From a virus: a DNA stretch of 47,674 bases. The stretch's first letter is position 1; every line of letters starts with the position of its first letter. Location of the stretch: the IMG/VR virus record IMGVR_UViG_3300037589_000077, positions 1 to 47,674 of that record; one strand, written 5' to 3'. A model generated the notes under the pieces. That model worked only from the letters and a program-made list of their open reading frames with translations. It ran no database searches and was not told the origin of the DNA. This document shows, in pieces, positions 1 to 47,674 of the stretch. The translations under genes and the position numbers were made by a program.

Positions 1-127
1 AACCCGTGGGTGAGGCGCGCGACTACGCCGACCAGTTCGACGACGTCGTGGGCGTCATCGACGGGGCCGCCGGCGGGTTCGCCCGCGTGGGCGTCGACGG
101 CATCGGCGAGGGCAAGCAGCTCGGCCA
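1..127. repeat. 127-bp terminal direct repeat, identical to 47548..47674 (circularisation overlap)
   Basis: Base-by-base comparison of the first and last 127 nt shows identity. The reading frame of the 6..446 ORF is continuous with the open frame that runs off the 3' end. Confidence 0.95.
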
Positions 128-446
128 GGACCTGCGGCGCCGGTACGGCTCATCGGTCGTCGAGCTCGTCACCAACGCCCGAGACGTCCACGCCAGGATC
201 CCCGAGGTGAGGCTCGGGATGGAGCGCGGGACGTTCAGGTTCGCCGCCGACGCGCGCATGGCGCGCGCGTTCACGAAGATCAGCAAGGAGGTCGGCACCG
301 CCGGCCACACCCGCTTCGACGCCAGGCGCGACGCCGACGGCCACGCCGACGAGTTCTCCGCGCTGCTGCACGCGTACCACGCGCTCATCCCGACGCCTGA
401 TGACACCAGGCCCCGTGACTTCAGACCGATCCCGATGATCCGCTGA
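1..446 (+). CDS. terL: terminase large subunit, C-terminal part (continuation of 46665..47674 across the circular junction; 1..127 duplicates 47548..47674)
   Basis: Position 6 corresponds to 47553, which is in frame with the ATG at 46665. The joined ORF (46665..47547 + 1..446) is 1329 nt, 442 aa plus stop. Stop at 444..446. Confidence 0.85.
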   Translation, partial: PVGEARDYADQFDDVVGVIDGAAGGFARVGVDGIGEGKQLGQDLRRRYGSSVVELVTNARDVHARIPEVRLGMERGTFRFAADARMARAFTKISKEVGTAGHTRFDARRDADGHADEFSALLHAYHALIPTPDDTRPRDFRPIPMIR

Positions 447-465
447 ACCCCCTCAAGAGGTTCCC

Positions 466-1860
466 TTGGCCCTGCCCGTCCACCCACTCGTGAGCGCGAA
501 CGAGGCCGCGTGGCGTGAGTACCGCCTGGCCTACGAGGGTGGCAGGCCCTACATCGACCGCTACCTCTTCCAGCACGACAAGGAGCGCACCAAGGACTAC
601 AAGGTGCGCGTGCGGCGCGCCGTGTACCCGAACCACGTCGGCGCGGTCGTGGACACCTACGCCGCGCACCTGTACCGCGAGCAGATCGCCAGGCAGGCTG
701 ACAGCGACACGCTCGTGGAAATGTGGGCGGACATGGACATGCTGGGCACGCCCGCCGACGAGTTCTACGAGCAGGTCGCGCAGGCCGTCCAGGTCGGCGG
801 CCGGTGCGCCGTGGTTGTCGACCGTTGGGACGGCGAGTCCGATTCACCCATCCTCACGCGCGCCCAGGAGCAGCGCGCCGGGCGTCGCCCCTACGCCTAC
901 CTTGTGGGCAACGAGGACCTCATCGACTGGGAGGTCGACCGGCGCGGACGCCTGCTCTGGGTGGCCGTGAGGGAGTGGCACACGGGCGAGCGCGAGCCGG
1001 GGTCTCCCCATCAGGCGTCCGTCGAGCACATGAGGGTGTGGCGGCGTGACCGCTGGGAGCTGTGGGTCGAGCAGGTCGACGAGGACGGCAACGGCGAGGT
1101 CGTCAAGATCGACGAGCAGGAGCACCCGGTGGGTGAGGTGCCCGTGACGTTGTTCTTCTGGGGCCGACGCCAGGGCGAGCAACCCGTGGCGACCTCGGCG
1201 CTTCGCGACCTCGCGCCGATGAACCGGCGCTTGTTCAACCACATCAGCCTGATCGACGAGCAGATCTACCAGTACGTATTCTCGATCCTGGTGATGCCGA
1301 CGTCGACCTGGGACGTCGTCAAGAACGTGAACTGGTCGGTCTCGGGCGGGATCCCCGTCAAGGACGACGCCAGGATTGCGCCCCACTACATCGCGCCCAA
1401 GGTCGACCAGCTCGCCGCGATCCGTTCGGAAGTGACCAAGACCGAGGAGAAGATCCGCCAGCTCTCGGGCCTGGGACGGGTGAACGAGGAGAACAAGTCG
1501 GTGCAGACGGGCATCGCGTTGTCCTACCTCACGCTCGACAAGGACGCCTTGTTGACCAAATTCGGCGGCCGCATGGCGCGCGGCGAAACCTCGATCGACC
1601 GGCACGCGCAAGCGTGGATGGGCCAGGCGCCGTCTGAGGTCTCACGCGACTACCCGACCTCGTTCGACCCCTTGGACTTACAGGACGAGCTCAACAACGC
1701 CCTCAAGCTCATCTCGATGGGCGTGCAGGGCGAGGCGCTCGTGGAGACCGTCTCCCAGGCGCTTCGCTCCTGGCTCGGACCCAAGCTCTCGGCGACCGAA
1801 CTCGACCGCGTGCTCGCCGACCTTCGCACCCGACTCGACACCGGGGGTGCGCCGCTCTAG
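466..1860 (+). CDS. portal protein (candidate)
   Basis: 464-aa ORF with a TTG start 5 nt after AAGAGG. It lies immediately after terL and before the scaffold and capsid genes. Size and position are typical of a portal; I have no motif-level proof. Confidence 0.65.
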   Translation: MALPVHPLVSANEAAWREYRLAYEGGRPYIDRYLFQHDKERTKDYKVRVRRAVYPNHVGAVVDTYAAHLYREQIARQADSDTLVEMWADMDMLGTPADEFYEQVAQAVQVGGRCAVVVDRWDGESDSPILTRAQEQRAGRRPYAYLVGNEDLIDWEVDRRGRLLWVAVREWHTGEREPGSPHQASVEHMRVWRRDRWELWVEQVDEDGNGEVVKIDEQEHPVGEVPVTLFFWGRRQGEQPVATSALRDLAPMNRRLFNHISLIDEQIYQYVFSILVMPTSTWDVVKNVNWSVSGGIPVKDDARIAPHYIAPKVDQLAAIRSEVTKTEEKIRQLSGLGRVNEENKSVQTGIALSYLTLDKDALLTKFGGRMARGETSIDRHAQAWMGQAPSEVSRDYPTSFDPLDLQDELNNALKLISMGVQGEALVETVSQALRSWLGPKLSATELDRVLADLRTRLDTGGAPL

Positions 1861-1979
1861 GCGGCGCTCATCCCCTTCTTCCCCGCGGCACCACTCCGGG
1901 CCGCATGGGGCTCACACACCACTCGCCTCCCCCACATGCCGGGGCGAGTGGTCGACCTGTTGCTACACGGAGGCACGGC

Positions 1980-2870
1980 ATGGCGAACAGGAAGACGACG
2001 ACGCCGGAGCGCATGGTGCGCTCCACCTCACACGACTTCGACCCGCGGCGCGTGCTCACTGGGCTCCCCGGCCTGGCGTTCGCGTTCCACGAGGAGCCTC
2101 CCGGTGGTGGTGGTGGCGGTGGCGCTACACCACCTGCCGACCCGCCCGCCGATCCTCCCGAGGGTGGTGGCGGCGGAGGTGAGAGGATGATCCCGCAGTC
2201 GCGGGTCAACGAGATCACCGAGGAGCGCCTGGCGCGTGAGCGACGCCAGTCGCGCGAGCGGCTCCAGCGCCTGGGGTACAACTCGCTCGACGAGCTCGAG
2301 GCCGCGCACGCCGAGCGCGTGCGCCAGGAGGAGGAGGCGAGGCGTCAGGAGCAGGAGGCCACCGCGCAGCGGCTTCGCAGCCAGGGGAACCTCGAGGAGG
2401 CCGTGGCGCACGAGCAACGCCTGGCGGCCGAGCGTGAGGAGACCCTGAGGAGGGAGCTCGAGCAAGAACGCACCGCGCGCGTCGAACTCGAGACGAACAC
2501 GAAGCGTGCGAGGGAGCGCGGCGCGCTCATCGAGGCAGCCAACGCCGCGGGCGCGGTGAACGTCGACCAGGTCGCCACGCTGCTCTCGGGGCGCGTGTCG
2601 AGCGGTGACGACGGGCGCGTGTACGTGCTCGACGAGCAGGGTCAGCGCATGACCGATGGTGCGGGCGCGGACCTCGAGGTCTCGACGTTCGTGAGGTCGT
2701 GGGTCGCGATGAACCCACACTTCCAGCCGGCCGCGGGCGGCACGGGCGCCCAGTCGAGAGGAGGGGGGCAGCCGCCCCCCGAGGGCATCGACGAGAGCAA
2801 GCTCTCGGACGTCGCCTACGTGCGTAAGCACAGCGCCGAGCTCAAGAGGCGCGCCAGAAACAACCAGTGA
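1980..2870 (+). CDS. capsid scaffolding protein (candidate)
   Basis: ATG at 1980, 6 nt after GGAGG. Long charged E/R/A-rich coiled-coil segment (ERLARERRQSRERLQ...EQERTARVELETN). Gly/Pro low-complexity N-terminus. Located directly upstream of the major capsid gene. Confidence 0.6.
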   Translation: MANRKTTTPERMVRSTSHDFDPRRVLTGLPGLAFAFHEEPPGGGGGGGATPPADPPADPPEGGGGGGERMIPQSRVNEITEERLARERRQSRERLQRLGYNSLDELEAAHAERVRQEEEARRQEQEATAQRLRSQGNLEEAVAHEQRLAAEREETLRRELEQERTARVELETNTKRARERGALIEAANAAGAVNVDQVATLLSGRVSSGDDGRVYVLDEQGQRMTDGAGADLEVSTFVRSWVAMNPHFQPAAGGTGAQSRGGGQPPPEGIDESKLSDVAYVRKHSAELKRRARNNQ

Positions 2871-2961
2871 ATCCGCCTGTGGTGCCCCCGTCGTGGGGGT
2901 GGCGCAAGGGAACACCCCCGAAAACCCACCAAGTACACCCCCAAACGAAAGGAGCCTGAAA

Positions 2962-3861
2962 ATGGGCATCGTTTCCACGGCGGACGCCGCCGAAGCCATC
3001 CCCGAAGTCCTCATGGTCGAGGTGCTCGACTACCTGCGCGACCGTCTCGTGCTCGCCAACCTCGTGCGCCGCGACGTGCGCGAGGAGCCGAGCAAGAAGG
3101 GTGCGACGATCTCGGTCGTCAAGCTCGGGGACCTGAGCGTGCAGGACAAGGGCGAGAAGTCGAACATCACCTTCGAGGCCCCAGAGAACACGTCGGTGGA
3201 CCTGAACCTGAACCAGCACAAGGTCGTGGGCTGGGCGGTCGAGTCACGCGCCAGGGCCGTGGCGATCGACGAGGCGCTCGACTACGGCAAGCAGGCGATC
3301 AACCGCCTGGCGACCTCGATCGAGGACGTGCTCGCGGGGACCTACGTCGACGCGACGACCGAGGTGGGCGCCGGGAACACCGCGATCACGCCGGGGACCC
3401 TCCTCGACGCCTGGGAGGCCCTCCAGACGAACAACGTCCCTGACGACGACGGCAGGTTCGCGTGCATCCACACCAAGGATGGCAAGAACCTCCTGGACAC
3501 CGACAAGCTCACCAAGGTCAACGAGTCCGGTGACAATGGGGACGCGTTGCGGCGCGCCGAGATCGGCATGATCTACGGCATGGAGGTCTACACGAGCAAC
3601 CGCATCATCGAGACCCCCGGGCCCGTCAAGCACAACCTCGCCGGGCACCGTGACGGCATCGTGCTCGGCATGCGCCCGCTCGAGCTGCCGCCCGAGCGCG
3701 CCGGCGTCGTCGCCCGCGTCATCACCGACGAGGAGACCGGCCTGGCGTTCCGCATGATCGCGTCGTACGGCCACGGGTCGCTCGGCATGCAGTACTCCCT
3801 CGACGTCCTCTTCGGCGCCAAGATGATCGACGACCGCCTGATGGTCGAGATCCTGAGCTGA
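2962..3861 (+). CDS. major capsid protein
   Basis: ATG at 2962 preceded by AAAGGAG. 299-aa product with the composition and length of HK97-fold coat proteins. Follows the scaffold and is followed by two GC hairpins. Confidence 0.8.
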   Translation: MGIVSTADAAEAIPEVLMVEVLDYLRDRLVLANLVRRDVREEPSKKGATISVVKLGDLSVQDKGEKSNITFEAPENTSVDLNLNQHKVVGWAVESRARAVAIDEALDYGKQAINRLATSIEDVLAGTYVDATTEVGAGNTAITPGTLLDAWEALQTNNVPDDDGRFACIHTKDGKNLLDTDKLTKVNESGDNGDALRRAEIGMIYGMEVYTSNRIIETPGPVKHNLAGHRDGIVLGMRPLELPPERAGVVARVITDEETGLAFRMIASYGHGSLGMQYSLDVLFGAKMIDDRLMVEILS

Positions 3862-3870
3862 CCGCTCGCC

Positions 3871-3913
3871 GGCGGCGCACCACGCCGCCACGCCCACCCC
3901 GGGCGCACCGGGG
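3871..3913 (+). terminator. two GC-rich hairpins just after the capsid gene (GGCGGCG-cacca-CGCCGCC at 3871..3889; CCCCGG-gcgca-CCGGGG at 3897..3913)
   Basis: Perfect 7-bp and 6-bp stems read directly from the sequence. No U-tract follows, so attenuator, terminator or stabiliser function is uncertain. Confidence 0.25.
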
Positions 3914-3961
3914 CGACGTCCACCACACACAACGCCCTCACCTTCCAGGAAGGAGCCGCAC

Positions 3962-4369
3962 ATGTCGCTCGAGAACCTCCACGCCGCCGAGCTGCGCCGG
4001 CGCGCGCCCGCGCACGCCACCGCGCTGAGCGCGGCCCAGGCCACCACCAACGACTTCGCCATCATCCCCGAGTCCGTGCTCTCGTGCACGGGGCACAACT
4101 CGGTGGGCTACTACCTCACCAACGCCGACGCCTCCAACGTCGCGGCCGCCAAGATCGTGGGGCGCTACCGCGACTCGGCCGGTGCCATGGGCGCGTGGAT
4201 CGATGCGGCCGGCGCCTCGGCCGCCGGCGACGTCCCGGCCTCGGGTGGCGTCGCGCTCGAGCCCAGCGCGCTGCCCTTCGACGAGGTCGCGCTGATGGTC
4301 GAGTCCAAGGTCGACGACTCCCACGCCTCGATCGACTCGATCTTCGGCACCTCGAAGTGGGTCGGCTGA
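3962..4369 (+). CDS. hypothetical head-module protein (possible decoration or accessory protein)
   Basis: ATG 6 nt after GGAAGGAG. 135 aa, Ala/Gly/Ser-rich. Position immediately after the capsid gene. Confidence 0.5.
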   Translation: MSLENLHAAELRRRAPAHATALSAAQATTNDFAIIPESVLSCTGHNSVGYYLTNADASNVAAAKIVGRYRDSAGAMGAWIDAAGASAAGDVPASGGVALEPSALPFDEVALMVESKVDDSHASIDSIFGTSKWVG

Positions 4370-4472
4370 CCGACGACCTGACCCGCCTTGAGCGCACGCT
4401 CAAGGCGGGTCACCACCACCCGCACACCACCCCCGACGAATCCCCACCACCCCACAGACAAGGGAGCACACC

Positions 4473-4844
4473 ATGCTCATCAAGAACGCCGCTGGCCGCG
4501 TCGTCGCCGTCGACTCCAGGCGCGCCAAGGTCCTGCTGCGCGAGGGCTACACGCCCGCGACCGCGGAGGAGGCGCGCGCCTGGCAGATCAAGAACACGCG
4601 CCAGGGCCGCGCGCAGGCCAACGCGACCAACGCCGTGGCCTCGCGCCCGAGCGCGTCGACGCCCGAGCCCGAGCCCGAGCGCGCGCCTGAGCCGCCGCCC
4701 GAGGAGTTCACGGAGGAGTCGCTCCGCGCGTACACCAAGGCCGAGCTCGTCGAGCTCGCCGCGGACCGCTACTCGCTCGAGCTCGACGCCGACGACCTCA
4801 AGGCCACGCTCATCGAGGCGATCCTCGAGGCCGCGGGCGCCTGA
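4473..4844 (+). CDS. hypothetical protein with a Pro/Glu linker and a C-terminal SAP/Rho-N-like helix-extended-helix motif
   Basis: ATG preceded by AAGGGAG. C-terminus reads YTKAELVELAADRYSLELDADDLKATLIEAILEA. Confidence 0.55.
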   Translation: MLIKNAAGRVVAVDSRRAKVLLREGYTPATAEEARAWQIKNTRQGRAQANATNAVASRPSASTPEPEPERAPEPPPEEFTEESLRAYTKAELVELAADRYSLELDADDLKATLIEAILEAAGA

Positions 4845-4876
4845 ACCGACCCCACGCGAGATGAGGCGACCTGGTC

Positions 4877-5683
4877 GTGTCCCTGCTCGACGACATCAGC
4901 CGCGCGCTGTTCGAGCGGCTCGACGAGCGCCAGGACGCCGAGGTCGCCTCGCTCAACGACGCCTACCTCGCCGCGCTCGAGCGCACGATCGACCGGGCGC
5001 GCCAGGGCATCCCGCGCGACGCCGACGGTCGGCTCGTGCCCGACCCGCTCGCGCTCGCCCAGCTGCGCACCTCGTTCCAGCGCTTCGGCGATGGCGCCGG
5101 CGCCTCGCTGCTGCTCGAGGAGCACGCCGGGCGCGTGGCGCTCTCGCTCGAGCACATGGCCGACGTCGTCGAGGCGGGGTACGCGCGGCTCGGAGAGGAC
5201 CCGCTCGCAGGCGACGCGCTCGCGCTCTCGGCGCTCGCGCGTGCGACCTGGCTCGACCGGGTCGGCGAGCTCGGGCGCTACCATCACGCGCTGCTGCGCG
5301 ACGCGGTGATGCGCCAGGCGCTCGGGCGCGCCGACGAGGCCTCGCTGACCCGGGAGCTCCGGCAGCTCTCGGACCGGGCGCGAGGGCAGACCGACAGGCT
5401 CCACCACGACGCGCTGATCGGCTACAGCCGGCAGGTCGTCACCGAGCGGGCCGAGGCGCTGGGTTTCGAGTACTTCGAGTACTTCGGACCCGTGGACACC
5501 GTGACGCGCGGCTTCTGTCGGAGTCGCGCGGGCCGGGTCTACACGCGCGAGGAGATCGACCGGATGGACAACGGGCAGACGCCCGATGTCATGCAGACGG
5601 GGGGTGGATTTCGCTGCCGGCACCACTTCAGACCCGTTCGGGTTGAGTGGTTCAGTGAAGATGAATGGCGAGCGCTTCGATGA
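4877..5683 (+). CDS. head morphogenesis / minor capsid protein (Mu F / SPP1 gp7-like)
   Basis: C-terminal signature GPVDTVTRGFCRSRAGRVYTREEID...GGGFRCRHHFRPV, typical of the Mu F family. GTG start. Confidence 0.7.
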   Translation: MSLLDDISRALFERLDERQDAEVASLNDAYLAALERTIDRARQGIPRDADGRLVPDPLALAQLRTSFQRFGDGAGASLLLEEHAGRVALSLEHMADVVEAGYARLGEDPLAGDALALSALARATWLDRVGELGRYHHALLRDAVMRQALGRADEASLTRELRQLSDRARGQTDRLHHDALIGYSRQVVTERAEALGFEYFEYFGPVDTVTRGFCRSRAGRVYTREEIDRMDNGQTPDVMQTGGGFRCRHHFRPVRVEWFSEDEWRALR

Positions 5684-6378
5684 CCTACTCCAACGACACC
5701 CACCTGGCCGAAGAGGACACCTCCCTCTTCGAGCGCGTGCGGCGTGCGCTCCCCCGCAAGCACGAGCGCGCCGCCGAGGACCTGGTGCGCGACCTCCGCC
5801 GCCACGGCTACCTCGAGTGCCCCGACGACGCCATCGTCGACGCGAGCGCCCACGCCACCGTCACGCTGACGTTCACCGCGCCCGAGGGCACGGCCATCCC
5901 CGCCGGCACGCTCGTACGCGTGGGCGACCCGGACGCGTGCCCCGAGTACGGCGCCGTGGTGTTCGCCACCGACGCCGAGGCCACGGTGGGCGTGGGCGAG
6001 GCCACGGTGGATGTCGCAGCCACGGCCGTGACCTCGGGGCGCCCCGGGAACGTCGCCGCCGGCGAGCTCGCGTACCTCGTCGCCGACGTCACCGGCGTCA
6101 CGGCGGTCACGAACGCCCAGGCCGCCACCGGAGGCGCAGACCACCAGCTCACGCGCGCGGCGGTCTATCGGGTCATGGAGCTCGCGATGATGGACCTCGT
6201 GCGTGAGCGCGACGATCCGTTCGACCACAAGCGCTCCCTCTACGCCAGGATGTACAAGCACGAGCTCGAGCGCGTGATGGCCGCCGGGCTCGACATCGAC
6301 CTCGACGGAGACGGCGAGGCGAGCCAGGGCGAGCGCGACGTCGCCGGCCACGGCTTCCACCGGTTCGGCCGCGGCTGA
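5665..6378 (+). CDS. structural protein carrying a Baseplate-J-like central motif, located in the head-completion module
   Basis: VTLTFTAPEGTAIPAGTLVRV...ATVDVAATAVTSGRPGNVAAGEL...VTGVTAVTNAQAATGGAD is colinear with the J-like protein at 16196..17425. Confidence 0.55.
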   Translation: MASASMTYSNDTHLAEEDTSLFERVRRALPRKHERAAEDLVRDLRRHGYLECPDDAIVDASAHATVTLTFTAPEGTAIPAGTLVRVGDPDACPEYGAVVFATDAEATVGVGEATVDVAATAVTSGRPGNVAAGELAYLVADVTGVTAVTNAQAATGGADHQLTRAAVYRVMELAMMDLVRERDDPFDHKRSLYARMYKHELERVMAAGLDIDLDGDGEASQGERDVAGHGFHRFGRG

Positions 6379-6396
6379 CCCTACAGACACGACGAC

Positions 6397-6846
6397 ATGA
6401 ACGAGCAGCTCGACACCAGCGACCTCGACGCGGTGCTCGACGGGATCCTTGCGCGCATCGAGCCGACCGAGGCCGAGCTCGGGGAGGCGGGCGCCTTCAT
6501 TCTGCGGCGCATCCTCGCCAGGGCGCGCCGGGGCGTCGACGTCTACGGCAACCCGTTCGACGCCTACGCGCGCGCCACGGTCCGATCGCGCTCACGCCGC
6601 GGGCGACGCACCGACAGGGTCACGCTGTCCGACACCGGCAGGATGATGGCGAGTGCGACCTGGCGCGCCTCGCCCGACGAGGTCCTGCTCTACTTCGCCA
6701 GCCGCACCGAGGGCCGCAAGGCCGGCTTCCACAACGAGGGCACGCGCCACATGCCGCGGCGTGAGTTCTTCGCAGCGTCCGAGGACGATCTCGCGCGCGC
6801 CGGCGAGGTCGTCGCCGACCGCATCGCCCGGCGCCTCGACGCCTAA
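6397..6846 (+). CDS. head-tail joining / tail completion protein (HK97 gp10 or virion-morphogenesis-like)
   Basis: 149 aa. Motif FHNEGTRHMPRREFF near the C-terminus. Position between the head and tail modules. Confidence 0.55.
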   Translation: MNEQLDTSDLDAVLDGILARIEPTEAELGEAGAFILRRILARARRGVDVYGNPFDAYARATVRSRSRRGRRTDRVTLSDTGRMMASATWRASPDEVLLYFASRTEGRKAGFHNEGTRHMPRREFFAASEDDLARAGEVVADRIARRLDA

Positions 6847-6860
6847 AGCACACAGAAGAC

Positions 6861-7478
6861 ATGGCCACGCCCACCCCCGACGAGAACACCTGCCGCGAGC
6901 AGATGCTCGAGGCGCTCGCGCTCGTGCTGCGCGGGATCCCGGGCGTCAAGCTCGTGGACCGCCAGGCGATCACCGGGCAGATGGTCTCCGAGCCCGAGCT
7001 CCACGCCATCCTCATCGAGGAGGTCGAGACCAGGTACTCCTGGCTCGAGCGCCACGGCCACCGGCTCATGCAGGTCTCCGACATCCTCGTGCTCGACGTC
7101 CAGGTCGTCGGCCGCAGGGGTGGGGGCCACAAGCGCCGCGGCGACGTCTCGACGGTGCGCGGCGCGCTCGTCGACGCCGTGATCGCCGAGCTCGCCGAGT
7201 ACGCCACCCTGAACGTCCAGCTCCCCGGAGAGGACGCTGCGCGCCCGCACGTGCGCGACCTGATGAGCCAGGAGCCGAGGGTGCGCTACGTGCCCACCGC
7301 GGGCGACTACGGCCGCGCGCTGATCACGATCCGCGCCGACCACCACACCGCCTACGACCGGCGCACGCGCACGGCCTGGCTCGCGCTGCTGACTGAACTC
7401 GACCTCAAACCCGACTACGAGCGAGGCGAAGGCGCCCCGCCCGAGACCATCACGACCACCATCGACGACGAGGACTGA
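6861..7478 (+). CDS. hypothetical neck / tail-terminator candidate
   Basis: 205-aa ORF immediately upstream of the sheath gene. Positional inference only. Confidence 0.45.
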   Translation: MATPTPDENTCREQMLEALALVLRGIPGVKLVDRQAITGQMVSEPELHAILIEEVETRYSWLERHGHRLMQVSDILVLDVQVVGRRGGGHKRRGDVSTVRGALVDAVIAELAEYATLNVQLPGEDAARPHVRDLMSQEPRVRYVPTAGDYGRALITIRADHHTAYDRRTRTAWLALLTELDLKPDYERGEGAPPETITTTIDDED

Positions 7479-7480
7479 CC

Positions 7481-9004
7481 ATGGGCAACCGTGTAGGCGC
7501 CTTCATCTCCCGCTCCACCCCCGGCCCGCTGGGCCTTGGCAACGACGCGGGCCCCGCGCTCAAGATCGCGCTGACCGCCGAGCGGGGACCCGTCAACGTC
7601 CCCCAGCTCATCACCTCGCTGTCGAACTTCCGGCGCGTCTTCGGTGAGGCGACCCCCACGAGCTCGGGCACCGAGTACTCCGAAGGCTTCGAGTTCTTGA
7701 AGGCGTACTTCTCCACCGGAGGGCGGCTGGCCTGGGTCACGCGCATCGTGGGCGCGAGCGCGACGGCCTCGAGCGTCACGCTCGCCGACCGCGCCGGCAG
7801 CCCGGAGGACACGCTCAAGGTCGACTTCAAGGGCCCGGGCGCCTGGGCCGACGGCTTCGACGTCGTGATCGCGGCCGGGACCCGGACGAATACCTTCAAG
7901 CTCACCCTGCTCGACGACGTCGACGACGTGCTCGAGACCTGGGACAACCTCAAGATGGACGACGCGAGCATCGCGCGCGTGAACGCCGGCTCGGTCTTCC
8001 TCGTGCTCACCGATCTGGCGAGCGCGACCGCCGCGCCCGACAACCGCCCCGCCGAGGGCACCACCACGATCGCGGTGGCCACGCACGGGGGCGCCGACGA
8101 CAACGCGCCGGCGGCCAGCGTCATCGTGGGCACGGACGTCTCCGGCGCGAAGACGGGGCTGAAGTCCTTTCGCGATCGGCGCTACGGCTACGGGTTCGGG
8201 GTCGCGCCCGGGCTCGACTCGGACGCCACGGTCAAGGCCGAGCTCATCGAGCAGGGCGAGAGCTTCTTCAACCTCGCGCCCTTCGCGGTCACTGCGGGGC
8301 AGGCGCCCGCGGCCGCGCTCACCGAGCGCGGGAACATCGACGCGTTCAACGCGCAGCTCTACTACCCGCGCCCCAAGGTCGTCGACGAGCTCACCGGCTC
8401 GCGCAAGGCCATCACGCCCGTGGGCCACATCCTCGGGCGCTACATCAAGGCGCTCGCCGAGGTCGGCCCCGGCAAGGTCGCTGGCGGCGCGGCCTTTGAC
8501 TTCCCCGGCGTGGTGGGCTGGGAGACACAGTCCAACGGCCAGCCCTTGATCGACGAGGCCGTCGCCGAGCTCCTGCTCGCCTCCAACGTCAACCCCATCT
8601 GGGACCGCGACGGCTCGGGGTACAGGCTGTGGGGCGCGCGGGCGGCGACCGACGAGGACGCCTGGAAGTTCATGCACGCCGGCGCCCTGTGGTGCCGCAT
8701 CGGCCACGCGATCAAGACCACGCTCGACGGGCTCGCGCTCGACCTGGCCGACGACCTGTTCTTCGCGCGCATCGAGGGCGGCATCTGGACCTACCTCGAC
8801 GACCTGTACGACCAGGGCGCGTTCTCGGGCAACCGACCCGTGCAGGGTCAGCCCGCCGACGTCGACGCCGACGCGTTCTTCGTCCAGTGCGACGCGAGCC
8901 TTCTGAGCGACGCCGACCGCGACAACGGGAACGTGCGCGTGAGCGCGTGGTTCCGCCCAGCGCTCGTCGCCGAGACCATCCTCGTCGACCTCGCCAAGTT
9001 CTGA
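7481..9004 (+). CDS. contractile tail sheath protein
   Basis: 507 aa. C-terminal signature NVNPIWDRDGSGYRLWGARAATDE and the overall pattern of phage sheath proteins. Followed by the tube gene. Confidence 0.9.
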   Translation: MGNRVGAFISRSTPGPLGLGNDAGPALKIALTAERGPVNVPQLITSLSNFRRVFGEATPTSSGTEYSEGFEFLKAYFSTGGRLAWVTRIVGASATASSVTLADRAGSPEDTLKVDFKGPGAWADGFDVVIAAGTRTNTFKLTLLDDVDDVLETWDNLKMDDASIARVNAGSVFLVLTDLASATAAPDNRPAEGTTTIAVATHGGADDNAPAASVIVGTDVSGAKTGLKSFRDRRYGYGFGVAPGLDSDATVKAELIEQGESFFNLAPFAVTAGQAPAAALTERGNIDAFNAQLYYPRPKVVDELTGSRKAITPVGHILGRYIKALAEVGPGKVAGGAAFDFPGVVGWETQSNGQPLIDEAVAELLLASNVNPIWDRDGSGYRLWGARAATDEDAWKFMHAGALWCRIGHAIKTTLDGLALDLADDLFFARIEGGIWTYLDDLYDQGAFSGNRPVQGQPADVDADAFFVQCDASLLSDADRDNGNVRVSAWFRPALVAETILVDLAKF

Positions 9005-9070
9005 CGCGCGCCGTGAGCGCGCCCACGACCCCCTCCACCCACCTCGACGACACCATCACCAGGAGCACCC

Positions 9071-9496
9071 ATGGCAGGCGAGAACTTCAGCGCCGTCGAC
9101 CTCAACGTCATCTACTTCGAGGAGTTCCCCACGGTGCTCTTCACGAGCAAGGAGGGCGGCGGCACCACCAACGAGAACTCCCAGATCTTCCCCGGGGGCA
9201 GGGGCGCGCCGGTCAACGTCAACGGCCCGTCGACCGTCGAGGCCGTCACGGTCACCAAGCCCCATGACCCCGTCGCCGACGCGCCGCTGTACGCGTGGGT
9301 GCGTGCCTGGGACGCGGGCGTGCGCCGCGAGCTTACGCTCGTCGTCCAGCCGGTGACCGCCGTGGGTGTGCCCAGCGGCCCGCCCCAGCGCTACGTCGGG
9401 TGCGCCAAGACGACCTTCACGCCGCCGTCGGCCACGCGCGGGAGCGCCGAGGTCGCCATGGTCTCGCTCGTCGTCCAGCCGCGCCGCCTCGTCTGA
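9071..9496 (+). CDS. tail tube protein
   Basis: 141 aa directly after the sheath gene. RBS AGGAG upstream. Confidence 0.7.
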   Translation: MAGENFSAVDLNVIYFEEFPTVLFTSKEGGGTTNENSQIFPGGRGAPVNVNGPSTVEAVTVTKPHDPVADAPLYAWVRAWDAGVRRELTLVVQPVTAVGVPSGPPQRYVGCAKTTFTPPSATRGSAEVAMVSLVVQPRRLV

Positions 9497-9554
9497 GGGC
9501 GCCCGGCGCGCCCTCCTCCCCCTTCACCTCCCCCATCCCTCGAGCACGCAGACC

Positions 9555-10007
9555 ATGAACGAGAACCTCCACACCTTCGAGCTCGCGCGCGGGTACATCG
9601 ACCCGCAGACCGGCAAGGCGCACCGCAAGGTCACGATCCGCGCGCCGCTGATCGACGACGAGATCAAGGCCGACGCCGCGGTCGCGCTTGCCGGCGCGGC
9701 CGGGGTCGTCAACGTCTCGGCCGAGAGCGCGAGCCGCGCGCTCTGGGAACTCCACTTCGCCGCCCAGTGCATCATCTCGCTCGGCGAGATCCGCGAGGTC
9801 TCGGTGGCCAAGCACCTGCGTAGCCTCCCGCGCAAGGACGCCAAGACGATCGTCGCCGAGGTCAGTGGCTTCGAGAGGCGCCTCGAGATCAAGGCCATCG
9901 AGGCCGCCAAGGCCGAGGAGGCCGACGACCCTGAGGGAAAGGGGATGGGCGCCTCGCCGAACGCGCCAAGCTCCTCGTCTGGCGAGACGCCATCGGGTGC
10001 GAGCTGA
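9555..10007 (+). CDS. tail assembly chaperone (gpG analogue, zero-frame product)
   Basis: ATG at 9555. 150 aa located between the tube and the tape measure. Contains the slippery heptamer near its 3' end. Confidence 0.7.
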   Translation: MNENLHTFELARGYIDPQTGKAHRKVTIRAPLIDDEIKADAAVALAGAAGVVNVSAESASRALWELHFAAQCIISLGEIREVSVAKHLRSLPRKDAKTIVAEVSGFERRLEIKAIEAAKAEEADDPEGKGMGASPNAPSSSSGETPSGAS

Positions 10008-10105
10008 GCGAGCTCGCGTCGATGACCAAGGCGGACGCGTACACGTGGTACCGCGCCGCGCTGCTGCGCAACCGATGGTACAGGGAGATGAAGACACGTG
10101 AGTGA
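9555..10105 (+). CDS. tail assembly chaperone, -1 frameshift-extended product (gpGT analogue; shift at 9935..9941)
   Basis: After G_GGA_AAG the -1 frame stays open for 55 codons (GDGRLAERAKLLVWRDAIGCELSELASMTKADAYTWYRAALLRNRWYREMKTRE). It ends at TGA 10103..10105, overlapping the tape-measure start. Confidence 0.6.
9935..9941 (+). promoter_or_regulatory. programmed -1 ribosomal frameshift slippery heptamer G_GGA_AAG
   Basis: The heptamer is in the correct X_XXY_YYZ phase relative to the 9555 frame (codons gag-gga-aag at 9933..9941). It is identical to the lambda G/GT slippery sequence. Confidence 0.65.
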
Positions 10106-12176
10106 AGCCGAACTTAGGATCAAGCCCGTCCTCGCGGGCGTGGGGTCGTGGCGTCGCGGGATCAGCGGCCTCAAGGGCGACACGCGCGCGCTCGGGCGCA
10201 CCCAGGTCTCCGAGCTCGCGCGGGGGCGCCGGGAGGCTGCGCGCCTCGAGGGCAGCTTCGATCGGGTCGGGCGCTCGGCGCGCTCGATCGGGGACGGCCT
10301 GAAGTCGAGCCTCGGGCAGCTCGCCTCCCTGAAGACGCTCGCCGCCGGCTTCGTCGTCGGCGGCGCGGGCAAGACGATCGTCGACGGGCTGATCGGCTCG
10401 AACGCCAAGCTCGAGGCCCAGAAGATCACGTTCAACACGCTCGTGGGCGACGCCGACAAGGCCGCCGCCCTCCTCGCGCGCGTCCGTCGATACGCCGCCG
10501 AGACGCCGTTTCAGCAGGACGACTTGATCGAGGGGAGTAAGGCGCTCCTGCGTCTGACCGGGGAGAACGCCGACGAGAACATGAGGCTGCTCGAGATCGC
10601 GGGGAAGTTCGCCGCGATCAACCCTACGAAGTCCGTGGGCGACGCCGTCGAGGCTCTGCTCGACGCCGAAGGGCTCGAGTTCGAGCGTCTCAAGGAGTTC
10701 GGGATCAAGCTCAAGAAGGAGGACATTCAAAAGTACAAGGAGAGCGGAAAGACCCTGGGCGACGCCGCGCTCAAGGCCGTCGAGGCCGCGCTGACCAAAC
10801 AGACCGGCGGGCGCGACCCGGTGACCGCGCTCAGCAAGTCCTTCAACGGCAAGCTCTCGACGTTCAAGGACCAGTTCAAGGAGTTCGTGCGCAAGGGCGG
10901 CGAGCCCGCCTTCGAGGTCTTGAAGGACGGCATGGACGAGGTCGGCGAGGCGTTCGGCGAGCTCGGCGCCGACCCGGCCTTCAAGAAGGACATGGAGGAG
11001 CTGGCCGGGTACTCCGTCGAGATCGCCAAGGCCAGCGTCAGGCTCGCCAAGGAGTTCCCCGGCTTCGTGCGCGACCTGCGCAAGTTCGGCGAGGAGTACG
11101 GCGACGTCATCAAGGTCGTGGGCGGCGGCCTGCTCGTGAACAAGCTCACGGGCGGGGCCGCCGGGCGCCTGGCCGTCCAGGGCGGCGGCGCGCTGCTCGG
11201 TGGCACCATGCGCCTGGGCTCGCGTGTGCTGTTCGGCAAGAAGGGCGGGCGCATGGGCCGGGGTGGAGGGGCGCTCGGCCAGGGCATCGGCGCCGCCGGC
11301 GCGATGCCCGTCTACGTCGTGAACATGGGCGAGATGGGGGGCATGGCTGGCGACCTCTTGGGTGAAGCGGCCGAGCTGGGGTTGAAGACCTTGGTCGGCG
11401 CGGGGAGCGCCAAGGGAGCAGGCGTGGCGATGGGGTCCTACGGGATCAGCGGCTCGGGGCTCGTGGGCGTCGCTGGTGCGGGCCTGGCCGCGGGAGTGGG
11501 CGCAGGTCTGGCCACCACCGCCGCGGTGGGCTACGGCGGCTGGCAGGTCGCCCAGGCGACCGACAAGTTCAACAAGCACTTCGAGGCGCGCGCCAAGGCG
11601 GCCCAGGACGAGACGGATTGGTACAACGGCATGCGCAACTCCATGGCCTTCAAGGAGTTCACGCGCACGGTCGACCAGCAGAAGCAGGACTTCCGGCGCG
11701 ACGAGATCCGCAGCGCCGAGACCAGCCTGTTGTTCAAGGGTGGGCGCGGAGGCGGCGCGGCCGGGGCGCGCTACCGGCTCGAGAACGCCTTCCAGATGAT
11801 CGACCCATCCAACGTCTTCGAGCAGCGCGCCTTCGTCGCCCAGACCAACAACCGCCTGCGCAGCCAGGGCATCGAGGTCGACTTCGACGAGGACGGGACG
11901 CTGCTGGCCAGCGCGCTCGAGGGCGCGGGGGCGAGCGGGCGCAGGGCTGCGCGTGAGCTCGCCGAGGCCGGCTCGCTGCGACCGCAGGACTACCAGGAGT
12001 TCCAGCGCATGCCCACGGCCGAGGAGATCGGGCAGAACGTCAAGAGGGCGATGGACGGCGTGCTCTCCACGCTCGGGGTGACGGTCGTCGTCCAGGGCAA
12101 CGTGGACGCTGGCGGCGTCGGGGCCATCGAGGAGGGCGTGGGGCGCGCGCTCGAGCGCAACAGGAGCCGGTCGTGA
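10098..12176 (+). CDS. tail tape measure protein
   Basis: 692 aa. N-terminal tape-measure signature (TFNTLVGDADKAAALLARVRRYAAETPFQQDDLIEGSKALL), Gly/Ala-rich hydrophobic centre, canonical position. Confidence 0.85.
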   Translation: MSEAELRIKPVLAGVGSWRRGISGLKGDTRALGRTQVSELARGRREAARLEGSFDRVGRSARSIGDGLKSSLGQLASLKTLAAGFVVGGAGKTIVDGLIGSNAKLEAQKITFNTLVGDADKAAALLARVRRYAAETPFQQDDLIEGSKALLRLTGENADENMRLLEIAGKFAAINPTKSVGDAVEALLDAEGLEFERLKEFGIKLKKEDIQKYKESGKTLGDAALKAVEAALTKQTGGRDPVTALSKSFNGKLSTFKDQFKEFVRKGGEPAFEVLKDGMDEVGEAFGELGADPAFKKDMEELAGYSVEIAKASVRLAKEFPGFVRDLRKFGEEYGDVIKVVGGGLLVNKLTGGAAGRLAVQGGGALLGGTMRLGSRVLFGKKGGRMGRGGGALGQGIGAAGAMPVYVVNMGEMGGMAGDLLGEAAELGLKTLVGAGSAKGAGVAMGSYGISGSGLVGVAGAGLAAGVGAGLATTAAVGYGGWQVAQATDKFNKHFEARAKAAQDETDWYNGMRNSMAFKEFTRTVDQQKQDFRRDEIRSAETSLLFKGGRGGGAAGARYRLENAFQMIDPSNVFEQRAFVAQTNNRLRSQGIEVDFDEDGTLLASALEGAGASGRRAARELAEAGSLRPQDYQEFQRMPTAEEIGQNVKRAMDGVLSTLGVTVVVQGNVDAGGVGAIEEGVGRALERNRSRS

Positions 12177-13168
12177 TCGTGAGCGTGGACATCGGCGGCG
12201 CGATCTTCGCGCGCGGGGACGTGCGCCTGATCTCGGGTCAGGTCGTGCGCGAGCGCGGCAAGAAGAAGTCCTCGTCGGCGGCCTTCGGGTTCGCCGACCC
12301 CGACGGCGAGTTGTTCGCCACGCTGCCCGCGCTCGAGCGCGCCGAACCGCTGCCGGTCTCGGTGCGTGTCGGTCCGACCCCGGCCACGCTCACCACGATC
12401 TTCAACGGCCGCGCGAGCTCGATGGGTTGGAGCTGGGCGCCCGGTCGCCTCTCGCTCCACTCCGTCGACAGGTCGCGCGCGTCCAGGCGCCGGCGTCGTA
12501 CGCGCACGCTCGCGCGCACCTCTCTGGGGGACCTGGCGCGCGAGCTCGCCGAGGCCGACGGCCTCACGCTCGAGACGATCGCGGCCGACCCGGAGGCACT
12601 CACGGGGTACGGCGCCGTGCTCCAGCACGCCGAGTCGGACTGGGACACGCTCGAGCGGGTGGCCGCCGCGCTCGGGCACGACGTCTTCGTCGACGGCGAC
12701 GTCCTCCACATCGCCCCGGTGTGGGCGGCCCAGGAGCCTTCGGCGCAGGGGGTCGTGATCCGTTCGGATTCCCCCGAGCTCGCGCGCCTCGACGTCTCGA
12801 TCACCGAGCCGCTACCCTCGACGACCGCGCGCCTGCTCGACGTGGACGGCGAGCAGAGCGGGGAGGACGAGGGCGAGGCCACCGAGCGGCTCTCGGCGCG
12901 CCGGCGCGTGGGCCTGAACCTGGGCGCGGAGGTCTCCCCGGCCGACCTCAAGGAGCTGGGGCGCCTGGCCATGAAGGGCCGCGCGCGCGTGACGAAGAGG
13001 GTCAAGGCGAGCGTGTCGCTCGAGGAGCTGCGCCCCGACATCTCCGAGCGCGAGGTCATCGCGCTGTCGGGGTTCGGCGCGCGCGTCGACGGGACGTGGA
13101 GGGCCGAGCGCGTCGCGTTCGACCTGGCCGGCCTGAACACGAAGCTCGCGCTCTTGAAGGTGGTGTGA
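12173..13168 (+). CDS. baseplate hub / late control gene D-like protein
   Basis: 331 aa. GTGA overlap with the tape-measure stop. Segment HAESDWDTLERVAAALGHDVFVDGDVLHI resembles the gpD / Mu P family. Positional support. Confidence 0.6.
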   Translation: MIVSVDIGGAIFARGDVRLISGQVVRERGKKKSSSAAFGFADPDGELFATLPALERAEPLPVSVRVGPTPATLTTIFNGRASSMGWSWAPGRLSLHSVDRSRASRRRRRTRTLARTSLGDLARELAEADGLTLETIAADPEALTGYGAVLQHAESDWDTLERVAAALGHDVFVDGDVLHIAPVWAAQEPSAQGVVIRSDSPELARLDVSITEPLPSTTARLLDVDGEQSGEDEGEATERLSARRRVGLNLGAEVSPADLKELGRLAMKGRARVTKRVKASVSLEELRPDISEREVIALSGFGARVDGTWRAERVAFDLAGLNTKLALLKVV

Positions 13169-13902
13169 TGCGCTGGACGCGTGAGGACATCGACGACCTG
13201 TACGACTTCATCGTGGGCGAGGTGCGCGAGGCCTTCGAGGGCGCCAGACTGCGCCGCTTCGGCGCCTACACCGCGCGCGCCACTGGCGTGGCGCGCACCT
13301 TCCGGCGTCTCCAGGTCTCGGCCGACTGGTACCCCGAGGGCGCGCTCGACTACGCCCGGCGCGTCGCCTCGCCCATCCTCGACGTCATCGCCACGGGCGA
13401 CACGTACATGGCCGTGACCTCGCACGACGGCGTGCCCGAGCTCCCGCTGGTACTCGGGCAGGTGTGGGACGAGCGCGTCAAGGCGATGACGGTGTGGGTG
13501 CGCGCCTACCTCGACGCCCACCCTGGGCGCCTCGAAGTCGGGGCGCTGAAGTCCCTGCTGCTGCGCGTGGGCACGGACTCGGGATGGGAGGGGGGCGAGG
13601 AGCGCGCCGCGATGCGTGAGGACGTCCCCGACGGCGCCGCGGTCATCGAGTCCGACGACGTGCGGCTGGGTGCGGTCGATGCCGCCGACTTCGTCGCGCT
13701 CGCCTCCAAGGTCGAGGCGGAGCTCGACGCACTGTGGACGGCCATGAACACGCACGTGCATACCAGCGCGGCGCCAGGCGTCCCCACGGGACCAGCCATC
13801 ACACCGCCCAGCGGCACGACGCCGCCTGCGCCGCCTTCGGGCGCGGGGGCGTTGCCATCGGGGGCTGGGGCTGTCGGAGCTACAAGGGTCAAGGCGAAGT
13901 GA
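13168..13902 (+). CDS. central spike / baseplate protein candidate
   Basis: ATG overlaps the upstream TGA (TGATG). C-terminal NTHVHTSAAPGVPTGP followed by a Pro/Gly-rich tail, reminiscent of spike-apex HxH motifs. Confidence 0.45.
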   Translation: MRWTREDIDDLYDFIVGEVREAFEGARLRRFGAYTARATGVARTFRRLQVSADWYPEGALDYARRVASPILDVIATGDTYMAVTSHDGVPELPLVLGQVWDERVKAMTVWVRAYLDAHPGRLEVGALKSLLLRVGTDSGWEGGEERAAMREDVPDGAAVIESDDVRLGAVDAADFVALASKVEAELDALWTAMNTHVHTSAAPGVPTGPAITPPSGTTPPAPPSGAGALPSGAGAVGATRVKAK

Positions 13903-13934
13903 GAGTGAAGAGGGCCCGGTGCGTAGGCGTTCGG

Positions 13935-13963
13935 TTGGTGTTAAAGTTCACCTTCAACACCAA
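13935..13963 (+). promoter_or_regulatory. hairpin / inverted repeat TTGGTGTT-N13-AACACCAA just upstream of the lipoprotein RBS
   Basis: Perfect 8-bp arms read from the sequence, located in the AT-richer spacer between the spike gene and the moron. Confidence 0.3.
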
Positions 13964-13978
13964 CCATACGGAGGGAAC

Positions 13979-14620
13979 GTGAAGCACTGGATGGCATTCA
14001 TTCTCATGCTGATGGCGCTCGTCGTCGGGTGCGAGTCGAGCATGGACAAGGCGAATCGGCAGGCTCGCGAGAAGCAGGCTCGTCAAGCGGATGAACTCCG
14101 AGAGTATGAGAGGCAACGCAAAGAGAAGCGCGCCAAGGAAGCATCCGAGAGGCGCCTCACTCCCAGCATCTATCCTGACATGGTGCCTGTCTTTAGGGGG
14201 GAACAGGCCGTGGAGGACTTCCTGAAGCGAAAAGGGGCCCTCCAGGGCAAGCTCTCGCTGAAGAAGGCGTACAAGGAGTATAGCCTCTATGTTTGGCCCA
14301 ATGGCTCCAGAATCGAGGCAGAAGGAGGCGGAGACATCGTCAAGGTCAAGCGTCGCGACCACGGCGTCAGTGACTATGAGTATGGGTATGTCCCTGCGAG
14401 CTGGGTCGTTGCCGCTCCCTACCCGAACGAGAAGGACATCGAGCGCATCGCCGAAGATGAGCGGATCAAGACCATGGAGTGGCTGGAGAAGCATGCGTCG
14501 GAGAAGAAGGGGCGCTCATGCTGCAAGTTTTGCGAGAACGGCAAGGCATGTGGCGACACCTGCATCCCACGCAATCGAACGTGCACCGATGGCCGTGGGT
14601 GTGCGTGCAATGCTTGGTGA
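13979..14620 (+). CDS. moron-encoded lipoprotein with a Cys-rich C-terminal motif
   Basis: GTG after GGAGGG. N-terminus VKHWMAFILMLMALVVGC is a signal peptide plus lipobox. Lys/Glu-rich body. C-terminus CCKFCENGKACGDTCIPRNRTCTDGRGCACNAW. Codon usage is visibly AT-richer than the flanks. Confidence 0.65.
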   Translation: MKHWMAFILMLMALVVGCESSMDKANRQAREKQARQADELREYERQRKEKRAKEASERRLTPSIYPDMVPVFRGEQAVEDFLKRKGALQGKLSLKKAYKEYSLYVWPNGSRIEAEGGGDIVKVKRRDHGVSDYEYGYVPASWVVAAPYPNEKDIERIAEDERIKTMEWLEKHASEKKGRSCCKFCENGKACGDTCIPRNRTCTDGRGCACNAW

Positions 14621-14685
14621 AGGCTGAGAACGCCGAGTTCCGGGCGATGCTCGAGCAGGCCTCCAACCCACCTCAAAGGAACCCC

Positions 14686-15171
14686 ATGACCATCTTCGTC
14701 ACCACAGCCGGCGTGCAGGCCACCGCGCGCCAGGGCTACCGGGTGACGCTCGCCTTCCACTTCGACCCCGTCCCCGAGCTCGTCACGCTGCTGCACAACC
14801 CCGAGGGGTGGACCCACGAGCGGACCGCGAAGTGGCAGCCGCGCGGCGCGCCCGGTGTGGAGCGTGACGCGCTCGACTGGACGGGCAACGAGCCTGCGCG
14901 CCTCTCCTTCGACTTCCTGACCACGAGCGAGGACACCGGCCGCCTCGAGGACCAGGTGCTGCGCCCGCTCGAGCGCCTGCCCTTCGAGGTGCGTCGCCCG
15001 TTGCTCGAGCCGCCCCAGGTCACCGTCCAGTTCGGCGCCCACGGCTACCGCGGGAGCATCTCGAGCGTGTCGGTCAACCGCGTGCGCACCGACGCCGCGG
15101 GCCTGGCGCGCGTGGCGCAGGTCTCGGTCCAGATGATGGCGAACGCCAAGATCGTGCGAGGTCCGCAGTGA
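14686..15171 (+). CDS. baseplate / tube-initiator-like tail protein (candidate)
   Basis: ATG 5 nt after AAAGGA. Motif PPQVTVQFGAHGYRGSISSVSVNRVRTDAAGLARVAQVSVQM resembles tube-fold baseplate proteins of contractile systems. Confidence 0.5.
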   Translation: MTIFVTTAGVQATARQGYRVTLAFHFDPVPELVTLLHNPEGWTHERTAKWQPRGAPGVERDALDWTGNEPARLSFDFLTTSEDTGRLEDQVLRPLERLPFEVRRPLLEPPQVTVQFGAHGYRGSISSVSVNRVRTDAAGLARVAQVSVQMMANAKIVRGPQ

Positions 15172-15782
15172 GCCAGTCCGAGTCCCCCTTCGACCGCCTG
15201 GGCGCGCGCGCCGACTCGCGCCCCCAGCGCGCCCGCGCGCTCACCGGCGGCGAGACCGCGTTCCGGCTCGCGCACGAGGAGCTGGGCGAGTGGAGGGTGT
15301 GGCGCGAGCTGCTCGAGTTCAACGCCATCGACGACCCCTTCGACCTCCAGGGCCGCACCCACTCCTCGGCCGAGCGCATGACCGTGGAGTTCGGGCTCGT
15401 CGAGGGCGACGGCGCCGACGACGTCGACCTCGCCGCCGAGCTCGGCCAGGGCGTCCGCCTCGTCTGGGCGACGCCCGAGCTCGAAGGCCGCGGCGAGCTG
15501 CTCGTCACCGATACTGCCTTCGGAGCCTACACGCTCGCGTTCCGCGCGCCCGGTGAAGACGCCGCCGGCGCTGCGCTCGCGGTGGTGGACGCCGACCTCG
15601 AGGAGGCCGACGGCTCGGCGCGCGCGTGGCGCGGGCTGCTCACGAGCCAGTCTGGGCGTTACGCCGTCGACCTCGAGGTGAGCCCCGAAGCCTGGCTCAT
15701 CCTGTGGCTCGCGCGCTGCGTGCCCGTGGTGTTCGCGCCCGAGCGCGCCCGCTCCGAGCTGCTCGTTCCCGAGCTGACCTGA
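15168..15782 (+). CDS. baseplate-module protein with a LysM/gpX-like N-terminus
   Basis: GTGA overlap with the upstream stop. TGGETAFRLAHEELGEWRVWRELLEFNAIDDPFDL resembles tail protein X / LysM. Confidence 0.5.
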   Translation: MSQSESPFDRLGARADSRPQRARALTGGETAFRLAHEELGEWRVWRELLEFNAIDDPFDLQGRTHSSAERMTVEFGLVEGDGADDVDLAAELGQGVRLVWATPELEGRGELLVTDTAFGAYTLAFRAPGEDAAGAALAVVDADLEEADGSARAWRGLLTSQSGRYAVDLEVSPEAWLILWLARCVPVVFAPERARSELLVPELT

Positions 15783-15807
15783 CCTCCCCACGATCCCAAG
15801 GGACCCC

Positions 15808-16188
15808 ATGACCACAGGCACCTACGGCGCCGGGCTCGAGCGCCCGGCGCGCGCGACCGGTGCGGGCAGGCTCGCGCTAACGGGCGGCGAGGAGCGCGTG
15901 TGGGAGTCCGTCGCCGAGATCCTGGCCACGCCGCTGGGGTCGTGTCCGCTCGACCCGACGTTCGGCGCCGCGATCGAGCTGCTCGACCCGGTGTCCAACG
16001 TCGAGCGCCTGGCGTGGGCGGTCGGCCAGGCCATCGAGTCGTGCGAGCCGCGCGTGCGCGACGTCTACGTCAACGTGCTGCCCGACGCCGGCGGGACCGA
16101 CGGCGACGTCGCCATGCAGATCGGCCTGGTCTTGAACGACGGGCGCACCCGCCTCAACCGCATCTTCCCCTTCTACCGCAAGGTCTGA
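15808..16188 (+). CDS. baseplate wedge protein, gp25 / GpW family
   Basis: 126 aa. TPLGSCPLDPTFGAAIELLDP and CEPRV motifs are typical of GPW_gp25. Confidence 0.85.
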   Translation: MTTGTYGAGLERPARATGAGRLALTGGEERVWESVAEILATPLGSCPLDPTFGAAIELLDPVSNVERLAWAVGQAIESCEPRVRDVYVNVLPDAGGTDGDVAMQIGLVLNDGRTRLNRIFPFYRKV

Positions 16189-16195
16189 GGTACAC

Positions 16196-17425
16196 ATGTC
16201 CATCGCCCTGCCCGAGCTCGACGCGCGCGACGAGGACGAGGTCGTCGCCGACGTGGTCGACGCGCTGCCTGACGAGCTCACCGACCGCAACCGCTCCTCG
16301 CTCGCGGTCAAGCTCGTCGAGGCCATCGGCGCCTACTACGCCAAGCTCCTCTTCGCGATGGCGCAGATTCCCGACCAGCTCGAGCTCAAGCTGCTCGAGC
16401 TGCTGGGCATCACGCCACAGGCCGCCACGTCGGCGACGGTGACGGTGACGTTGACGACGGGCGGGGGCTCGGGCGCGGTGACCGTGCCTTCCGGGACGCT
16501 GGTGCGCGCGGGGGTGGGCGAGGAGGCCGTGACGTTTGCGACCGACGCCGACGTCGAGGTCCCGGGCGCCGGAGGCACGGCCGACGTGGCGGCCACCGCG
16601 CTCGTCGCCGGCGCGGCCGGGAACGTCGGGGCGGCGAGCATCGACACCCTGGTCACACCGGTCGCAGGGATCGCCTCGGTGACGAACGCCGCGGGCGCCT
16701 CGGGAGGCCAGGACGTCGAGCTCATCGCCCAGACGCGTGCGCGCGCCGCGCTCGAGGTGCGCGCGCAGCAGCGCGTGGTGACCGCCGAGGACGCCGAGGT
16801 CTTCGCCGCCGGCGTCGCCGGGGTGGCCAGGGCGCGCGCGATCGGCAACACCTACACCGACGGCGTCTCGGGGCTCACACTCGGCGCCGGGTCGATGACC
16901 GTGGGGATCGTCGCCGAAGACCTCAACGAGTCGGCCTCGTCCGCGCTCGTCGAGGCGGTTGGCGTCGAGCTCGTCGCGCGCGCCTTCCCGGGGGTGAACT
17001 TCTCCGTCTTCCAGCCCACCGTGCGCCTGGTGTGGATCTCGTACGTCCAGGCCGAGCTGCTGCCCGGCGTGGACGAGGCCGACGTGCAGGCGGCCATGGT
17101 CGACGCGCTCGAGCTGTACCTGAGCGCCACCGACGTCTTCGACGCCGACGGGGTGACGCTGCTCGGGGAGGGCTGGCGCTGGGGTGAGCCGATGTACCGC
17201 AACGAGATCATCAGCCTGCTCGACCGCGTCGAGGGCGTGCGCCGCATCGTCGCGGCGACCTACTACATCAGCGACGACTACGGCGCCGACTGGGGGACCC
17301 CGTTCGCGCTCTCGGCCGACGTGGCCGCCGGCGCGGGGTCGGCCGACCTCGTGGGGAACTTCGGGCTGCTCCACCTGGGCACCGAGTACTCCCCGCCCGG
17401 CGCGCTCACGCTCGACGTCGTCTGA
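16196..17425 (+). CDS. baseplate J-like protein (gp6/gpJ)
   Basis: 409 aa. ATVTVTLTT...VTVPSGTLVRAG...ADVAATALVAGAAGNVGAASIDTLV...IASVTNAAGASGGQDVE. Confidence 0.85.
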   Translation: MSIALPELDARDEDEVVADVVDALPDELTDRNRSSLAVKLVEAIGAYYAKLLFAMAQIPDQLELKLLELLGITPQAATSATVTVTLTTGGGSGAVTVPSGTLVRAGVGEEAVTFATDADVEVPGAGGTADVAATALVAGAAGNVGAASIDTLVTPVAGIASVTNAAGASGGQDVELIAQTRARAALEVRAQQRVVTAEDAEVFAAGVAGVARARAIGNTYTDGVSGLTLGAGSMTVGIVAEDLNESASSALVEAVGVELVARAFPGVNFSVFQPTVRLVWISYVQAELLPGVDEADVQAAMVDALELYLSATDVFDADGVTLLGEGWRWGEPMYRNEIISLLDRVEGVRRIVAATYYISDDYGADWGTPFALSADVAAGAGSADLVGNFGLLHLGTEYSPPGALTLDVV

Positions 17426-17460
17426 CCCTCCACACCCCCCGCTCATCCCCCGAGGACACC

Positions 17461-17991
17461 ATGACCCGGCTCGCCGACTACGCGCCGCGCCACTGGCGCG
17501 CGCGCGCGCTCGAGTACGCCTTGCTCGTGGCGCTGGGCGCGTCGCTGGACACCTGGCGCACGCTGATCGCCACGCGCCACCGCTACGTCGACCCGGCCGC
17601 GGCCCCCGTCGACTGGCTCGACTGGCTCATGCGCGTGGCCTCGCTGCCCCGCCAGGACGGGCTGACCGAGCGTCGCAAGCGCAACCTCGTGGCGATCGCG
17701 CACACGCTGTGGCCGATGAAGGGGACGAGGGAGGGCATCGAGCTGTACGTGCGCGCGCTCGTGGGCGTGGAGGCCACGGCGCGCTCCATCGTGACGACGC
17801 CGTTCATCGCCGGCGTCGCGCTCGCCGGCGACGCGCTCGGCGGCGCCTACCCCTGGCGCTACGAGGTCGTGATCCCGCCGGGGTCGATCGACGTCGACGA
17901 ACTGCGCGACCTGCTCGTCCCCGTCGTCCCCGCCTACATGGAGTACCGGATCGTCGACACCGACGACGTCGTCCTGTCCGACTTCGCCTGA
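17461..17991 (+). CDS. tail protein I-like baseplate protein (P2 gpI family)
   Basis: YVDPAAAPVDWLDWLMRVASLP motif. Follows the J-like gene. Confidence 0.75.
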   Translation: MTRLADYAPRHWRARALEYALLVALGASLDTWRTLIATRHRYVDPAAAPVDWLDWLMRVASLPRQDGLTERRKRNLVAIAHTLWPMKGTREGIELYVRALVGVEATARSIVTTPFIAGVALAGDALGGAYPWRYEVVIPPGSIDVDELRDLLVPVVPAYMEYRIVDTDDVVLSDFA

Positions 17992-18026
17992 CCGCACGCA
18001 CCCATCCCCTCGAGGAGGGCCCACCC

Positions 18027-18878
18027 ATGGCCAAGACCACCTTCGTCGACGGCGTGACCGTCGTGTCCGCCGACTTCCTCAACGCCACCCAGGAGCACGT
18101 CCACGACGGCGCCGACGCCGACGGCAGCGCGCCCAAGGTCAACCTGTTCGACCACGTGGACTGGGGTGACCACGCCGAGGTCGTGCTGACCGAGGACACC
18201 ACCGACGACTGGATCGCCGAGCTCCGGCCCACGAACCTCAACCCGCTCAAGGGCGAGCTCGTCTTGCCCACGGTGCGCGTGCGCGGCGAGCTCGTCTTCG
18301 GGCCCAACTCGGCCGCCGCGACCGACCAGAAGGTCACCACGCTCGACCGCGCCGGCGTGACGGGGCCGACGACGACGACCGACTGGCAGGCCATCAAGCC
18401 CACCGAGTCCAGGCGCGCGCTCGCCATGAGCACGTTCGCGCCCAGGCGCCAGAGCCCCAACGGCACCGAGTCCGCCGGCGGCACGCCTGACGTGGGGCAC
18501 GCCGCCGCGCTCTACCTCGACAACCTCACCAAGGTCTCGTGCGTGATCCAGACCTCGACCTCCGGGGGCACGGCGAGCCTGCCTGGCGGCGAGGTCCAGT
18601 ACAACGCTGCTGGCGTCTCCTGGCTCTCCTCGGGGGCCATCGAGCTCACGTTCGCCGACGCGCTGCCCGCCGCGCCCAGGCTCGCGGTGACGTGCGGCTC
18701 GGTGACCGCCGACAAGAACACCGACGCCTACATCTACACCGCCCAGGTCGGCACGACCGCGGTGGGCACCGCCCAGATCTGGCTCTTCGAGACGCGCCTG
18801 TCCGACGGAGTCACGACCCTGCTCAAGCCCTCGGCGTCCGGCGCGCTCGACGTGCGCTTGCACGTCACCGCCCACTGA
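18027..18878 (+). CDS. tail fibre / receptor-binding protein (candidate)
   Basis: ATG 6 nt after GAGGAGGG. N-terminus TFVDGVTVVSADFLNATQEHVHDGADADGSAPKV is typical of fibre N-termini. Ser/Thr/Gly-rich remainder. Confidence 0.6.
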   Translation: MAKTTFVDGVTVVSADFLNATQEHVHDGADADGSAPKVNLFDHVDWGDHAEVVLTEDTTDDWIAELRPTNLNPLKGELVLPTVRVRGELVFGPNSAAATDQKVTTLDRAGVTGPTTTTDWQAIKPTESRRALAMSTFAPRRQSPNGTESAGGTPDVGHAAALYLDNLTKVSCVIQTSTSGGTASLPGGEVQYNAAGVSWLSSGAIELTFADALPAAPRLAVTCGSVTADKNTDAYIYTAQVGTTAVGTAQIWLFETRLSDGVTTLLKPSASGALDVRLHVTAH

Positions 18879-18925
18879 GCTCCTCCTTGAAAAACCTTCC
18901 CCCCGACTCCACCTCGAGGTGACCT

Positions 18926-19345
18926 GTGGCGACGACCCTTTGGCAGAAGTTCGAGAGCGCGGTGCGCTGGGCGCGCGGCGTGACCCAGGCCGGCGTGGCC
19001 ACGATGCGCGTGGCGCCGGCGGCCCTCACCCCCCACCGGCTGCTCGACGAGGTGACCGCCACGGGCGCGGCTCCCACCGTCGTGGGCGACGGCGCCGACA
19101 TCGAGGGCCTGGCGACGGTGAACCTCGGGTACGTTCACTCGGTCGCTGCGCAGACGAGCGAGATCGTCATCTGGCTGTGGGACGGGGAGCACTGGCTCGA
19201 GCACTCGACCCAGACGCTCGACAAGACCGCTGGCGCGCTCGACGCGCTCGACACCGAGGGCTACCCGCGGATCGCGGTCCAGCTCACGACGGCGCCGGGA
19301 TCGGGCAACGTGACCGTCAAGGTCTTCCCGCACAACGAGGCCTGA
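18926..19345 (+). CDS. hypothetical tail-fibre-associated protein
   Basis: GTG 5 nt after GAGGTG. 139 aa. Positional inference only. Confidence 0.45.
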   Translation: MATTLWQKFESAVRWARGVTQAGVATMRVAPAALTPHRLLDEVTATGAAPTVVGDGADIEGLATVNLGYVHSVAAQTSEIVIWLWDGEHWLEHSTQTLDKTAGALDALDTEGYPRIAVQLTTAPGSGNVTVKVFPHNEA

Positions 19346-19347
19346 GC

Positions 19348-20184
19348 ATGGGGAGCCTGCGCGCACGCATGAGGCCTCGCTGGCGCGATCGGCTGCGGGA
19401 GCGGTTTCGCCGGTCGGTCGCGTCACCTGCGCCCGAGCCCAACCCGCTCATCTGGCCAGACGGGGCGGCCACGGTGCACTACGCCGGCGCCGACGCCATC
19501 GACGCCGGCGCCTGGCCCGAGGCCGACGGTGGCGCGAGCATGGCGCGCGTGGTCGACGCCGCGCCCCCGGATGACTCGGCCACCCACCCCCGGCGCGTGG
19601 TCTGGGGCGTCGAGTCCGACGGGGAGGTGGGCGTGGCCTACGACCGTGAGGGCAACGCCTGGCACGCGCCTGGCGTCGATCTCATGCGCAACGTCACGAG
19701 CGCGCACATCGCGCTCGTGGTCTCGGTCCAGCTCGAGGTCGCAGACGGCGAGCGCGGGCTGGCGTGGTGGTCGCGCGGCACGACCGCGGCCGGCTCGCGC
19801 GTCTACCTCTACGCGTCCTCGACCGAGGTGGGCATCGGCATGCGCAGGCTCGATGGGGACTCCTACACATCAGCCTCGTGGCCTGTGACCTGGGGCAATA
19901 CAGACCTCGTCGAGGTCGTGATCGACTGGTCGGCGCGCACCGCCGAGGTGCTCGTGGGCGGCGTGAGCGTGGGCACGCTCACAGGCATCGGGTCCTCGGG
20001 CGGCGCGACCTCGGACACCGCGAGCCAGACGAGCGCGATCGGCTCGACCAACGACAACGCCGGCGACCTCACGGGCATCGTCCACGCCGTCTGGGTGTGG
20101 AGCGGCGCGGACGTGCTCGACGCTCCGGGGCGGGCCGCGTGGCGCGCGCTGGTCTCACCGGTGCTCGCGCGCGTGAGCGTGTAG
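19348..20184 (+). CDS. LamG / concanavalin-A-like lectin-fold protein (paralogue 1)
   Basis: ATG at 19348. Pattern SAHIALVVSVQL...LAWW...RVYLYASSTEVGIGMRRLDG...VEVVIDWSARTAEVLVGGVSVG...GDLTGIVHAVWVWSGA matches jelly-roll lectin-like domains. Confidence 0.5.
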   Translation: MGSLRARMRPRWRDRLRERFRRSVASPAPEPNPLIWPDGAATVHYAGADAIDAGAWPEADGGASMARVVDAAPPDDSATHPRRVVWGVESDGEVGVAYDREGNAWHAPGVDLMRNVTSAHIALVVSVQLEVADGERGLAWWSRGTTAAGSRVYLYASSTEVGIGMRRLDGDSYTSASWPVTWGNTDLVEVVIDWSARTAEVLVGGVSVGTLTGIGSSGGATSDTASQTSAIGSTNDNAGDLTGIVHAVWVWSGADVLDAPGRAAWRALVSPVLARVSV

Positions 20185-20226
20185 CGGCCGCCACCACCCA
20201 TCACCTCCCACACGGAGTACATCGAC

Positions 20227-20553
20227 ATGACCATGATCCAAGGCCAGCCGCTCTACAACGACACCGTCACCATCGCCTCGGGGACGGGCACGATCCCGAC
20301 GCCCTCGCCTGCGCGCTCGCTGAGCCCGAACACGGGCGTGGCGATCATCATCACGAGCGCGGGCGCGGCCGGCGAGCTCGTGTACGACCCGGCCGACACG
20401 GTCGGGCACACCTACGAGGCGGTGGCTGACGACGTCGAGGACTTCGTGGTGGGGGCCTGGCGGTGGGGCGAGGACGGCGCCGACCTCCCGCTCACGCTCA
20501 AGAGCGGCACCGACGGGGCCGTCGGCGTGATGATCGTGGAGGTCATCCGGTGA
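20227..20553 (+). CDS. hypothetical protein
   Basis: 108-aa ORF with backbone codon usage, located between the two LamG-like genes. Confidence 0.45.
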   Translation: MTMIQGQPLYNDTVTIASGTGTIPTPSPARSLSPNTGVAIIITSAGAAGELVYDPADTVGHTYEAVADDVEDFVVGAWRWGEDGADLPLTLKSGTDGAVGVMIVEVIR

Positions 20554-21425
20554 CTTCCACGGCTGAGCTTTTGATGGGGCGCGGTGCGTTCGGGCGGGGG
20601 CTGCGCCTTGGGCGCCAGCGTCGTGGCGGCCCGAGTGCGCCCGGCTTCGACGCTGGCTCATATGGTCCACTCGTCTCCTGGACCACGTCCCGTGGCCTGG
20701 GCAACACGCTCCCTGTGGGCGACCCGATCCCCACCGTGACGGGCCAGGGCCCGGGTGCAGTCGTGCTCAGGTCCGGTCAGGGCTCCACGGTGCGTCGACC
20801 CACCTACAGGTCGGGGCCCGAGCGCATCGAGTTCGACGGCGTGGACGATTTCATGGACCCGGACCCCTCGGGGGATGTGACGCTTTGGGACTTCCTGCAT
20901 CGCCTCGACGATGAGGGCGGCGGTGGCCAGGGGACGGTCTACGCGTTGCTCCGGCTCGCCAACGCTGCGAGCGGTACGAGACACCCGATCTTTTGCACAC
21001 GCACCCTCGGGGTCAACGCCAACTCACGCGGCGTGGCCTTCTATATCGACGACACGAGCGGGGCCAACCGGCTGCGCCTCGACCTCGTGGACGGACTCAA
21101 GCGCGAGACCTACTCGCCCGAAACGGTCGCCTACGACCTGGGCGCCACGACCGCGTGGGTGGGGGTCGCCGCCACGTGGTCGGGCGTCAGCGGCGAGGAG
21201 GGCATGCGCCTGTACGCCAACGGCGCGCAGCTCGGCGCGGACATCGCCGTGGCCACGACGAGCGTGGGCAACAACGCGACGGCGCCGCGCTGGGGCCTGC
21301 CCACGTCGGGGAGCGACTACTTCGCTGGCGACGTCATCGACTGGGCGATCTACTCCGAGGCGCTCGCGCCCGCGACGATCGCCTCACTGGACACGGCCGC
21401 GCAGGTCATCCTGGGAGGGTCGTGA
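20550..21425 (+). CDS. LamG / concanavalin-A-like lectin-fold protein (paralogue 2)
   Basis: GTGA overlap with the upstream stop. IEFDGVDDFMD...GTVYALLRLANAAS...AFYIDD...WVGVAATWSG...MRLYANGAQLG...YFAGDVIDWAIYSEAL is a Laminin_G_3-like pattern. Confidence 0.55.
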   Translation: MTSTAELLMGRGAFGRGLRLGRQRRGGPSAPGFDAGSYGPLVSWTTSRGLGNTLPVGDPIPTVTGQGPGAVVLRSGQGSTVRRPTYRSGPERIEFDGVDDFMDPDPSGDVTLWDFLHRLDDEGGGGQGTVYALLRLANAASGTRHPIFCTRTLGVNANSRGVAFYIDDTSGANRLRLDLVDGLKRETYSPETVAYDLGATTAWVGVAATWSGVSGEEGMRLYANGAQLGADIAVATTSVGNNATAPRWGLPTSGSDYFAGDVIDWAIYSEALAPATIASLDTAAQVILGGS

Positions 21426-21829
21426 TGCCGACCGAGTACACACACCGCGTCGCGCTGGTGATCGACGAGGGCGCAGCCTACGCGGCCGCGCGCGTGGCCA
21501 TGAGCCAGATCACGGGCGAGCCGGCCGACGCAGATGCAGACTGGCGCCCGGCCACAGACGGCACCGCCGACGCGGTCACCGGCGAGTGGGTCGTCACGCA
21601 CCGGGTGTGCAACACGCTCGCGCGCGCCTCCACGGTCGCCGCGCTCCCCACGCTCGAGGCCCAGCTCGGTGGGTCCTGGCACGTGCTCGAGCAGGACCGG
21701 GACACGACCCCGGAGCACCCGCGCACCTTCGGCGAGGCGCTCGCCGAGGCGGGCGTGTGGCTGCTCGAGCGCGACGAGGACCCGGAGACCGGCGCGCCGG
21801 CGAGCGCGTGGAGGAGGGTCGAGCGATGA
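21425..21829 (+). CDS. hypothetical protein
   Basis: ATG overlaps the upstream TGA. 134 aa. Confidence 0.45.
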   Translation: MPTEYTHRVALVIDEGAAYAAARVAMSQITGEPADADADWRPATDGTADAVTGEWVVTHRVCNTLARASTVAALPTLEAQLGGSWHVLEQDRDTTPEHPRTFGEALAEAGVWLLERDEDPETGAPASAWRRVER

Positions 21830-22227
21830 CGCGTCTGACCGACGAGACACCCGAGGGCGCCGAGGCGCGCGGGCGCGTGAGCCGGTGGCTGTTCCTGGGC
21901 GGGGTATTCCTGGCCGCCGCCTGGAACATCATCCCGGCCGCGCTGGGTCCTACGTGGGATACCATCAGCGAGCAGCTCGAGCTGCTCATGGCCCGCTGGT
22001 GGTGCATGCCGATCGCGCTCGGGGTGGTCGTGGGCCACTGGACGGGCTGGCGTCCCGAGTGGGCGCCGGCGTGGGGTCCGTGGGCGCTGCTCGTCCTGGG
22101 GCTCGTGCTCGTGGGTGTGTGCTGGGCGGACGCGGTGAGGGTCGAGGACTACCGGGCGCGGTTCGCGTTGGCGCACCTCGGGCTGTGGATGGGCGCGATT
22201 CTTTGGAGCATGGGAGGTTCGACATGA
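21826..22227 (+). CDS. multi-pass membrane protein, holin candidate
   Basis: ATGA overlap. 133 aa with 3-4 hydrophobic segments (WLFLGGVFLAAAWNIIPAAL, CMPIALGVVVGHW, WALLVLGLVLVGVCW, LGLWMGAILWSM). Directly upstream of the endolysin. Confidence 0.5.
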   Translation: MTRLTDETPEGAEARGRVSRWLFLGGVFLAAAWNIIPAALGPTWDTISEQLELLMARWWCMPIALGVVVGHWTGWRPEWAPAWGPWALLVLGLVLVGVCWADAVRVEDYRARFALAHLGLWMGAILWSMGGST

Positions 22228-22901
22228 ACGAGAGAGTGAGTAGGTGGGCCGACGAGATCGAGGACGTGCGCGAGCGGCTGGGGCTGGGGGAGGACCTCTA
22301 CCCCATCGCCGTCGGGCTCGTGCTCATCGACGTCGAGTCTGACGGAGACCCGAAGGCGCACCGCCGCGGGTCGCAGTACTACGGGATGCTCCAGATGGGG
22401 CGCCTGGCGGGCATCGACGTCGGGTTCGCCGATCGTGGGCGCAAGACCACCGCGTCGCTCTCGGGCGACCCGGTGCGCGCCATCGAGATGTGGCTGCGCT
22501 ACTGCGTCAGGTACACCGACCGCCTGCACTACGAGGACGACCGCGCGCCGCTGTGGGCGCGCTTCGCCGTGCTGTGGAAGGGGGGCGCGGGCACGGCACG
22601 GCGCGTGCGCGACTACCTCGCCGAGCACCCGGCCGCCACGCTCGGCGACGCGCTCGAGTGGATTGAGTTCAACCCGAACCCCCGCTGGCGCGTCCCGAAC
22701 CTGCGCGAGTACGTGCGCCGGTCGGGGCGGGCCTGGGAGGTGTGGTCGCCGTGGGTGCGCGACCACTACCAGCCTGCGGTCGTGCGCGCGCCGCTGATCG
22801 CCGACGAGGTGGAGGCGCCGCCGGCGGACCTCGCCGAGCTCGGGGGAGCGCTCGTCTCGCTGGCGCGCGGCATCCTCGGGCTGTGGGGAGGTCGGGCATG
22901 A
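22224..22901 (+). CDS. endolysin, lytic transglycosylase (SLT-like)
   Basis: IDVESDGDPKAHRRGSQYYGMLQMG contains the catalytic E-S and GxxQ motifs of SLT domains. ATGA overlap with the upstream gene. Confidence 0.75.
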   Translation: MNERVSRWADEIEDVRERLGLGEDLYPIAVGLVLIDVESDGDPKAHRRGSQYYGMLQMGRLAGIDVGFADRGRKTTASLSGDPVRAIEMWLRYCVRYTDRLHYEDDRAPLWARFAVLWKGGAGTARRVRDYLAEHPAATLGDALEWIEFNPNPRWRVPNLREYVRRSGRAWEVWSPWVRDHYQPAVVRAPLIADEVEAPPADLAELGGALVSLARGILGLWGGRA

Positions 22902-23146
22902 GGGCGTTCCTGGACAGGATGGGCGGGCGCAAGTGGACGCTGGTGCTGGGCACCTGGTGCGTGGGCACGGCGTTCACGCTCGGGGGCGTCGTCTCCGGGG
23001 GGCAGTGGGTCGACCTCACGCTCGGGCTCGTGTTCGCCTACTCGGTGGGCAACGCAGCCACCCACGCAGCGCACCGACGCAAGGGGAGCGACCAGGTCGA
23101 CTTCGATGCGCTCGGCCTGGGTGAGGGTCAGGAGGCGAGCCGGTGA
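22898..23146 (+). CDS. small two-TM membrane protein (holin/antiholin-like)
   Basis: 82 aa. WTLVLGTWCVGTAFTLGGVV and LTLGLVFAYSVGNAA segments. ATGA overlap. Confidence 0.5.
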   Translation: MRAFLDRMGGRKWTLVLGTWCVGTAFTLGGVVSGGQWVDLTLGLVFAYSVGNAATHAAHRRKGSDQVDFDALGLGEGQEASR

Positions 23147-23604
23147 GCGACGTCTCCCAGATGACCACCGCGCAGCTCGTGGAGTTGACGCACGCGGGCC
23201 CCAGGCGACGCCTGGTCTTCCACGGTCTGTGGGTCGGCGGTGTCCTGCTCATGGCGGTGTTTCAGCTCTCATGGGGCCTGGGGCTCGCGCTGTGGGTCGA
23301 CCCTGCCTCGACGGCGAGCTTCGACTTGCTTGAGCACATGGGCCCGTTCGGGCTCCAGGGCGGCGTGGTCACGCTGCTCGTGGTGCCCGTGGTCGCGGGC
23401 GCGTGGCGCGGCGGGCTCGCTGGCGTGGGTGCGTGTGTGCTCCAGGTCCTCGTGTGGAGCTACGTGCTCATCGCGATGATGGGCGCGAACCCCAGGACGA
23501 CCGCTCCCCCCATCTACGGCACCATCTTGCTCACGTGCGCCGGGCTGCTCGCCTACGCCGTCTACGAGGTGATCGCCGCGGCCATCGCACACAGGGGGTC
23601 GTAA
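23143..23604 (+). CDS. four-TM membrane protein
   Basis: GTG 7 nt after GGAGG. 153 aa with four hydrophobic stretches. Confidence 0.5.
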   Translation: MSDVSQMTTAQLVELTHAGPRRRLVFHGLWVGGVLLMAVFQLSWGLGLALWVDPASTASFDLLEHMGPFGLQGGVVTLLVVPVVAGAWRGGLAGVGACVLQVLVWSYVLIAMMGANPRTTAPPIYGTILLTCAGLLAYAVYEVIAAAIAHRGS

Positions 23605-24104
23605 TGGCTGCCGACATGGGGACCGTCATCGCGCTGGCCGTTGGGCTCGTTGGCTCAGCAGGCATCGGCGGGATCATCGGCGCGATCCTCAAGGCGCGCT
23701 CGGATGGCTCGCGCCTCGAGCTCGACGCGCAGGCCGAGCTGCGCAAGCGGATCGTGGGCCTCGAGGAGGTCAACCGCGAGATCCAGGAGAAGCTCAACGC
23801 CGTGAGCGTCGAGCTGGGTGAGCTGCGCGGGGACCTGCGCGCGCGCGATGGCGAGGTCCAGCTCCTGCGTGATCGGCTCGCCGAGCGCACCGACGAGCGC
23901 GACGAGGCCCGCGCCGAGCGGGACAGCTACAAAGAGCAGCGAGACGAGGCGATGCGTGCGCTGCACGCACGCGCGCCCGACACTGCCGAGGTCCTGCTCG
24001 CCGACGCCGACGAGGCACGCAGCCTGCCAGACTCGGCGCCTGAAGGGTGGGAGCCTCGCGGGCTGGGAGAGGTCACCAGCGAAGCACGGGGTGAGGACGC
24101 GTGA
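23604..24104 (+). CDS. N-terminal TM + coiled-coil protein (i-spanin-like)
   Basis: GTVIALAVGLVGSAGIGGIIGAIL followed by a long charged heptad-like region (ELRKRIVGLEEVNREIQEKLNAVSVELGELRGDLRARDGEVQLLRDRL). Confidence 0.5.
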   Translation: MAADMGTVIALAVGLVGSAGIGGIIGAILKARSDGSRLELDAQAELRKRIVGLEEVNREIQEKLNAVSVELGELRGDLRARDGEVQLLRDRLAERTDERDEARAERDSYKEQRDEAMRALHARAPDTAEVLLADADEARSLPDSAPEGWEPRGLGEVTSEARGEDA

Positions 24105-24394
24105 GACACGACGTCGACATCCCCGAGGCCGACGACGCCCCGACCTACGACCCGCGCACCCCGCTCTCACGGCGGCTGGTCACGCTCGCCCGGCAGATCG
24201 ACTGCGGCGCCGCGCCCGCCTACCTCATCGTGATCGAGGACGTCGCCGGCGAGACCGTCGACGTCCACCCCGCCAGCGAGCTCGAGCGCGTCGAGACGCT
24301 GTTGCTGGCCGCGACCGCCGACCTCCAGGCGCGCGGCCTAGTCCACCTGGGCGACGGCCTGAGCGCCCCCAGCGAGGTCACCGATGAGCCCTGA
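24101..24394 (+). CDS. hypothetical protein
   Basis: GTGA overlap. 97 aa. Confidence 0.4.
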   Translation: MRHDVDIPEADDAPTYDPRTPLSRRLVTLARQIDCGAAPAYLIVIEDVAGETVDVHPASELERVETLLLAATADLQARGLVHLGDGLSAPSEVTDEP

Positions 24395-24770
24395 CCACCT
24401 CACCCTGCTCGCCGTCCTGGGCGCGGCCGTGTGCGTCGGCGTCGCCATCGCCTCGGCGCGCCTGACCTGGCGCCAGCGCGCCGGCCTCATCGCCGGCGCT
24501 GCGACGCTGCTGGGTGGGCTGTGGGCGCTGCTGCGCGGGGAGCGACGCGACGCCCCCGAACTCCCGCCCCCTCCCCCGCCTGCGCCGCCCCTCGGGTCGG
24601 AGTCGGGGGACGACGGCGCTGACGGTCATGTCAAGCGCCCCAACCCCTCCTACCTCGAGGTCCATCGTGAAGACGACGACCCCGCGCCGCGCCCTGATCG
24701 CGACGCTGTTGATGCTCACCTGCTCGACATCCACCGCCGCCGCACAGGAGGGGGATCCTCCGACCCGTGA
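24384..24770 (+). CDS. hypothetical membrane protein (two hydrophobic segments, Pro-rich tail)
   Basis: ATG at 24384 overlaps the upstream gene end. The 3' part overlaps the next ORF in another frame, so its extent is uncertain. Confidence 0.35.
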   Translation: MSPDHLTLLAVLGAAVCVGVAIASARLTWRQRAGLIAGAATLLGGLWALLRGERRDAPELPPPPPPAPPLGSESGDDGADGHVKRPNPSYLEVHREDDDPAPRPDRDAVDAHLLDIHRRRTGGGSSDP

Positions 24771-25188
24771 GCGGCGCAACGCGTGCGGCACCAGGCTGAT
24801 CGAGGACCTGCCCTGCGAGGTGTGTGTCTCCGAGGAGGTCAACGTCGAGTGCGCGCGACGCGCTGGCGTCGACGCCGCACGCGCGAAGGCCGACCAGGAG
24901 CGCGCCGCGGCCATCGGCGCGCGCGACACCGCGCGCGAAGGCGAGGAGAAGGCCAAGGCCGAGGCGCGCCGGCTGCGTGACGAGCTCGAGCGCGAGCGGA
25001 TCGCGCTCGCGCTACGCCCCCCGCCGGCGCGCGTCGCTGGCGCCACGCTCATGGGGTCAGGCGGCGCGGGCATCGCCGTCGCCCTCGTGCGCCTGGGGAT
25101 GACCGGCGAGCTCGACGTCGGGCTCGTCGTCGTCTCCGGGGTGCAGCTCGTCGGGGGCGGGCTGGTGTGGTGGTGGGGCGGGGAGTAG
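24667..25188 (+). CDS. secreted or lipoprotein-like protein with a C-terminal TM anchor (unimolecular-spanin-like topology)
   Basis: GTG 6 nt after GAGG. N-terminus VKTTTPRRALIATLLMLTCSTSTAAAQ (signal peptide with Cys). Charged helical middle. C-terminus GAGIAVALVRLG...LVVVSGVQLVGGGLVWWWGG. Confidence 0.4.
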   Translation: MKTTTPRRALIATLLMLTCSTSTAAAQEGDPPTRERRNACGTRLIEDLPCEVCVSEEVNVECARRAGVDAARAKADQERAAAIGARDTAREGEEKAKAEARRLRDELERERIALALRPPPARVAGATLMGSGGAGIAVALVRLGMTGELDVGLVVVSGVQLVGGGLVWWWGGE

Positions 25189-25392
25189 CTCGAGTTGAGG
25201 AGGCGAGTTGCGTGCGGCGAGCCACCTGTCGATGACGGCCTCGCACAGCTCGAGCGCGCGCGCGACTTCGGCGCGCGAGCGCGCGTCCTCACCTGCGCAC
25301 ATCAGGGCGACCTCCATGATCCCGGGGTGCTGAGCAGGGTGTGCGCGGCGGCGCGGCGTTGCGGGCGAGCTCGTCTTCGTGTTGGGCGTCAT
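25057..25392 (-). CDS. small HTH-like protein (very uncertain extent)
   Basis: ATG at 25392 after GAGG. Internal SRAEVARALELCEAVIDRWL looks like a helix-turn-helix. Its 3' end would overlap the convergent plus-strand gene by about 130 nt. Confidence 0.25.
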   Translation of the reverse strand: MTPNTKTSSPATPRRRAHPAQHPGIMEVALMCAGEDARSRAEVARALELCEAVIDRWLAARNSPPQLELLPAPPPHQPAPDELHPGDDDEPDVELAGHPQAHEGDGDARAA

Positions 25393-25720
25393 GGGGTACC
25401 TCGACGTCTTCGGTGGTGTCGACCCGGCACGGCGTGCGCCGGGTCCGTGCGGAGGTTCTCGGCGCCTGGGTGCGTAGCGTTGCGTCTGTCACGCCAGGTC
25501 GCCAACCCGAACGCTGGCGCGGCACCAGGCACCACACCTCGAGCTCGGAGTCGGGCGCTTGGACGACGCGCACCTGGGCGCCGTCCCACTCGCCGGTGGC
25601 GACGTGACGGCCGCGATCGTCGGGCTCGGGGTCGCTCGTGAGGTAGAGGGGGCGACGGCACCAGGGGATCATGTCGCCGGCGCGCATGAGCTCGAGGGCG
25701 TCGAGGCGGATGCAGTGCAT
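25289..25720 (-). CDS. hypothetical protein
   Basis: ATG at 25720, 7 nt after GGAGGA. The first ~70 aa look protein-like; the C-terminal third is Arg/Pro-rich and may be shadow ORF. Confidence 0.35.
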   Translation of the reverse strand: MHCIRLDALELMRAGDMIPWCRRPLYLTSDPEPDDRGRHVATGEWDGAQVRVVQAPDSELEVWCLVPRQRSGWRPGVTDATLRTQAPRTSARTRRTPCRVDTTEDVEVPHDAQHEDELARNAAPPRTPCSAPRDHGGRPDVRR

Positions 25721-25780
25721 GGGTGGGTCCTCCGAGTCGGGTTCTCGGAGGGGGAGAGGTCGCGGGGGCGGGAGGTTGGC

Positions 25781-26506
25781 TTACTCGTCCTCAGGTTCGG
25801 GAGGTAGAATGGGGGCTCGTGTGTTCCCCGCCCTGGCCTTCATGGCTTGGACGCGCGTCAGGAACGCGGCCTGCTCTTGCTTGCTCACGAAGTAGTGATC
25901 GATGGCCTCCAGGACAAGGTCCCACGCAAACTCAGCGTCTTCGCGCTCGACACCAATGAGTTCACCCGTGGTCATGTCCGTAGAGCTGTGGGCACCGAAG
26001 TTGCCAAGGTTTCGGATCGCGTCCACGCCTTGCCTGATCGAGTACGGTTCATGCTCCATCTCGACGTACTTCTCGATCTTGTCGACCAACCGACCGCGCG
26101 CGAGGCCGGTCACCTCATCGGCCAAGATCGACTCGAGCAGCCTGCGACACATGACCGCCGCGGCCACCGGCGAAACCTTCAACACGAGATAGGTCTGGCG
26201 CAGCAGCTCGTGGTATTTCGCTGGAACTTCTTCCGGAACGATATAAGCGTCGTCGGCGTTCGGCCAAACATGGACCCTCTTGGACGACTTCGTTAAGACA
26301 TTCGTCCCGTTGGCGGGGGCCTGCAGCACTTCGGTAAAAACGCCTCCACACGCAGGACACTTCAATGTGTGTGAGACACGAGAAAGTGTTTGGGCGCCCT
26401 TTCTTTCGATCGTCACCGACTTACCCCAAGGCACTCCAAGCTTGAAAGTTATGCTGCAATGCGGACATGGGTGGTATTCGTATGCTGGTCTTGCTTGTTG
26501 TGCCAT
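25781..26506 (-). CDS. zinc-ribbon + DUF4145-like protein (paralogue A)
   Basis: ATG after GAGGAGGAAAGAG. CPHC...CPAC N-terminal ribbon. C-terminal AAVMCRRLLESIL...GRLVDKIEKYVEME...VDAIRNLGNFGAH...DAEFAWDLVLEAIDHYF pattern. AT-richer codon usage than the backbone. Confidence 0.8.
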   Translation of the reverse strand: MAQQARPAYEYHPCPHCSITFKLGVPWGKSVTIERKGAQTLSRVSHTLKCPACGGVFTEVLQAPANGTNVLTKSSKRVHVWPNADDAYIVPEEVPAKYHELLRQTYLVLKVSPVAAAVMCRRLLESILADEVTGLARGRLVDKIEKYVEMEHEPYSIRQGVDAIRNLGNFGAHSSTDMTTGELIGVEREDAEFAWDLVLEAIDHYFVSKQEQAAFLTRVQAMKARAGNTRAPILPPEPEDE

Positions 26507-26585
26507 CTCTTTCCTCCTCGGTTAATCACCGCGCAATAGCTTCGTGCAGAAGACGCCACCGGCGGGATCGCTAGCTTGGTTCTGC

Positions 26586-27362
26586 CTACTCGGTTGGCTC
26601 AGGCGGCAGGATCGGAGCCTTGGGGTCGATGGGGTTCTTGGCGGCTTTCATCTCGGCAACCCTCCTCATCAACTCAGCGTGTTCAGCCGCTTCGATGAAG
26701 TAGTGGTTGATGAAGGACACGGCGACCTTCCAGGCAGTCTGGGCCTCATCGCGAGTCACCGAGATCACATCACCTGAGGTCTTCTCCTCGGAGGTGTGCG
26801 CACCGAAGTTGCCCAGGTCCCGGATTGCGTCGACCGTCTTTCGCAGATGTCTGGGCTGGTCTTCCATCTCAACGTACTTCTCGATCTTGTCCACAAGCCG
26901 CCCTTTCTCCAGGCCGGGCACTTGCTTGGCGAGGATGTCCTCGACGAGGCGGCGACATAGGACCGCGGCGCCCTCAGGAGCCACCTCCAAGCTCGCGTAC
27001 GTTTGCTTAAGCAGTCCGTGGTAGCGCTCAGGTACGCTCTCGTGGGGCATGTAGAACGCCTCAGGGTTTGGCCAAACCGCAACCCTTTGAGGAAGTGCGG
27101 TCAAGACGTCAGCTACGGGCTCATCATATGAAGCGCTCAAGGGCCTCCCGATCACGGCCCTGACGATGTCGACAAAGACCTCTCTGCAGTTTTGACACGT
27201 AAAGGTCTTCGCGCCCACGCATTCGTAGCGTCGAATACCTTTGAGCTCGTCATCGACGATCGAATCGGTGTGAAGATCATTGGTTTCCATTTCTTGATGG
27301 TTCATCACACCACAATGAGGACATTTGTGGTAGTTGAGCGCGTTCGTACTCTGCTTCGACAT
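26586..27362 (-). CDS. zinc-ribbon + DUF4145-like protein (paralogue B)
   Basis: ATG at 27362, 5 nt after AGGAGGG. CPHC...CQNC ribbon. AAVLCRRLVEDIL...GRLVDKIEKYVEME...VDAIRDLGNFGAH...INHYF. Colinear with paralogue A, including the APILPPEP tail. Confidence 0.8.
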   Translation of the reverse strand: MSKQSTNALNYHKCPHCGVMNHQEMETNDLHTDSIVDDELKGIRRYECVGAKTFTCQNCREVFVDIVRAVIGRPLSASYDEPVADVLTALPQRVAVWPNPEAFYMPHESVPERYHGLLKQTYASLEVAPEGAAVLCRRLVEDILAKQVPGLEKGRLVDKIEKYVEMEDQPRHLRKTVDAIRDLGNFGAHTSEEKTSGDVISVTRDEAQTAWKVAVSFINHYFIEAAEHAELMRRVAEMKAAKNPIDPKAPILPPEPTE

Positions 27363-27400
27363 CTCATCCCTCCTATGGGTTCGTTGGTTCCAAGCCCGGC

Positions 27401-27409
27401 ATTCTACCA
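27401..27409 (-). promoter_or_regulatory. extended -10-like element TGGTAGAAT (minus strand) about 40 nt upstream of the paralogue B start
   Basis: The plus strand reads attctacca. It is flanked by 7-bp inverted repeats (GGTTCGT 27378..27384 / ACGAACC 27413..27419). Confidence 0.3.
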
Positions 27410-27616
27410 CGCACGAACCAAGCCAACACAGTCACCCCCGATGTTCTCGTGGTGGCTCTCTCGGCTGTCTTATCCAACGGTATAGAACTCTAGATCGTCG
27501 TATCTGTTCGGGTGCGCTCGCGACGCTCATGCACCGCGACTTCATCGGCCAGATCCATCGGCTCGCCCTCCATGCCCCATCTCTCTGTGTGGTCTTCTTG
27601 GTCATGCTCACGCCCC

Positions 27617-27652
27617 TCGTGTACACGAAGGGGCCCGTTCGTGATCACGAAC
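27617..27652. promoter_or_regulatory. two related palindromes: TCGTGTACACGA (27617..27628) and GTTCGTGATCACGAAC (27637..27652)
   Basis: Perfect dyads read from the sequence. Shared core TCGTG-ww-CACGA, with centres 22 bp apart. The second overlaps the stop codon of the 27645..28103 gene. Confidence 0.5.
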
Positions 27653-28103
27653 TGCTGAACACCCGTCCACTGAACACGACCCGCACGTACGAGCCGTGTT
27701 CGCTCACCCCCCAGGTCTCCTCGCCGCGCGCCTCGAGCGCCGCGCGGATCACACCGACCATCGGGACCTCCCAGGGGGTGATCTTCAAGACCCGCGGCGC
27801 GACGACCTCGAGCGCGGCGACCTGGTTGAGCGGCACGACCTGGCCGTAGTACTCCACGCGCACCCCGTCGAGTTCGACGATGAGCTCGGGGCTGTACTGC
27901 ACCCGCTCGACCGTCACGCGGTACACCCTCTCGTCGTCGAGCTGGCGGCCCGCTTCTGAGCGTCCGTCGAGCTCGACCTCGAGCGCGCCCCAGGGGTTCT
28001 CGCCTGACGCGGACTCGAAGATCCAGCGCGCGTCGGTGTCGATGCCTCCGATGCACCGCGCTGTCATCTCGAGCTCGAGCACCTTCTTCGCCTTCTCGCT
28101 CAT
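27645..28103 (-). CDS. hypothetical protein
   Basis: 152-aa ORF. ATGA overlap with the upstream gene. Balanced composition. Confidence 0.55.
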   Translation of the reverse strand: MSEKAKKVLELEMTARCIGGIDTDARWIFESASGENPWGALEVELDGRSEAGRQLDDERVYRVTVERVQYSPELIVELDGVRVEYYGQVVPLNQVAALEVVAPRVLKITPWEVPMVGVIRAALEARGEETWGVSEHGSYVRVVFSGRVFSSS

Positions 28104-28450
28104 CGCCTCTCCTTCCTGTCGATGTTGAACACGCCCTCGTACACCTCCTCGCCGTCCTCGGGCTCAGGCGACGCGCGCGGCTTCGCCTCGCGCTCCTCGA
28201 GGTAGGCGATCCTGTTGAGGATCGACGTGCAGTCGAACGCCGCAGTGATGTTCCAGCCCCCGTCGGGGTGCTTCTTCGCGTTCAGGACCTCGCCCGTTGG
28301 TCCGCCTCCGCGCGACCACAGCCGCACGCGATCGGACGTCGGGGGTCGCGGCCGGCGCAGCGTGAGCGTGATCTCGTCGCCGCCGAGCCCGGTGAGTTCG
28401 CGGCGCGCGCGCACGCGCTCGATGGCCTCACGTAGTTCGTCGTGGGTCAC
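28100..28450 (-). CDS. hypothetical protein
   Basis: GTG at 28450 overlapping the upstream TGA (GTGA) and preceded by GGAGGG. 116 aa. Confidence 0.5.
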   Translation of the reverse strand: MTHDELREAIERVRARRELTGLGGDEITLTLRRPRPPTSDRVRLWSRGGGPTGEVLNAKKHPDGGWNITAAFDCTSILNRIAYLEEREAKPRASPEPEDGEEVYEGVFNIDRKERR

Positions 28451-29334
28451 GTGCCCTCCGGGTGCTCCATGCGCCACCACTTCCTCCAGCTCTCGAGCAG
28501 CCCACGCATGTTCGCCGCGCCCGCCACGTTCGCCGAGTGGACGTTCCACTCGAGCGTGTGCGGGTCGATCCCGAGCGTGCGCCCCAGGTCGACCAGGTAG
28601 TGCATCGCGTCCATCCCCGTCGGCTCGCCTTCGCCCAGGTCGTGGTCAAGCGAGACCACCAGCGGGAAGCCTCGACGCTCCACCTCGACCTTGAGCTCGT
28701 CGACCGTGCGCACCACCACCCAAGGCTTCGGGGTCTTCGGATCCCGCTCGTCGTCGAGGTAGAGACACCAGACCGTCGCGCAGGCGCCGCTGCTCGGTGT
28801 GCACTCCTCTTCGTCGGAGCACCCGAATGCCTCGAGCAGCCGACCCGCCGAGTGCGCCCACGAAGCCAGGTGCATGTCCCGCTCCCGGTCGAGGCGACGA
28901 ATGTGCGCGTCGAGGTCGTCGGTCAGCCTCATGGCGACCTCGAGCTGGGTCAGCATCTCGAGGCCAACCGGATTGGCCTCGGCCTTGGCCAGGCCAGCCT
29001 CTCCGAGCATCTTGACCAGGCGCGCGCGCAGCGCGTCCAGCTCCTCCTGGTTCACCCCAAAGACCTCGGCGTGACGTGCGTACACGTCCCCTGCCTCGAG
29101 GCGGTCCGTGTCGTCCTCCTCCCTGATGCGCGTGGCCACGCAATCGGGATTGGCCACCGCCGCGGCGCACAGCATCCCGAGCGCGATCTCGTACACCTTC
29201 TCGATGGACAGACGCACCATGCCGTCCTTCTCGTGCACCTTCAGCGCCACCTCGCCCCCGTTGGCATCCATGCTCACGCTCACAGGTCCGTATGCCCTGA
29301 CCTGGTCGTAATAGCTCCCGTCCTTTCGCTGCAT
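28447..29334 (-). CDS. protein with a C-terminal receiver-like DHDLG domain
   Basis: ATG at 29334 directly after GGAGGAGAGG. C-terminus CLYLDDERDPK...WVVVRTVDEL...LVVSLDHDLGEGEPTGMDAMHYL...HSANVAGAANM. Confidence 0.6.
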   Translation of the reverse strand: MQRKDGSYYDQVRAYGPVSVSMDANGGEVALKVHEKDGMVRLSIEKVYEIALGMLCAAAVANPDCVATRIREEDDTDRLEAGDVYARHAEVFGVNQEELDALRARLVKMLGEAGLAKAEANPVGLEMLTQLEVAMRLTDDLDAHIRRLDRERDMHLASWAHSAGRLLEAFGCSDEEECTPSSGACATVWCLYLDDERDPKTPKPWVVVRTVDELKVEVERRGFPLVVSLDHDLGEGEPTGMDAMHYLVDLGRTLGIDPHTLEWNVHSANVAGAANMRGLLESWRKWWRMEHPEGT

Positions 29335-29483
29335 CCTCTCCTCCCTCTTCGGCGCACCGCGAGGGCGCGCTCCGTCGTGTAGCCCCGGACCAGCTCCGGG
29401 AACTCCTTCTTCCACACCTTCATCAACGTCTTGTGGTCCCGCTTCTCGAGGTCCCCAAGCCACGTCTTCGTCGAGACCTTCAC
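29280..29483 (-). CDS. small hypothetical protein (uncertain)
   Basis: GTGA overlap with the upstream stop. 67 aa. Its 3' end overlaps the next gene start by about 55 nt. Confidence 0.3.
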   Translation of the reverse strand: MKVSTKTWLGDLEKRDHKTLMKVWKKEFPELVRGYTTERALAVRRRGRRGCSERTGAITTRSGHTDL

Positions 29484-29740
29484 GAGCCCTCCTCGAACAC
29501 GCGCGCCACCAGGCGCCCCACGTCCACCACCACCGACACCATCCCGTCGTCGAGCTCCTCGACGGTGACCAGGTCCTCGACGCCGAACGCCAGCAGGACC
29601 TCGTGGAGAGGTCGCCCCAGCACGAGTTGCTCGTCGATGGCCACGAGCAACTCGTCGGTCACGTCCTCGGCGAGCCCGAACCAGGGGTCGTCGGGGTCGG
29701 GCTGTCCGGAGCGCTCCGGGATGATGCGGTGGAGGGTCAC
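29480..29740 (-). CDS. hypothetical acidic protein
   Basis: GTGA overlap with the stop of the ParB-domain gene. 86 aa. Confidence 0.5.
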   Translation of the reverse strand: MTLHRIIPERSGQPDPDDPWFGLAEDVTDELLVAIDEQLVLGRPLHEVLLAFGVEDLVTVEELDDGMVSVVVDVGRLVARVFEEGS

Positions 29741-32064
29741 TCGGCCGCCCCCTCGAGGGCGTCGGCGCCGTCGGCCTGGTCGCTGGTGACGCCCGCGCGC
29801 TCGAGCCTGGCCAGGACCTCCTCGGGCTCGAGCACGTGCGCGAAGACCCGCTCGGCGAACGCGCCCAGCTCGTCGGCCGGCAGTCCGGAGACCCACCGCC
29901 CGAGCGACTGCACGCGCGCATATTTCGAATCCCCCGTAACCGCACCTTCGGGCACGAGCTCGAGCGCGACGTCCCGGGTCTGGTGGTCACGCGTGAGCCA
30001 CTCGCGCAGCGCCAGCTCGACGACTCCAAGCGCGCCGGCGGGCGCGACCTCCCATACCTCGAGCGCGCGCTGGCGCTGCTCGCGGCGCGCCTTCTTCGCC
30101 TCCTTCGCCGCCGCCCTGCTGGCCTTGGTCGCGCGCCCCGTGATCTTCGACCACAGCGCTTCGTCGCGCGCCTTGACCTCAGCGAGCGCCTGCGCCTTGA
30201 ACATGTAGACGTCGACGTCGAGGCTGTTGGCATAGCCCCACACCCTCGCTCTGGCGTAGCGCGCCGTCTCGGGCGCGACCTCCTCCCACGTCATGCCTCC
30301 GTTGCTGTAGAGGGCGCTCGAGTCCGCGCGCACGATCGTGTTGCTCTCGTACTCCTTGCTGTCCTCGAGGCGCATCTGTTCCACCACGCCCCACACCTCG
30401 ACCCCACGTTCATCAGCCAGAGCCTTGGCGGCGTTGGCTTCGAGCTCGGCGACCTTGTCCGACCAGCACGCCGGGTCCAGGCACCGGTCCCCCTGCTCGG
30501 CCCCGGGCAGCAGCGACGCCTGCGCGCTCGAGCGCATCGGGCACCCAACGCACGCGCGCCGGCACCCGAGCTGCTCGTCCAGCTCCCACGGCGCACGCGA
30601 GAGGTCGCGCGTCTCGCGCGTGATCGCCTCGTCGACCTGGTCACGCGACCACGACTTCGGCTGCCCCGACCCCTGCCACCCCGACGTCGACGCCGGGTCG
30701 AGCTGGCCACCGGGGGAGCACAGCGCGCGCTGGAGCTCGGCGGGCAGGCGCGCCACGGCGAGCGCCGACCCCAGCCCGATGCGCCCCGCGGCGACGAGCT
30801 CGCGCGCGCCGTCCCCCAGCCCCGCGAGCTGGACGCGCTCGCGCACGTAGCGCACCGGGCGCCCCAGCCGCGCGGCCAGGTCGTCGAGCTCGCGCCCGTG
30901 CTCCTGGACCAGCGCGGCCAGCCCGGCGGCCTCCTCGAGCGGGTCCGGGTCCTCGCGCTGGTTGTTCTCGATCACCGCGATCTCGAGCGCCTCGGCGTCG
31001 GTCAGCTCGCGCACCAGCGCCGGGATCGTCTTGAGCATCGCGCGGCGCGCGCCGCGCACGCGCCGGTGCCCTGCCACGATCTCGTACCTCCCCGCCTTCT
31101 CGCCTGGCCGCACGATGATCGGCTCGAGCACGCCGTAGGACTGGATCGACGTCGCGAGCTCGCTGAGAGCGTCGTCGTCGTAGGTCTGGCGGGGGTTGCG
31201 CGGGGAGTCGTCGAGCGTGACGAGCGCGAGCTCGACGAGGCCGCCAAGCGCCGGCGTGTCGAGCACCACGACCGGGTGCCCCTCGGGCTCGACGTCCTCG
31301 ACGGGCGCGACGTCGCCGGCGCGCGCCCGCTCGAGCGCGCCGATCTCCTCCTCGTAGAGCTCACGCCACCCAGACCGCGGCGTCTCGGGCGCGGGCAGGT
31401 CGAGGACCTCGGCGCCTCCCTGGCGCCAAAACACCCCGTCGAGGCCCAGGGTGTTGACCACCACGCGACCCACCACCTGGTCGCCCACGACGTACCAGAC
31501 GACGTCGCTCTTCTTGACGTCCTCGGGAGGCGCCTTCGCGGTCGTGAACCCGGCGGGCGGCCCGGCCAGCGTCTCGACGAGCTCGGCGCCCAGCTTCTTC
31601 GACACTCGCGCCACGTAGTGCTTCGCGCCGCGGGTGCGCGGCGTCTTCGTCGTCCCCGCCGCCTTCGACTGCTCCTCGATGACGTCGAGCAGGACCTCGA
31701 ACCACTCCTTCTTGTGTGCGTCTGCCCAGACCGAGTCCACCTGATCGACGTCTTCGTCGTCGACCACGGGTCGACGCGAGGGAGGGATGATCCACGAGTC
31801 CTCGTGCCATTCGATGTGCGCGGGGTCGGACCCCTCACGCGGCACCTCGCGTGTCACGACCGCGCATCCGACGACCACCCAAGACCCCTGACCCTCCGGG
31901 GTCTTCGAGATGAACCATGCGTAACGGCCCTCCTCAGAGTCATAGGGCAGCTTCCAGCTAAGCAGCGACCAACGCCCAGGGTTGAGCTCGCTCTTGCCCT
32001 GCAGCTCGCCGAGCAACGACGCGCGTCTGTCGCTGCCCACCTTGATGACCATGTCCATCTCCAT
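29737..32064 (-). CDS. large ParB/Srx N-terminal-domain protein with a Cys cluster
   Basis: ATG after GAGGTGGTAAG. 775 aa. Central IVAGHRRVRGARRAMLKTIPALVRELTDAEALEIAVIENNQREDPDPLEEA (ParB box). Downstream CRRACVGCPMRS...GDRCLDPACW. Confidence 0.8.
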   Translation of the reverse strand: MEMDMVIKVGSDRRASLLGELQGKSELNPGRWSLLSWKLPYDSEEGRYAWFISKTPEGQGSWVVVGCAVVTREVPREGSDPAHIEWHEDSWIIPPSRRPVVDDEDVDQVDSVWADAHKKEWFEVLLDVIEEQSKAAGTTKTPRTRGAKHYVARVSKKLGAELVETLAGPPAGFTTAKAPPEDVKKSDVVWYVVGDQVVGRVVVNTLGLDGVFWRQGGAEVLDLPAPETPRSGWRELYEEEIGALERARAGDVAPVEDVEPEGHPVVVLDTPALGGLVELALVTLDDSPRNPRQTYDDDALSELATSIQSYGVLEPIIVRPGEKAGRYEIVAGHRRVRGARRAMLKTIPALVRELTDAEALEIAVIENNQREDPDPLEEAAGLAALVQEHGRELDDLAARLGRPVRYVRERVQLAGLGDGARELVAAGRIGLGSALAVARLPAELQRALCSPGGQLDPASTSGWQGSGQPKSWSRDQVDEAITRETRDLSRAPWELDEQLGCRRACVGCPMRSSAQASLLPGAEQGDRCLDPACWSDKVAELEANAAKALADERGVEVWGVVEQMRLEDSKEYESNTIVRADSSALYSNGGMTWEEVAPETARYARARVWGYANSLDVDVYMFKAQALAEVKARDEALWSKITGRATKASRAAAKEAKKARREQRQRALEVWEVAPAGALGVVELALREWLTRDHQTRDVALELVPEGAVTGDSKYARVQSLGRWVSGLPADELGAFAERVFAHVLEPEEVLARLERAGVTSDQADGADALEGAAE

Positions 32065-32125
32065 CTTACCACCTCATCGTCGTGGCGCACCTGGTGCGCT
32101 CAGGTTGTTCTTCGTCGGCGCCGTG

Positions 32126-32908
32126 CTACAGCAAGGCGCCCTGTCTCGTGTCCTCGTCGACGCTCTCGCCGCGCGCCGCGCGCGCAGCCTCGGCCGCGTC
32201 CAACAGCTTCCCGATCCCCTCGCGCTTCAAGTCCCGCTCGAGCTGCGCGAACTGTCCCTCCGTAAGCTCGTGGTAGCTCCCCACCCCCAGCTCGATCTTG
32301 AGGCCCTCGTGTGCGTCCTCGGGCAGATCTGCCGCCTCGTCTGCCCCCAGCAACCCGCCCTCCACGCGGACGATGTCGGCGACCAGGCCACGTAGCGTGC
32401 GGTTGCTCGCCAGCCACTCCGAGTACTTCGCCCCCAGCTCTTCGGCGACCTGCTCTCCCGGCGTCCTCGCGCACCACTCGGCCATGCCCTCGAGCGCGGC
32501 GAGCGGGAGGCCCTCGAGCTGCTCGGCTCCGCGCCTCTTCGCCGCGTGTCGCGCGATGCTCTCCGCCTTCTTCTTGCCGAACGCGTCCTCGAACGTCAGC
32601 GCGATGATGCACAGCGCCTCGGCGCGCCGCTCGCGCTCGTCAGGTCGTGCCGCCGGCGTCGGCGCCGTCGACCCCACCTTCGGCGCCGTGGGGTGCCACT
32701 GGCGCATCATGCGCAGGTGCATCCCGCCAGGCTTCGCGCACAACGCGTCGAGCTCGTCCGCCGGCGGCCAGTCCACCACGCACTCCCCGGCCTCCCGGCG
32801 CGCCGTCCACGTCTCCTCGTCTGGCCACCACGAGGCGACCAGGGCGAACCCGCCCGGGCACAGGTAGGCGTTCGAGCGCCAGCGCAACGTCTCGCGTGCG
32901 TAGCTCAC
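32126..32908 (-). CDS. hypothetical protein
   Basis: GTG at 32908 in a GTGA overlap with the upstream stop. 260 aa. The longer track ORF N-terminus is Arg/Gly shadow. Confidence 0.5.
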   Translation of the reverse strand: MSYARETLRWRSNAYLCPGGFALVASWWPDEETWTARREAGECVVDWPPADELDALCAKPGGMHLRMMRQWHPTAPKVGSTAPTPAARPDERERRAEALCIIALTFEDAFGKKKAESIARHAAKRRGAEQLEGLPLAALEGMAEWCARTPGEQVAEELGAKYSEWLASNRTLRGLVADIVRVEGGLLGADEAADLPEDAHEGLKIELGVGSYHELTEGQFAQLERDLKREGIGKLLDAAEAARAARGESVDEDTRQGALL

Positions 32909-33105
32909 CCTCCCATCCCCCACGTCACGACCGCGCGGTACGCCCTCCACACCAGGTCCTCCACGGCGCCCCGCACACGCCCCCGCCTCGGCCCCACCAC
33001 GATCACCCCGCTCGCCGTGCTGTACCGCGTCGTCTGCGCACGCATCGCGCCCCGCGTGACCCGTTCGAGCCGCCTGCGCTCGCGCCACTCCTTCAACGTC
33101 TTCAT
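32905..33105 (-). CDS. small basic hypothetical protein
   Basis: ATGA overlap with the upstream stop. RBS GGGAGGCGAGGAAGG. 66 aa. Confidence 0.4.
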   Translation of the reverse strand: MKTLKEWRERRRLERVTRGAMRAQTTRYSTASGVIVVGPRRGRVRGAVEDLVWRAYRAVVTWGMGG

Positions 33106-33455
33106 CCTTCCTCGCCTCCCTTCTTGCCGGCCAGGTACACCCGCGCGCGGCCGCCCTGCCCGATTACCCTGTCGTCCTCGTCCGGCGCCCAATACGCCTG
33201 CTTCGTCGCCCTCACCGTCCCCACGTGGCGCCCACACGTCTGGCACCCAGCCGCGGCGTACCTGTAGCGCCAGCCCTGCTCGCCCGAGCCGCTGACGGGC
33301 TCGCCCAGGAGCTTGACCACCAGGGGCCGAACCCCGCACCTCGGGCACGAGACCTCCACCTCGAGCGCGCCCCCGACACGCGTGGCGTCGTGCTGCTCGC
33401 CCGGGTCCTCCGGGTCGTCCCGGTGGAGCATGATGTCGTGCGTCCAGCCCTCCAC
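33102..33455 (-). CDS. zinc-ribbon protein (CPRC...CQTC)
   Basis: 117 aa. GTG start after GGAGGTGAAGG. Confidence 0.5.
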   Translation of the reverse strand: MEGWTHDIMLHRDDPEDPGEQHDATRVGGALEVEVSCPRCGVRPLVVKLLGEPVSGSGEQGWRYRYAAAGCQTCGRHVGTVRATKQAYWAPDEDDRVIGQGGRARVYLAGKKGGEEG

Positions 33456-33461
33456 TCGCCT

Positions 33462-33731
33462 TCACCTCCTCGTCCACCTCGCCAGGAACACCTTGTCCGT
33501 CACCGCCATGATCAGTCCGTCGACCGCGTCGCCCCGCTCCTCGAGCGGGTACGTCTCGACCTCGCACCCGTACTTCGTGACCTGCACGCCGCCGCCCTCC
33601 TGGCTCGACAGCCGGTAGGGACCCACGCCGATCCACCACGCGGTCACGTCGGTGCGTGTGCGCACGAGCTGGAGCCCGACGTCGTGGGGCACCTCGGTCC
33701 ACAGGCGCGTCATGATCTCGACGAGTGACAC
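33462..33731 (-). CDS. hypothetical protein
   Basis: 89-aa ORF in the operon context. Confidence 0.45.
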   Translation of the reverse strand: MSLVEIMTRLWTEVPHDVGLQLVRTRTDVTAWWIGVGPYRLSSQEGGGVQVTKYGCEVETYPLEERGDAVDGLIMAVTDKVFLARWTRR

Positions 33732-33734
33732 CGC

Positions 33735-34514
33735 TCACGCCCCCCACTTGTAGTAGTCGCCATCGTCGACGGGGCCGTCGTCCACGAGCACCAGGCCGCC
33801 CTCCTCGAGATCCCCGCCCACGCCCAGCACCTCGACAGGTTCAGGCTCCGCCTCGACCTGCGTCCACACCCCGCCGCGGTACACCTCGAGTGTGTCCATG
33901 CGACGCGGCGCGTAGACCGAGTGTCGGCACGCGAGTACCCGCCACCCCAGCGGCACGTGTAGGACCTGCTCGACCCCCTCGACGTCCTCACACACCACCA
34001 GGACCTCGGCGCCGCTCGAGCTGTGGTGGACCTCCCCCGGCCCCATCGCCATCAGGCGACGCTCGATCTTCTTCTCGCGCACCACCACGACCTCGCCGCA
34101 CACCAGGCGCAACGGGTCCACCGGCTCGGGCAGCTCCTCACCGTCGAGCACGACCTCGAGCTCGGCGAGCGTCGCCGAGAGCACCTCCCTGGCACCCCGG
34201 ATCTTCGAGAGCCCGAAGTCGTGGTCGGCGTTCGCCTCGAGCCTCGCCTTCATCTCACCCACGCCACCGATCAACGCCGAGCGCGCCCTCCGCCCCTCCT
34301 CGCGCGCCCTCCTCGGATCGATCATCACCAGGTACGCCGCACGCTCCATCATCGCCGTGCGCTCGGCGCGCGCGTCCTCGCTCGTGTACGTCCCCAGCAC
34401 GCAGTCCACGATGTAGCGCCACATCGCCACGATGTTGTTCGCCAGCGTCTTCAAGTGTGCACGCCTCGTGTGTGCGCGCCACATCACGCGCGCCGCCTTC
34501 TTCTTCTCCGACAT
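33735..34514 (-). CDS. hypothetical protein
   Basis: ATG at 34514 immediately after AGGAGGAGAGG. 259 aa. The upstream part of the track ORF is Arg-rich shadow. Confidence 0.55.
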   Translation of the reverse strand: MSEKKKAARVMWRAHTRRAHLKTLANNIVAMWRYIVDCVLGTYTSEDARAERTAMMERAAYLVMIDPRRAREEGRRARSALIGGVGEMKARLEANADHDFGLSKIRGAREVLSATLAELEVVLDGEELPEPVDPLRLVCGEVVVVREKKIERRLMAMGPGEVHHSSSGAEVLVVCEDVEGVEQVLHVPLGWRVLACRHSVYAPRRMDTLEVYRGGVWTQVEAEPEPVEVLGVGGDLEEGGLVLVDDGPVDDGDYYKWGA

Positions 34515-34696
34515 CCTCTCCTCCTGTCTGTGTGGTGGCCCGCGCGTCTCTTCGGTTCGAGAGACTCCAGAGCTACGACCCCGCCCACACCATGTGGGTG
34601 GCAGTCGACGCGCGGACCAAGGCGACGAGTGGGAGTGAACCCGTGTGCGCGCGTCCCGTGTCCGTGGGGGCGCCACCTCGTCGCGTGAGCAGCCCG

Positions 34697-34981
34697 TCAG
34701 GCCGCCTCGGGCTCCCAGTGCCGCGGCGCGTTCGCCGGGTTGTAGGGGCTGCGACGCCACACGCTCAGGTCCACGTCGTCGACGTAGTGCACCGAGTCGC
34801 AGCACGGGCAGTCGTAGAAGTCCCCGTCGCTCATGCCCTCGCACTCCGGGCAGGGCACCAGGCCGAAGTGGCCAAGGACCTCGGCGCGCGCGCCATCGTC
34901 CTCGCCTGCGCTCTCCAGCGCGGCCTGCCAGTCCCCGTCGCTCACCGCCCAGTCGACCTCTTTCTTCGCGTCCTCGTTCAT
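34697..34981 (-). CDS. small acidic zinc-binding protein (CPEC...CPCC)
   Basis: ATG at 34981 after GAGGAGAGACG. 94 aa. Confidence 0.5.
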   Translation of the reverse strand: MNEDAKKEVDWAVSDGDWQAALESAGEDDGARAEVLGHFGLVPCPECEGMSDGDFYDCPCCDSVHYVDDVDLSVWRRSPYNPANAPRHWEPEAA

Positions 34982-35022
34982 CGTCTCTCCTCGTGTTCGT
35001 GTTCGTGTGTCCCGAGAGGTCT

Positions 35023-35643
35023 TCAGCCCTCGTTCTCGCGCTCCTCGCGCCTCGCCTCGATGACCGCGAGCTCGGCCTTGAGCCGCTCGAGCTCGCTCGC
35101 CGTCGACTTCGCCACGAACCGTGGCTTGTGCGTCGGCGCGTCGAGCGCCGGCAGCCCTGCGCGCTGGCGCACCAGGTGCGCCTCGCGGTTGTACGCCTCG
35201 TAGCCGGGCACATCCTCGCCCCATACCGTGCCCAGCAGCGCGAGCCGCGCGACCCGCTCGCGCTCGTCACGGATGAGCGCACGCACCTGGGCGTCGGCGA
35301 CCACCATCCGCCTGCCGTCCTCGGTACGCTCGTAGGTCAGCCACGCTCGCGCCTGCCGCACGCTCATCCGGCCGATGTTGCCGAGCAGGTCCACCACCTC
35401 GACCACCTGCCGGCTCCCGTTGCCCACCGCCCGGCACGCCACCGTCTCGAAGCTCCCCACGCCCTGGGGCGTGCGCCGCGGCCGCACGATGTGCCACGCC
35501 CGCGTGTCGCTCCCCTTCACCTTCTTGCGCGTCAGGTAGTCCACCACTGTACACCTGTGCGGCGATCGCGCCTTGATCGCATGCGATCGCGACTGCTCGA
35601 TCGCGTCGCGAGCGTTAATCTCTTTCACCCCTGGTGCGACCAT
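35023..35643 (-). CDS. first gene of the leftward early operon, hypothetical
   Basis: ATG after GAGGTGGTAAG. 206 aa. Divergent from the XRE repressor gene. Confidence 0.55.
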   Translation of the reverse strand: MVAPGVKEINARDAIEQSRSHAIKARSPHRCTVVDYLTRKKVKGSDTRAWHIVRPRRTPQGVGSFETVACRAVGNGSRQVVEVVDLLGNIGRMSVRQARAWLTYERTEDGRRMVVADAQVRALIRDERERVARLALLGTVWGEDVPGYEAYNREAHLVRQRAGLPALDAPTHKPRFVAKSTASELERLKAELAVIEARREERENEG

Positions 35644-35705
35644 CTTACCACCTCTTGACTGGACATGTGAGCAGCGCTGAACTCTTGAGCAGATTCCGTG
35701 ACTGC

Positions 35706-35733
35706 TTGCCGCGCCCTATGACATGACTATAAT
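35706..35733 (+). promoter_or_regulatory. rightward sigma70-like promoter TTGCCG-16 nt-TATAAT
   Basis: Hexamers at 35706..35711 and 35728..35733, read from the sequence in the AT-rich divergent intergenic region. Confidence 0.35.
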
Positions 35734-35758
35734 GTCATTGACTTCAAAAGCAAGTCAA
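35718..35758. promoter_or_regulatory. two abutting 21-bp dyads: ATGACAT-N7-ATGTCAT (35718..35738) and TTGACTT-N7-AAGTCAA (35738..35758)
   Basis: Perfect 7-bp arms. Extra half-sites AAGTCAA at 35773..35779 and TTGACT at 35655..35660. TGACTCGAAA is repeated at 35760..35769 and 35828..35837. Confidence 0.5.
35726..35753 (-). promoter_or_regulatory. leftward sigma70-like promoter TTGCTT-16 nt-TATAGT (minus strand)
   Basis: -35 at 35753..35748 and -10 at 35731..35726. The -10 overlaps the rightward -10 by 4 bp. Confidence 0.3.
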
Positions 35759-35889
35759 ATGACTCGAAAAAGAAGTCAAGGGTTTGCGTCCGTCCGAACG
35801 CGGCCTTCGTGGTGGTAGAGGTGGCTCTGACTCGAAATCGGCGCCACGGTTGCAGAAAACGAGTCTGATATGCAGGAATCAGATCAGCG

Positions 35890-36180
35890 ATGGAGAAGCA
35901 CGCAATGGAGAATGCACACGACATGGCCAGCATCAGCAAGAAGCTCGGGCGCCTACTGGCAGCCCAACGCACCATCAGGGGGTGGAGCCAGCGGGAGGCC
36001 GCGAAGCGGTCGGAGGTGCTGACGTTCGCGCACATCCAACGCGGCGAGGCCGGAGGGGCGCTCACGCTCGAGCGCATTCAGGAGTTCGCAGACTTCTACA
36101 ACCTGAACTTCCTCGAACTCATCGAGGAAGCTCACGAACTCGACCTCGACGATGAGGACGAAGAGGAACTAGCCGCCTAA
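35890..36180 (+). CDS. XRE-family helix-turn-helix repressor (cI/Cro-like)
   Basis: LGRLLAAQRTIRGWSQREAAKRSEVLTFAHIQRGE is a classic HTH_3 pattern. Acidic tail. An alternative in-frame ATG at 35905 has a better SD (GGAGAA). Confidence 0.8.
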   Translation: MEKHAMENAHDMASISKKLGRLLAAQRTIRGWSQREAAKRSEVLTFAHIQRGEAGGALTLERIQEFADFYNLNFLELIEEAHELDLDDEDEEELAA

Positions 36181-36256
36181 CCACCACCCACGGGCACGCG
36201 GCGGCTACCACCACATCGGTCGCCGGGTGCCTGACACCACCACGGACGGACCCACC

Positions 36257-37072
36257 ATGTCAGCACAACCCACGGGGACCGAGAGCGCGGAGGACTCGCC
36301 TCCGCTGCTGCGGGACCCCTGCGTCATCGCCATCGTCGCCCAGAAGGGCGGCGTGGCGAAGACGACCACGACCGTCAACCTGGCCGCGGCGCTCGCCTCT
36401 CGCGGCCTGCGCGTCTGCGTCATCGACCTGGATGCGCAAGGCTCGGCCTCGAAACACCTGGGCGTCTACGACCCGGACCCGGGCGAGTTGCTCGACGCGC
36501 TCGAGCGTGGCGATGGTCTCGAGGCCCAGGAGGCCGCCGCCGGCGTCGACCTGGTCGCGGGAGGAACCCGCCTGCGCGAGCTTGACCGCCACGCTGGTGA
36601 CGACTCCGAGGTCGAGCTCGAGCGTCTGATCGAACGCTCTCGCCTGGGCGGCTCGTTCGTCTACGACGTCGTCCTGATCGATACGCCGCCCCACCTCGGG
36701 CTCGCGACGCGTTCTGCGCTCGCCGCGGCCGACTGGATCATCACGCCGTTGCAGGCCCAGCCCGGCGGCATGGAGGGTCTGGTGCAAACGCTCGAGTTCC
36801 TGGAAGCGCAACGCGATTTCATGGCCGCGCGTCATCTCGGGACGGTCATTACCTTCCACGACCGACGCAGCTCGCTTTCGGGCGAGGTCATCGAGCTGGT
36901 CGACGGGTTCGCGCGCGCGGCACGCTTCGGAGTGACCATCCCCACCAACGTCGCCGTGGCGCGTGCGTCCGGACAGGGCGTCCCGGTCGTAGCCCAGGAC
37001 GCGCGCGCCGCCGGCGCGCGCGCCTATGAGCAGCTCGCCGACGAGGTGCTCGGGAGGCTCGCCGATGGCTAA
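36257..37072 (+). CDS. parA: ParA/Soj-type partition ATPase
   Basis: Deviant Walker A IAIVAQKGGVAKTTTTVNLAAALA, then VCVIDLDAQGS and VLIDTPP. An alternative GTG start lies at 36227. Confidence 0.85.
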   Translation: MSAQPTGTESAEDSPPLLRDPCVIAIVAQKGGVAKTTTTVNLAAALASRGLRVCVIDLDAQGSASKHLGVYDPDPGELLDALERGDGLEAQEAAAGVDLVAGGTRLRELDRHAGDDSEVELERLIERSRLGGSFVYDVVLIDTPPHLGLATRSALAAADWIITPLQAQPGGMEGLVQTLEFLEAQRDFMAARHLGTVITFHDRRSSLSGEVIELVDGFARAARFGVTIPTNVAVARASGQGVPVVAQDARAAGARAYEQLADEVLGRLADG

Positions 37073-38144
37073 AAGCAAACCGATCCGCGACCCCTTCAGC
37101 GAGATGGCTTCGCGCGCCTCGTCGGACATGGGCGCGCTCTCGCAGATGAGGACCGATGGCGGCACGCAGCCGCGCGCCGAGCTCGACTCGACGCTCGTCG
37201 AGGAGTACGCCGAGCGAATGAAGTACTCGGCGACCGAGGAGTGCATCGTGGACCCCGACGGGACACCATGGGAGCCGATCACGCTGTACAAAGATGGCGA
37301 CGTCTTTTGGCTGGCCGATGGCTTCCACCGGCGTGAGGCAGCACTTCGCGCCGGACTCGAAACCTTCCAGGTCCGCGTGAAGAACGGCGACCTGCGCGCC
37401 GCGGTGCGCTTCTCGCTCAAGGCGAACGCGCGCCACGGCAAGCGGCGCACGAACGAGGACAAGAGGCGAGCGGTCACGCGCGCGCTCAAGGACCCGGTGT
37501 GGGGCTCGTACTCGAACCGTCGCGTCGCCGACATGTGCGGGGTCTCGGACCCCTTCGTGATGAAGGTGCGCGCCGAGCTCGAAGCCGACGGCGTGATCGA
37601 GCCTGCGCTCGAGCGCGTGGGCCTGGACGGCGAAGTCGTCGACGTCAAAGCTCACACCAGGCGCATCAAGGCCGGGCTGTCGAAGTCGACGCCGAAGGCA
37701 CCGCCAAAGGAGGAGCTAATCGTTAGCACCCCGGCGACGCCCGCTGCCGAGGAGGACCTCGGAGATGCGACCTTGCAGCTCCCGCCTGGTCTGCCGCGCG
37801 TGACGTTCAAGGAGCTTTCCAAGGTTGAAGACGACGCCCACGGCGCCCTGCTCGCCGCGCCGAACGGGTGGAGCGACCTGCGTGCGCTTCACGAGGACGG
37901 CCTTCGCGTGGCGCGCGCCGTGCTCTACCCGCTCGGCCAGGAGCGCGCGCTCGTCGAAGGCGTGAGCGTGTGGTTCAGCGCGATGCGTGAGAACGAGGTC
38001 CACGTGGTCCACCGTGCGCTCGCTGAGGGCACGGTTCTGGTCATCTCGCGCGAGCGCATCGGCGCGCTCACCGGCACGACCCTCGAGGAGCTCGCCGCCG
38101 AACTCGGCGAAGGCGATGCGGCGCGGGTGGGAGGTGGCGCGTGA
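37065..38144 (+). CDS. parB: ParB/Srx-domain protein (partition partner candidate)
   Basis: ATG at 37065 overlaps the parA end by 8 nt. WLADGFHRREAALRAG (DGxHR) and KANARHGKRRTNEDKRRAV motifs. Confidence 0.75.
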   Translation: MAKSKPIRDPFSEMASRASSDMGALSQMRTDGGTQPRAELDSTLVEEYAERMKYSATEECIVDPDGTPWEPITLYKDGDVFWLADGFHRREAALRAGLETFQVRVKNGDLRAAVRFSLKANARHGKRRTNEDKRRAVTRALKDPVWGSYSNRRVADMCGVSDPFVMKVRAELEADGVIEPALERVGLDGEVVDVKAHTRRIKAGLSKSTPKAPPKEELIVSTPATPAAEEDLGDATLQLPPGLPRVTFKELSKVEDDAHGALLAAPNGWSDLRALHEDGLRVARAVLYPLGQERALVEGVSVWFSAMRENEVHVVHRALAEGTVLVISRERIGALTGTTLEELAAELGEGDAARVGGGA

Positions 38145-38614
38145 GCGATGACCCCGAGCAGACACGCCTGGGGGAGTACATCGAAGAGCAGGTGCAGCGG
38201 CGCGTGCGCGAGGAGCTCGAGCGTCTGGCGCAAGAACGAGAAGAGGCACCCGGGGTAACGGGTGCCTCTCTCGAACGTCGTGGTGAACACAAACGCCCTC
38301 GCGAGAACAACCCTACTGCTGGGATCCGCGAATTACAAGACTGGCTGTTGCACATGACGTCATCCGACTTGCCTGTCTACACCAAGGCGCTGCTCGCCTA
38401 CTTCGCAGGCCGTGCCGATGGCGGCTTGGTTCGAGTGCCATACACAACCGCCTCGAGCGAGGTCGGCATGAGCGCAAACTCATACTACCAGCACATCAAG
38501 CGGGCGCTCGCATCAGGGCTGATCATCAAAGACGGGGAGTTCAAGTATTCGGCGGGCGACCGTCGGCTGAGCGCCGACGCGTACAGGTTGCAGATGCCAC
38601 ATCGCCCCCCTTGA
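38141..38614 (+). CDS. winged-helix DNA-binding protein
   Basis: GTGA overlap. TTASSEVGMSANSYYQHIKRALASGLIIKDGEF is wHTH-like. The 3' half is AT-richer. Confidence 0.55.
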   Translation: MSDDPEQTRLGEYIEEQVQRRVREELERLAQEREEAPGVTGASLERRGEHKRPRENNPTAGIRELQDWLLHMTSSDLPVYTKALLAYFAGRADGGLVRVPYTTASSEVGMSANSYYQHIKRALASGLIIKDGEFKYSAGDRRLSADAYRLQMPHRPP

Positions 38615-38733
38615 ATTCATCCTGGCTCAAAACAAGGCCTTGAATTAGAAATGTAGGTGAACCCCTGACGGTGATGCAAACGCCCTCGCAAGCGAACGCT
38701 CACCTTCGGAGGACGCAAAAACCGAACAGTCGT

Positions 38734-38747
38734 GACCCCTTGGGGTC
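38734..38747. promoter_or_regulatory. palindrome GACCCC-TT-GGGGTC upstream of the putative rep gene (same arms as the internal iterons)
   Basis: Read directly from the sequence. Lies 23 nt upstream of the 38770 start. Confidence 0.5.
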
Positions 38748-38769
38748 GGGACAACCGAGAGGTGAACGG

Positions 38770-40548
38770 ATGAGCAGTGAGGCAAGAGAGACCGAAGAGC
38801 ACGTGCACCAGTACCTGATCGACAGGTGCCTGGCAGCTCAGGGCGAGACGGGCAACGCGGTGACCATGGGCGCCCGCATCATCAGGGCCGCCAACCGCAA
38901 CCGTGTCGTCTGGGAGACCGGCGCCACCATCCACGGCAAGAGGGGGGGGTCATCGTCGACGTTCAAGCGTCACGTGAGCGACTTGATCGACGCCGGTTGG
39001 ATCATCGCGGTTCGACGCCCGTCGAACCGCAAGAAGGTCAAGCTGAGCCGAACGAAGGTGCCGAGCCGGAACGAACGCAAGGGCCAGGTGCGCTACCACT
39101 ACATCGTCAAGGACCCGACGAGCGACCCGCTCGCCGAGGTGGACCGCGCATACGGCAACAGGGCGACGATCTACATGGAGCTCTATCGTGAGTGGCGCGA
39201 GCTGCTGGCGAAGTCACAGGACCTTGATCAGGAGCTCGACTTCGACGAGCACAGGAGGCTGTTGTTCGCGCGCAAGAACTGGGTTTGGGTCGACCGGATG
39301 AACGCGGGGGAGACGCCGGGCGAGGGCTCGGCCTGGCGGGTGGACCTGTGCCAGGGGCGAGCCGGAGACCCCGTTTTTTTGTGCCTCGAAGACGACCCTC
39401 ATGGGGTCAAGATGACCCCCTCATGGGGTCAAGATGACCCCCTCATGGGTCCATCATGGGCTCCTCCAGAGGTCTCTTTGTATTGTCTTAAACTAGAGTC
39501 TTCAGGTGGTACCTTCGCGTGTGCGCAGGCGCACACGCGCGAGGAGTCGCCGTCTGAGGACGGCGAGCAGGGACCACCACATCAAGGGGGGGTGTTGTTC
39601 GATCTCTTTTCTCTGAAGGGCCCGGACGAAGGTGACCGCGACGCGGTCACCGAGGACGTCGACGCCAACGTTCAGGCGGAGATCGACGCGATGGTCTCAG
39701 GCGTGGTCGAGCATGCCCATGGCCTCCCAGATGAGGACGAGGCCGAAGACGACGAGGTGACGGCGGCGTGGCGTGCCCTCAAGGACAGGATGGGGGTCGT
39801 ACCCGACGAGGACGCCGACGAGGCTCAGGAGGGCCAGGAGGCCGCCGAGGAGCCCGTTGCAGACGAGGTCGAGAACGTCGAGCCGGAGGCTGAGGCTCAG
39901 GACGAGGCCGTCGACGTCGAAGCCAGGCACGTCGCCGAGCTCATCTGGCACGCGTGCGGTGAGCGCCCGACGCCCCAGGCGGCCCGCTCCATCATCGACG
40001 AGGTGTGCGCGGTGCCAGGTCGTCGGCATGACACGTTGAGGTTCATCGCCACGAAGTGCATGCAGCTCGCCAAGAGGGCGAGCGACGGGCGGTCGACGGG
40101 CTACACCGTCGACGTGGTGCGGGGGTGGCTGCTCGAGGACATCTGCAAGCCGTTCCGGTACGTGCTCGTTGAGCCCGAGGTGGCTCTTGGTTCGCTGGCC
40201 GCCGGGTCGTGGATGGTGTTCCGCGAGAAGGGTGCGCCGACATGGAGACCTGACAACATCGCGAGCTGGTATGAGACCGGTTCTGCGAACGACGACGCGC
40301 CGAAGCGGCGTGAGGAGGACAGCATGGTTCAGGAGGTGGAGTCGGCCGAGTCGCTCGGCTCAGAAGCCAGCGAGGTAGCCCCCGAGGTCGAGGCGATCGC
40401 GAAGCGCGTCGACTCCATGAGCGTCATTCTGGAGGCTGGCGAAGCCGAGGGCTGGGTGCTCGAAGCAGCCAATGAGGCCCTCGCTGAAGGTCGAGCCGCC
40501 GGTGTGGACGTGAGCGCGCTCGAGGAGGCGCTGGCGAAGCTGGAGTAG
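38770..40548 (+). CDS. putative replication initiator (N-terminal wHTH, internal iteron region, acidic C-terminal half)
   Basis: ATG at 38770 after GAGAGG. SSSTFKRHVSDLIDAGWIIAVRRP is wHTH-like. The gene contains the iterons and an AT-rich patch, resembling the lambda O / ori arrangement. Confidence 0.5.
   Translation: MSSEARETEEHVHQYLIDRCLAAQGETGNAVTMGARIIRAANRNRVVWETGATIHGKRGGSSSTFKRHVSDLIDAGWIIAVRRPSNRKKVKLSRTKVPSRNERKGQVRYHYIVKDPTSDPLAEVDRAYGNRATIYMELYREWRELLAKSQDLDQELDFDEHRRLLFARKNWVWVDRMNAGETPGEGSAWRVDLCQGRAGDPVFLCLEDDPHGVKMTPSWGQDDPLMGPSWAPPEVSLYCLKLESSGGTFACAQAHTREESPSEDGEQGPPHQGGVLFDLFSLKGPDEGDRDAVTEDVDANVQAEIDAMVSGVVEHAHGLPDEDEAEDDEVTAAWRALKDRMGVVPDEDADEAQEGQEAAEEPVADEVENVEPEAEAQDEAVDVEARHVAELIWHACGERPTPQAARSIIDEVCAVPGRRHDTLRFIATKCMQLAKRASDGRSTGYTVDVVRGWLLEDICKPFRYVLVEPEVALGSLAAGSWMVFREKGAPTWRPDNIASWYETGSANDDAPKRREEDSMVQEVESAESLGSEASEVAPEVEAIAKRVDSMSVILEAGEAEGWVLEAANEALAEGRAAGVDVSALEEALAKLE
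39394..39457 (+). repeat. three tandem 20-22-bp iteron-like repeats GACCC(CC)TCATGGGGTCAAGAT
   Basis: Copies at 39394..39413, 39414..39435 and 39436..39457 (third copy diverged at its 3' end). Each holds a GACCCC/GGGGTC dyad. The unit is not a multiple of 3, so the three copies are translated in three phases. Confidence 0.7.
39517..39538. repeat. 22-bp palindrome GCGTGTGCGC-AG-GCGCACACGC next to the iteron / AT-rich region
   Basis: Perfect 10-bp arms read from the sequence. Confidence 0.6.
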
Positions 40549-40765
40549 GAGACCGTGGCGCGCCCACGCCGGGCGTCGAGACAGCGCGTTGGTCGCGTGG
40601 GTGGAGGTCCGCCCGTGGTGCGTGACCAGGTGCGAGCGGACGAGAGGGCGTGGTGGCCTGACCGTGAGCTCGAGGCTCGGCATGGGCGCGTCACGGGAGC
40701 GTCGAGAGGCACATAGGCAAGCCATGTTTTTCGTTAAACAAAAATCCGAACGTGAGGTCTGACAG

Positions 40766-41152
40766 GTGAGCGAGGAGACGACGAGGGAGCAGCAGGGGGC
40801 GATGGAGTTGGCGCGCATGTCGGCGGTGACGGTGCGCCTGCTCCAGGACCTCGAGCGCCTGGTGCCAGACCTGCGTGACCGGGTGGACCTGCGACGTGCC
40901 GAGGGTTGGCCCGAGCTCGACGCGGTGCACGCCGAGCTCGACGAGCTGGCCGCGCACTACGAGACAGGGGCGGGGCGGCGCGCGCTCGAGCTGCTCGGGC
41001 GCCTGCATGAGCAGGCGTGCGAGGTGGCGGGGCAGGTCCCTGCGCAGATGCCCAGGCGTACGCACCTGCGGGCGCTACCGGGCCTGAAGACGACTGCGAT
41101 CACGACCGACGCGAACGGCCGCGCTGGCGTCGTCGCGACCGAGGTGACGTGA
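40766..41152 (+). CDS. hypothetical protein
   Basis: GTG start 9 nt after GAGG. 128 aa. First gene after a 217-nt gap. Confidence 0.45.
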   Translation: MSEETTREQQGAMELARMSAVTVRLLQDLERLVPDLRDRVDLRRAEGWPELDAVHAELDELAAHYETGAGRRALELLGRLHEQACEVAGQVPAQMPRRTHLRALPGLKTTAITTDANGRAGVVATEVT

Positions 41153-41155
41153 GCC

Positions 41156-41917
41156 ATGACTCTGCCCGAGCACATCGACGACCCGATGCCCTCCCGCGTA
41201 CTCGCTCGAGTTCGAGCGCGCGAGGTGCACGAGAGCGCGCTGGTGGGCTTGCCATCACCCGAGGCGGCAGCGGCGACGCATCCGAAGAAGCGCGACCCGC
41301 TCGACAGGTACTACTCGAAGCCGTGGCACGTGCTCGCGCTGCTCGAGGAGCTGCGCCGCATGGGTGTGGTGCTGCCGGCTGGGGGGCTGCTCCTGGAGCC
41401 GTTCGCGGGGCGTGAGCTCGCGCTGGCGCGTGGGCTCGAGGCGTCGGGGTTCGAGGTGTCTACGGCCGACATCGACGCGGGCGCGCCGGTCGACTGGGCG
41501 GGGTGTGCGTGGGAGCGCGACTGGTCGGAGCTGGCGGCGCGAGCGTGTGGTGTCGTCACGAACACGCCGTACAACGCGCGCGTGGGCGGGGTGCGTCGGA
41601 CGGCGGCGCAGGCCGTCGACCTGATGCAGTCTTGGGGGACGCCGTTCGTGGCGTGCCTGATGCGCAGTTCGTTCGCCGAGGCGTGCCGTGACCGTGAGCA
41701 CCTGGTCTCCGGGGTTGGCGCGCCGGTGCTCGAGCTCGACGTCGGGCGTGTGTCGTTCACGGGCAAGAAGCGGTCGGACTCGTCGACGACGGCGTGGTTC
41801 GTGTGGGCGCGTCCCGGGCCGTTGAGGTGGTCGACCTGGCGCAAGGTCTCGCTGACGAAGGCCGAGCGCGAGGAGTACTCGAAGGCGTGGGACAAGATGG
41901 CGAAGGGGGCGGCGTGA
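41156..41917 (+). CDS. SAM-dependent DNA methyltransferase (orphan, candidate)
   Basis: Motif I-like LLLEPFAGRELALARGLEASGFEVSTADID and motif IV-like VVTNTPYN (NPPY variant). No adjacent restriction gene. Confidence 0.5.
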   Translation: MTLPEHIDDPMPSRVLARVRAREVHESALVGLPSPEAAAATHPKKRDPLDRYYSKPWHVLALLEELRRMGVVLPAGGLLLEPFAGRELALARGLEASGFEVSTADIDAGAPVDWAGCAWERDWSELAARACGVVTNTPYNARVGGVRRTAAQAVDLMQSWGTPFVACLMRSSFAEACRDREHLVSGVGAPVLELDVGRVSFTGKKRSDSSTTAWFVWARPGPLRWSTWRKVSLTKAEREEYSKAWDKMAKGAA

Positions 41918-42213
41918 ACACCTCGACCCCGACGCCGCGCCAGCGCGCGATCGACACGCTCGAGGAGCTGCGCCCGCGGCTCTATCGCCTGGGCGCCGAC
42001 AACGTGCGCGCGTGGTACCCGATCGGGCTGGCGCCGGTGATGACCGCGGAATGCCCGGGCGGGGTGCGCGTGGAGGTGTCCTGGCACGAGGGCGAGGCGG
42101 CGCCGTGGGCGGTCAGGCGGACGGTGGGAGAGTCGGCTGTGAGCGAGCGGACCTTCGGCGCGCTTTGGGAGGCGTTGGAGTGGCTGGGGCGAGAGCTGGG
42201 GGAGGGGTCGTGA
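41914..42213 (+). CDS. hypothetical protein
   Basis: GTGA overlap. 99 aa. Confidence 0.45.
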   Translation: MNTSTPTPRQRAIDTLEELRPRLYRLGADNVRAWYPIGLAPVMTAECPGGVRVEVSWHEGEAAPWAVRRTVGESAVSERTFGALWEALEWLGRELGEGS

Positions 42214-42647
42214 CGAGAGACGAGCTCGTGGTGGCGCACGCGGTGGTGAGGATCCCACGCGTTGTGAGCATGGCACGCGTCGAGGGGATCGCGATCGGGT
42301 TGCAGTACGGTGCGTTCGGCGGCCTCATCATCGCCTACCTGACTCAGGACGTGGTCGCGATGGTGTGTGCGTTGTGCCTCATGGTCGTCATCGATTTGAC
42401 GCGTCGATGGCTTGCGCGGCGCGTCATGGTCGCGCTCGAAGGCGCCGACCGTGCGAGGGCTGCGCTGATCATGGCGCCGTGTGTGGTCTGTCGTGACGAG
42501 CGGGCGAGGTGGACGGACCGCCCCGAACAACAGGCGTGGGTGTGCGACTACTGCTGCAACCGGCTGGAGTACGACGAGGGGGCCACCCCCACAAAAGCAC
42601 ACATCGACCTCGCGCGGGTGCGCGAGGCGAACAACGAGGAGGAGTAG
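42210..42647 (+). CDS. membrane protein with a C-terminal zinc ribbon (CVVC...CDYCC)
   Basis: GTGA overlap. Two hydrophobic segments followed by a Cys cluster. Confidence 0.45.
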   Translation: MTRDELVVAHAVVRIPRVVSMARVEGIAIGLQYGAFGGLIIAYLTQDVVAMVCALCLMVVIDLTRRWLARRVMVALEGADRARAALIMAPCVVCRDERARWTDRPEQQAWVCDYCCNRLEYDEGATPTKAHIDLARVREANNEEE

Positions 42648-42911
42648 ATGGGACGCAAGATCGAGCAGGATTACGTGGTCAAGGCGGCAAGCGCAGGCTC
42701 GGACGAGCCGACGGTGGTGCACCTGGAGCGGTCGCTGACGGAGTACGGCGCCGAACGTTGGCGAGACGAACTCAGCGTGAACCTGGACGCGTGGCCCGAG
42801 GCCGACACCGTGCTCAGGCAGCACGCTCGGGTGCGCGTGACGATCGAGGTGCTGTCCGAGGCGGAGCTCGGCGAGGCGATCGTCGGGAACCTCGCCGATG
42901 TCAGCGACTGA
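42648..42911 (+). CDS. hypothetical protein
   Basis: ATG immediately after the upstream stop. 87 aa. Confidence 0.45.
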   Translation: MGRKIEQDYVVKAASAGSDEPTVVHLERSLTEYGAERWRDELSVNLDAWPEADTVLRQHARVRVTIEVLSEAELGEAIVGNLADVSD

Positions 42912-43652
42912 GTGAGCCTGTGGCGCGAATGGGCGTGGTGGCGCGACCTCTTGCAGGTCAACGAGCGCCGCGCTTGGGGCGTCCAGTCGGCCAGCGAGTA
43001 CCGGCGCGTGGGCCGCCAGCGGGCGGCCGAAGGGGCGCGCGCCACGGGGACTCCACGCGGAGCTCCGGAGCAACCAGCCGCCGAGGTGGAGCATGTGAGC
43101 GAAGAGGATGACGTGGCGCGCGGGGACACAACGACGGGGTGTAGCCAACCTTCCCCACCCCGCGCGCCGCCTGCCCAGTTCGAGGAAGACGAGAGAGGAG
43201 AGGAGAGGACCATGCTCGAGATCATCACAGGGCGTCCGCTGGGCGCGCCACCGGCCGTGCACACCGCCCCCGAGTGGGGGAGGTGGTACGTCATCATCCA
43301 CGCCGAGGACGGCGCCGAGGGTCGCGAGCACTACGTCGTGGTGATGCGCAGGGGGGACAACGGGCGCGCCCAGCCCTACGGCAGGGCGCACCGGATGGGT
43401 TCGTTCATGCAGGCCATGCTCCAGGCGACGAACCAGGCGATGGACCGGGCGGCGATGACCGTCCAGCTCGCCGAGCTCGTGGCGTGGTGCTACCGGCGCG
43501 CGGGGCTCGACGAGTACCCGGCCAGGCTCGCCGGGCTCGTCGCCCAGGCGGGGCATGTGCCAGCCGTCCTGGCGAGGGTCGCGCGCCGGGAGGACGAGGA
43601 GTTCGAGCTGGTCGTGAGCGTGCGCCGGCGGCGAGAGGGGGTGGTGGCGTGA
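42912..43652 (+). CDS. hypothetical protein (alternative start at 43212)
   Basis: GTG-start ORF. The first ~100 aa are low complexity. A strong RBS (GAGAGGAGAGGAGAGG) precedes the in-frame ATG at 43212. Confidence 0.4.
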   Translation: MSLWREWAWWRDLLQVNERRAWGVQSASEYRRVGRQRAAEGARATGTPRGAPEQPAAEVEHVSEEDDVARGDTTTGCSQPSPPRAPPAQFEEDERGEERTMLEIITGRPLGAPPAVHTAPEWGRWYVIIHAEDGAEGREHYVVVMRRGDNGRAQPYGRAHRMGSFMQAMLQATNQAMDRAAMTVQLAELVAWCYRRAGLDEYPARLAGLVAQAGHVPAVLARVARREDEEFELVVSVRRRREGVVA

Positions 43653-43936
43653 GTGAATTCGTGAACGTGGTGCTGTGGGTCGTGGTGGTGCCGGGGGTGG
43701 TGGCGGTGTTGATGAACGTGCTGAGTGGTCGGCGAGACCGCGTCGAGCAGCGTCTCTACATCTGGTGCGAGTGCGGCAACGAGCTCGTGGGTTCGAGCTC
43801 GTTCGTCTCAGACACGTACGAAGACGATGGCAACCACGTCCGGTACCTGTGCACCTCCTGCGGCGCGCGCTCCGACTACGACTTCGACATTTGCATGTCT
43901 CCGATTCGACGCAGCTACGAGCCGGGAGAGGAGTGA
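43649..43936 (+). CDS. small TM + zinc-ribbon protein (CEC...CTSC)
   Basis: GTGA overlap. N-terminus VVLWVVVVPGVVAVLMNVL. Confidence 0.45.
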   Translation: MSEFVNVVLWVVVVPGVVAVLMNVLSGRRDRVEQRLYIWCECGNELVGSSSFVSDTYEDDGNHVRYLCTSCGARSDYDFDICMSPIRRSYEPGEE

Positions 43937-44061
43937 TGGCGGGCGAGACTTACGCTTTGGATTTCGTGCTAAAGACGTTGCATTTGGCGCTGGTGATGCT
44001 GGTGATGCTGGGCATTGTAGGGTTGGTGTGGCTGGCGGTTGACATGCAGAGGGGGGAGTGA
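43936..44061 (+). CDS. 41-aa single-TM peptide (uncertain)
   Basis: ATG overlaps the upstream TGA. LHLALVMLVMLGIVGLVWLAV. AT-richer patch. Confidence 0.3.
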   Translation: MAGETYALDFVLKTLHLALVMLVMLGIVGLVWLAVDMQRGE

Positions 44062-44867
44062 TGGCGGTGTTTGTCGAAAACAGGTGTGCGGTGGATCGGG
44101 ACGAGCTGCGCGAGGCGATGCGCTTCGAGCTCGAGGCCGACGACCCGAGCTGGCCGCGCATCGAGGAGCTGCTGATGCGCATGCGGTCGCGTGTGCAGGG
44201 TCCGCACGACGACCTCGAGCGCGAGGCGTACCAGGACCTCTACGCCAACGCGCGCGCCCAGGTCGCCGCGTGGATGGTCACCAGGCGGCGCACACGCGCG
44301 GTGCTCGAGCGCGTGCTCGAGCTGCGCGCGCAGGTGCCCGAGGAGCGCGAGCTCGTGGTGGGTCAGGTGGCTGGAGTGGACTGGGCCGTTGCGGGTGCGG
44401 CGGGTGCGGCGGCAACGCCGCCTGCGGGCGCCATCGGCAGCTACATCGACGACTTCGGGCGTGTGCCGCCTGAGGCATGGCGCGAAGGCGTCATTGAGCG
44501 AGGGGCCCACCCGTCCTGTCGGACCGTGCTCAGCGCTCAGGACTTCGACGCGCGCATGAGGGAGGTGGGGGTGCCCTGGGAAGCTGGCGCCGAGCTGCCC
44601 GCGCCAGGCTGGGTGTTCCATCAGGGCATGGCCGCGCCGCTCGAGTACTTCGGGCCCGTCGCCCCCGTGGCCCTCGACGAGCGGCCCGCGGCGCAGTCCC
44701 ACCCGGACTTCGCCGGCGCGGCCGCAGGATGGGGTCCGGGGTACTGGATCTCGGACGATCTGCTCCGCGTCCACGGTGCCGCCGCGCCCGCGCACGCGAT
44801 CTTCGACAGTATGCGCCTGGCGTACTGGATCCCCGAGGCTCCACCGGAGGCACGCGCCGATGGGTGA
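44058..44867 (+). CDS. hypothetical protein
   Basis: 269-aa ORF. The start (GTG 44058 or ATG 44061) overlaps the upstream stop. Confidence 0.5.
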   Translation: MMAVFVENRCAVDRDELREAMRFELEADDPSWPRIEELLMRMRSRVQGPHDDLEREAYQDLYANARAQVAAWMVTRRRTRAVLERVLELRAQVPEERELVVGQVAGVDWAVAGAAGAAATPPAGAIGSYIDDFGRVPPEAWREGVIERGAHPSCRTVLSAQDFDARMREVGVPWEAGAELPAPGWVFHQGMAAPLEYFGPVAPVALDERPAAQSHPDFAGAAAGWGPGYWISDDLLRVHGAAAPAHAIFDSMRLAYWIPEAPPEARADG

Positions 44868-45129
44868 GGTCATCAACATCGCGACCGGCGAGAGCGCGCA
44901 GTACCTCGGGCTGACCGAGGGCAACCTCATCGACATCCTCGCAGGTGAGCCCGTGTGGGTCGACCACCTCGAGGGGCGGGCCGCCGGCGACCAGTTCGGC
45001 GTCGTGCTTCGGGGTCGCGAGTTCGTCTTCAGGGTGCTCGAGCGCGTGCCCAGACCCGGGGGCGTGGACCTGATGAGCGTGCGGGTGATCGGGGAATACC
45101 TGGGTGAGGGCGACGAGGGCGAGGGTTGA
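44860..45129 (+). CDS. hypothetical protein
   Basis: ATG at 44860 overlaps the upstream gene end by 8 nt. 89 aa. Confidence 0.45.
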   Translation: MGEVINIATGESAQYLGLTEGNLIDILAGEPVWVDHLEGRAAGDQFGVVLRGREFVFRVLERVPRPGGVDLMSVRVIGEYLGEGDEGEG

Positions 45130-45130
45130 G

Positions 45131-45664
45131 ATGGTGGTGACGGCGCAGCGACACGAGGAGGACGGGTGGGAGTGGAAGAGCGCGAAGGACGCGGCGGCGC
45201 GCTATGTCGCTCTCGCCGAGCGGCTGCCCGGCGCGGTCCAGGCCCAGGACCCGGCGAGGGCGGCGGCGCCCTCACCGACCACGGCGACCTCGCACGTGCC
45301 CTCCTCGCTGCTCGCGCTCGACGAGCGCCGGGAGCTGCGCCAGGTGTTCGGAGCCGCGCACGTCGCGCTGCTGGTCGAGCGCCCCGAGGTCGGCCACTCC
45401 TGGTGGTCGTGTTGGCTGGCCGTGCGACTCGAGGGCGCGAGCGCGTGCGACAGGGAGGCGACGGGGTACTCGCGCGCGAGGGTCTTCGAGGTGCTGCGCG
45501 AGGTCGACGCCTACGTTCTGCTCGCGATGGCCGAGCACCAGGCGCGCGAGACGAGCGTGAGCGAGGAGATGGACGCCAGGCTCAACGCGACCCCGCGCCC
45601 GCGCGTGGGGTACGCCGAGGCCGAGGTGATGCCCTGGGACGAAGGCGAGGAGGCGGGCGGGTGA
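45131..45664 (+). CDS. hypothetical protein
   Basis: ATG at 45131, 2 nt after the upstream stop. 177 aa. Confidence 0.5.
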   Translation: MVVTAQRHEEDGWEWKSAKDAAARYVALAERLPGAVQAQDPARAAAPSPTTATSHVPSSLLALDERRELRQVFGAAHVALLVERPEVGHSWWSCWLAVRLEGASACDREATGYSRARVFEVLREVDAYVLLAMAEHQARETSVSEEMDARLNATPRPRVGYAEAEVMPWDEGEEAGG

Positions 45665-45987
45665 GTGAGCAGGCGCCGAGCAAGCTCGAGGTGTACGTGA
45701 GCGCGAGGCTACGCGGTGAGGCCGACGGCGAGGCCGCGCGGCTGGCCGGCTACTCCGGGCGTCCCCCCAGGCGCGCGCGCGACGTCGCGGCCAAGGCCGA
45801 GCTCCTCGCCGAGCAGGGCCGGGACATGGCGGGGATGTTCGCGGGCAAGGTCGCCAAGGCGCGCGCCGCGCTGCGCGTCGCGCTCGAGTGGGAGCAGGCG
45901 AGCCGGCTCGTAGCGGCATGCGTCCGATCAGGAGACGCGGCCTCAGATGGAGTCCAGCCGGTCGAGGATGAGGGTACATGCGGGTGA
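45661..45987 (+). CDS. small protein with a terminase-small-subunit-like N-terminal HTH
   Basis: GTGA overlap. LEVYVSARLRGEADGEAARLAGYSGRPP parallels FVFEYVKDFNGAAAARRAGYAAKSA of the adjacent terS. Confidence 0.45.
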   Translation: MSEQAPSKLEVYVSARLRGEADGEAARLAGYSGRPPRRARDVAAKAELLAEQGRDMAGMFAGKVAKARAALRVALEWEQASRLVAACVRSGDAASDGVQPVEDEGTCG

Positions 45988-46044
45988 GCGGCACGGCGCC
46001 GATGCGATTTTGGCGCCGATCCCCCTACGGGTAGAGAGGTGGTC

Positions 46045-46659
46045 ATGGTCGAGGACGGGTCAAACGAGGGCGTCGAGGAGCTGCTGGCGAAGCTGTCGCC
46101 GAAGTGGCGCGCGTTCGTGTTCGAGTACGTCAAGGACTTCAACGGCGCGGCCGCGGCCCGGCGCGCGGGCTACGCCGCAAAGTCGGCGCGGAACACGGCG
46201 TGGAAGCTGCTGCGGGACCCGGGGGTCAAGGCGGCCATCGAGGCCCACCTCGATGAGTACGCGATGAGCGCGGCCGAGTGCGTCAAGCACCTCGCGGACT
46301 GGGGGCGTGGGACGATGGGTCCGTTCCTCGACGATCACGGCCACACCGACCTGACGAGTGAGAAGGCCAAGGCCCACATCAAGCTCGTCAAGAAGATCAC
46401 CGAGACGCGACGCTACATCAAGGACGAGGACGGCGAAGACGTCCTCGAGGTCAAGCTCGCCCTCGAGCTCCACGACGCCAAGGACGCGGTCAAGGAGACG
46501 CTGCGCATGCACGGCAAGATCGTGGACAGGGTCGAGGTCGGCGTGGACGCCGACGCCGCCACGATCGCCGCGCTGCTGGGTGTGCGCCTGGAGGACGATG
46601 GCGGGGACGATGGCGAGGACCTCGAGGGCTTCGACGACGAGCTCGGGCTCGGGGACTGA
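46045..46659 (+). CDS. terS: terminase small subunit
   Basis: ATG 5 nt after GAGAGG. WRAFVFEYVKDFNGAAAARRAGYAAKSARNTAWKLLRDPGVKAAIEA is a Terminase_2-type HTH. Directly upstream of terL. Confidence 0.75.
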   Translation: MVEDGSNEGVEELLAKLSPKWRAFVFEYVKDFNGAAAARRAGYAAKSARNTAWKLLRDPGVKAAIEAHLDEYAMSAAECVKHLADWGRGTMGPFLDDHGHTDLTSEKAKAHIKLVKKITETRRYIKDEDGEDVLEVKLALELHDAKDAVKETLRMHGKIVDRVEVGVDADAATIAALLGVRLEDDGGDDGEDLEGFDDELGLGD

Positions 46660-46664
46660 CCCGG

Positions 46665-47674
46665 ATGGTCGCCGCGCTCGACCGCGTGCCTGCCCCCGTG
46701 CAGGACGTCTTCAAGAAGTACCTGCGCCCCTACCAGCGCGCGTTCCTCGAGGACCGCTCGCCGCGCAAGATCGTCTTGAAGTCCCGGCGCATCGGGATGA
46801 GCGAGGTGGTGCTCGTCGAGGCGCTGCTGCTCGCGCTCATGACGCCCTACCACGACGTCTACCTGTGCTCGACGAGCTACACCAACGCCAAGGAGTTGCT
46901 CCGGCGCCTGTACCGCTGGCTCGACGCCTTCGAGCGCGCGGGGCTCAACGTCGGGGTCGCCTCGCGCAAGAAGACCGAGCTCGAGCTGGGGAACGGCTCG
47001 CGCATCATCCCGTTCCCGGCGATGTCGGTCCGCGGGCGCACGGGCACGGTGATCCTCGACGAGTTCGCTTTCTACCAGCACGACCGGGACATCTGGGCGG
47101 GCGTGGCGCCGGTCGCAGACACCGACCCGAGCTTCCGCATCGTCATCATCTCCACGCCGTTCGGCGCCAGCGGGATGTTCCACGACCTGTGGGTCGACCC
47201 GGAGGGCGTGCACGGCGATTGGTCGCGCCACGAGATCGACATCTACCGGGCCGCGGACCTGGGCTTCCCGGTCGCCCCCGAGAAGCTCAAGGCGAAGTAC
47301 CCGACCGACATCTGGGAGCAGGAGTTCTGCTGCCGGTTCCTCTCGGACATCAACCAGTACTTCTCCCACGACCTCATCCGGCGTGCGCAGTACGACCCGG
47401 ACGACCTCAAAAAACTGCTCGCCGGCGGCGCGTACCGCCGGGGCCTGGGCGTCGACCTGGCGTCGTCTCGCGACGGCTCGGTCGCCGCCGAAGCCTACGG
47501 CGAGCGCGAGACCTCGAAGTTCCTGGGCGCCGAGTACCACACGCTCAAACCCGTGGGTGAGGCGCGCGACTACGCCGACCAGTTCGACGACGTCGTGGGC
47601 GTCATCGACGGGGCCGCCGGCGGGTTCGCCCGCGTGGGCGTCGACGGCATCGGCGAGGGCAAGCAGCTCGGCCA
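46665..47674 (+). CDS. terL: terminase large subunit, N-terminal part (open to the window end; continues at 128..446 through the circular junction)
   Basis: My own translation from ATG 46665: MVAALDRVPAPVQDVFKKYLRPYQRAFLEDRSPRKIVLKSRRIGMSEVV...GTVILDEFAF...IVIISTPFG. This gives a Walker A-like SRRIGMS, a Walker B ILDE and a coupling motif. There is no stop before 47674, so it is absent from the ORF track. Confidence 0.85.
   Translation, partial: MVAALDRVPAPVQDVFKKYLRPYQRAFLEDRSPRKIVLKSRRIGMSEVVLVEALLLALMTPYHDVYLCSTSYTNAKELLRRLYRWLDAFERAGLNVGVASRKKTELELGNGSRIIPFPAMSVRGRTGTVILDEFAFYQHDRDIWAGVAPVADTDPSFRIVIISTPFGASGMFHDLWVDPEGVHGDWSRHEIDIYRAADLGFPVAPEKLKAKYPTDIWEQEFCCRFLSDINQYFSHDLIRRAQYDPDDLKKLLAGGAYRRGLGVDLASSRDGSVAAEAYGERETSKFLGAEYHTLKPVGEARDYADQFDDVVGVIDGAAGGFARVGVDGIGEGKQLG
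47548..47674. repeat. 127-bp terminal direct repeat, identical to 1..127
   Basis: Direct comparison with the window start. Confidence 0.95.

Follow-up and report, generated by a model that had tools for sequence, protein, structure and literature searches.

The window analyzed here, a stretch of 47,674 nucleotides, represents the complete circular genome, about 47.5 kb long, of a myovirus-like phage that also has ParA/ParB partition genes. At a mosaic junction of its baseplate module, right after a mobile spike gene, lies a gene that sequence evidence supports well as a horizontally acquired accessory lipoprotein gene (Table 1). Its predicted product is a lipoprotein precursor that terminates in a module with eight cysteines, shared with a large family of exported proteins. 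The best explanation of the gene, which we prefer only tentatively, would be a lipoprotein that acts at the cell envelope to exclude other phages or to protect progeny.

Table 1. The lipoprotein gene, its protein segments and surroundings, and contigs carrying the eight-cysteine module
Feature	Position	Strand	Details
Putative central spike gene p244, 244 aa (upstream flank)	13168..13902	+	motif-based
Upstream spacer	13903..13978	+	76 nt, non-coding
Stem-loop	13933..13965	+	perfect 10-bp stem GGTTGGTGTT/AACACCAACC; without U-tract downstream
Shine-Dalgarno-like site GGAGGG	13970..13975	+	3 nt upstream of GTG
Lipoprotein gene	13979..14620	+	213 codons plus stop, GTG start
Predicted signal peptide and lipobox, (M/V)KHWMAFILMLMALVVG followed by C	13979..14032	+	residues 1-18; PS51257-type rule
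Predicted single helix (stalk)	14033..14152	+	residues 19-58; E/R/K/Q-rich; AF2
Orphan middle region	14153..14506	+	residues 59-176; homologue searches and AF2
Eight-cysteine module CCKFCENGKACGDTCIPRNRTCTDGRGCACNAW	14519..14617	+	residues 181-213; homology and AF2
Downstream spacer	14621..14685	+	65 nt, non-coding; AAGGA ahead of ATG 14686
Tube-like baseplate gene (CIS_tube), 161 aa (downstream flank)	14686..15171	+	Pfam PF19266
Lysis-cluster protein	23604-24104		TM segment and coiled coil
Lysis-cluster lipoprotein	24628-25188		C-terminal TM segment
Module beside or inside tail modules, other contigs			often opposite strand; L079/L080, L104-L106, L090, L117, L099, L097, L081
Module beside integrases, other contigs			L086/L087, L095, L110, L120

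The 783-bp segment from 13903 to 14685 contains one gene only. A first-pass annotation had described a 213-aa open reading frame between the spike-like gene, which ends at 13902, and the next baseplate gene, which starts at 14686. This frame is confirmed on the plus strand; the box drawn earlier begins directly behind the upstream stop, at 13903, and the frame itself at 13979. The ribosome-binding site and the non-coding spacers described with it are likewise present, and the spacers of 76 and 65 nt compare with overlaps of 1-4 nt or gaps of 7-35 nt between the other neighboring genes. Public gene callers choose a start at Met5 and report 209 aa (P0001); a PS51257-type lipobox rule is satisfied from the GTG start only. 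Gene calling on another metagenome contig, L002, gave an identical protein, and the known sequences of the gene amount to one plus an identical fragment. The plus strand is confirmed as the coding strand, given that the C-terminal 35 residues are highly significantly homologous to hundreds of proteins, and an antisense frame of 201 aa (13889..14494) was dismissed as a shadow.

The hairpin reported earlier at 13935..13963 holds over a slightly larger span (dG -20.1 kcal/mol) and is significant against shuffled sequences (z = -3.95; none of 200 equally stable). It occurs once in the window and has no Rfam match, and its interpretation as a repeated regulatory element or known RNA was rejected. 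Folding of the downstream spacer gave no significant structure, and flanking repeats or target-site duplications around the insert were limited to 9-14-mers at chance level. A consensus scan of positions 12500 to 16000 returned neither an intrinsic terminator nor a promoter under a sigma-70-type consensus that may not be the host's. Considering this result together with the orientation of the gene, which is that of the late tail operon, expression may be late only and not in lysogens. Lysogeny itself is plausible: the genome encodes ParA, a protein with a ParB domain, and an HTH_3 regulator, and PD-T7-4-like defense genes lie in a second low-GC island.

In composition, the gene is clearly foreign to its surroundings. 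Its GC content of 0.587, among the lowest 3.2% of 642-nt windows, and its GC3 of 0.738 contrast with 0.70-0.75 and 0.89-0.98, respectively, in the eight flanking tail genes, in agreement with the earlier remark that its codon usage is far AT-richer than theirs. Since p244, upstream, carries gpV/VgrG-like motifs (SxDGxPxxP..GxVWD and a C-terminal HxH, THVH) and found no match in Pfam and PHROG searches, we infer its identity as the central spike protein from these motifs. The tube-like gene downstream matches PF19266 at E 3e-5, under the curated cut-off, and in relatives it lies directly downstream of the tape-measure gene. A GTG start for it at 14617, overlapping the lipoprotein stop, was discarded; the ATG at 14686 is confirmed by an N-terminus common to the homologue in the related phage L003 (MTI.V in general, MTIFV in the window, MTIKV in L003).

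Comparison with related phages supports acquisition. The gene is absent by tblastn from all seven related tail modules retrieved (L003-L008, L131), and the tape-measure and tube-like genes of L005 and L006 are immediate neighbors. Presence or absence of the insert in related phages was a check proposed in the first-pass annotation; the gene is not a conserved structural component. Along with the foreign composition and the true non-coding spacers, this absence marks the gene as accessory and horizontally acquired, as first proposed. The closest named relative lies on a Trueperaceae MAG contig (J identity 42%). Searches of IMG/VR with three tail proteins, of GenBank phages, and of JGI metagenomes reached at best 42-50% identity, except for a J fragment at 80% on a 1.4-kb contig, and yielded no near-isogenic phage without the insert. 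The lipoprotein itself matched none of 50,697 phage records, and a whole-protein word-index search returned only the self-match. The published moron criteria (Juhala et al., 2000) include extra DNA relative to relatives, an own promoter and terminator, and expression from a repressed prophage (PMC3594210). Here, the DNA is extra relative to seven tail modules and deviates in GC; promoter and terminator were both missing from the scan, the strong upstream hairpin has no U-tract, and the host's promoter type may differ.

The slot occupied by the gene appears to be a recurrent site of capture. Between their p244-like and tube-like genes, L003/L004 have four reverse-strand genes of GC 0.50-0.61 against 0.67, the first of which encodes a 199-aa lipoprotein (LLAAC) in the same slot as the window gene. 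In L005, a 267-aa Cys-rich lipoprotein (GLVAC) is encoded between J and I together with a membrane protein. Neither of these lipoproteins is homologous to that of the window, and from sequence comparison, then, the baseplate slot has captured three unrelated lipoprotein genes independently in three related phages. Homologues of p244 are present in all relatives at four different tail-module positions, which makes the junction recombinogenic and raises the prospect that the gene is functionless passenger DNA, a recent capture left where movement of the spike cassette created a recombination junction. Its confinement to one lineage and its orphan, poorly predicted middle of 118 residues would fit such an origin, but the intact 642-nt frame, good ribosome-binding site, canonical lipobox, and retention of all invariant module residues make it improbable. 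Even less should be expected of a structural or spike-associated virion protein, such as a spike-loaded cargo akin to VgrG-adjacent effectors. Although the gene directly follows the putative spike gene, as a lipoprotein gene likewise does in L003, a Sec/lipoprotein signal directs export from the cytoplasm, where tails assemble. Considering also its foreign GC and its absence from all relatives despite otherwise complete tail modules, we regard a virion role as very improbable.

The predicted protein is itself modular. The signal peptide and lipobox proposed earlier satisfy the PS51257-type rule (positive n-region, uncharged h-region, lipobox [LVI][ASTVI][GAS]C, Cys at position 15-35): the signal MKHWMAFILMLMALVVG and the C that follows it match the rule regex with Lys2, Cys18, and the lipobox ILMLMALVVGC. 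The mature protein of 196 aa contains 11% E, 10% K, and also 10% R, consistent with the Lys/Glu-rich body noted before. The nine cysteines comprise Cys18, the predicted lipidation site, and eight within residues 181-210, with a Cys-free region between. These eight, in the pattern C-C-x2-C-x5-C-x3-C-x6-C-x5-C-x-C, make up the C-terminal motif that had been recognized in the last 33 residues. The full-length single-sequence AF2 model is poor (pLDDT 54), though it gives a helix over residues 2-57 with pLDDT 80-93 for residues 21-50. Residues 19-176 are orphan. Their middle part from residue 59 onward has no homologues in searches of 5.8 billion and 1.84 billion proteins, no Pfam match, and an AF2 pLDDT below 50. 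An SH3b-like string within it (GYVPASWVV) was rejected, as Pfam gave no match at E<=1 and the best phmmer E-value was 1.2 for residues 19-176 against 167 family proteins, SH3-bearing ones included.

A lipid anchor followed by a long helix is also what a spanin-like or otherwise envelope-disrupting lysis helper, transcribed with the tail genes, would possess. The late-operon strand and lack of a detected promoter accord with such a role, as do weak PHROG matches to Rz-like spanins. These matches (E 0.05-0.08) are not significant, however, and are limited to residues 1-58, the signal peptide and start of the helix. Moreover, about 8 kb separate the gene from the lysis-like cluster (about 21.8-25.2 kb), which has its own spanin-like pair of candidates (Table 1), and relatives without the gene still lyse. 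An Rz1-like o-spanin, by definition a small OM lipoprotein whose gene overlaps, adjoins, or lies inside that of an i-spanin in the lysis cassette, was rejected for the distance of the gene from that cluster and the restricted PHROG matches, and a role in late lysis or release is, overall, quite improbable.

The C-terminal module offers a broader perspective. The last 35 residues matched 502 representative proteins at E<=1e-3, and a module profile collected 1,447 proteins at the same threshold, nearly all small and exported. The best E-value, 3.5e-31, belongs to a tandem-repeat protein; ordinary single-module matches range from 1e-7 to 1e-8. Typical members of 60-100 aa consist of a signal peptide, a short linker, and the module; a hydrophobic N-terminal stretch is found in 115 of 118 small members, and about 90% end 2-3 residues past the last cysteine. 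The window protein, which ends 3 residues past it, retains all eight cysteines and the invariant G, D, and I positions of the consensus CCKxCxKGKACGDSCIxRxxTCxKGPGCACNG. Relative to these typical members, it adds the lipid anchor, the helical stalk, and an orphan insert of 118 residues; in other long members, SH3_3, SNase, or LysM occurs instead. The module would be the part that functions by itself throughout this large family of small exported proteins. AF2 with an alignment of 121 sequences predicts four short strands with a core pLDDT of about 85.

The earlier verdict that the protein fits no named family stands after searches of Pfam, PHROG, NCBIfam, and PDB; the module is covered by none of the entries in Pfam, NCBIfam, or PDB, and a literature search with motif strings retrieved no protein paper on it. 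Neither the protein nor the module profile retrieved anything meaningful among PDB sequences, a 17-residue match to pectin lyase-like proteins (ACGDxCI, E 0.15) being coincidental. The first-pass annotation had looked to profile and structure searches to place the C-terminal end, and only the former delivered, in the form of the large unnamed family: with the module model, Foldseek returned no match in PDB and nothing significant in BFVD.

Members of this family are mostly cellular or metagenomic, and in Rhodovulum the module is encoded by an ordinary chromosomal gene with conserved synteny in two species. The family therefore has a role in cells that may be unconnected with phages. The window gene could be lysogenic-conversion or host-benefit cargo unrelated to exclusion, merely spread by the phage, its head acting as it does in cells, for example in metal or redox buffering, envelope stabilization, adhesion, or inter-bacterial antagonism. 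We rate this explanation as rather unlikely, while noting that it gains from the non-prophage chromosomal contexts, from carriage of the module by a conjugative element, and from fusions to SH3_3, SNase, LysM, and Excalibur, which suggest that the module serves more generally for binding or anchoring outside the cytoplasm. The Rhodovulum genes adjoin mobA-like and molybdenum-cofactor genes and the L127 module adjoins MoCF_biosynth, but this neighborhood, found in three cellular loci, was not repeated in three further ones and is not relied on. Against generic cargo also stands the genomic company of the module on mobile elements. Among the 45 IMG/VR contigs that encode it, at least seven non-redundant and unrelated ones place it beside tape-measure or tail-fiber genes, an adjacency that, like the spike adjacency here, is unexpected for a generic gene. 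Four others have it beside integrases, and it also occurs on an integrase/HigB island.

We thus return to an envelope-acting lipoprotein as the preferred, if tentative, explanation. It is favored by the foreign GC, the spacers, absence in relatives, and different lipoprotein cargo in the same slot; by predicted export and recurrence of the module on mobile elements beside tail genes; and by the precedent of HK97 gp15 and Cor, plausible lysogeny, and a separate lysis cluster with a spanin-like pair. By sequence rules, Sec would export the protein, Cys18 would receive the lipid, and the product would stay anchored to a membrane, exposed to the periplasm or at the cell surface. Its layout would be a lipid anchor, a stalk formed by a charged helix of about 40 residues, the orphan region of about 118 residues, and the 33-residue head, whose eight cysteines, given export, most likely form four disulfides. 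Positioned by anchor and stalk, this putative Cys-knot head would serve as the binding element, and the lipoprotein would alter or occupy an envelope component needed by the same or related phages for adsorption or DNA entry. Superinfecting phages would be excluded, progeny would not be wasted on infected cells and debris, or both.

Known systems offer partial parallels. The receptor-blocking lipoproteins Llp of phage T5 and Cor act on the envelope, where they block entry and protect progeny. Llp and Cor resemble the window case in being phage lipoproteins encoded beside host-recognition or tail genes; they differ in processed size, about 60-80 aa versus 196 aa, and, by Pfam and PHROG searches, share no sequence similarity with the window protein. 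Searches of Pfam, NCBIfam, and PHROG likewise revealed no homology to Ltp, SieA, or any PHROG exclusion family, and a defense-system assignment was dropped after PADLOC returned no match. Cor of phi80, N15, and HK022 inactivates FhuA (PMC3594210). The HK97 moron gp15, situated in the tail operon adjoining the tape-measure gene, confers superinfection exclusion (Juhala 2000; Cumby 2012; reviewed in PMC3594210). Like the window gene, which adjoins the spike gene instead, it is an extra tail-operon gene of deviant GC with an envelope-targeted product, and most of its homologues are proteins of unknown function encoded on chromosomes outside phages. In other phages, the eight-cysteine module adjoins the tape-measure gene, the exact position of gp15. 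Unlike the window protein, gp15 is a small inner-membrane YebO-family protein, neither a lipoprotein nor a carrier of the module, and it has its own promoter, its own terminator, and proven prophage expression, in contrast to the empty promoter and terminator scan here. Ltp of Streptococcus thermophilus phage TP-J34 is a prophage-encoded, surface-exposed lipoprotein with a modular body and a part in superinfection exclusion; it differs in its Gram-positive host, lysogeny-module location, and unrelated sequence (PMC3952083). Pseudoalteromonas phage C5a, a cultured temperate-type P2-like phage, encodes an exported protein, gp23, with a partial module (CRKGQPCGNSCISWKKTC); its gene lies between the portal gene and the replication genes, a classical accessory slot in P2. 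Annotated as an SH3 domain-containing protein, gp23 has only a 4-Cys core at its mature N-terminus followed by a real SH3 domain, and it is neither a lipoprotein nor located in a tail module.

Tail-operon accessory genes are the site of some of the most direct anti-competitor weapons of phages, including HK97 gp15, Cor, and Llp. To our knowledge, very few families of such genes have been characterized, and almost none beyond enterobacteria and lactic acid bacteria. The locus described here offers a clean comparative case, a baseplate slot with three independently captured, unrelated lipoprotein genes. The 33-residue eight-cysteine signature connects it to over 1,400 exported proteins that lack annotation and to at least 45 viral contigs, often with tape-measure or fiber genes alongside. 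A simple testable hypothesis follows, namely, that the module binds an envelope component required for phage entry. One could go further and view the module as defining a large, uncurated family of disulfide-knotted, exported, envelope-acting anti-phage factors (entry-blocking or receptor-masking), repeatedly carried by phages, conjugative elements, and integrative islands, with the gene typically parked beside the tape-measure, spike, or fiber gene whose function it counteracts and the window lipoprotein as a tethered, long-stalk version; this extension we consider doubtful. If it were true, it would define a new and widespread class of superinfection exclusion, identifiable by a 33-residue signature. 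If the exclusion hypothesis is wrong, the module would still represent a sizeable gap in domain databases that deserves a family definition.

Every item that the first-pass annotation listed for the lipoprotein gene, which sits inside the baseplate block, was found at its place in the sequence. The upstream gene ends at 13902 and the downstream gene begins at ATG 14686 rather than at a possible GTG 14617; the latter was ruled out because the window product and its homologue in L003, a related tail-module locus, both open with MTI.V. Non-coding spacers of 76 nt upstream and 65 nt downstream flank the gene, and other genes of the same block overlap by 1–4 nt or are 7–35 nt apart. The hairpin before the ORF (13933–13965) has a perfectly paired stem of 10 bp (−20.1 kcal/mol, z = −3.95, 0/200 shuffles); there is no second copy in the window, and Rfam gave no match. 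Codon usage is indeed AT-richer, with GC of 0.587 and GC3 of 0.738 against 0.70–0.75 and 0.89–0.98 in the eight flanking tail genes, and the GC content lies in the lowest 3.2% among equally long windows. A 201-aa opposite-strand ORF was dismissed as a shadow, the + frame being backed by strong homology of the lipoprotein C-terminus. Elsewhere, a perfect 16-bp inverted repeat with a 2-nt loop (4379–4412), in the gap after head-module gene 3962–4369, is similar in style to the hairpin and looks terminator- or attenuator-like, lacking a U-tract.

Morons have been described as extra DNA of deviant GC, with their own promoter and terminator and expression from the prophage (PMC3594210). The lipoprotein segment is both extra and deviant in GC. 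At the gene, which has a strong hairpin upstream, no consensus promoter or terminator was found, and the consensus may not be that of the host.

Features of the window, its relatives and module-bearing loci (neighbours of module genes by PHROGs; TMP, tape-measure protein)
Feature	Coordinates	Strand	Remarks
Head genes			small terminase, large-terminase C-terminal domain, portal, scaffold, P22-type coat protein
Sheath, tube			by homology to relatives
TMP			692 aa
GPD-type hub	12173-13168
p244 (putative spike)	13168-13902		244 aa
GGAGGG ribosome-binding site	13970-13975	+	before GTG 13979
Lipoprotein ORF	13979..14620	+	213 codons, GTG start
Signal peptide	residues 1-18
E/R/K/Q-rich helix	residues 19-58		predicted confidently even without alignment
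CIS_tube-like protein	14686-15171		followed by 204-aa baseplate protein (p204), then gp25-like, Baseplate_J, Tail_P2_I proteins
Fibres			one with Laminin_G_3 domain
Lysis-like cluster	about 21.8-25.2 kb		includes membrane proteins
Spanin-like pair, member 1	23604-24104	+	N-terminal transmembrane segment, long coiled coil
Spanin-like pair, member 2	24628-25188	+	second lipoprotein (…LLMLTC…), C-terminal hydrophobic TM-like segment
ParB_N/HTH_ParB protein	29737-32064	-	775 aa
HTH_3 regulator	35890-36180	+
ParA-type ATPase	36227-37072	+
Order, window			TMP, hub, p244, lipoprotein, tube-like, p204, gp25, J, I
Order, L005-L008			TMP, tube-like, p204, hub, gp25, J, I, then p244-like
Order, L131			tube-like, p204, hub, gp25, 86-aa gene, p244-like, J, I
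Order, L003, L004			TMP, p244-like, four reverse-strand genes, tube-like, p204, hub, gp25, J, I
Cargo, L003	4499-7214 (= L004 1703-4418)	-	199-aa lipoprotein (…LVALLAAC…) first, plus three unknown proteins
Cargo, L005	11258-12738	-	267-aa Cys-rich lipoprotein (…LGLVAC…), 203-aa membrane protein; between J and I
Module, L079/L080			flanked by tail-completion and TMP genes
Module, L104-L106			flanked by chaperone-position genes and TMP gene; sheath close by
Module, L090, L117			adjoins TMP genes
Module, L099, L097			adjoins fibre or J-like genes
Module, L081			adjoins tail protein
Module, L086/L087, L095 group, L110, L120 group			adjoins integrases (4/17 loci)
Module, L108			near terminase
Module, L085			near methyltransferase
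Module, L101			near primase
C5a gp23, 'SH3 domain-containing protein'	L130 4938-5363		signal peptide, half-module CRKGQPCGNSCISWKKTC, SH3 domain

The first 127 bases of the window (1–127) recur exactly at 47548–47674 as an assembler k-mer overlap, and the window is therefore a closed circular assembly of some 47.5 kb (about 47,547 bp), with the large-terminase gene spanning the circle junction (Terminase_6C at 6–443). A ParA, a ParB-domain protein, an HTH_3 regulator and no integrase among the ORFs scanned together suggest a plasmid-prophage lifestyle, and the window looks like a temperate myovirus of this phage-plasmid style. Among named genomes, a Trueperaceae MAG contains the nearest relative, a 49-kb contig in its bin with 42% identity in protein J. 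A second low-GC island (0.52–0.61; 25781–27410, − strand) encodes two paralogous DUF4145 proteins of 241 and 274 aa, both matching PADLOC model PD-T7-4 (E 6.8e-8 and 4.6e-4), and is likely anti-phage defence cargo; an RRF-like 152-aa protein (27645–28103) and a cREC_REC-domain protein (28447–29463) adjoin it. Within the lysis-like region, the lipoprotein at 24628–25188 resembles a unimolecular spanin in layout, and a suspected transglycosylase (22224–22901, ES…GMLQ motif) had no Pfam match.

Relatives were found through Baseplate-J homologues (42–50% identity), giving seven loci with usable tail modules whose gene order was read by tblastn with window proteins. None of the seven holds a lipoprotein homologue. 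Related phages thus lack the insert at this junction, as the first-pass annotation had proposed checking, and the gene is therefore no conserved structural component. Across the clade, p244 is found at four positions (after the tape-measure gene, after the hub, between gp25 and J, after a fibre) and therefore behaves as a movable cassette, with the lipoprotein gene at its 3′ boundary. In L005–L007 a fibre gene precedes the p244-like gene, and the tape-measure and tube-like genes are immediate neighbours in L005 and L006. Since aligned copies have a common gpV/VgrG-like SxDGxPxxP..GxVWD motif and, in most, a C-terminal HxH, p244 is probably the central spike. Compared with all relatives, window 12173–15782 is rearranged, the hub standing before rather than after the tube-like and p204 genes.

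The same slot, from p244-like to tube-like gene, is also used for cargo in L003/L004, where four genes have GC of 0.50–0.61 against 0.67 for the module. The lipoproteins of the window, L003/L004 and L005 share no homology, and three related phages have therefore captured different lipoprotein genes inside their baseplate blocks. As judged from these sequences, a recombination-prone, cargo-accepting junction is supported, as is the proposal of an accessory gene that was gained horizontally and encodes an exported lipoprotein. The prophage-like relative L005 (135-kb contig) is followed at 18322–21192 by TIR_2, HEPN (RiboL-PSP/MAE_28990) and GmrSD_N genes, which form a defence island bordering the phage.

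Read from the GTG start, the lipoprotein signal conforms to the PS51257-type rule (Lys2, uncharged core, VVG|C, Cys18), bearing out the lipobox; with the Met5 start that public gene callers assign (P0001), it would fail that rule. The body is charged as described, E and K + R making up about one third of the mature protein. Besides Cys18 there are exactly eight Cys, all within the last 33 residues. Residues 59–176 had no detectable relative in a word-index search of 5.8 billion proteins or when 1.84 billion representatives were scanned exhaustively with HMMER, matched no Pfam, NCBIfam or PHROG family, and were predicted structurally with low confidence. Within them, 'GYVPASWVV' resembles the final strand of bacterial SH3 domains, and SH3_3 is present in many relatives of the Cys-tail module; an SH3 domain here was rejected (no Pfam match, phmmer E 1.2).

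The Cys tail, previously assigned to no named family, proves to belong to a large but unnamed one. An exhaustive scan with the lipoprotein returned 502 representative proteins at E<=1e-3, every alignment anchored on about residues 175–212. The consensus is CCKxCxKGKACGDSCIxRxxTCxKGPGCACNG, with no variation at the eight Cys or in a Gly-Asp…Ile core. A profile search with this module reached 1,447 proteins (E<=1e-3), all without a name or 'hypothetical', with no precomputed Pfam domain among them; no Pfam (121 members scanned) or NCBIfam model and no PDB sequence covers it. The AF2 model (121-sequence alignment) predicts a compact four-strand mini-fold (core pLDDT about 85), for which Foldseek found no match in PDB or BFVD. 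Module proteins are usually 60–100 aa long, and among 118 of this size a hydrophobic signal-like N-terminal stretch is present in 115, a lipobox in 9 and a Cys count of 8 or 9 in most, with the C-terminus 2–3 residues past the last Cys in 102. In 71 longer members the preceding domains include SH3_3 (12), SH3_4 (4), SNase (3), Excalibur (2), DUF4236 (2), LysM (1) and PEGA (1). A few eukaryote-like proteins carry tandem modules, up to ten copies, upstream of a transmembrane segment, and the module is therefore not limited to bacteria or to the C-terminal position; P0002–P0005 have 3–10 copies after a signal peptide, P0002 also a C-terminal transmembrane segment. Given an exported family, and exactly eight Cys in the window protein besides the lipidation site, four disulfides are more likely than a metal cluster, metal binding being the less likely alternative.

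An IMG/VR pattern scan identified 45 viral contigs encoding the module, mostly in secreted proteins or lipoproteins of 55–130 aa. At 17 non-redundant viral loci assessed with PHROGs, the gene lies inside tail modules at seven, in most of them in reverse orientation, a typical appearance for an insert with transcription of its own. Around it, L083 and L123 had no PHROG matches, and L098 matched solely families without assigned function. In the cultured, P2-like Pseudoalteromonas phage C5a, the P2-type accessory slot, bounded by replication genes and the portal gene, encodes gp23, an exported protein that combines a 4-Cys module core with a true SH3 domain. L121 and L122 have half-modules like this one, also N-terminal. 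Beyond viruses, an integrase/HigB island (L128) and a TrwC/TrwB-bearing conjugative element (L129) carry the module gene, which is also an ordinary, syntenic chromosomal gene in two Rhodovulum species. The many chromosomal copies suggest the main rival reading, a host-benefit function of the module unconnected with phages, which we consider unlikely but worth keeping in view. In Rhodovulum (L124/L125/L126) the gene adjoins a mobA-like NTP_transf_3 gene with MoaA and ModA/TOBE nearby, and in L127 it adjoins MoCF_biosynth; molybdenum-cofactor neighbours are absent in three other contexts, and this link may be chance.

Tentatively, by analogy, the lipoprotein would act at the envelope as an entry block or receptor mask. 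This reading is favoured because the protein is predicted to be sent to the envelope, because phages repeatedly put this lipoprotein and module relatives beside envelope-contacting entry genes, and because characterised precedents in a comparable position (HK97 gp15, Cor, Llp) act in just this way. Because transcription could proceed together with the late operon, exclusion in lysogens and a late function, protecting progeny against loss to debris and to cells already infected, are equally plausible. We regard a spanin, a structural protein and passenger DNA as less likely explanations.

A lipoprotein accessory gene inside a tail operon is an already known kind of thing, and the window lipoprotein is a member of no characterised exclusion family; the widespread module it carries is defined in no database. 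That the 8-Cys family as a whole is a general class of entry-blocking proteins seems quite improbable. The main value beyond this single gene is a 33-residue signature for a large set of exported mini-proteins, with the lead that they are over-represented on mobile elements, in many cases next to tail genes.

Follow-up and report, generated by a model that had tools for sequence, protein, structure and literature searches.

Two adjacent minus-strand genes of a metagenomic phage, geneB and geneA (Table 1), encode what their sequences identify as distant relatives of RAZR (PD-T7-4), with a predicted architecture of a zinc ribbon followed by a HEPN RNase domain. The genes lie in a viral sequence of 47,674 nucleotides (IMG/VR record IMGVR_UViG_3300037589_000077), the whole of which is referred to here as the window. 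We consider it probable (roughly 0.6) that they are divergent RAZR-family RNases, carried as a moron on a ParA/ParB-encoding myovirus, and that the two proteins would act as independent sensors with different triggers. What is unusual is the old duplicated pair and its deep branch; this kind of defence gene has itself already been explained. The original prediction, which was made from the sequence alone, held that such genes had not been characterised as a system, but a listing from 2013 already included the fusion of DUF4145 to a zinc ribbon (PMC3710099), PD-T7-4 was discovered and validated as antiphage in 2022 by Vassallo et al. (PMC9519451), and its mechanism was solved, under the new name RAZR (ring-activated zinc-finger RNase), by Zhang et al., Nature 2026 (PMC13017515).

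Architecture and family membership of the paralogues

The two proteins were 45% identical (BLASTP, E 1e-72), and their alignment was gapless from approximately residue 86 to residue 241, in the numbering of the longer protein. Both contained the motifs CPHC...CxxC and IR.LGNFGAH, an identical 14-aa block, GRLVDKIEKYVEME, and the C-terminal tail APILPPEP, and each gene was preceded by a strong ribosome binding site, AGGAGGG with a 5 nt spacer in one case and GGAGG with a 6 nt spacer in the other. In these respects the original description of two minus-strand paralogues, each with a four-Cys ribbon, a helical domain and its own RBS, was borne out, as were the colinear stretch, the identical block and the shared tail. 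The start of geneB is best placed at ATG 27362 and not at GTG 27410, because the RBS lies at the ATG, while the extended -10-like element TGgTAGAAT overlaps the GTG. Automatic gene calling had cut into the zinc ribbon of both genes: the public calls P0001 (234 aa) and P0002 (182 aa) both begin inside the genes, so that P0001 misses the first CxxC (C14/C17) and P0002 the entire zinc ribbon.

Table 1. Coordinates and properties of the gene pair and its flanking elements (window positions).
Feature	Position	Strand	Remarks
Low-GC island, moron-like unit	25781..27644		282-nt non-coding leader, geneB, 79-nt spacer, geneA
GC-rich palindromic hairpin	27612..27634	-	Inverted repeat I4; the upstream backbone gene ends 11 nt before it
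Tentative promoter	27401..27426	-	TTGGCT, 14 nt, (TGg)TAGAAT extended -10-like; 39 nt 5' of the ATG; read off the sequence
geneB, upstream paralogue	26586..27362	-	258 aa; ORF 26586..27410 with ATG at 27362
geneB predicted domain layout			Cys4 zinc-ribbon sensor ~10-97, linker, DUF4145/HEPN RNase domain 112-203
geneB 3' part			Long C-terminal helix 204-242, then proline-rich tail
geneB first CxxC, C14-P-H-C17	27312..27323	-	Invariant in 82-sequence family alignment
geneB second CxxC, C56-Q-N-C59	27186..27197	-	Invariant in 82-sequence family alignment
geneB HEPN catalytic motif, R181-DLGNFGA-H189 (R-x7-H)	26796..26822	-	Family and profile alignment
geneA, downstream paralogue	25781..26506	-	241 aa; zinc-ribbon domain shorter and divergent relative to geneB
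geneA first CxxC, C14-P-H-C17	26456..26467	-	Family alignment, BLASTP and pair alignment
geneA second CxxC, C50-P-A-C53	26348..26359	-	Family alignment, BLASTP and pair alignment
geneA HEPN catalytic motif, R165-NLGNFGA-H173	25988..26014	-	Family and profile alignment
GC-rich hairpin, 8 bp, CCUCCGAG/CUCGGAGG	25729..25751	-	Begins 30 nt past the geneA stop

The helical domain had been assigned to DUF4145 in the original prediction, and a Pfam search confirmed this for both proteins (PF13643; geneA 48.0 bits, geneB 40.9 bits, cut-off 23.1). A search with the PADLOC models, which had also been proposed, matched both to the PD-T7-4 model (PDLC04109), geneB with an E-value of 6.2e-8 (positions 12-157 of the 211 in the profile) and geneA with an E-value of 4.6e-4; both matches spanned the zinc finger and HEPN domains. 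Full-length matches to phrog_1305 were obtained as well (geneB E 2e-23, geneA E 4e-18). Across the 82-sequence family alignment the four Cys residues, R137, R181, G184, N185 and H189 (geneB numbering) were invariant, and all of them were kept in both copies. The profile of these 82 sequences, the window pair included, matched the chain present in 24 copies in PDB 9y9c (E 1e-21), with CPHC aligned on CPHC and R..GN...H on R146-IVGNQAV-H154; furthermore, the linker of geneB (residues 92-111, with P98 invariant and P111 near-invariant) aligned with RAZR residues 61-80. The 9y9c chain is titled 'DUF4145 domain-containing protein', and we identified it with RAZR from the exact coincidence of its R146 and H154 with the published catalytic residues, at which Ala substitutions abolish defence (PMC13017515).

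An AF2 monomer model of geneB, for which the 82-sequence alignment gave a pLDDT of 84.5 and a 2-sequence alignment only 57, showed an N-domain rich in beta structure and a C-domain made of helices. In the proposed Foldseek comparison with HEPN folds, the best matches in the PDB at the domain level were the HEPN proteins 1wol (probability 0.87, TM 0.61), 1ufb and AbiV, with poor E-values, but the full-length geneB model had no significant match in the PDB, and 9y9c was absent from the top matches. A search of BFVD with the same model returned one match, to an unnamed entry.

The divergence between the two copies was distributed unevenly. Identity was 32% between their zinc-finger domains, whose alignment had 16 gap columns, 50% between the linkers, and 62%, without gaps, between the HEPN cores, in which the most strongly conserved stretches between the two proteins fall. 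The zinc-finger domain was also the most variable region across the family, as has been reported for RAZR. For the HEPN core dN/dS was 0.24 with dS saturated. Purifying selection acts on both copies, and the duplication is an old one in which the sensor domain is the most diverged part.

A low-GC island on a phage with partition genes

The pair occupied an island of ~1.85 kb with sharp edges in a 120-nt GC profile. GC was 0.46-0.63 within ~25800-27650 compared with ~0.70-0.75 on both sides, and GC3 of the two genes was 0.69 and 0.70 compared with 0.81-0.99 in neighbouring genes and 0.85-0.97 in the backbone, in agreement with the AT-richer composition noted originally. Morons, in the sense of Hendrix, possess their own promoter and terminator, have a distinct composition and are placed between backbone genes. 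The pair, with its foreign composition, is best read as a horizontally acquired accessory cassette (moron) and not as part of the backbone. The tentative promoter was skipped by the consensus promoter scan, its spacer being too short, and the consensus promoter/terminator scan found nothing relevant for the pair. The hairpin upstream of the pair (fold z -1.9, without a U-tract) is a possible, weak candidate for a terminator that would insulate the pair from the leftward operon. The hairpin beyond geneA (fold z -2.8, with 1/200 shuffles folding equally well, and again without a U-tract) was absent from the terminator scan output and is a possible terminator at the module end. The spacer between geneB and geneA showed no significant structure, and a search of Rfam with positions 25000-28300 gave no match. 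As the consensus scans yielded neither a promoter nor a terminator for the pair, its autonomous expression is conjecture.

The carrier genome is complete and circular (~47.5 kb) and is that of a myovirus-type phage, whose host is of high GC and probably an actinobacterium. It encodes ParA, two ParB-like proteins (one of 775 aa) and its own portal (466-1860), and no integrase was found among the ORFs scanned; with these partition genes and a circular contig, its earlier designation as a phage-plasmid is plausible. The original prediction placed the pair where the leftward early operon meets the lysis/structural arm, which is only roughly right, as two small minus-strand ORFs separate it from the convergence point. 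PADLOC found no more defence genes among ten other window proteins. No MNT or other small antitoxin-like partner was present in or beside the island, where the neighbouring genes had no such Pfam or PADLOC matches. Sister phages were sought by megablast of positions 20-34 kb against GenBank phages, which gave no match, and in IMG/VR with two flanking proteins, one of which gave a single unrelated match to a C-terminal domain (on a 437-kb contig) and the other none. The 775-aa ParB-like protein matched 18 loci in a metagenome scan; when 33 window proteins were compared by tblastn with these 18 and with the IMG/VR locus of 437 kb, only the ParB domain was common to them.

A profile of the two proteins recovered 1651 clusters at E<=1e-3 among 1.84 billion representative proteins, and nearly all of the best 150 of these 1651 clusters were of 210-260 aa with two CxxC and R..GN...H. 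The best foreign match in an exhaustive HMMER search had an E-value of 4.8e-27. Among 5.8 billion proteins, searched by a word index, the shortened gene calls of the window itself were the only matches. Identity of the pair to other members of the 82-sequence alignment was 20-30%, and the pair forms a deep isolated branch, with no more than ~30% identity to anything among the 1.84 billion representative proteins. A 1.4-kb fragment from a second metagenome sample, found via P0001, was 100% identical to this region. IMG/VR held 17 contigs with family members, and the window proteins and the HEPN fragment of RAZR matched the same genes in lysogeny modules of Streptococcus temperate phages; carriage by phages is normal for the ZnR-DUF4145 family. 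A survey of whether the two-gene arrangement recurs in other prophages had been proposed; an adjacent pair was present in only 1/103 other loci surveyed (L043) with a 17-sequence subset profile that is biased towards the RNIGNFAAH subgroup, and tandem pairs appear to be rare in the family.

Known systems and alternative readings

RAZR, from E. coli UMB1727 and Klebsiella variicola (structure PDB 9y9c), senses phage portal or recombinase rings through its zinc-finger domain, which is its specificity determinant and most variable part; a 24-mer assembles around a ring of ~170 A, and the non-specific HEPN RNase is thereby switched on, leading to abortive infection (PMC13017515). It cleaves ssRNA and not DNA, needs dimer and higher-order contacts, has a conserved interdomain linker that packs on the HEPN domain, and is a single-gene system (PMC13017515). 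The screen that yielded PD-T7-4 found 12 of its 21 systems in intact prophages (PMC9519451). The window proteins resemble RAZR in having an N-terminal Cys4 ribbon that starts with CPHC, followed by a conserved linker and DUF4145/HEPN, in the catalytic motif R-xxGNxxx-H, in size (219 aa in RAZR, 241 and 258 aa here), in the zinc-finger domain being most variable, and in carriage by mobile elements. They differ in that the similarity is at the profile level only: in pairwise phmmer comparisons with RAZR the E-value for geneB was 0.18, below significance, and geneA had no match. The homology is one of profiles and transitivity, and the pair belongs to the wider family without being a close orthologue of RAZR. 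The zinc-finger domain is ~60 aa in RAZR and ~80-97 aa in the pair, whose tail is acidic and proline-rich (APILPPEP) where the family consensus tail reads AGKPPxK. Furthermore, RAZR is enterobacterial, whereas the host of the pair is of high GC and probably actinobacterial. Finally, the single gene of RAZR contrasts with a tandem pair in which each copy has the complete architecture, and which may simply be two single-gene systems.

The phrog_1305 proteins of Streptococcus temperate phages (SM1 gp7, PH15, IPP16 and Javan prophages), labelled 'DNA binding protein' or hypothetical, are phage-borne like the pair and matched it over the full length, but identity was ~25% and hmmsearch found one family copy per phage. 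SM1 gp14, also labelled 'DNA binding protein', was rejected as a second family copy, as the family HMM did not match it. In SM1 and IPP16 the homologues share the strand of the integrase and repressor, while the early genes next to them run the other way. Such placement is the classic layout of accessory genes expressed in the lysogen. Unlike the carrier phage, these phages have low-GC Firmicutes hosts, and their lysogeny is integrase-based and not partition-based. DS-38 (DefensePredictor) is, like the pair, a zinc finger and HEPN domain in one polypeptide and is validated as antiphage, but according to its authors only its HEPN domain aligns with PD-T7-4 and its zinc finger is of a different type (10.1101/2025.01.08.631726). 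Other DUF4145/HEPN conflict proteins, namely restriction endonuclease or helicase fusions and AbiJ-NTD fusions (PMC3710099), BxaP (PMC10799925) and the M. abscessus PICI gene EXM25_05825 (PMC10465359), share the HEPN type, defence context and mobile-element carriage, but have different N-terminal partners, none with a Cys4 ribbon sensor.

Several other readings of the pair were weighed. Were the paralogues an obligate hetero-oligomer, a two-subunit variant of RAZR, neither would function alone, and they would assemble jointly into mixed ZFD/HEPN dimers or a ring in which they alternate. The genes are adjacent and probably co-transcribed across a spacer that shows no significant structure, both copies have been retained together across an old divergence, the conservation concentrated in the HEPN core would fit a HEPN interface common to both, RAZR acts through dimer and higher-order contacts, and the rarity of tandem pairs means that this one may be special. 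Nevertheless, we think this reading unlikely: all invariant catalytic and zinc-ligand residues are in both copies, so that no split into catalytic and non-catalytic partners is seen, each gene has a strong RBS of its own, and both RAZR and ~99% of the relatives surveyed occur as single genes. Nothing indicates a two-component 'system' either, as RAZR is encoded by one gene and all invariant residues are present in both copies. It is less likely still that the pair is a heteromeric RAZR variant, i.e., a co-polymer of copies with different zinc-ribbon domains that could recognise rings of another symmetry or diameter or two surfaces simultaneously, or that one copy is a decoy or regulator that silences the other against the phage's own portal; if true, such a copy would solve the self/non-self problem of phage-encoded portal sensing.

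The RNases might instead serve the element, either as an addiction toxin of a ParA/ParB episome (post-segregational killing) or as an RNase that responds late in infection to the phage's own portal, for host shutoff or self-timing. Toxin-antitoxin modules often have a HEPN domain as their toxin (PMC3710099), partition functions are encoded on the genome, portal rings activate RAZR-type proteins, and a portal is among the proteins that this phage encodes. We nonetheless judge this improbable, since the island holds no antitoxin-like partner, the foreign composition marks an accessory gene and not a core function, and validated family members act on other phages. That the proteins are zinc-ribbon DNA-binding regulators, as the PHROG/RefSeq label of phrog_1305 and SM1 gp7 has it, would fit the full-length match and the position of the Streptococcus homologues among repressor and antirepressor genes. 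The label, however, appears to have been derived from the zinc ribbon alone; the HEPN fragment of RAZR matches the same Streptococcus genes, the R-x7-H RNase motif is invariant, and the substrate of RAZR is RNA. This reading is very unlikely, and the label is probably misleading for the family. Least likely of all is that a horizontally acquired duplication is decaying here and has left copies without function: the composition is atypical and there are no close relatives in very large databases, but the frames are intact, the RBSs strong and the family-invariant residues all kept, the dN/dS of the HEPN core is low despite saturated synonymous divergence, and the region recurs with identical sequence in another metagenome sample.

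Proposed mode of action and its significance

Because the architecture and the catalytic motif match those of an experimentally validated antiphage protein, abortive infection or exclusion, as originally suggested, is the best-supported function for the pair of divergent RAZR-family RNases, by analogy with RAZR; the counter-defence alternative offered at the same time found no support. If E. coli RAZR is a guide, each protein would be expressed in the carrier cell and held as an inactive oligomer. Upon infection by another phage, the Cys4 zinc-ribbon domain would bind a large ring protein of the invader, such as its portal or a recombinase ring, and the protein would polymerise around that ring. 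HEPN dimers would be positioned such that composite R-x7-H sites cut RNA non-specifically, translation would stop and the infection would abort. We propose that the two copies are independent sensors, because the zinc ribbon sets the specificity of RAZR and is the part most diverged between them; with different trigger ranges they would widen the exclusion spectrum. The specificity of the pair, and even its activation mode, could differ from those of RAZR, since identity to other family members is only 20-30%, and architecture alone does not fix the mechanism, as the zinc finger of DS-38 is proposed to work in another way (10.1101/2025.01.08.631726).

To date, the RAZR mechanism has been demonstrated with two enterobacterial proteins that are close relatives of each other. 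The locus described here extends the family to a very distant branch, on a phage of high GC, probably of actinobacteria, whose partition genes are of the plasmid type. Its side-by-side copies, with conserved RNase domains and diverged sensors, may be seen as a natural experiment on zinc-finger specificity, and they raise the question of how a phage can carry portal-sensing suicide RNases and yet assemble a portal ring of its own without killing itself.

Assignment of the pair to the RAZR/PD-T7-4 family

The two adjacent minus-strand genes of the pair, geneA and geneB, encode proteins with 45% full-length identity (E 1e-72), aligned without gaps over geneB residues about 86 to 241. Both proteins carry two CxxC pairs in the N-terminal region and the motif IR.LGNFGAH, and they have the 14-residue stretch GRLVDKIEKYVEME and an APILPPEP tail in common. 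Each ATG follows a ribosome-binding site, AGGAGGG in one case and GGAGG in the other. GC content was 0.46-0.63 across ~25800-27650 versus 0.70-0.75 outside, with sharp edges, and GC3 was 0.69 and 0.70 for the pair versus 0.81-0.99 for the flanking genes. The original prediction of two paralogous zinc-ribbon genes in an AT-richer island was thus confirmed in every detail (ORFs, alignment, GC, GC3 and ribosome-binding sites). The public gene calls start internally, P0001 (234 aa) at M25, which removes the first CxxC, and P0002 (182 aa) at V60, which removes the zinc ribbon entirely, and the database entries therefore resemble bare DUF4145 proteins. Because family-invariant cysteines lie 5' of these starts, the longer readings are, judging from the sequence, the correct ones. 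A 1433 bp contig from JGI sample 3300037602, covering the leader, geneB and the beginning of geneA, was 100% identical to 26142-27574; a second metagenome sample therefore holds this phage or this cassette.

As predicted, both proteins passed the gathering score of Pfam DUF4145 (PF13643), with 48.0 bits for geneA and 40.9 bits for geneB. When defence models were searched with PADLOC, PD-T7-4 was the sole match of either protein (E 4.6e-4 for geneA, 6.2e-8 for geneB), and the alignment to positions 12-157 of the 211-position profile takes in the HEPN domain as well as the zinc finger. A word-indexed protein search with the pair returned self matches only. A profile built from the pair, run exhaustively with HMMER against 1.84 billion representative proteins, found 1651 clusters at E <= 1e-3, 635 at E <= 1e-10 and two, both self, at E <= 1e-30; the top non-self match had E 4.8e-27. 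Nearly all of the best 150 of the 1651 clusters were 210-260 aa long, with two CxxC and R..GN...H at approximately position 150-170. In an 82-sequence family alignment, the window proteins were 20-30% identical to other members, and the invariant columns were the four Cys, P98, R137, L156, R181, G184, N185 and H189 (geneB numbering).

Previously, PD-T7-4 was found by functional selection in E. coli and validated in 2022 (PMC9519451). Its mechanism was solved in 2026 in a Nature paper that gave it the name RAZR (ring-activated zinc-finger RNase; PMC13017515), and the earlier view that such genes had not been characterised as a system is therefore untenable. RAZR joins an N-terminal Cys4 zinc-ribbon domain to a C-terminal DUF4145 domain, a divergent HEPN RNase, and its defence is lost in R146A and H154A mutants (PMC13017515). 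The 82-sequence profile matched PDB 9y9c, in which a 219-aa 'DUF4145 domain-containing protein' is present 24 times, with E 1e-21. In this alignment CPHC lay over CPHC and the R..GN...H columns lay over RIVGNQAVH, the ends of which, counted along the printed chain, are exactly R146 and H154; we took the chain to be RAZR because these residues stand where PMC13017515 puts them. With single-sequence phmmer against this chain, geneB gave E 0.18 and geneA gave no match. Furthermore, a 96-aa fragment of the RAZR chain (tblastn) and geneB matched the same genes (SM1 gp7, PH15, IPP16 and Javan115/326), and these Streptococcus temperate-phage genes provide an independent transitive link.

A confident AF2 model of geneB built on the 82-sequence alignment (pLDDT 84.5, pTM 0.67) had a beta-rich N-domain (strands within residues 11-97) and a helical C-domain (112-242). 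The anticipated HEPN fold was supported in part: Foldseek found no significant full-length match of the model in the PDB, but HEPN proteins were the only high-probability matches with sensible RMSD (1wol, probability 0.87 and TM 0.61; 1ufb, 0.82 and 0.59; AbiV). Altogether, the profile matches and the model place geneA and geneB on a deep, isolated branch of the RAZR/PD-T7-4 family, broadly defined. We judge the structural reading of the original prediction to be good, and likewise its functional guess, by analogy.

The zinc-ribbon/DUF4145 fusion had been catalogued by 2013, also in dsDNA viruses (PMC3710099), and DS-38 is a second validated ZnF+HEPN defence protein (10.1101/2025.01.08.631726). 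Prophages are major carriers of such defence systems (PMC9519451). Family genes of Streptococcus temperate phages are labelled 'DNA binding protein' or hypothetical, e.g. SM1 3866-4546 (phrog_1305). In the two phages inspected, SM1 and IPP16, the gene is encoded on the same strand as the integrase and repressor, with the adjacent early genes on the other strand; the remaining Streptococcus matches are close to prophage ends.

Divergence of the copies and their transcription unit

The zinc-finger domains of geneA and geneB were 32% identical, with 16 gap columns and saturated synonymous sites, and the HEPN cores were 62% identical, with 0 gap columns, dN/dS of 0.24 and dS of about 1.4. These values indicate an old duplication, with purifying selection on both copies and most divergence in the sensor domain. 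Family-wide, the zinc-finger domain was the most variable (mean top-residue frequency 0.24 vs 0.57 for HEPN). It is also the most variable region of RAZR, and its exchange between two RAZR homologues largely inverted their defence spectra (PMC13017515). The C-terminal tail is acidic and proline-containing in the pair, APILPPEP(T/E)E, whereas the family consensus is basic, AGKPPxK; the corresponding part could not be modelled in the RAZR cryo-EM map (PMC13017515).

Recurrence of the two-gene arrangement was surveyed with the family HMM on all ORFs of 103 other loci (17 contigs from IMG/VR, 80 genome loci spanning very diverse phyla, two phages of Streptococcus and 4 metagenome fragments, the last not independent because all carry one protein); the identical 1433 bp contig was excluded. 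Adjacent ZnR-DUF4145 genes were found at just 1 of 103 loci, a Desulfomonilaceae MAG (JBKQRG010000327.1). Tandem arrangement is thus rare (about 1% of the surveyed loci, among which the genome sample is biased to one motif subgroup). The MAG pair (5146-6678, plus strand) consists of two strongly differing genes, the upstream one (CSQC...CQGC, RFLGNQAVH) being of a far more divergent type than its neighbour. GeneA and geneB were much closer to each other than to any other sequence, yet both have the same non-backbone GC3, which suggests that they may have entered together from an as yet unsampled donor lineage of lower GC.

The low-GC island (25781-27644) looks like a moron, and the pair may well be expressed autonomously. 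However, neither the palindrome, the hairpin nor the -10-like element (see table) passed consensus promoter/terminator scans, the 79-nt geneB-geneA spacer had no significant structure, and Rfam gave no match in the pair region including the leader. The non-coding leader (27363-27470, minus) folds at -42.1 kcal/mol (z -3.5; as stable in 0 of 200 shuffles); if the guessed promoter is right, most of it is untranscribed.

Features of the pair and of the surrounding genome (window positions)
Feature	Position	Strand	Remarks
geneA	25781-26506	minus	ORF, 241 aa
geneB	26586-27410 (ORF), ATG at 27362	minus	258 aa
GC-rich palindrome	27612-27634		11 nt past stop of upstream backbone gene; z -1.9
Extended -10-like TGgTAGAAT	39 nt 5' of geneB ATG		read from sequence
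8-bp GC hairpin	25729-25751		3' of geneA; z -2.8
Portal	466-1860		
Major head protein	2893-3861		
Tail sheath	7481-9004		
Tape measure	10098-12176		
Baseplate	16196-17425		
Second ParB-like protein	29737-32064	minus	775 aa
XRE-type HTH	35890-36180	plus (rightward)	
ParA	36227-37072		
ParB-like	37026-38144	plus	
Small terminase	46039-46659		
Large terminase	from 46665		heading into the junction

Genome around the pair

The first 127 nt of the window (1-127) are identical to the last (47548-47674), and the genome, of about 47,547 bp, is therefore complete and circular (or terminally redundant). Its large-terminase ORF looks cut because it extends into the repeated end. The pair lies in the distal part of a leftward minus-strand block that starts near 35640, and is followed by two further small ORFs and then by convergence with the plus-strand structural/tail-fibre block. 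No integrase was found among the window ORFs scanned, and the window contains no tRNAs. A temperate phage with plasmid-type maintenance is plausible. GenBank phage relatives of the capsid protein were at most 30% identical; because nearly all (18 of 19 records) were actinobacteriophages and GC is 70%, an actinobacterial host is weakly suggested.

In 35650-36180, a low-GC region (0.57) lies between a leftward 206-aa ORF (35023-35643) and the XRE-type HTH gene, which ParA and ParB follow; this is probably where the element has its genetic switch and its partition functions. The 775-aa ParB-like protein has a central ParB/nuclease-like domain (residues ~280-450), the only part that the 18 retrieved metagenome loci have in common with it, between large unannotated N- and C-terminal regions. 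Immediately upstream of the pair, a gene of backbone composition (27645-28103, minus, 152 aa) had no match in PHROG or PADLOC and a partial match to Pfam RRF (ribosome recycling factor; 37.9 bits vs gathering score 29.7; residues 78-142 on profile positions 18-81 of 164), a curious neighbour for predicted translation-targeting RNases. A second low-GC patch (0.59, 14001-14500) lies in the tail-gene block within ORF 13919-14620 (plus), which has a lipoprotein-like signal from an internal Met (MAFILMLMALVVGC) and a Cys-rich C-terminus (CCKFCENGKACGDTCIPRNRTCTDGRGCACNAW). It matched nothing in Pfam or PADLOC and is possibly another moron, e.g. a surface-exclusion lipoprotein.

Proposed mechanism and alternatives

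The analysis establishes the architecture of the proteins, the conservation of catalytic residues and zinc ligands, their place in the family, selection acting on each copy and the foreign composition. RAZR assembles as a 24-mer around ~170 Å rings of phage portal proteins or the putative recombinase Gp77, and the assembled enzyme cleaves ssRNA non-specifically and aborts infection (PMC13017515). By analogy, we infer four steps for the pair. Its proteins would be inactive oligomers in phage-carrying cells; the zinc-ribbon domain would recognise a ring-forming protein of a superinfecting phage; polymerisation round the ring would switch on composite HEPN sites; and RNA cleavage would halt translation, leading to abortive infection. 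With their diverged zinc-finger domains, the two copies would respond to different ranges of triggers.

Instead of acting separately, the two products might form an obligate heteromer, which we consider rather unlikely. It is more doubtful still that they are a self-serving toxin or timer, a reading of some interest in that the phage builds its own portal. The pair matched phrog_1305 ('DNA binding protein') over its full length, and this label is probably misleading; that the genes encode DNA-binding regulators is highly improbable. Decay, for genes of which both copies are under purifying selection, seems the most far-fetched of these explanations.

What is new here is modest and consists of a RAZR-type module, very divergent and present in duplicate, in a high-GC phage with partition genes. 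There is a slim chance that geneA and geneB function as a heteromeric or self-tolerance form of RAZR, which, if true, would be considerably more interesting.
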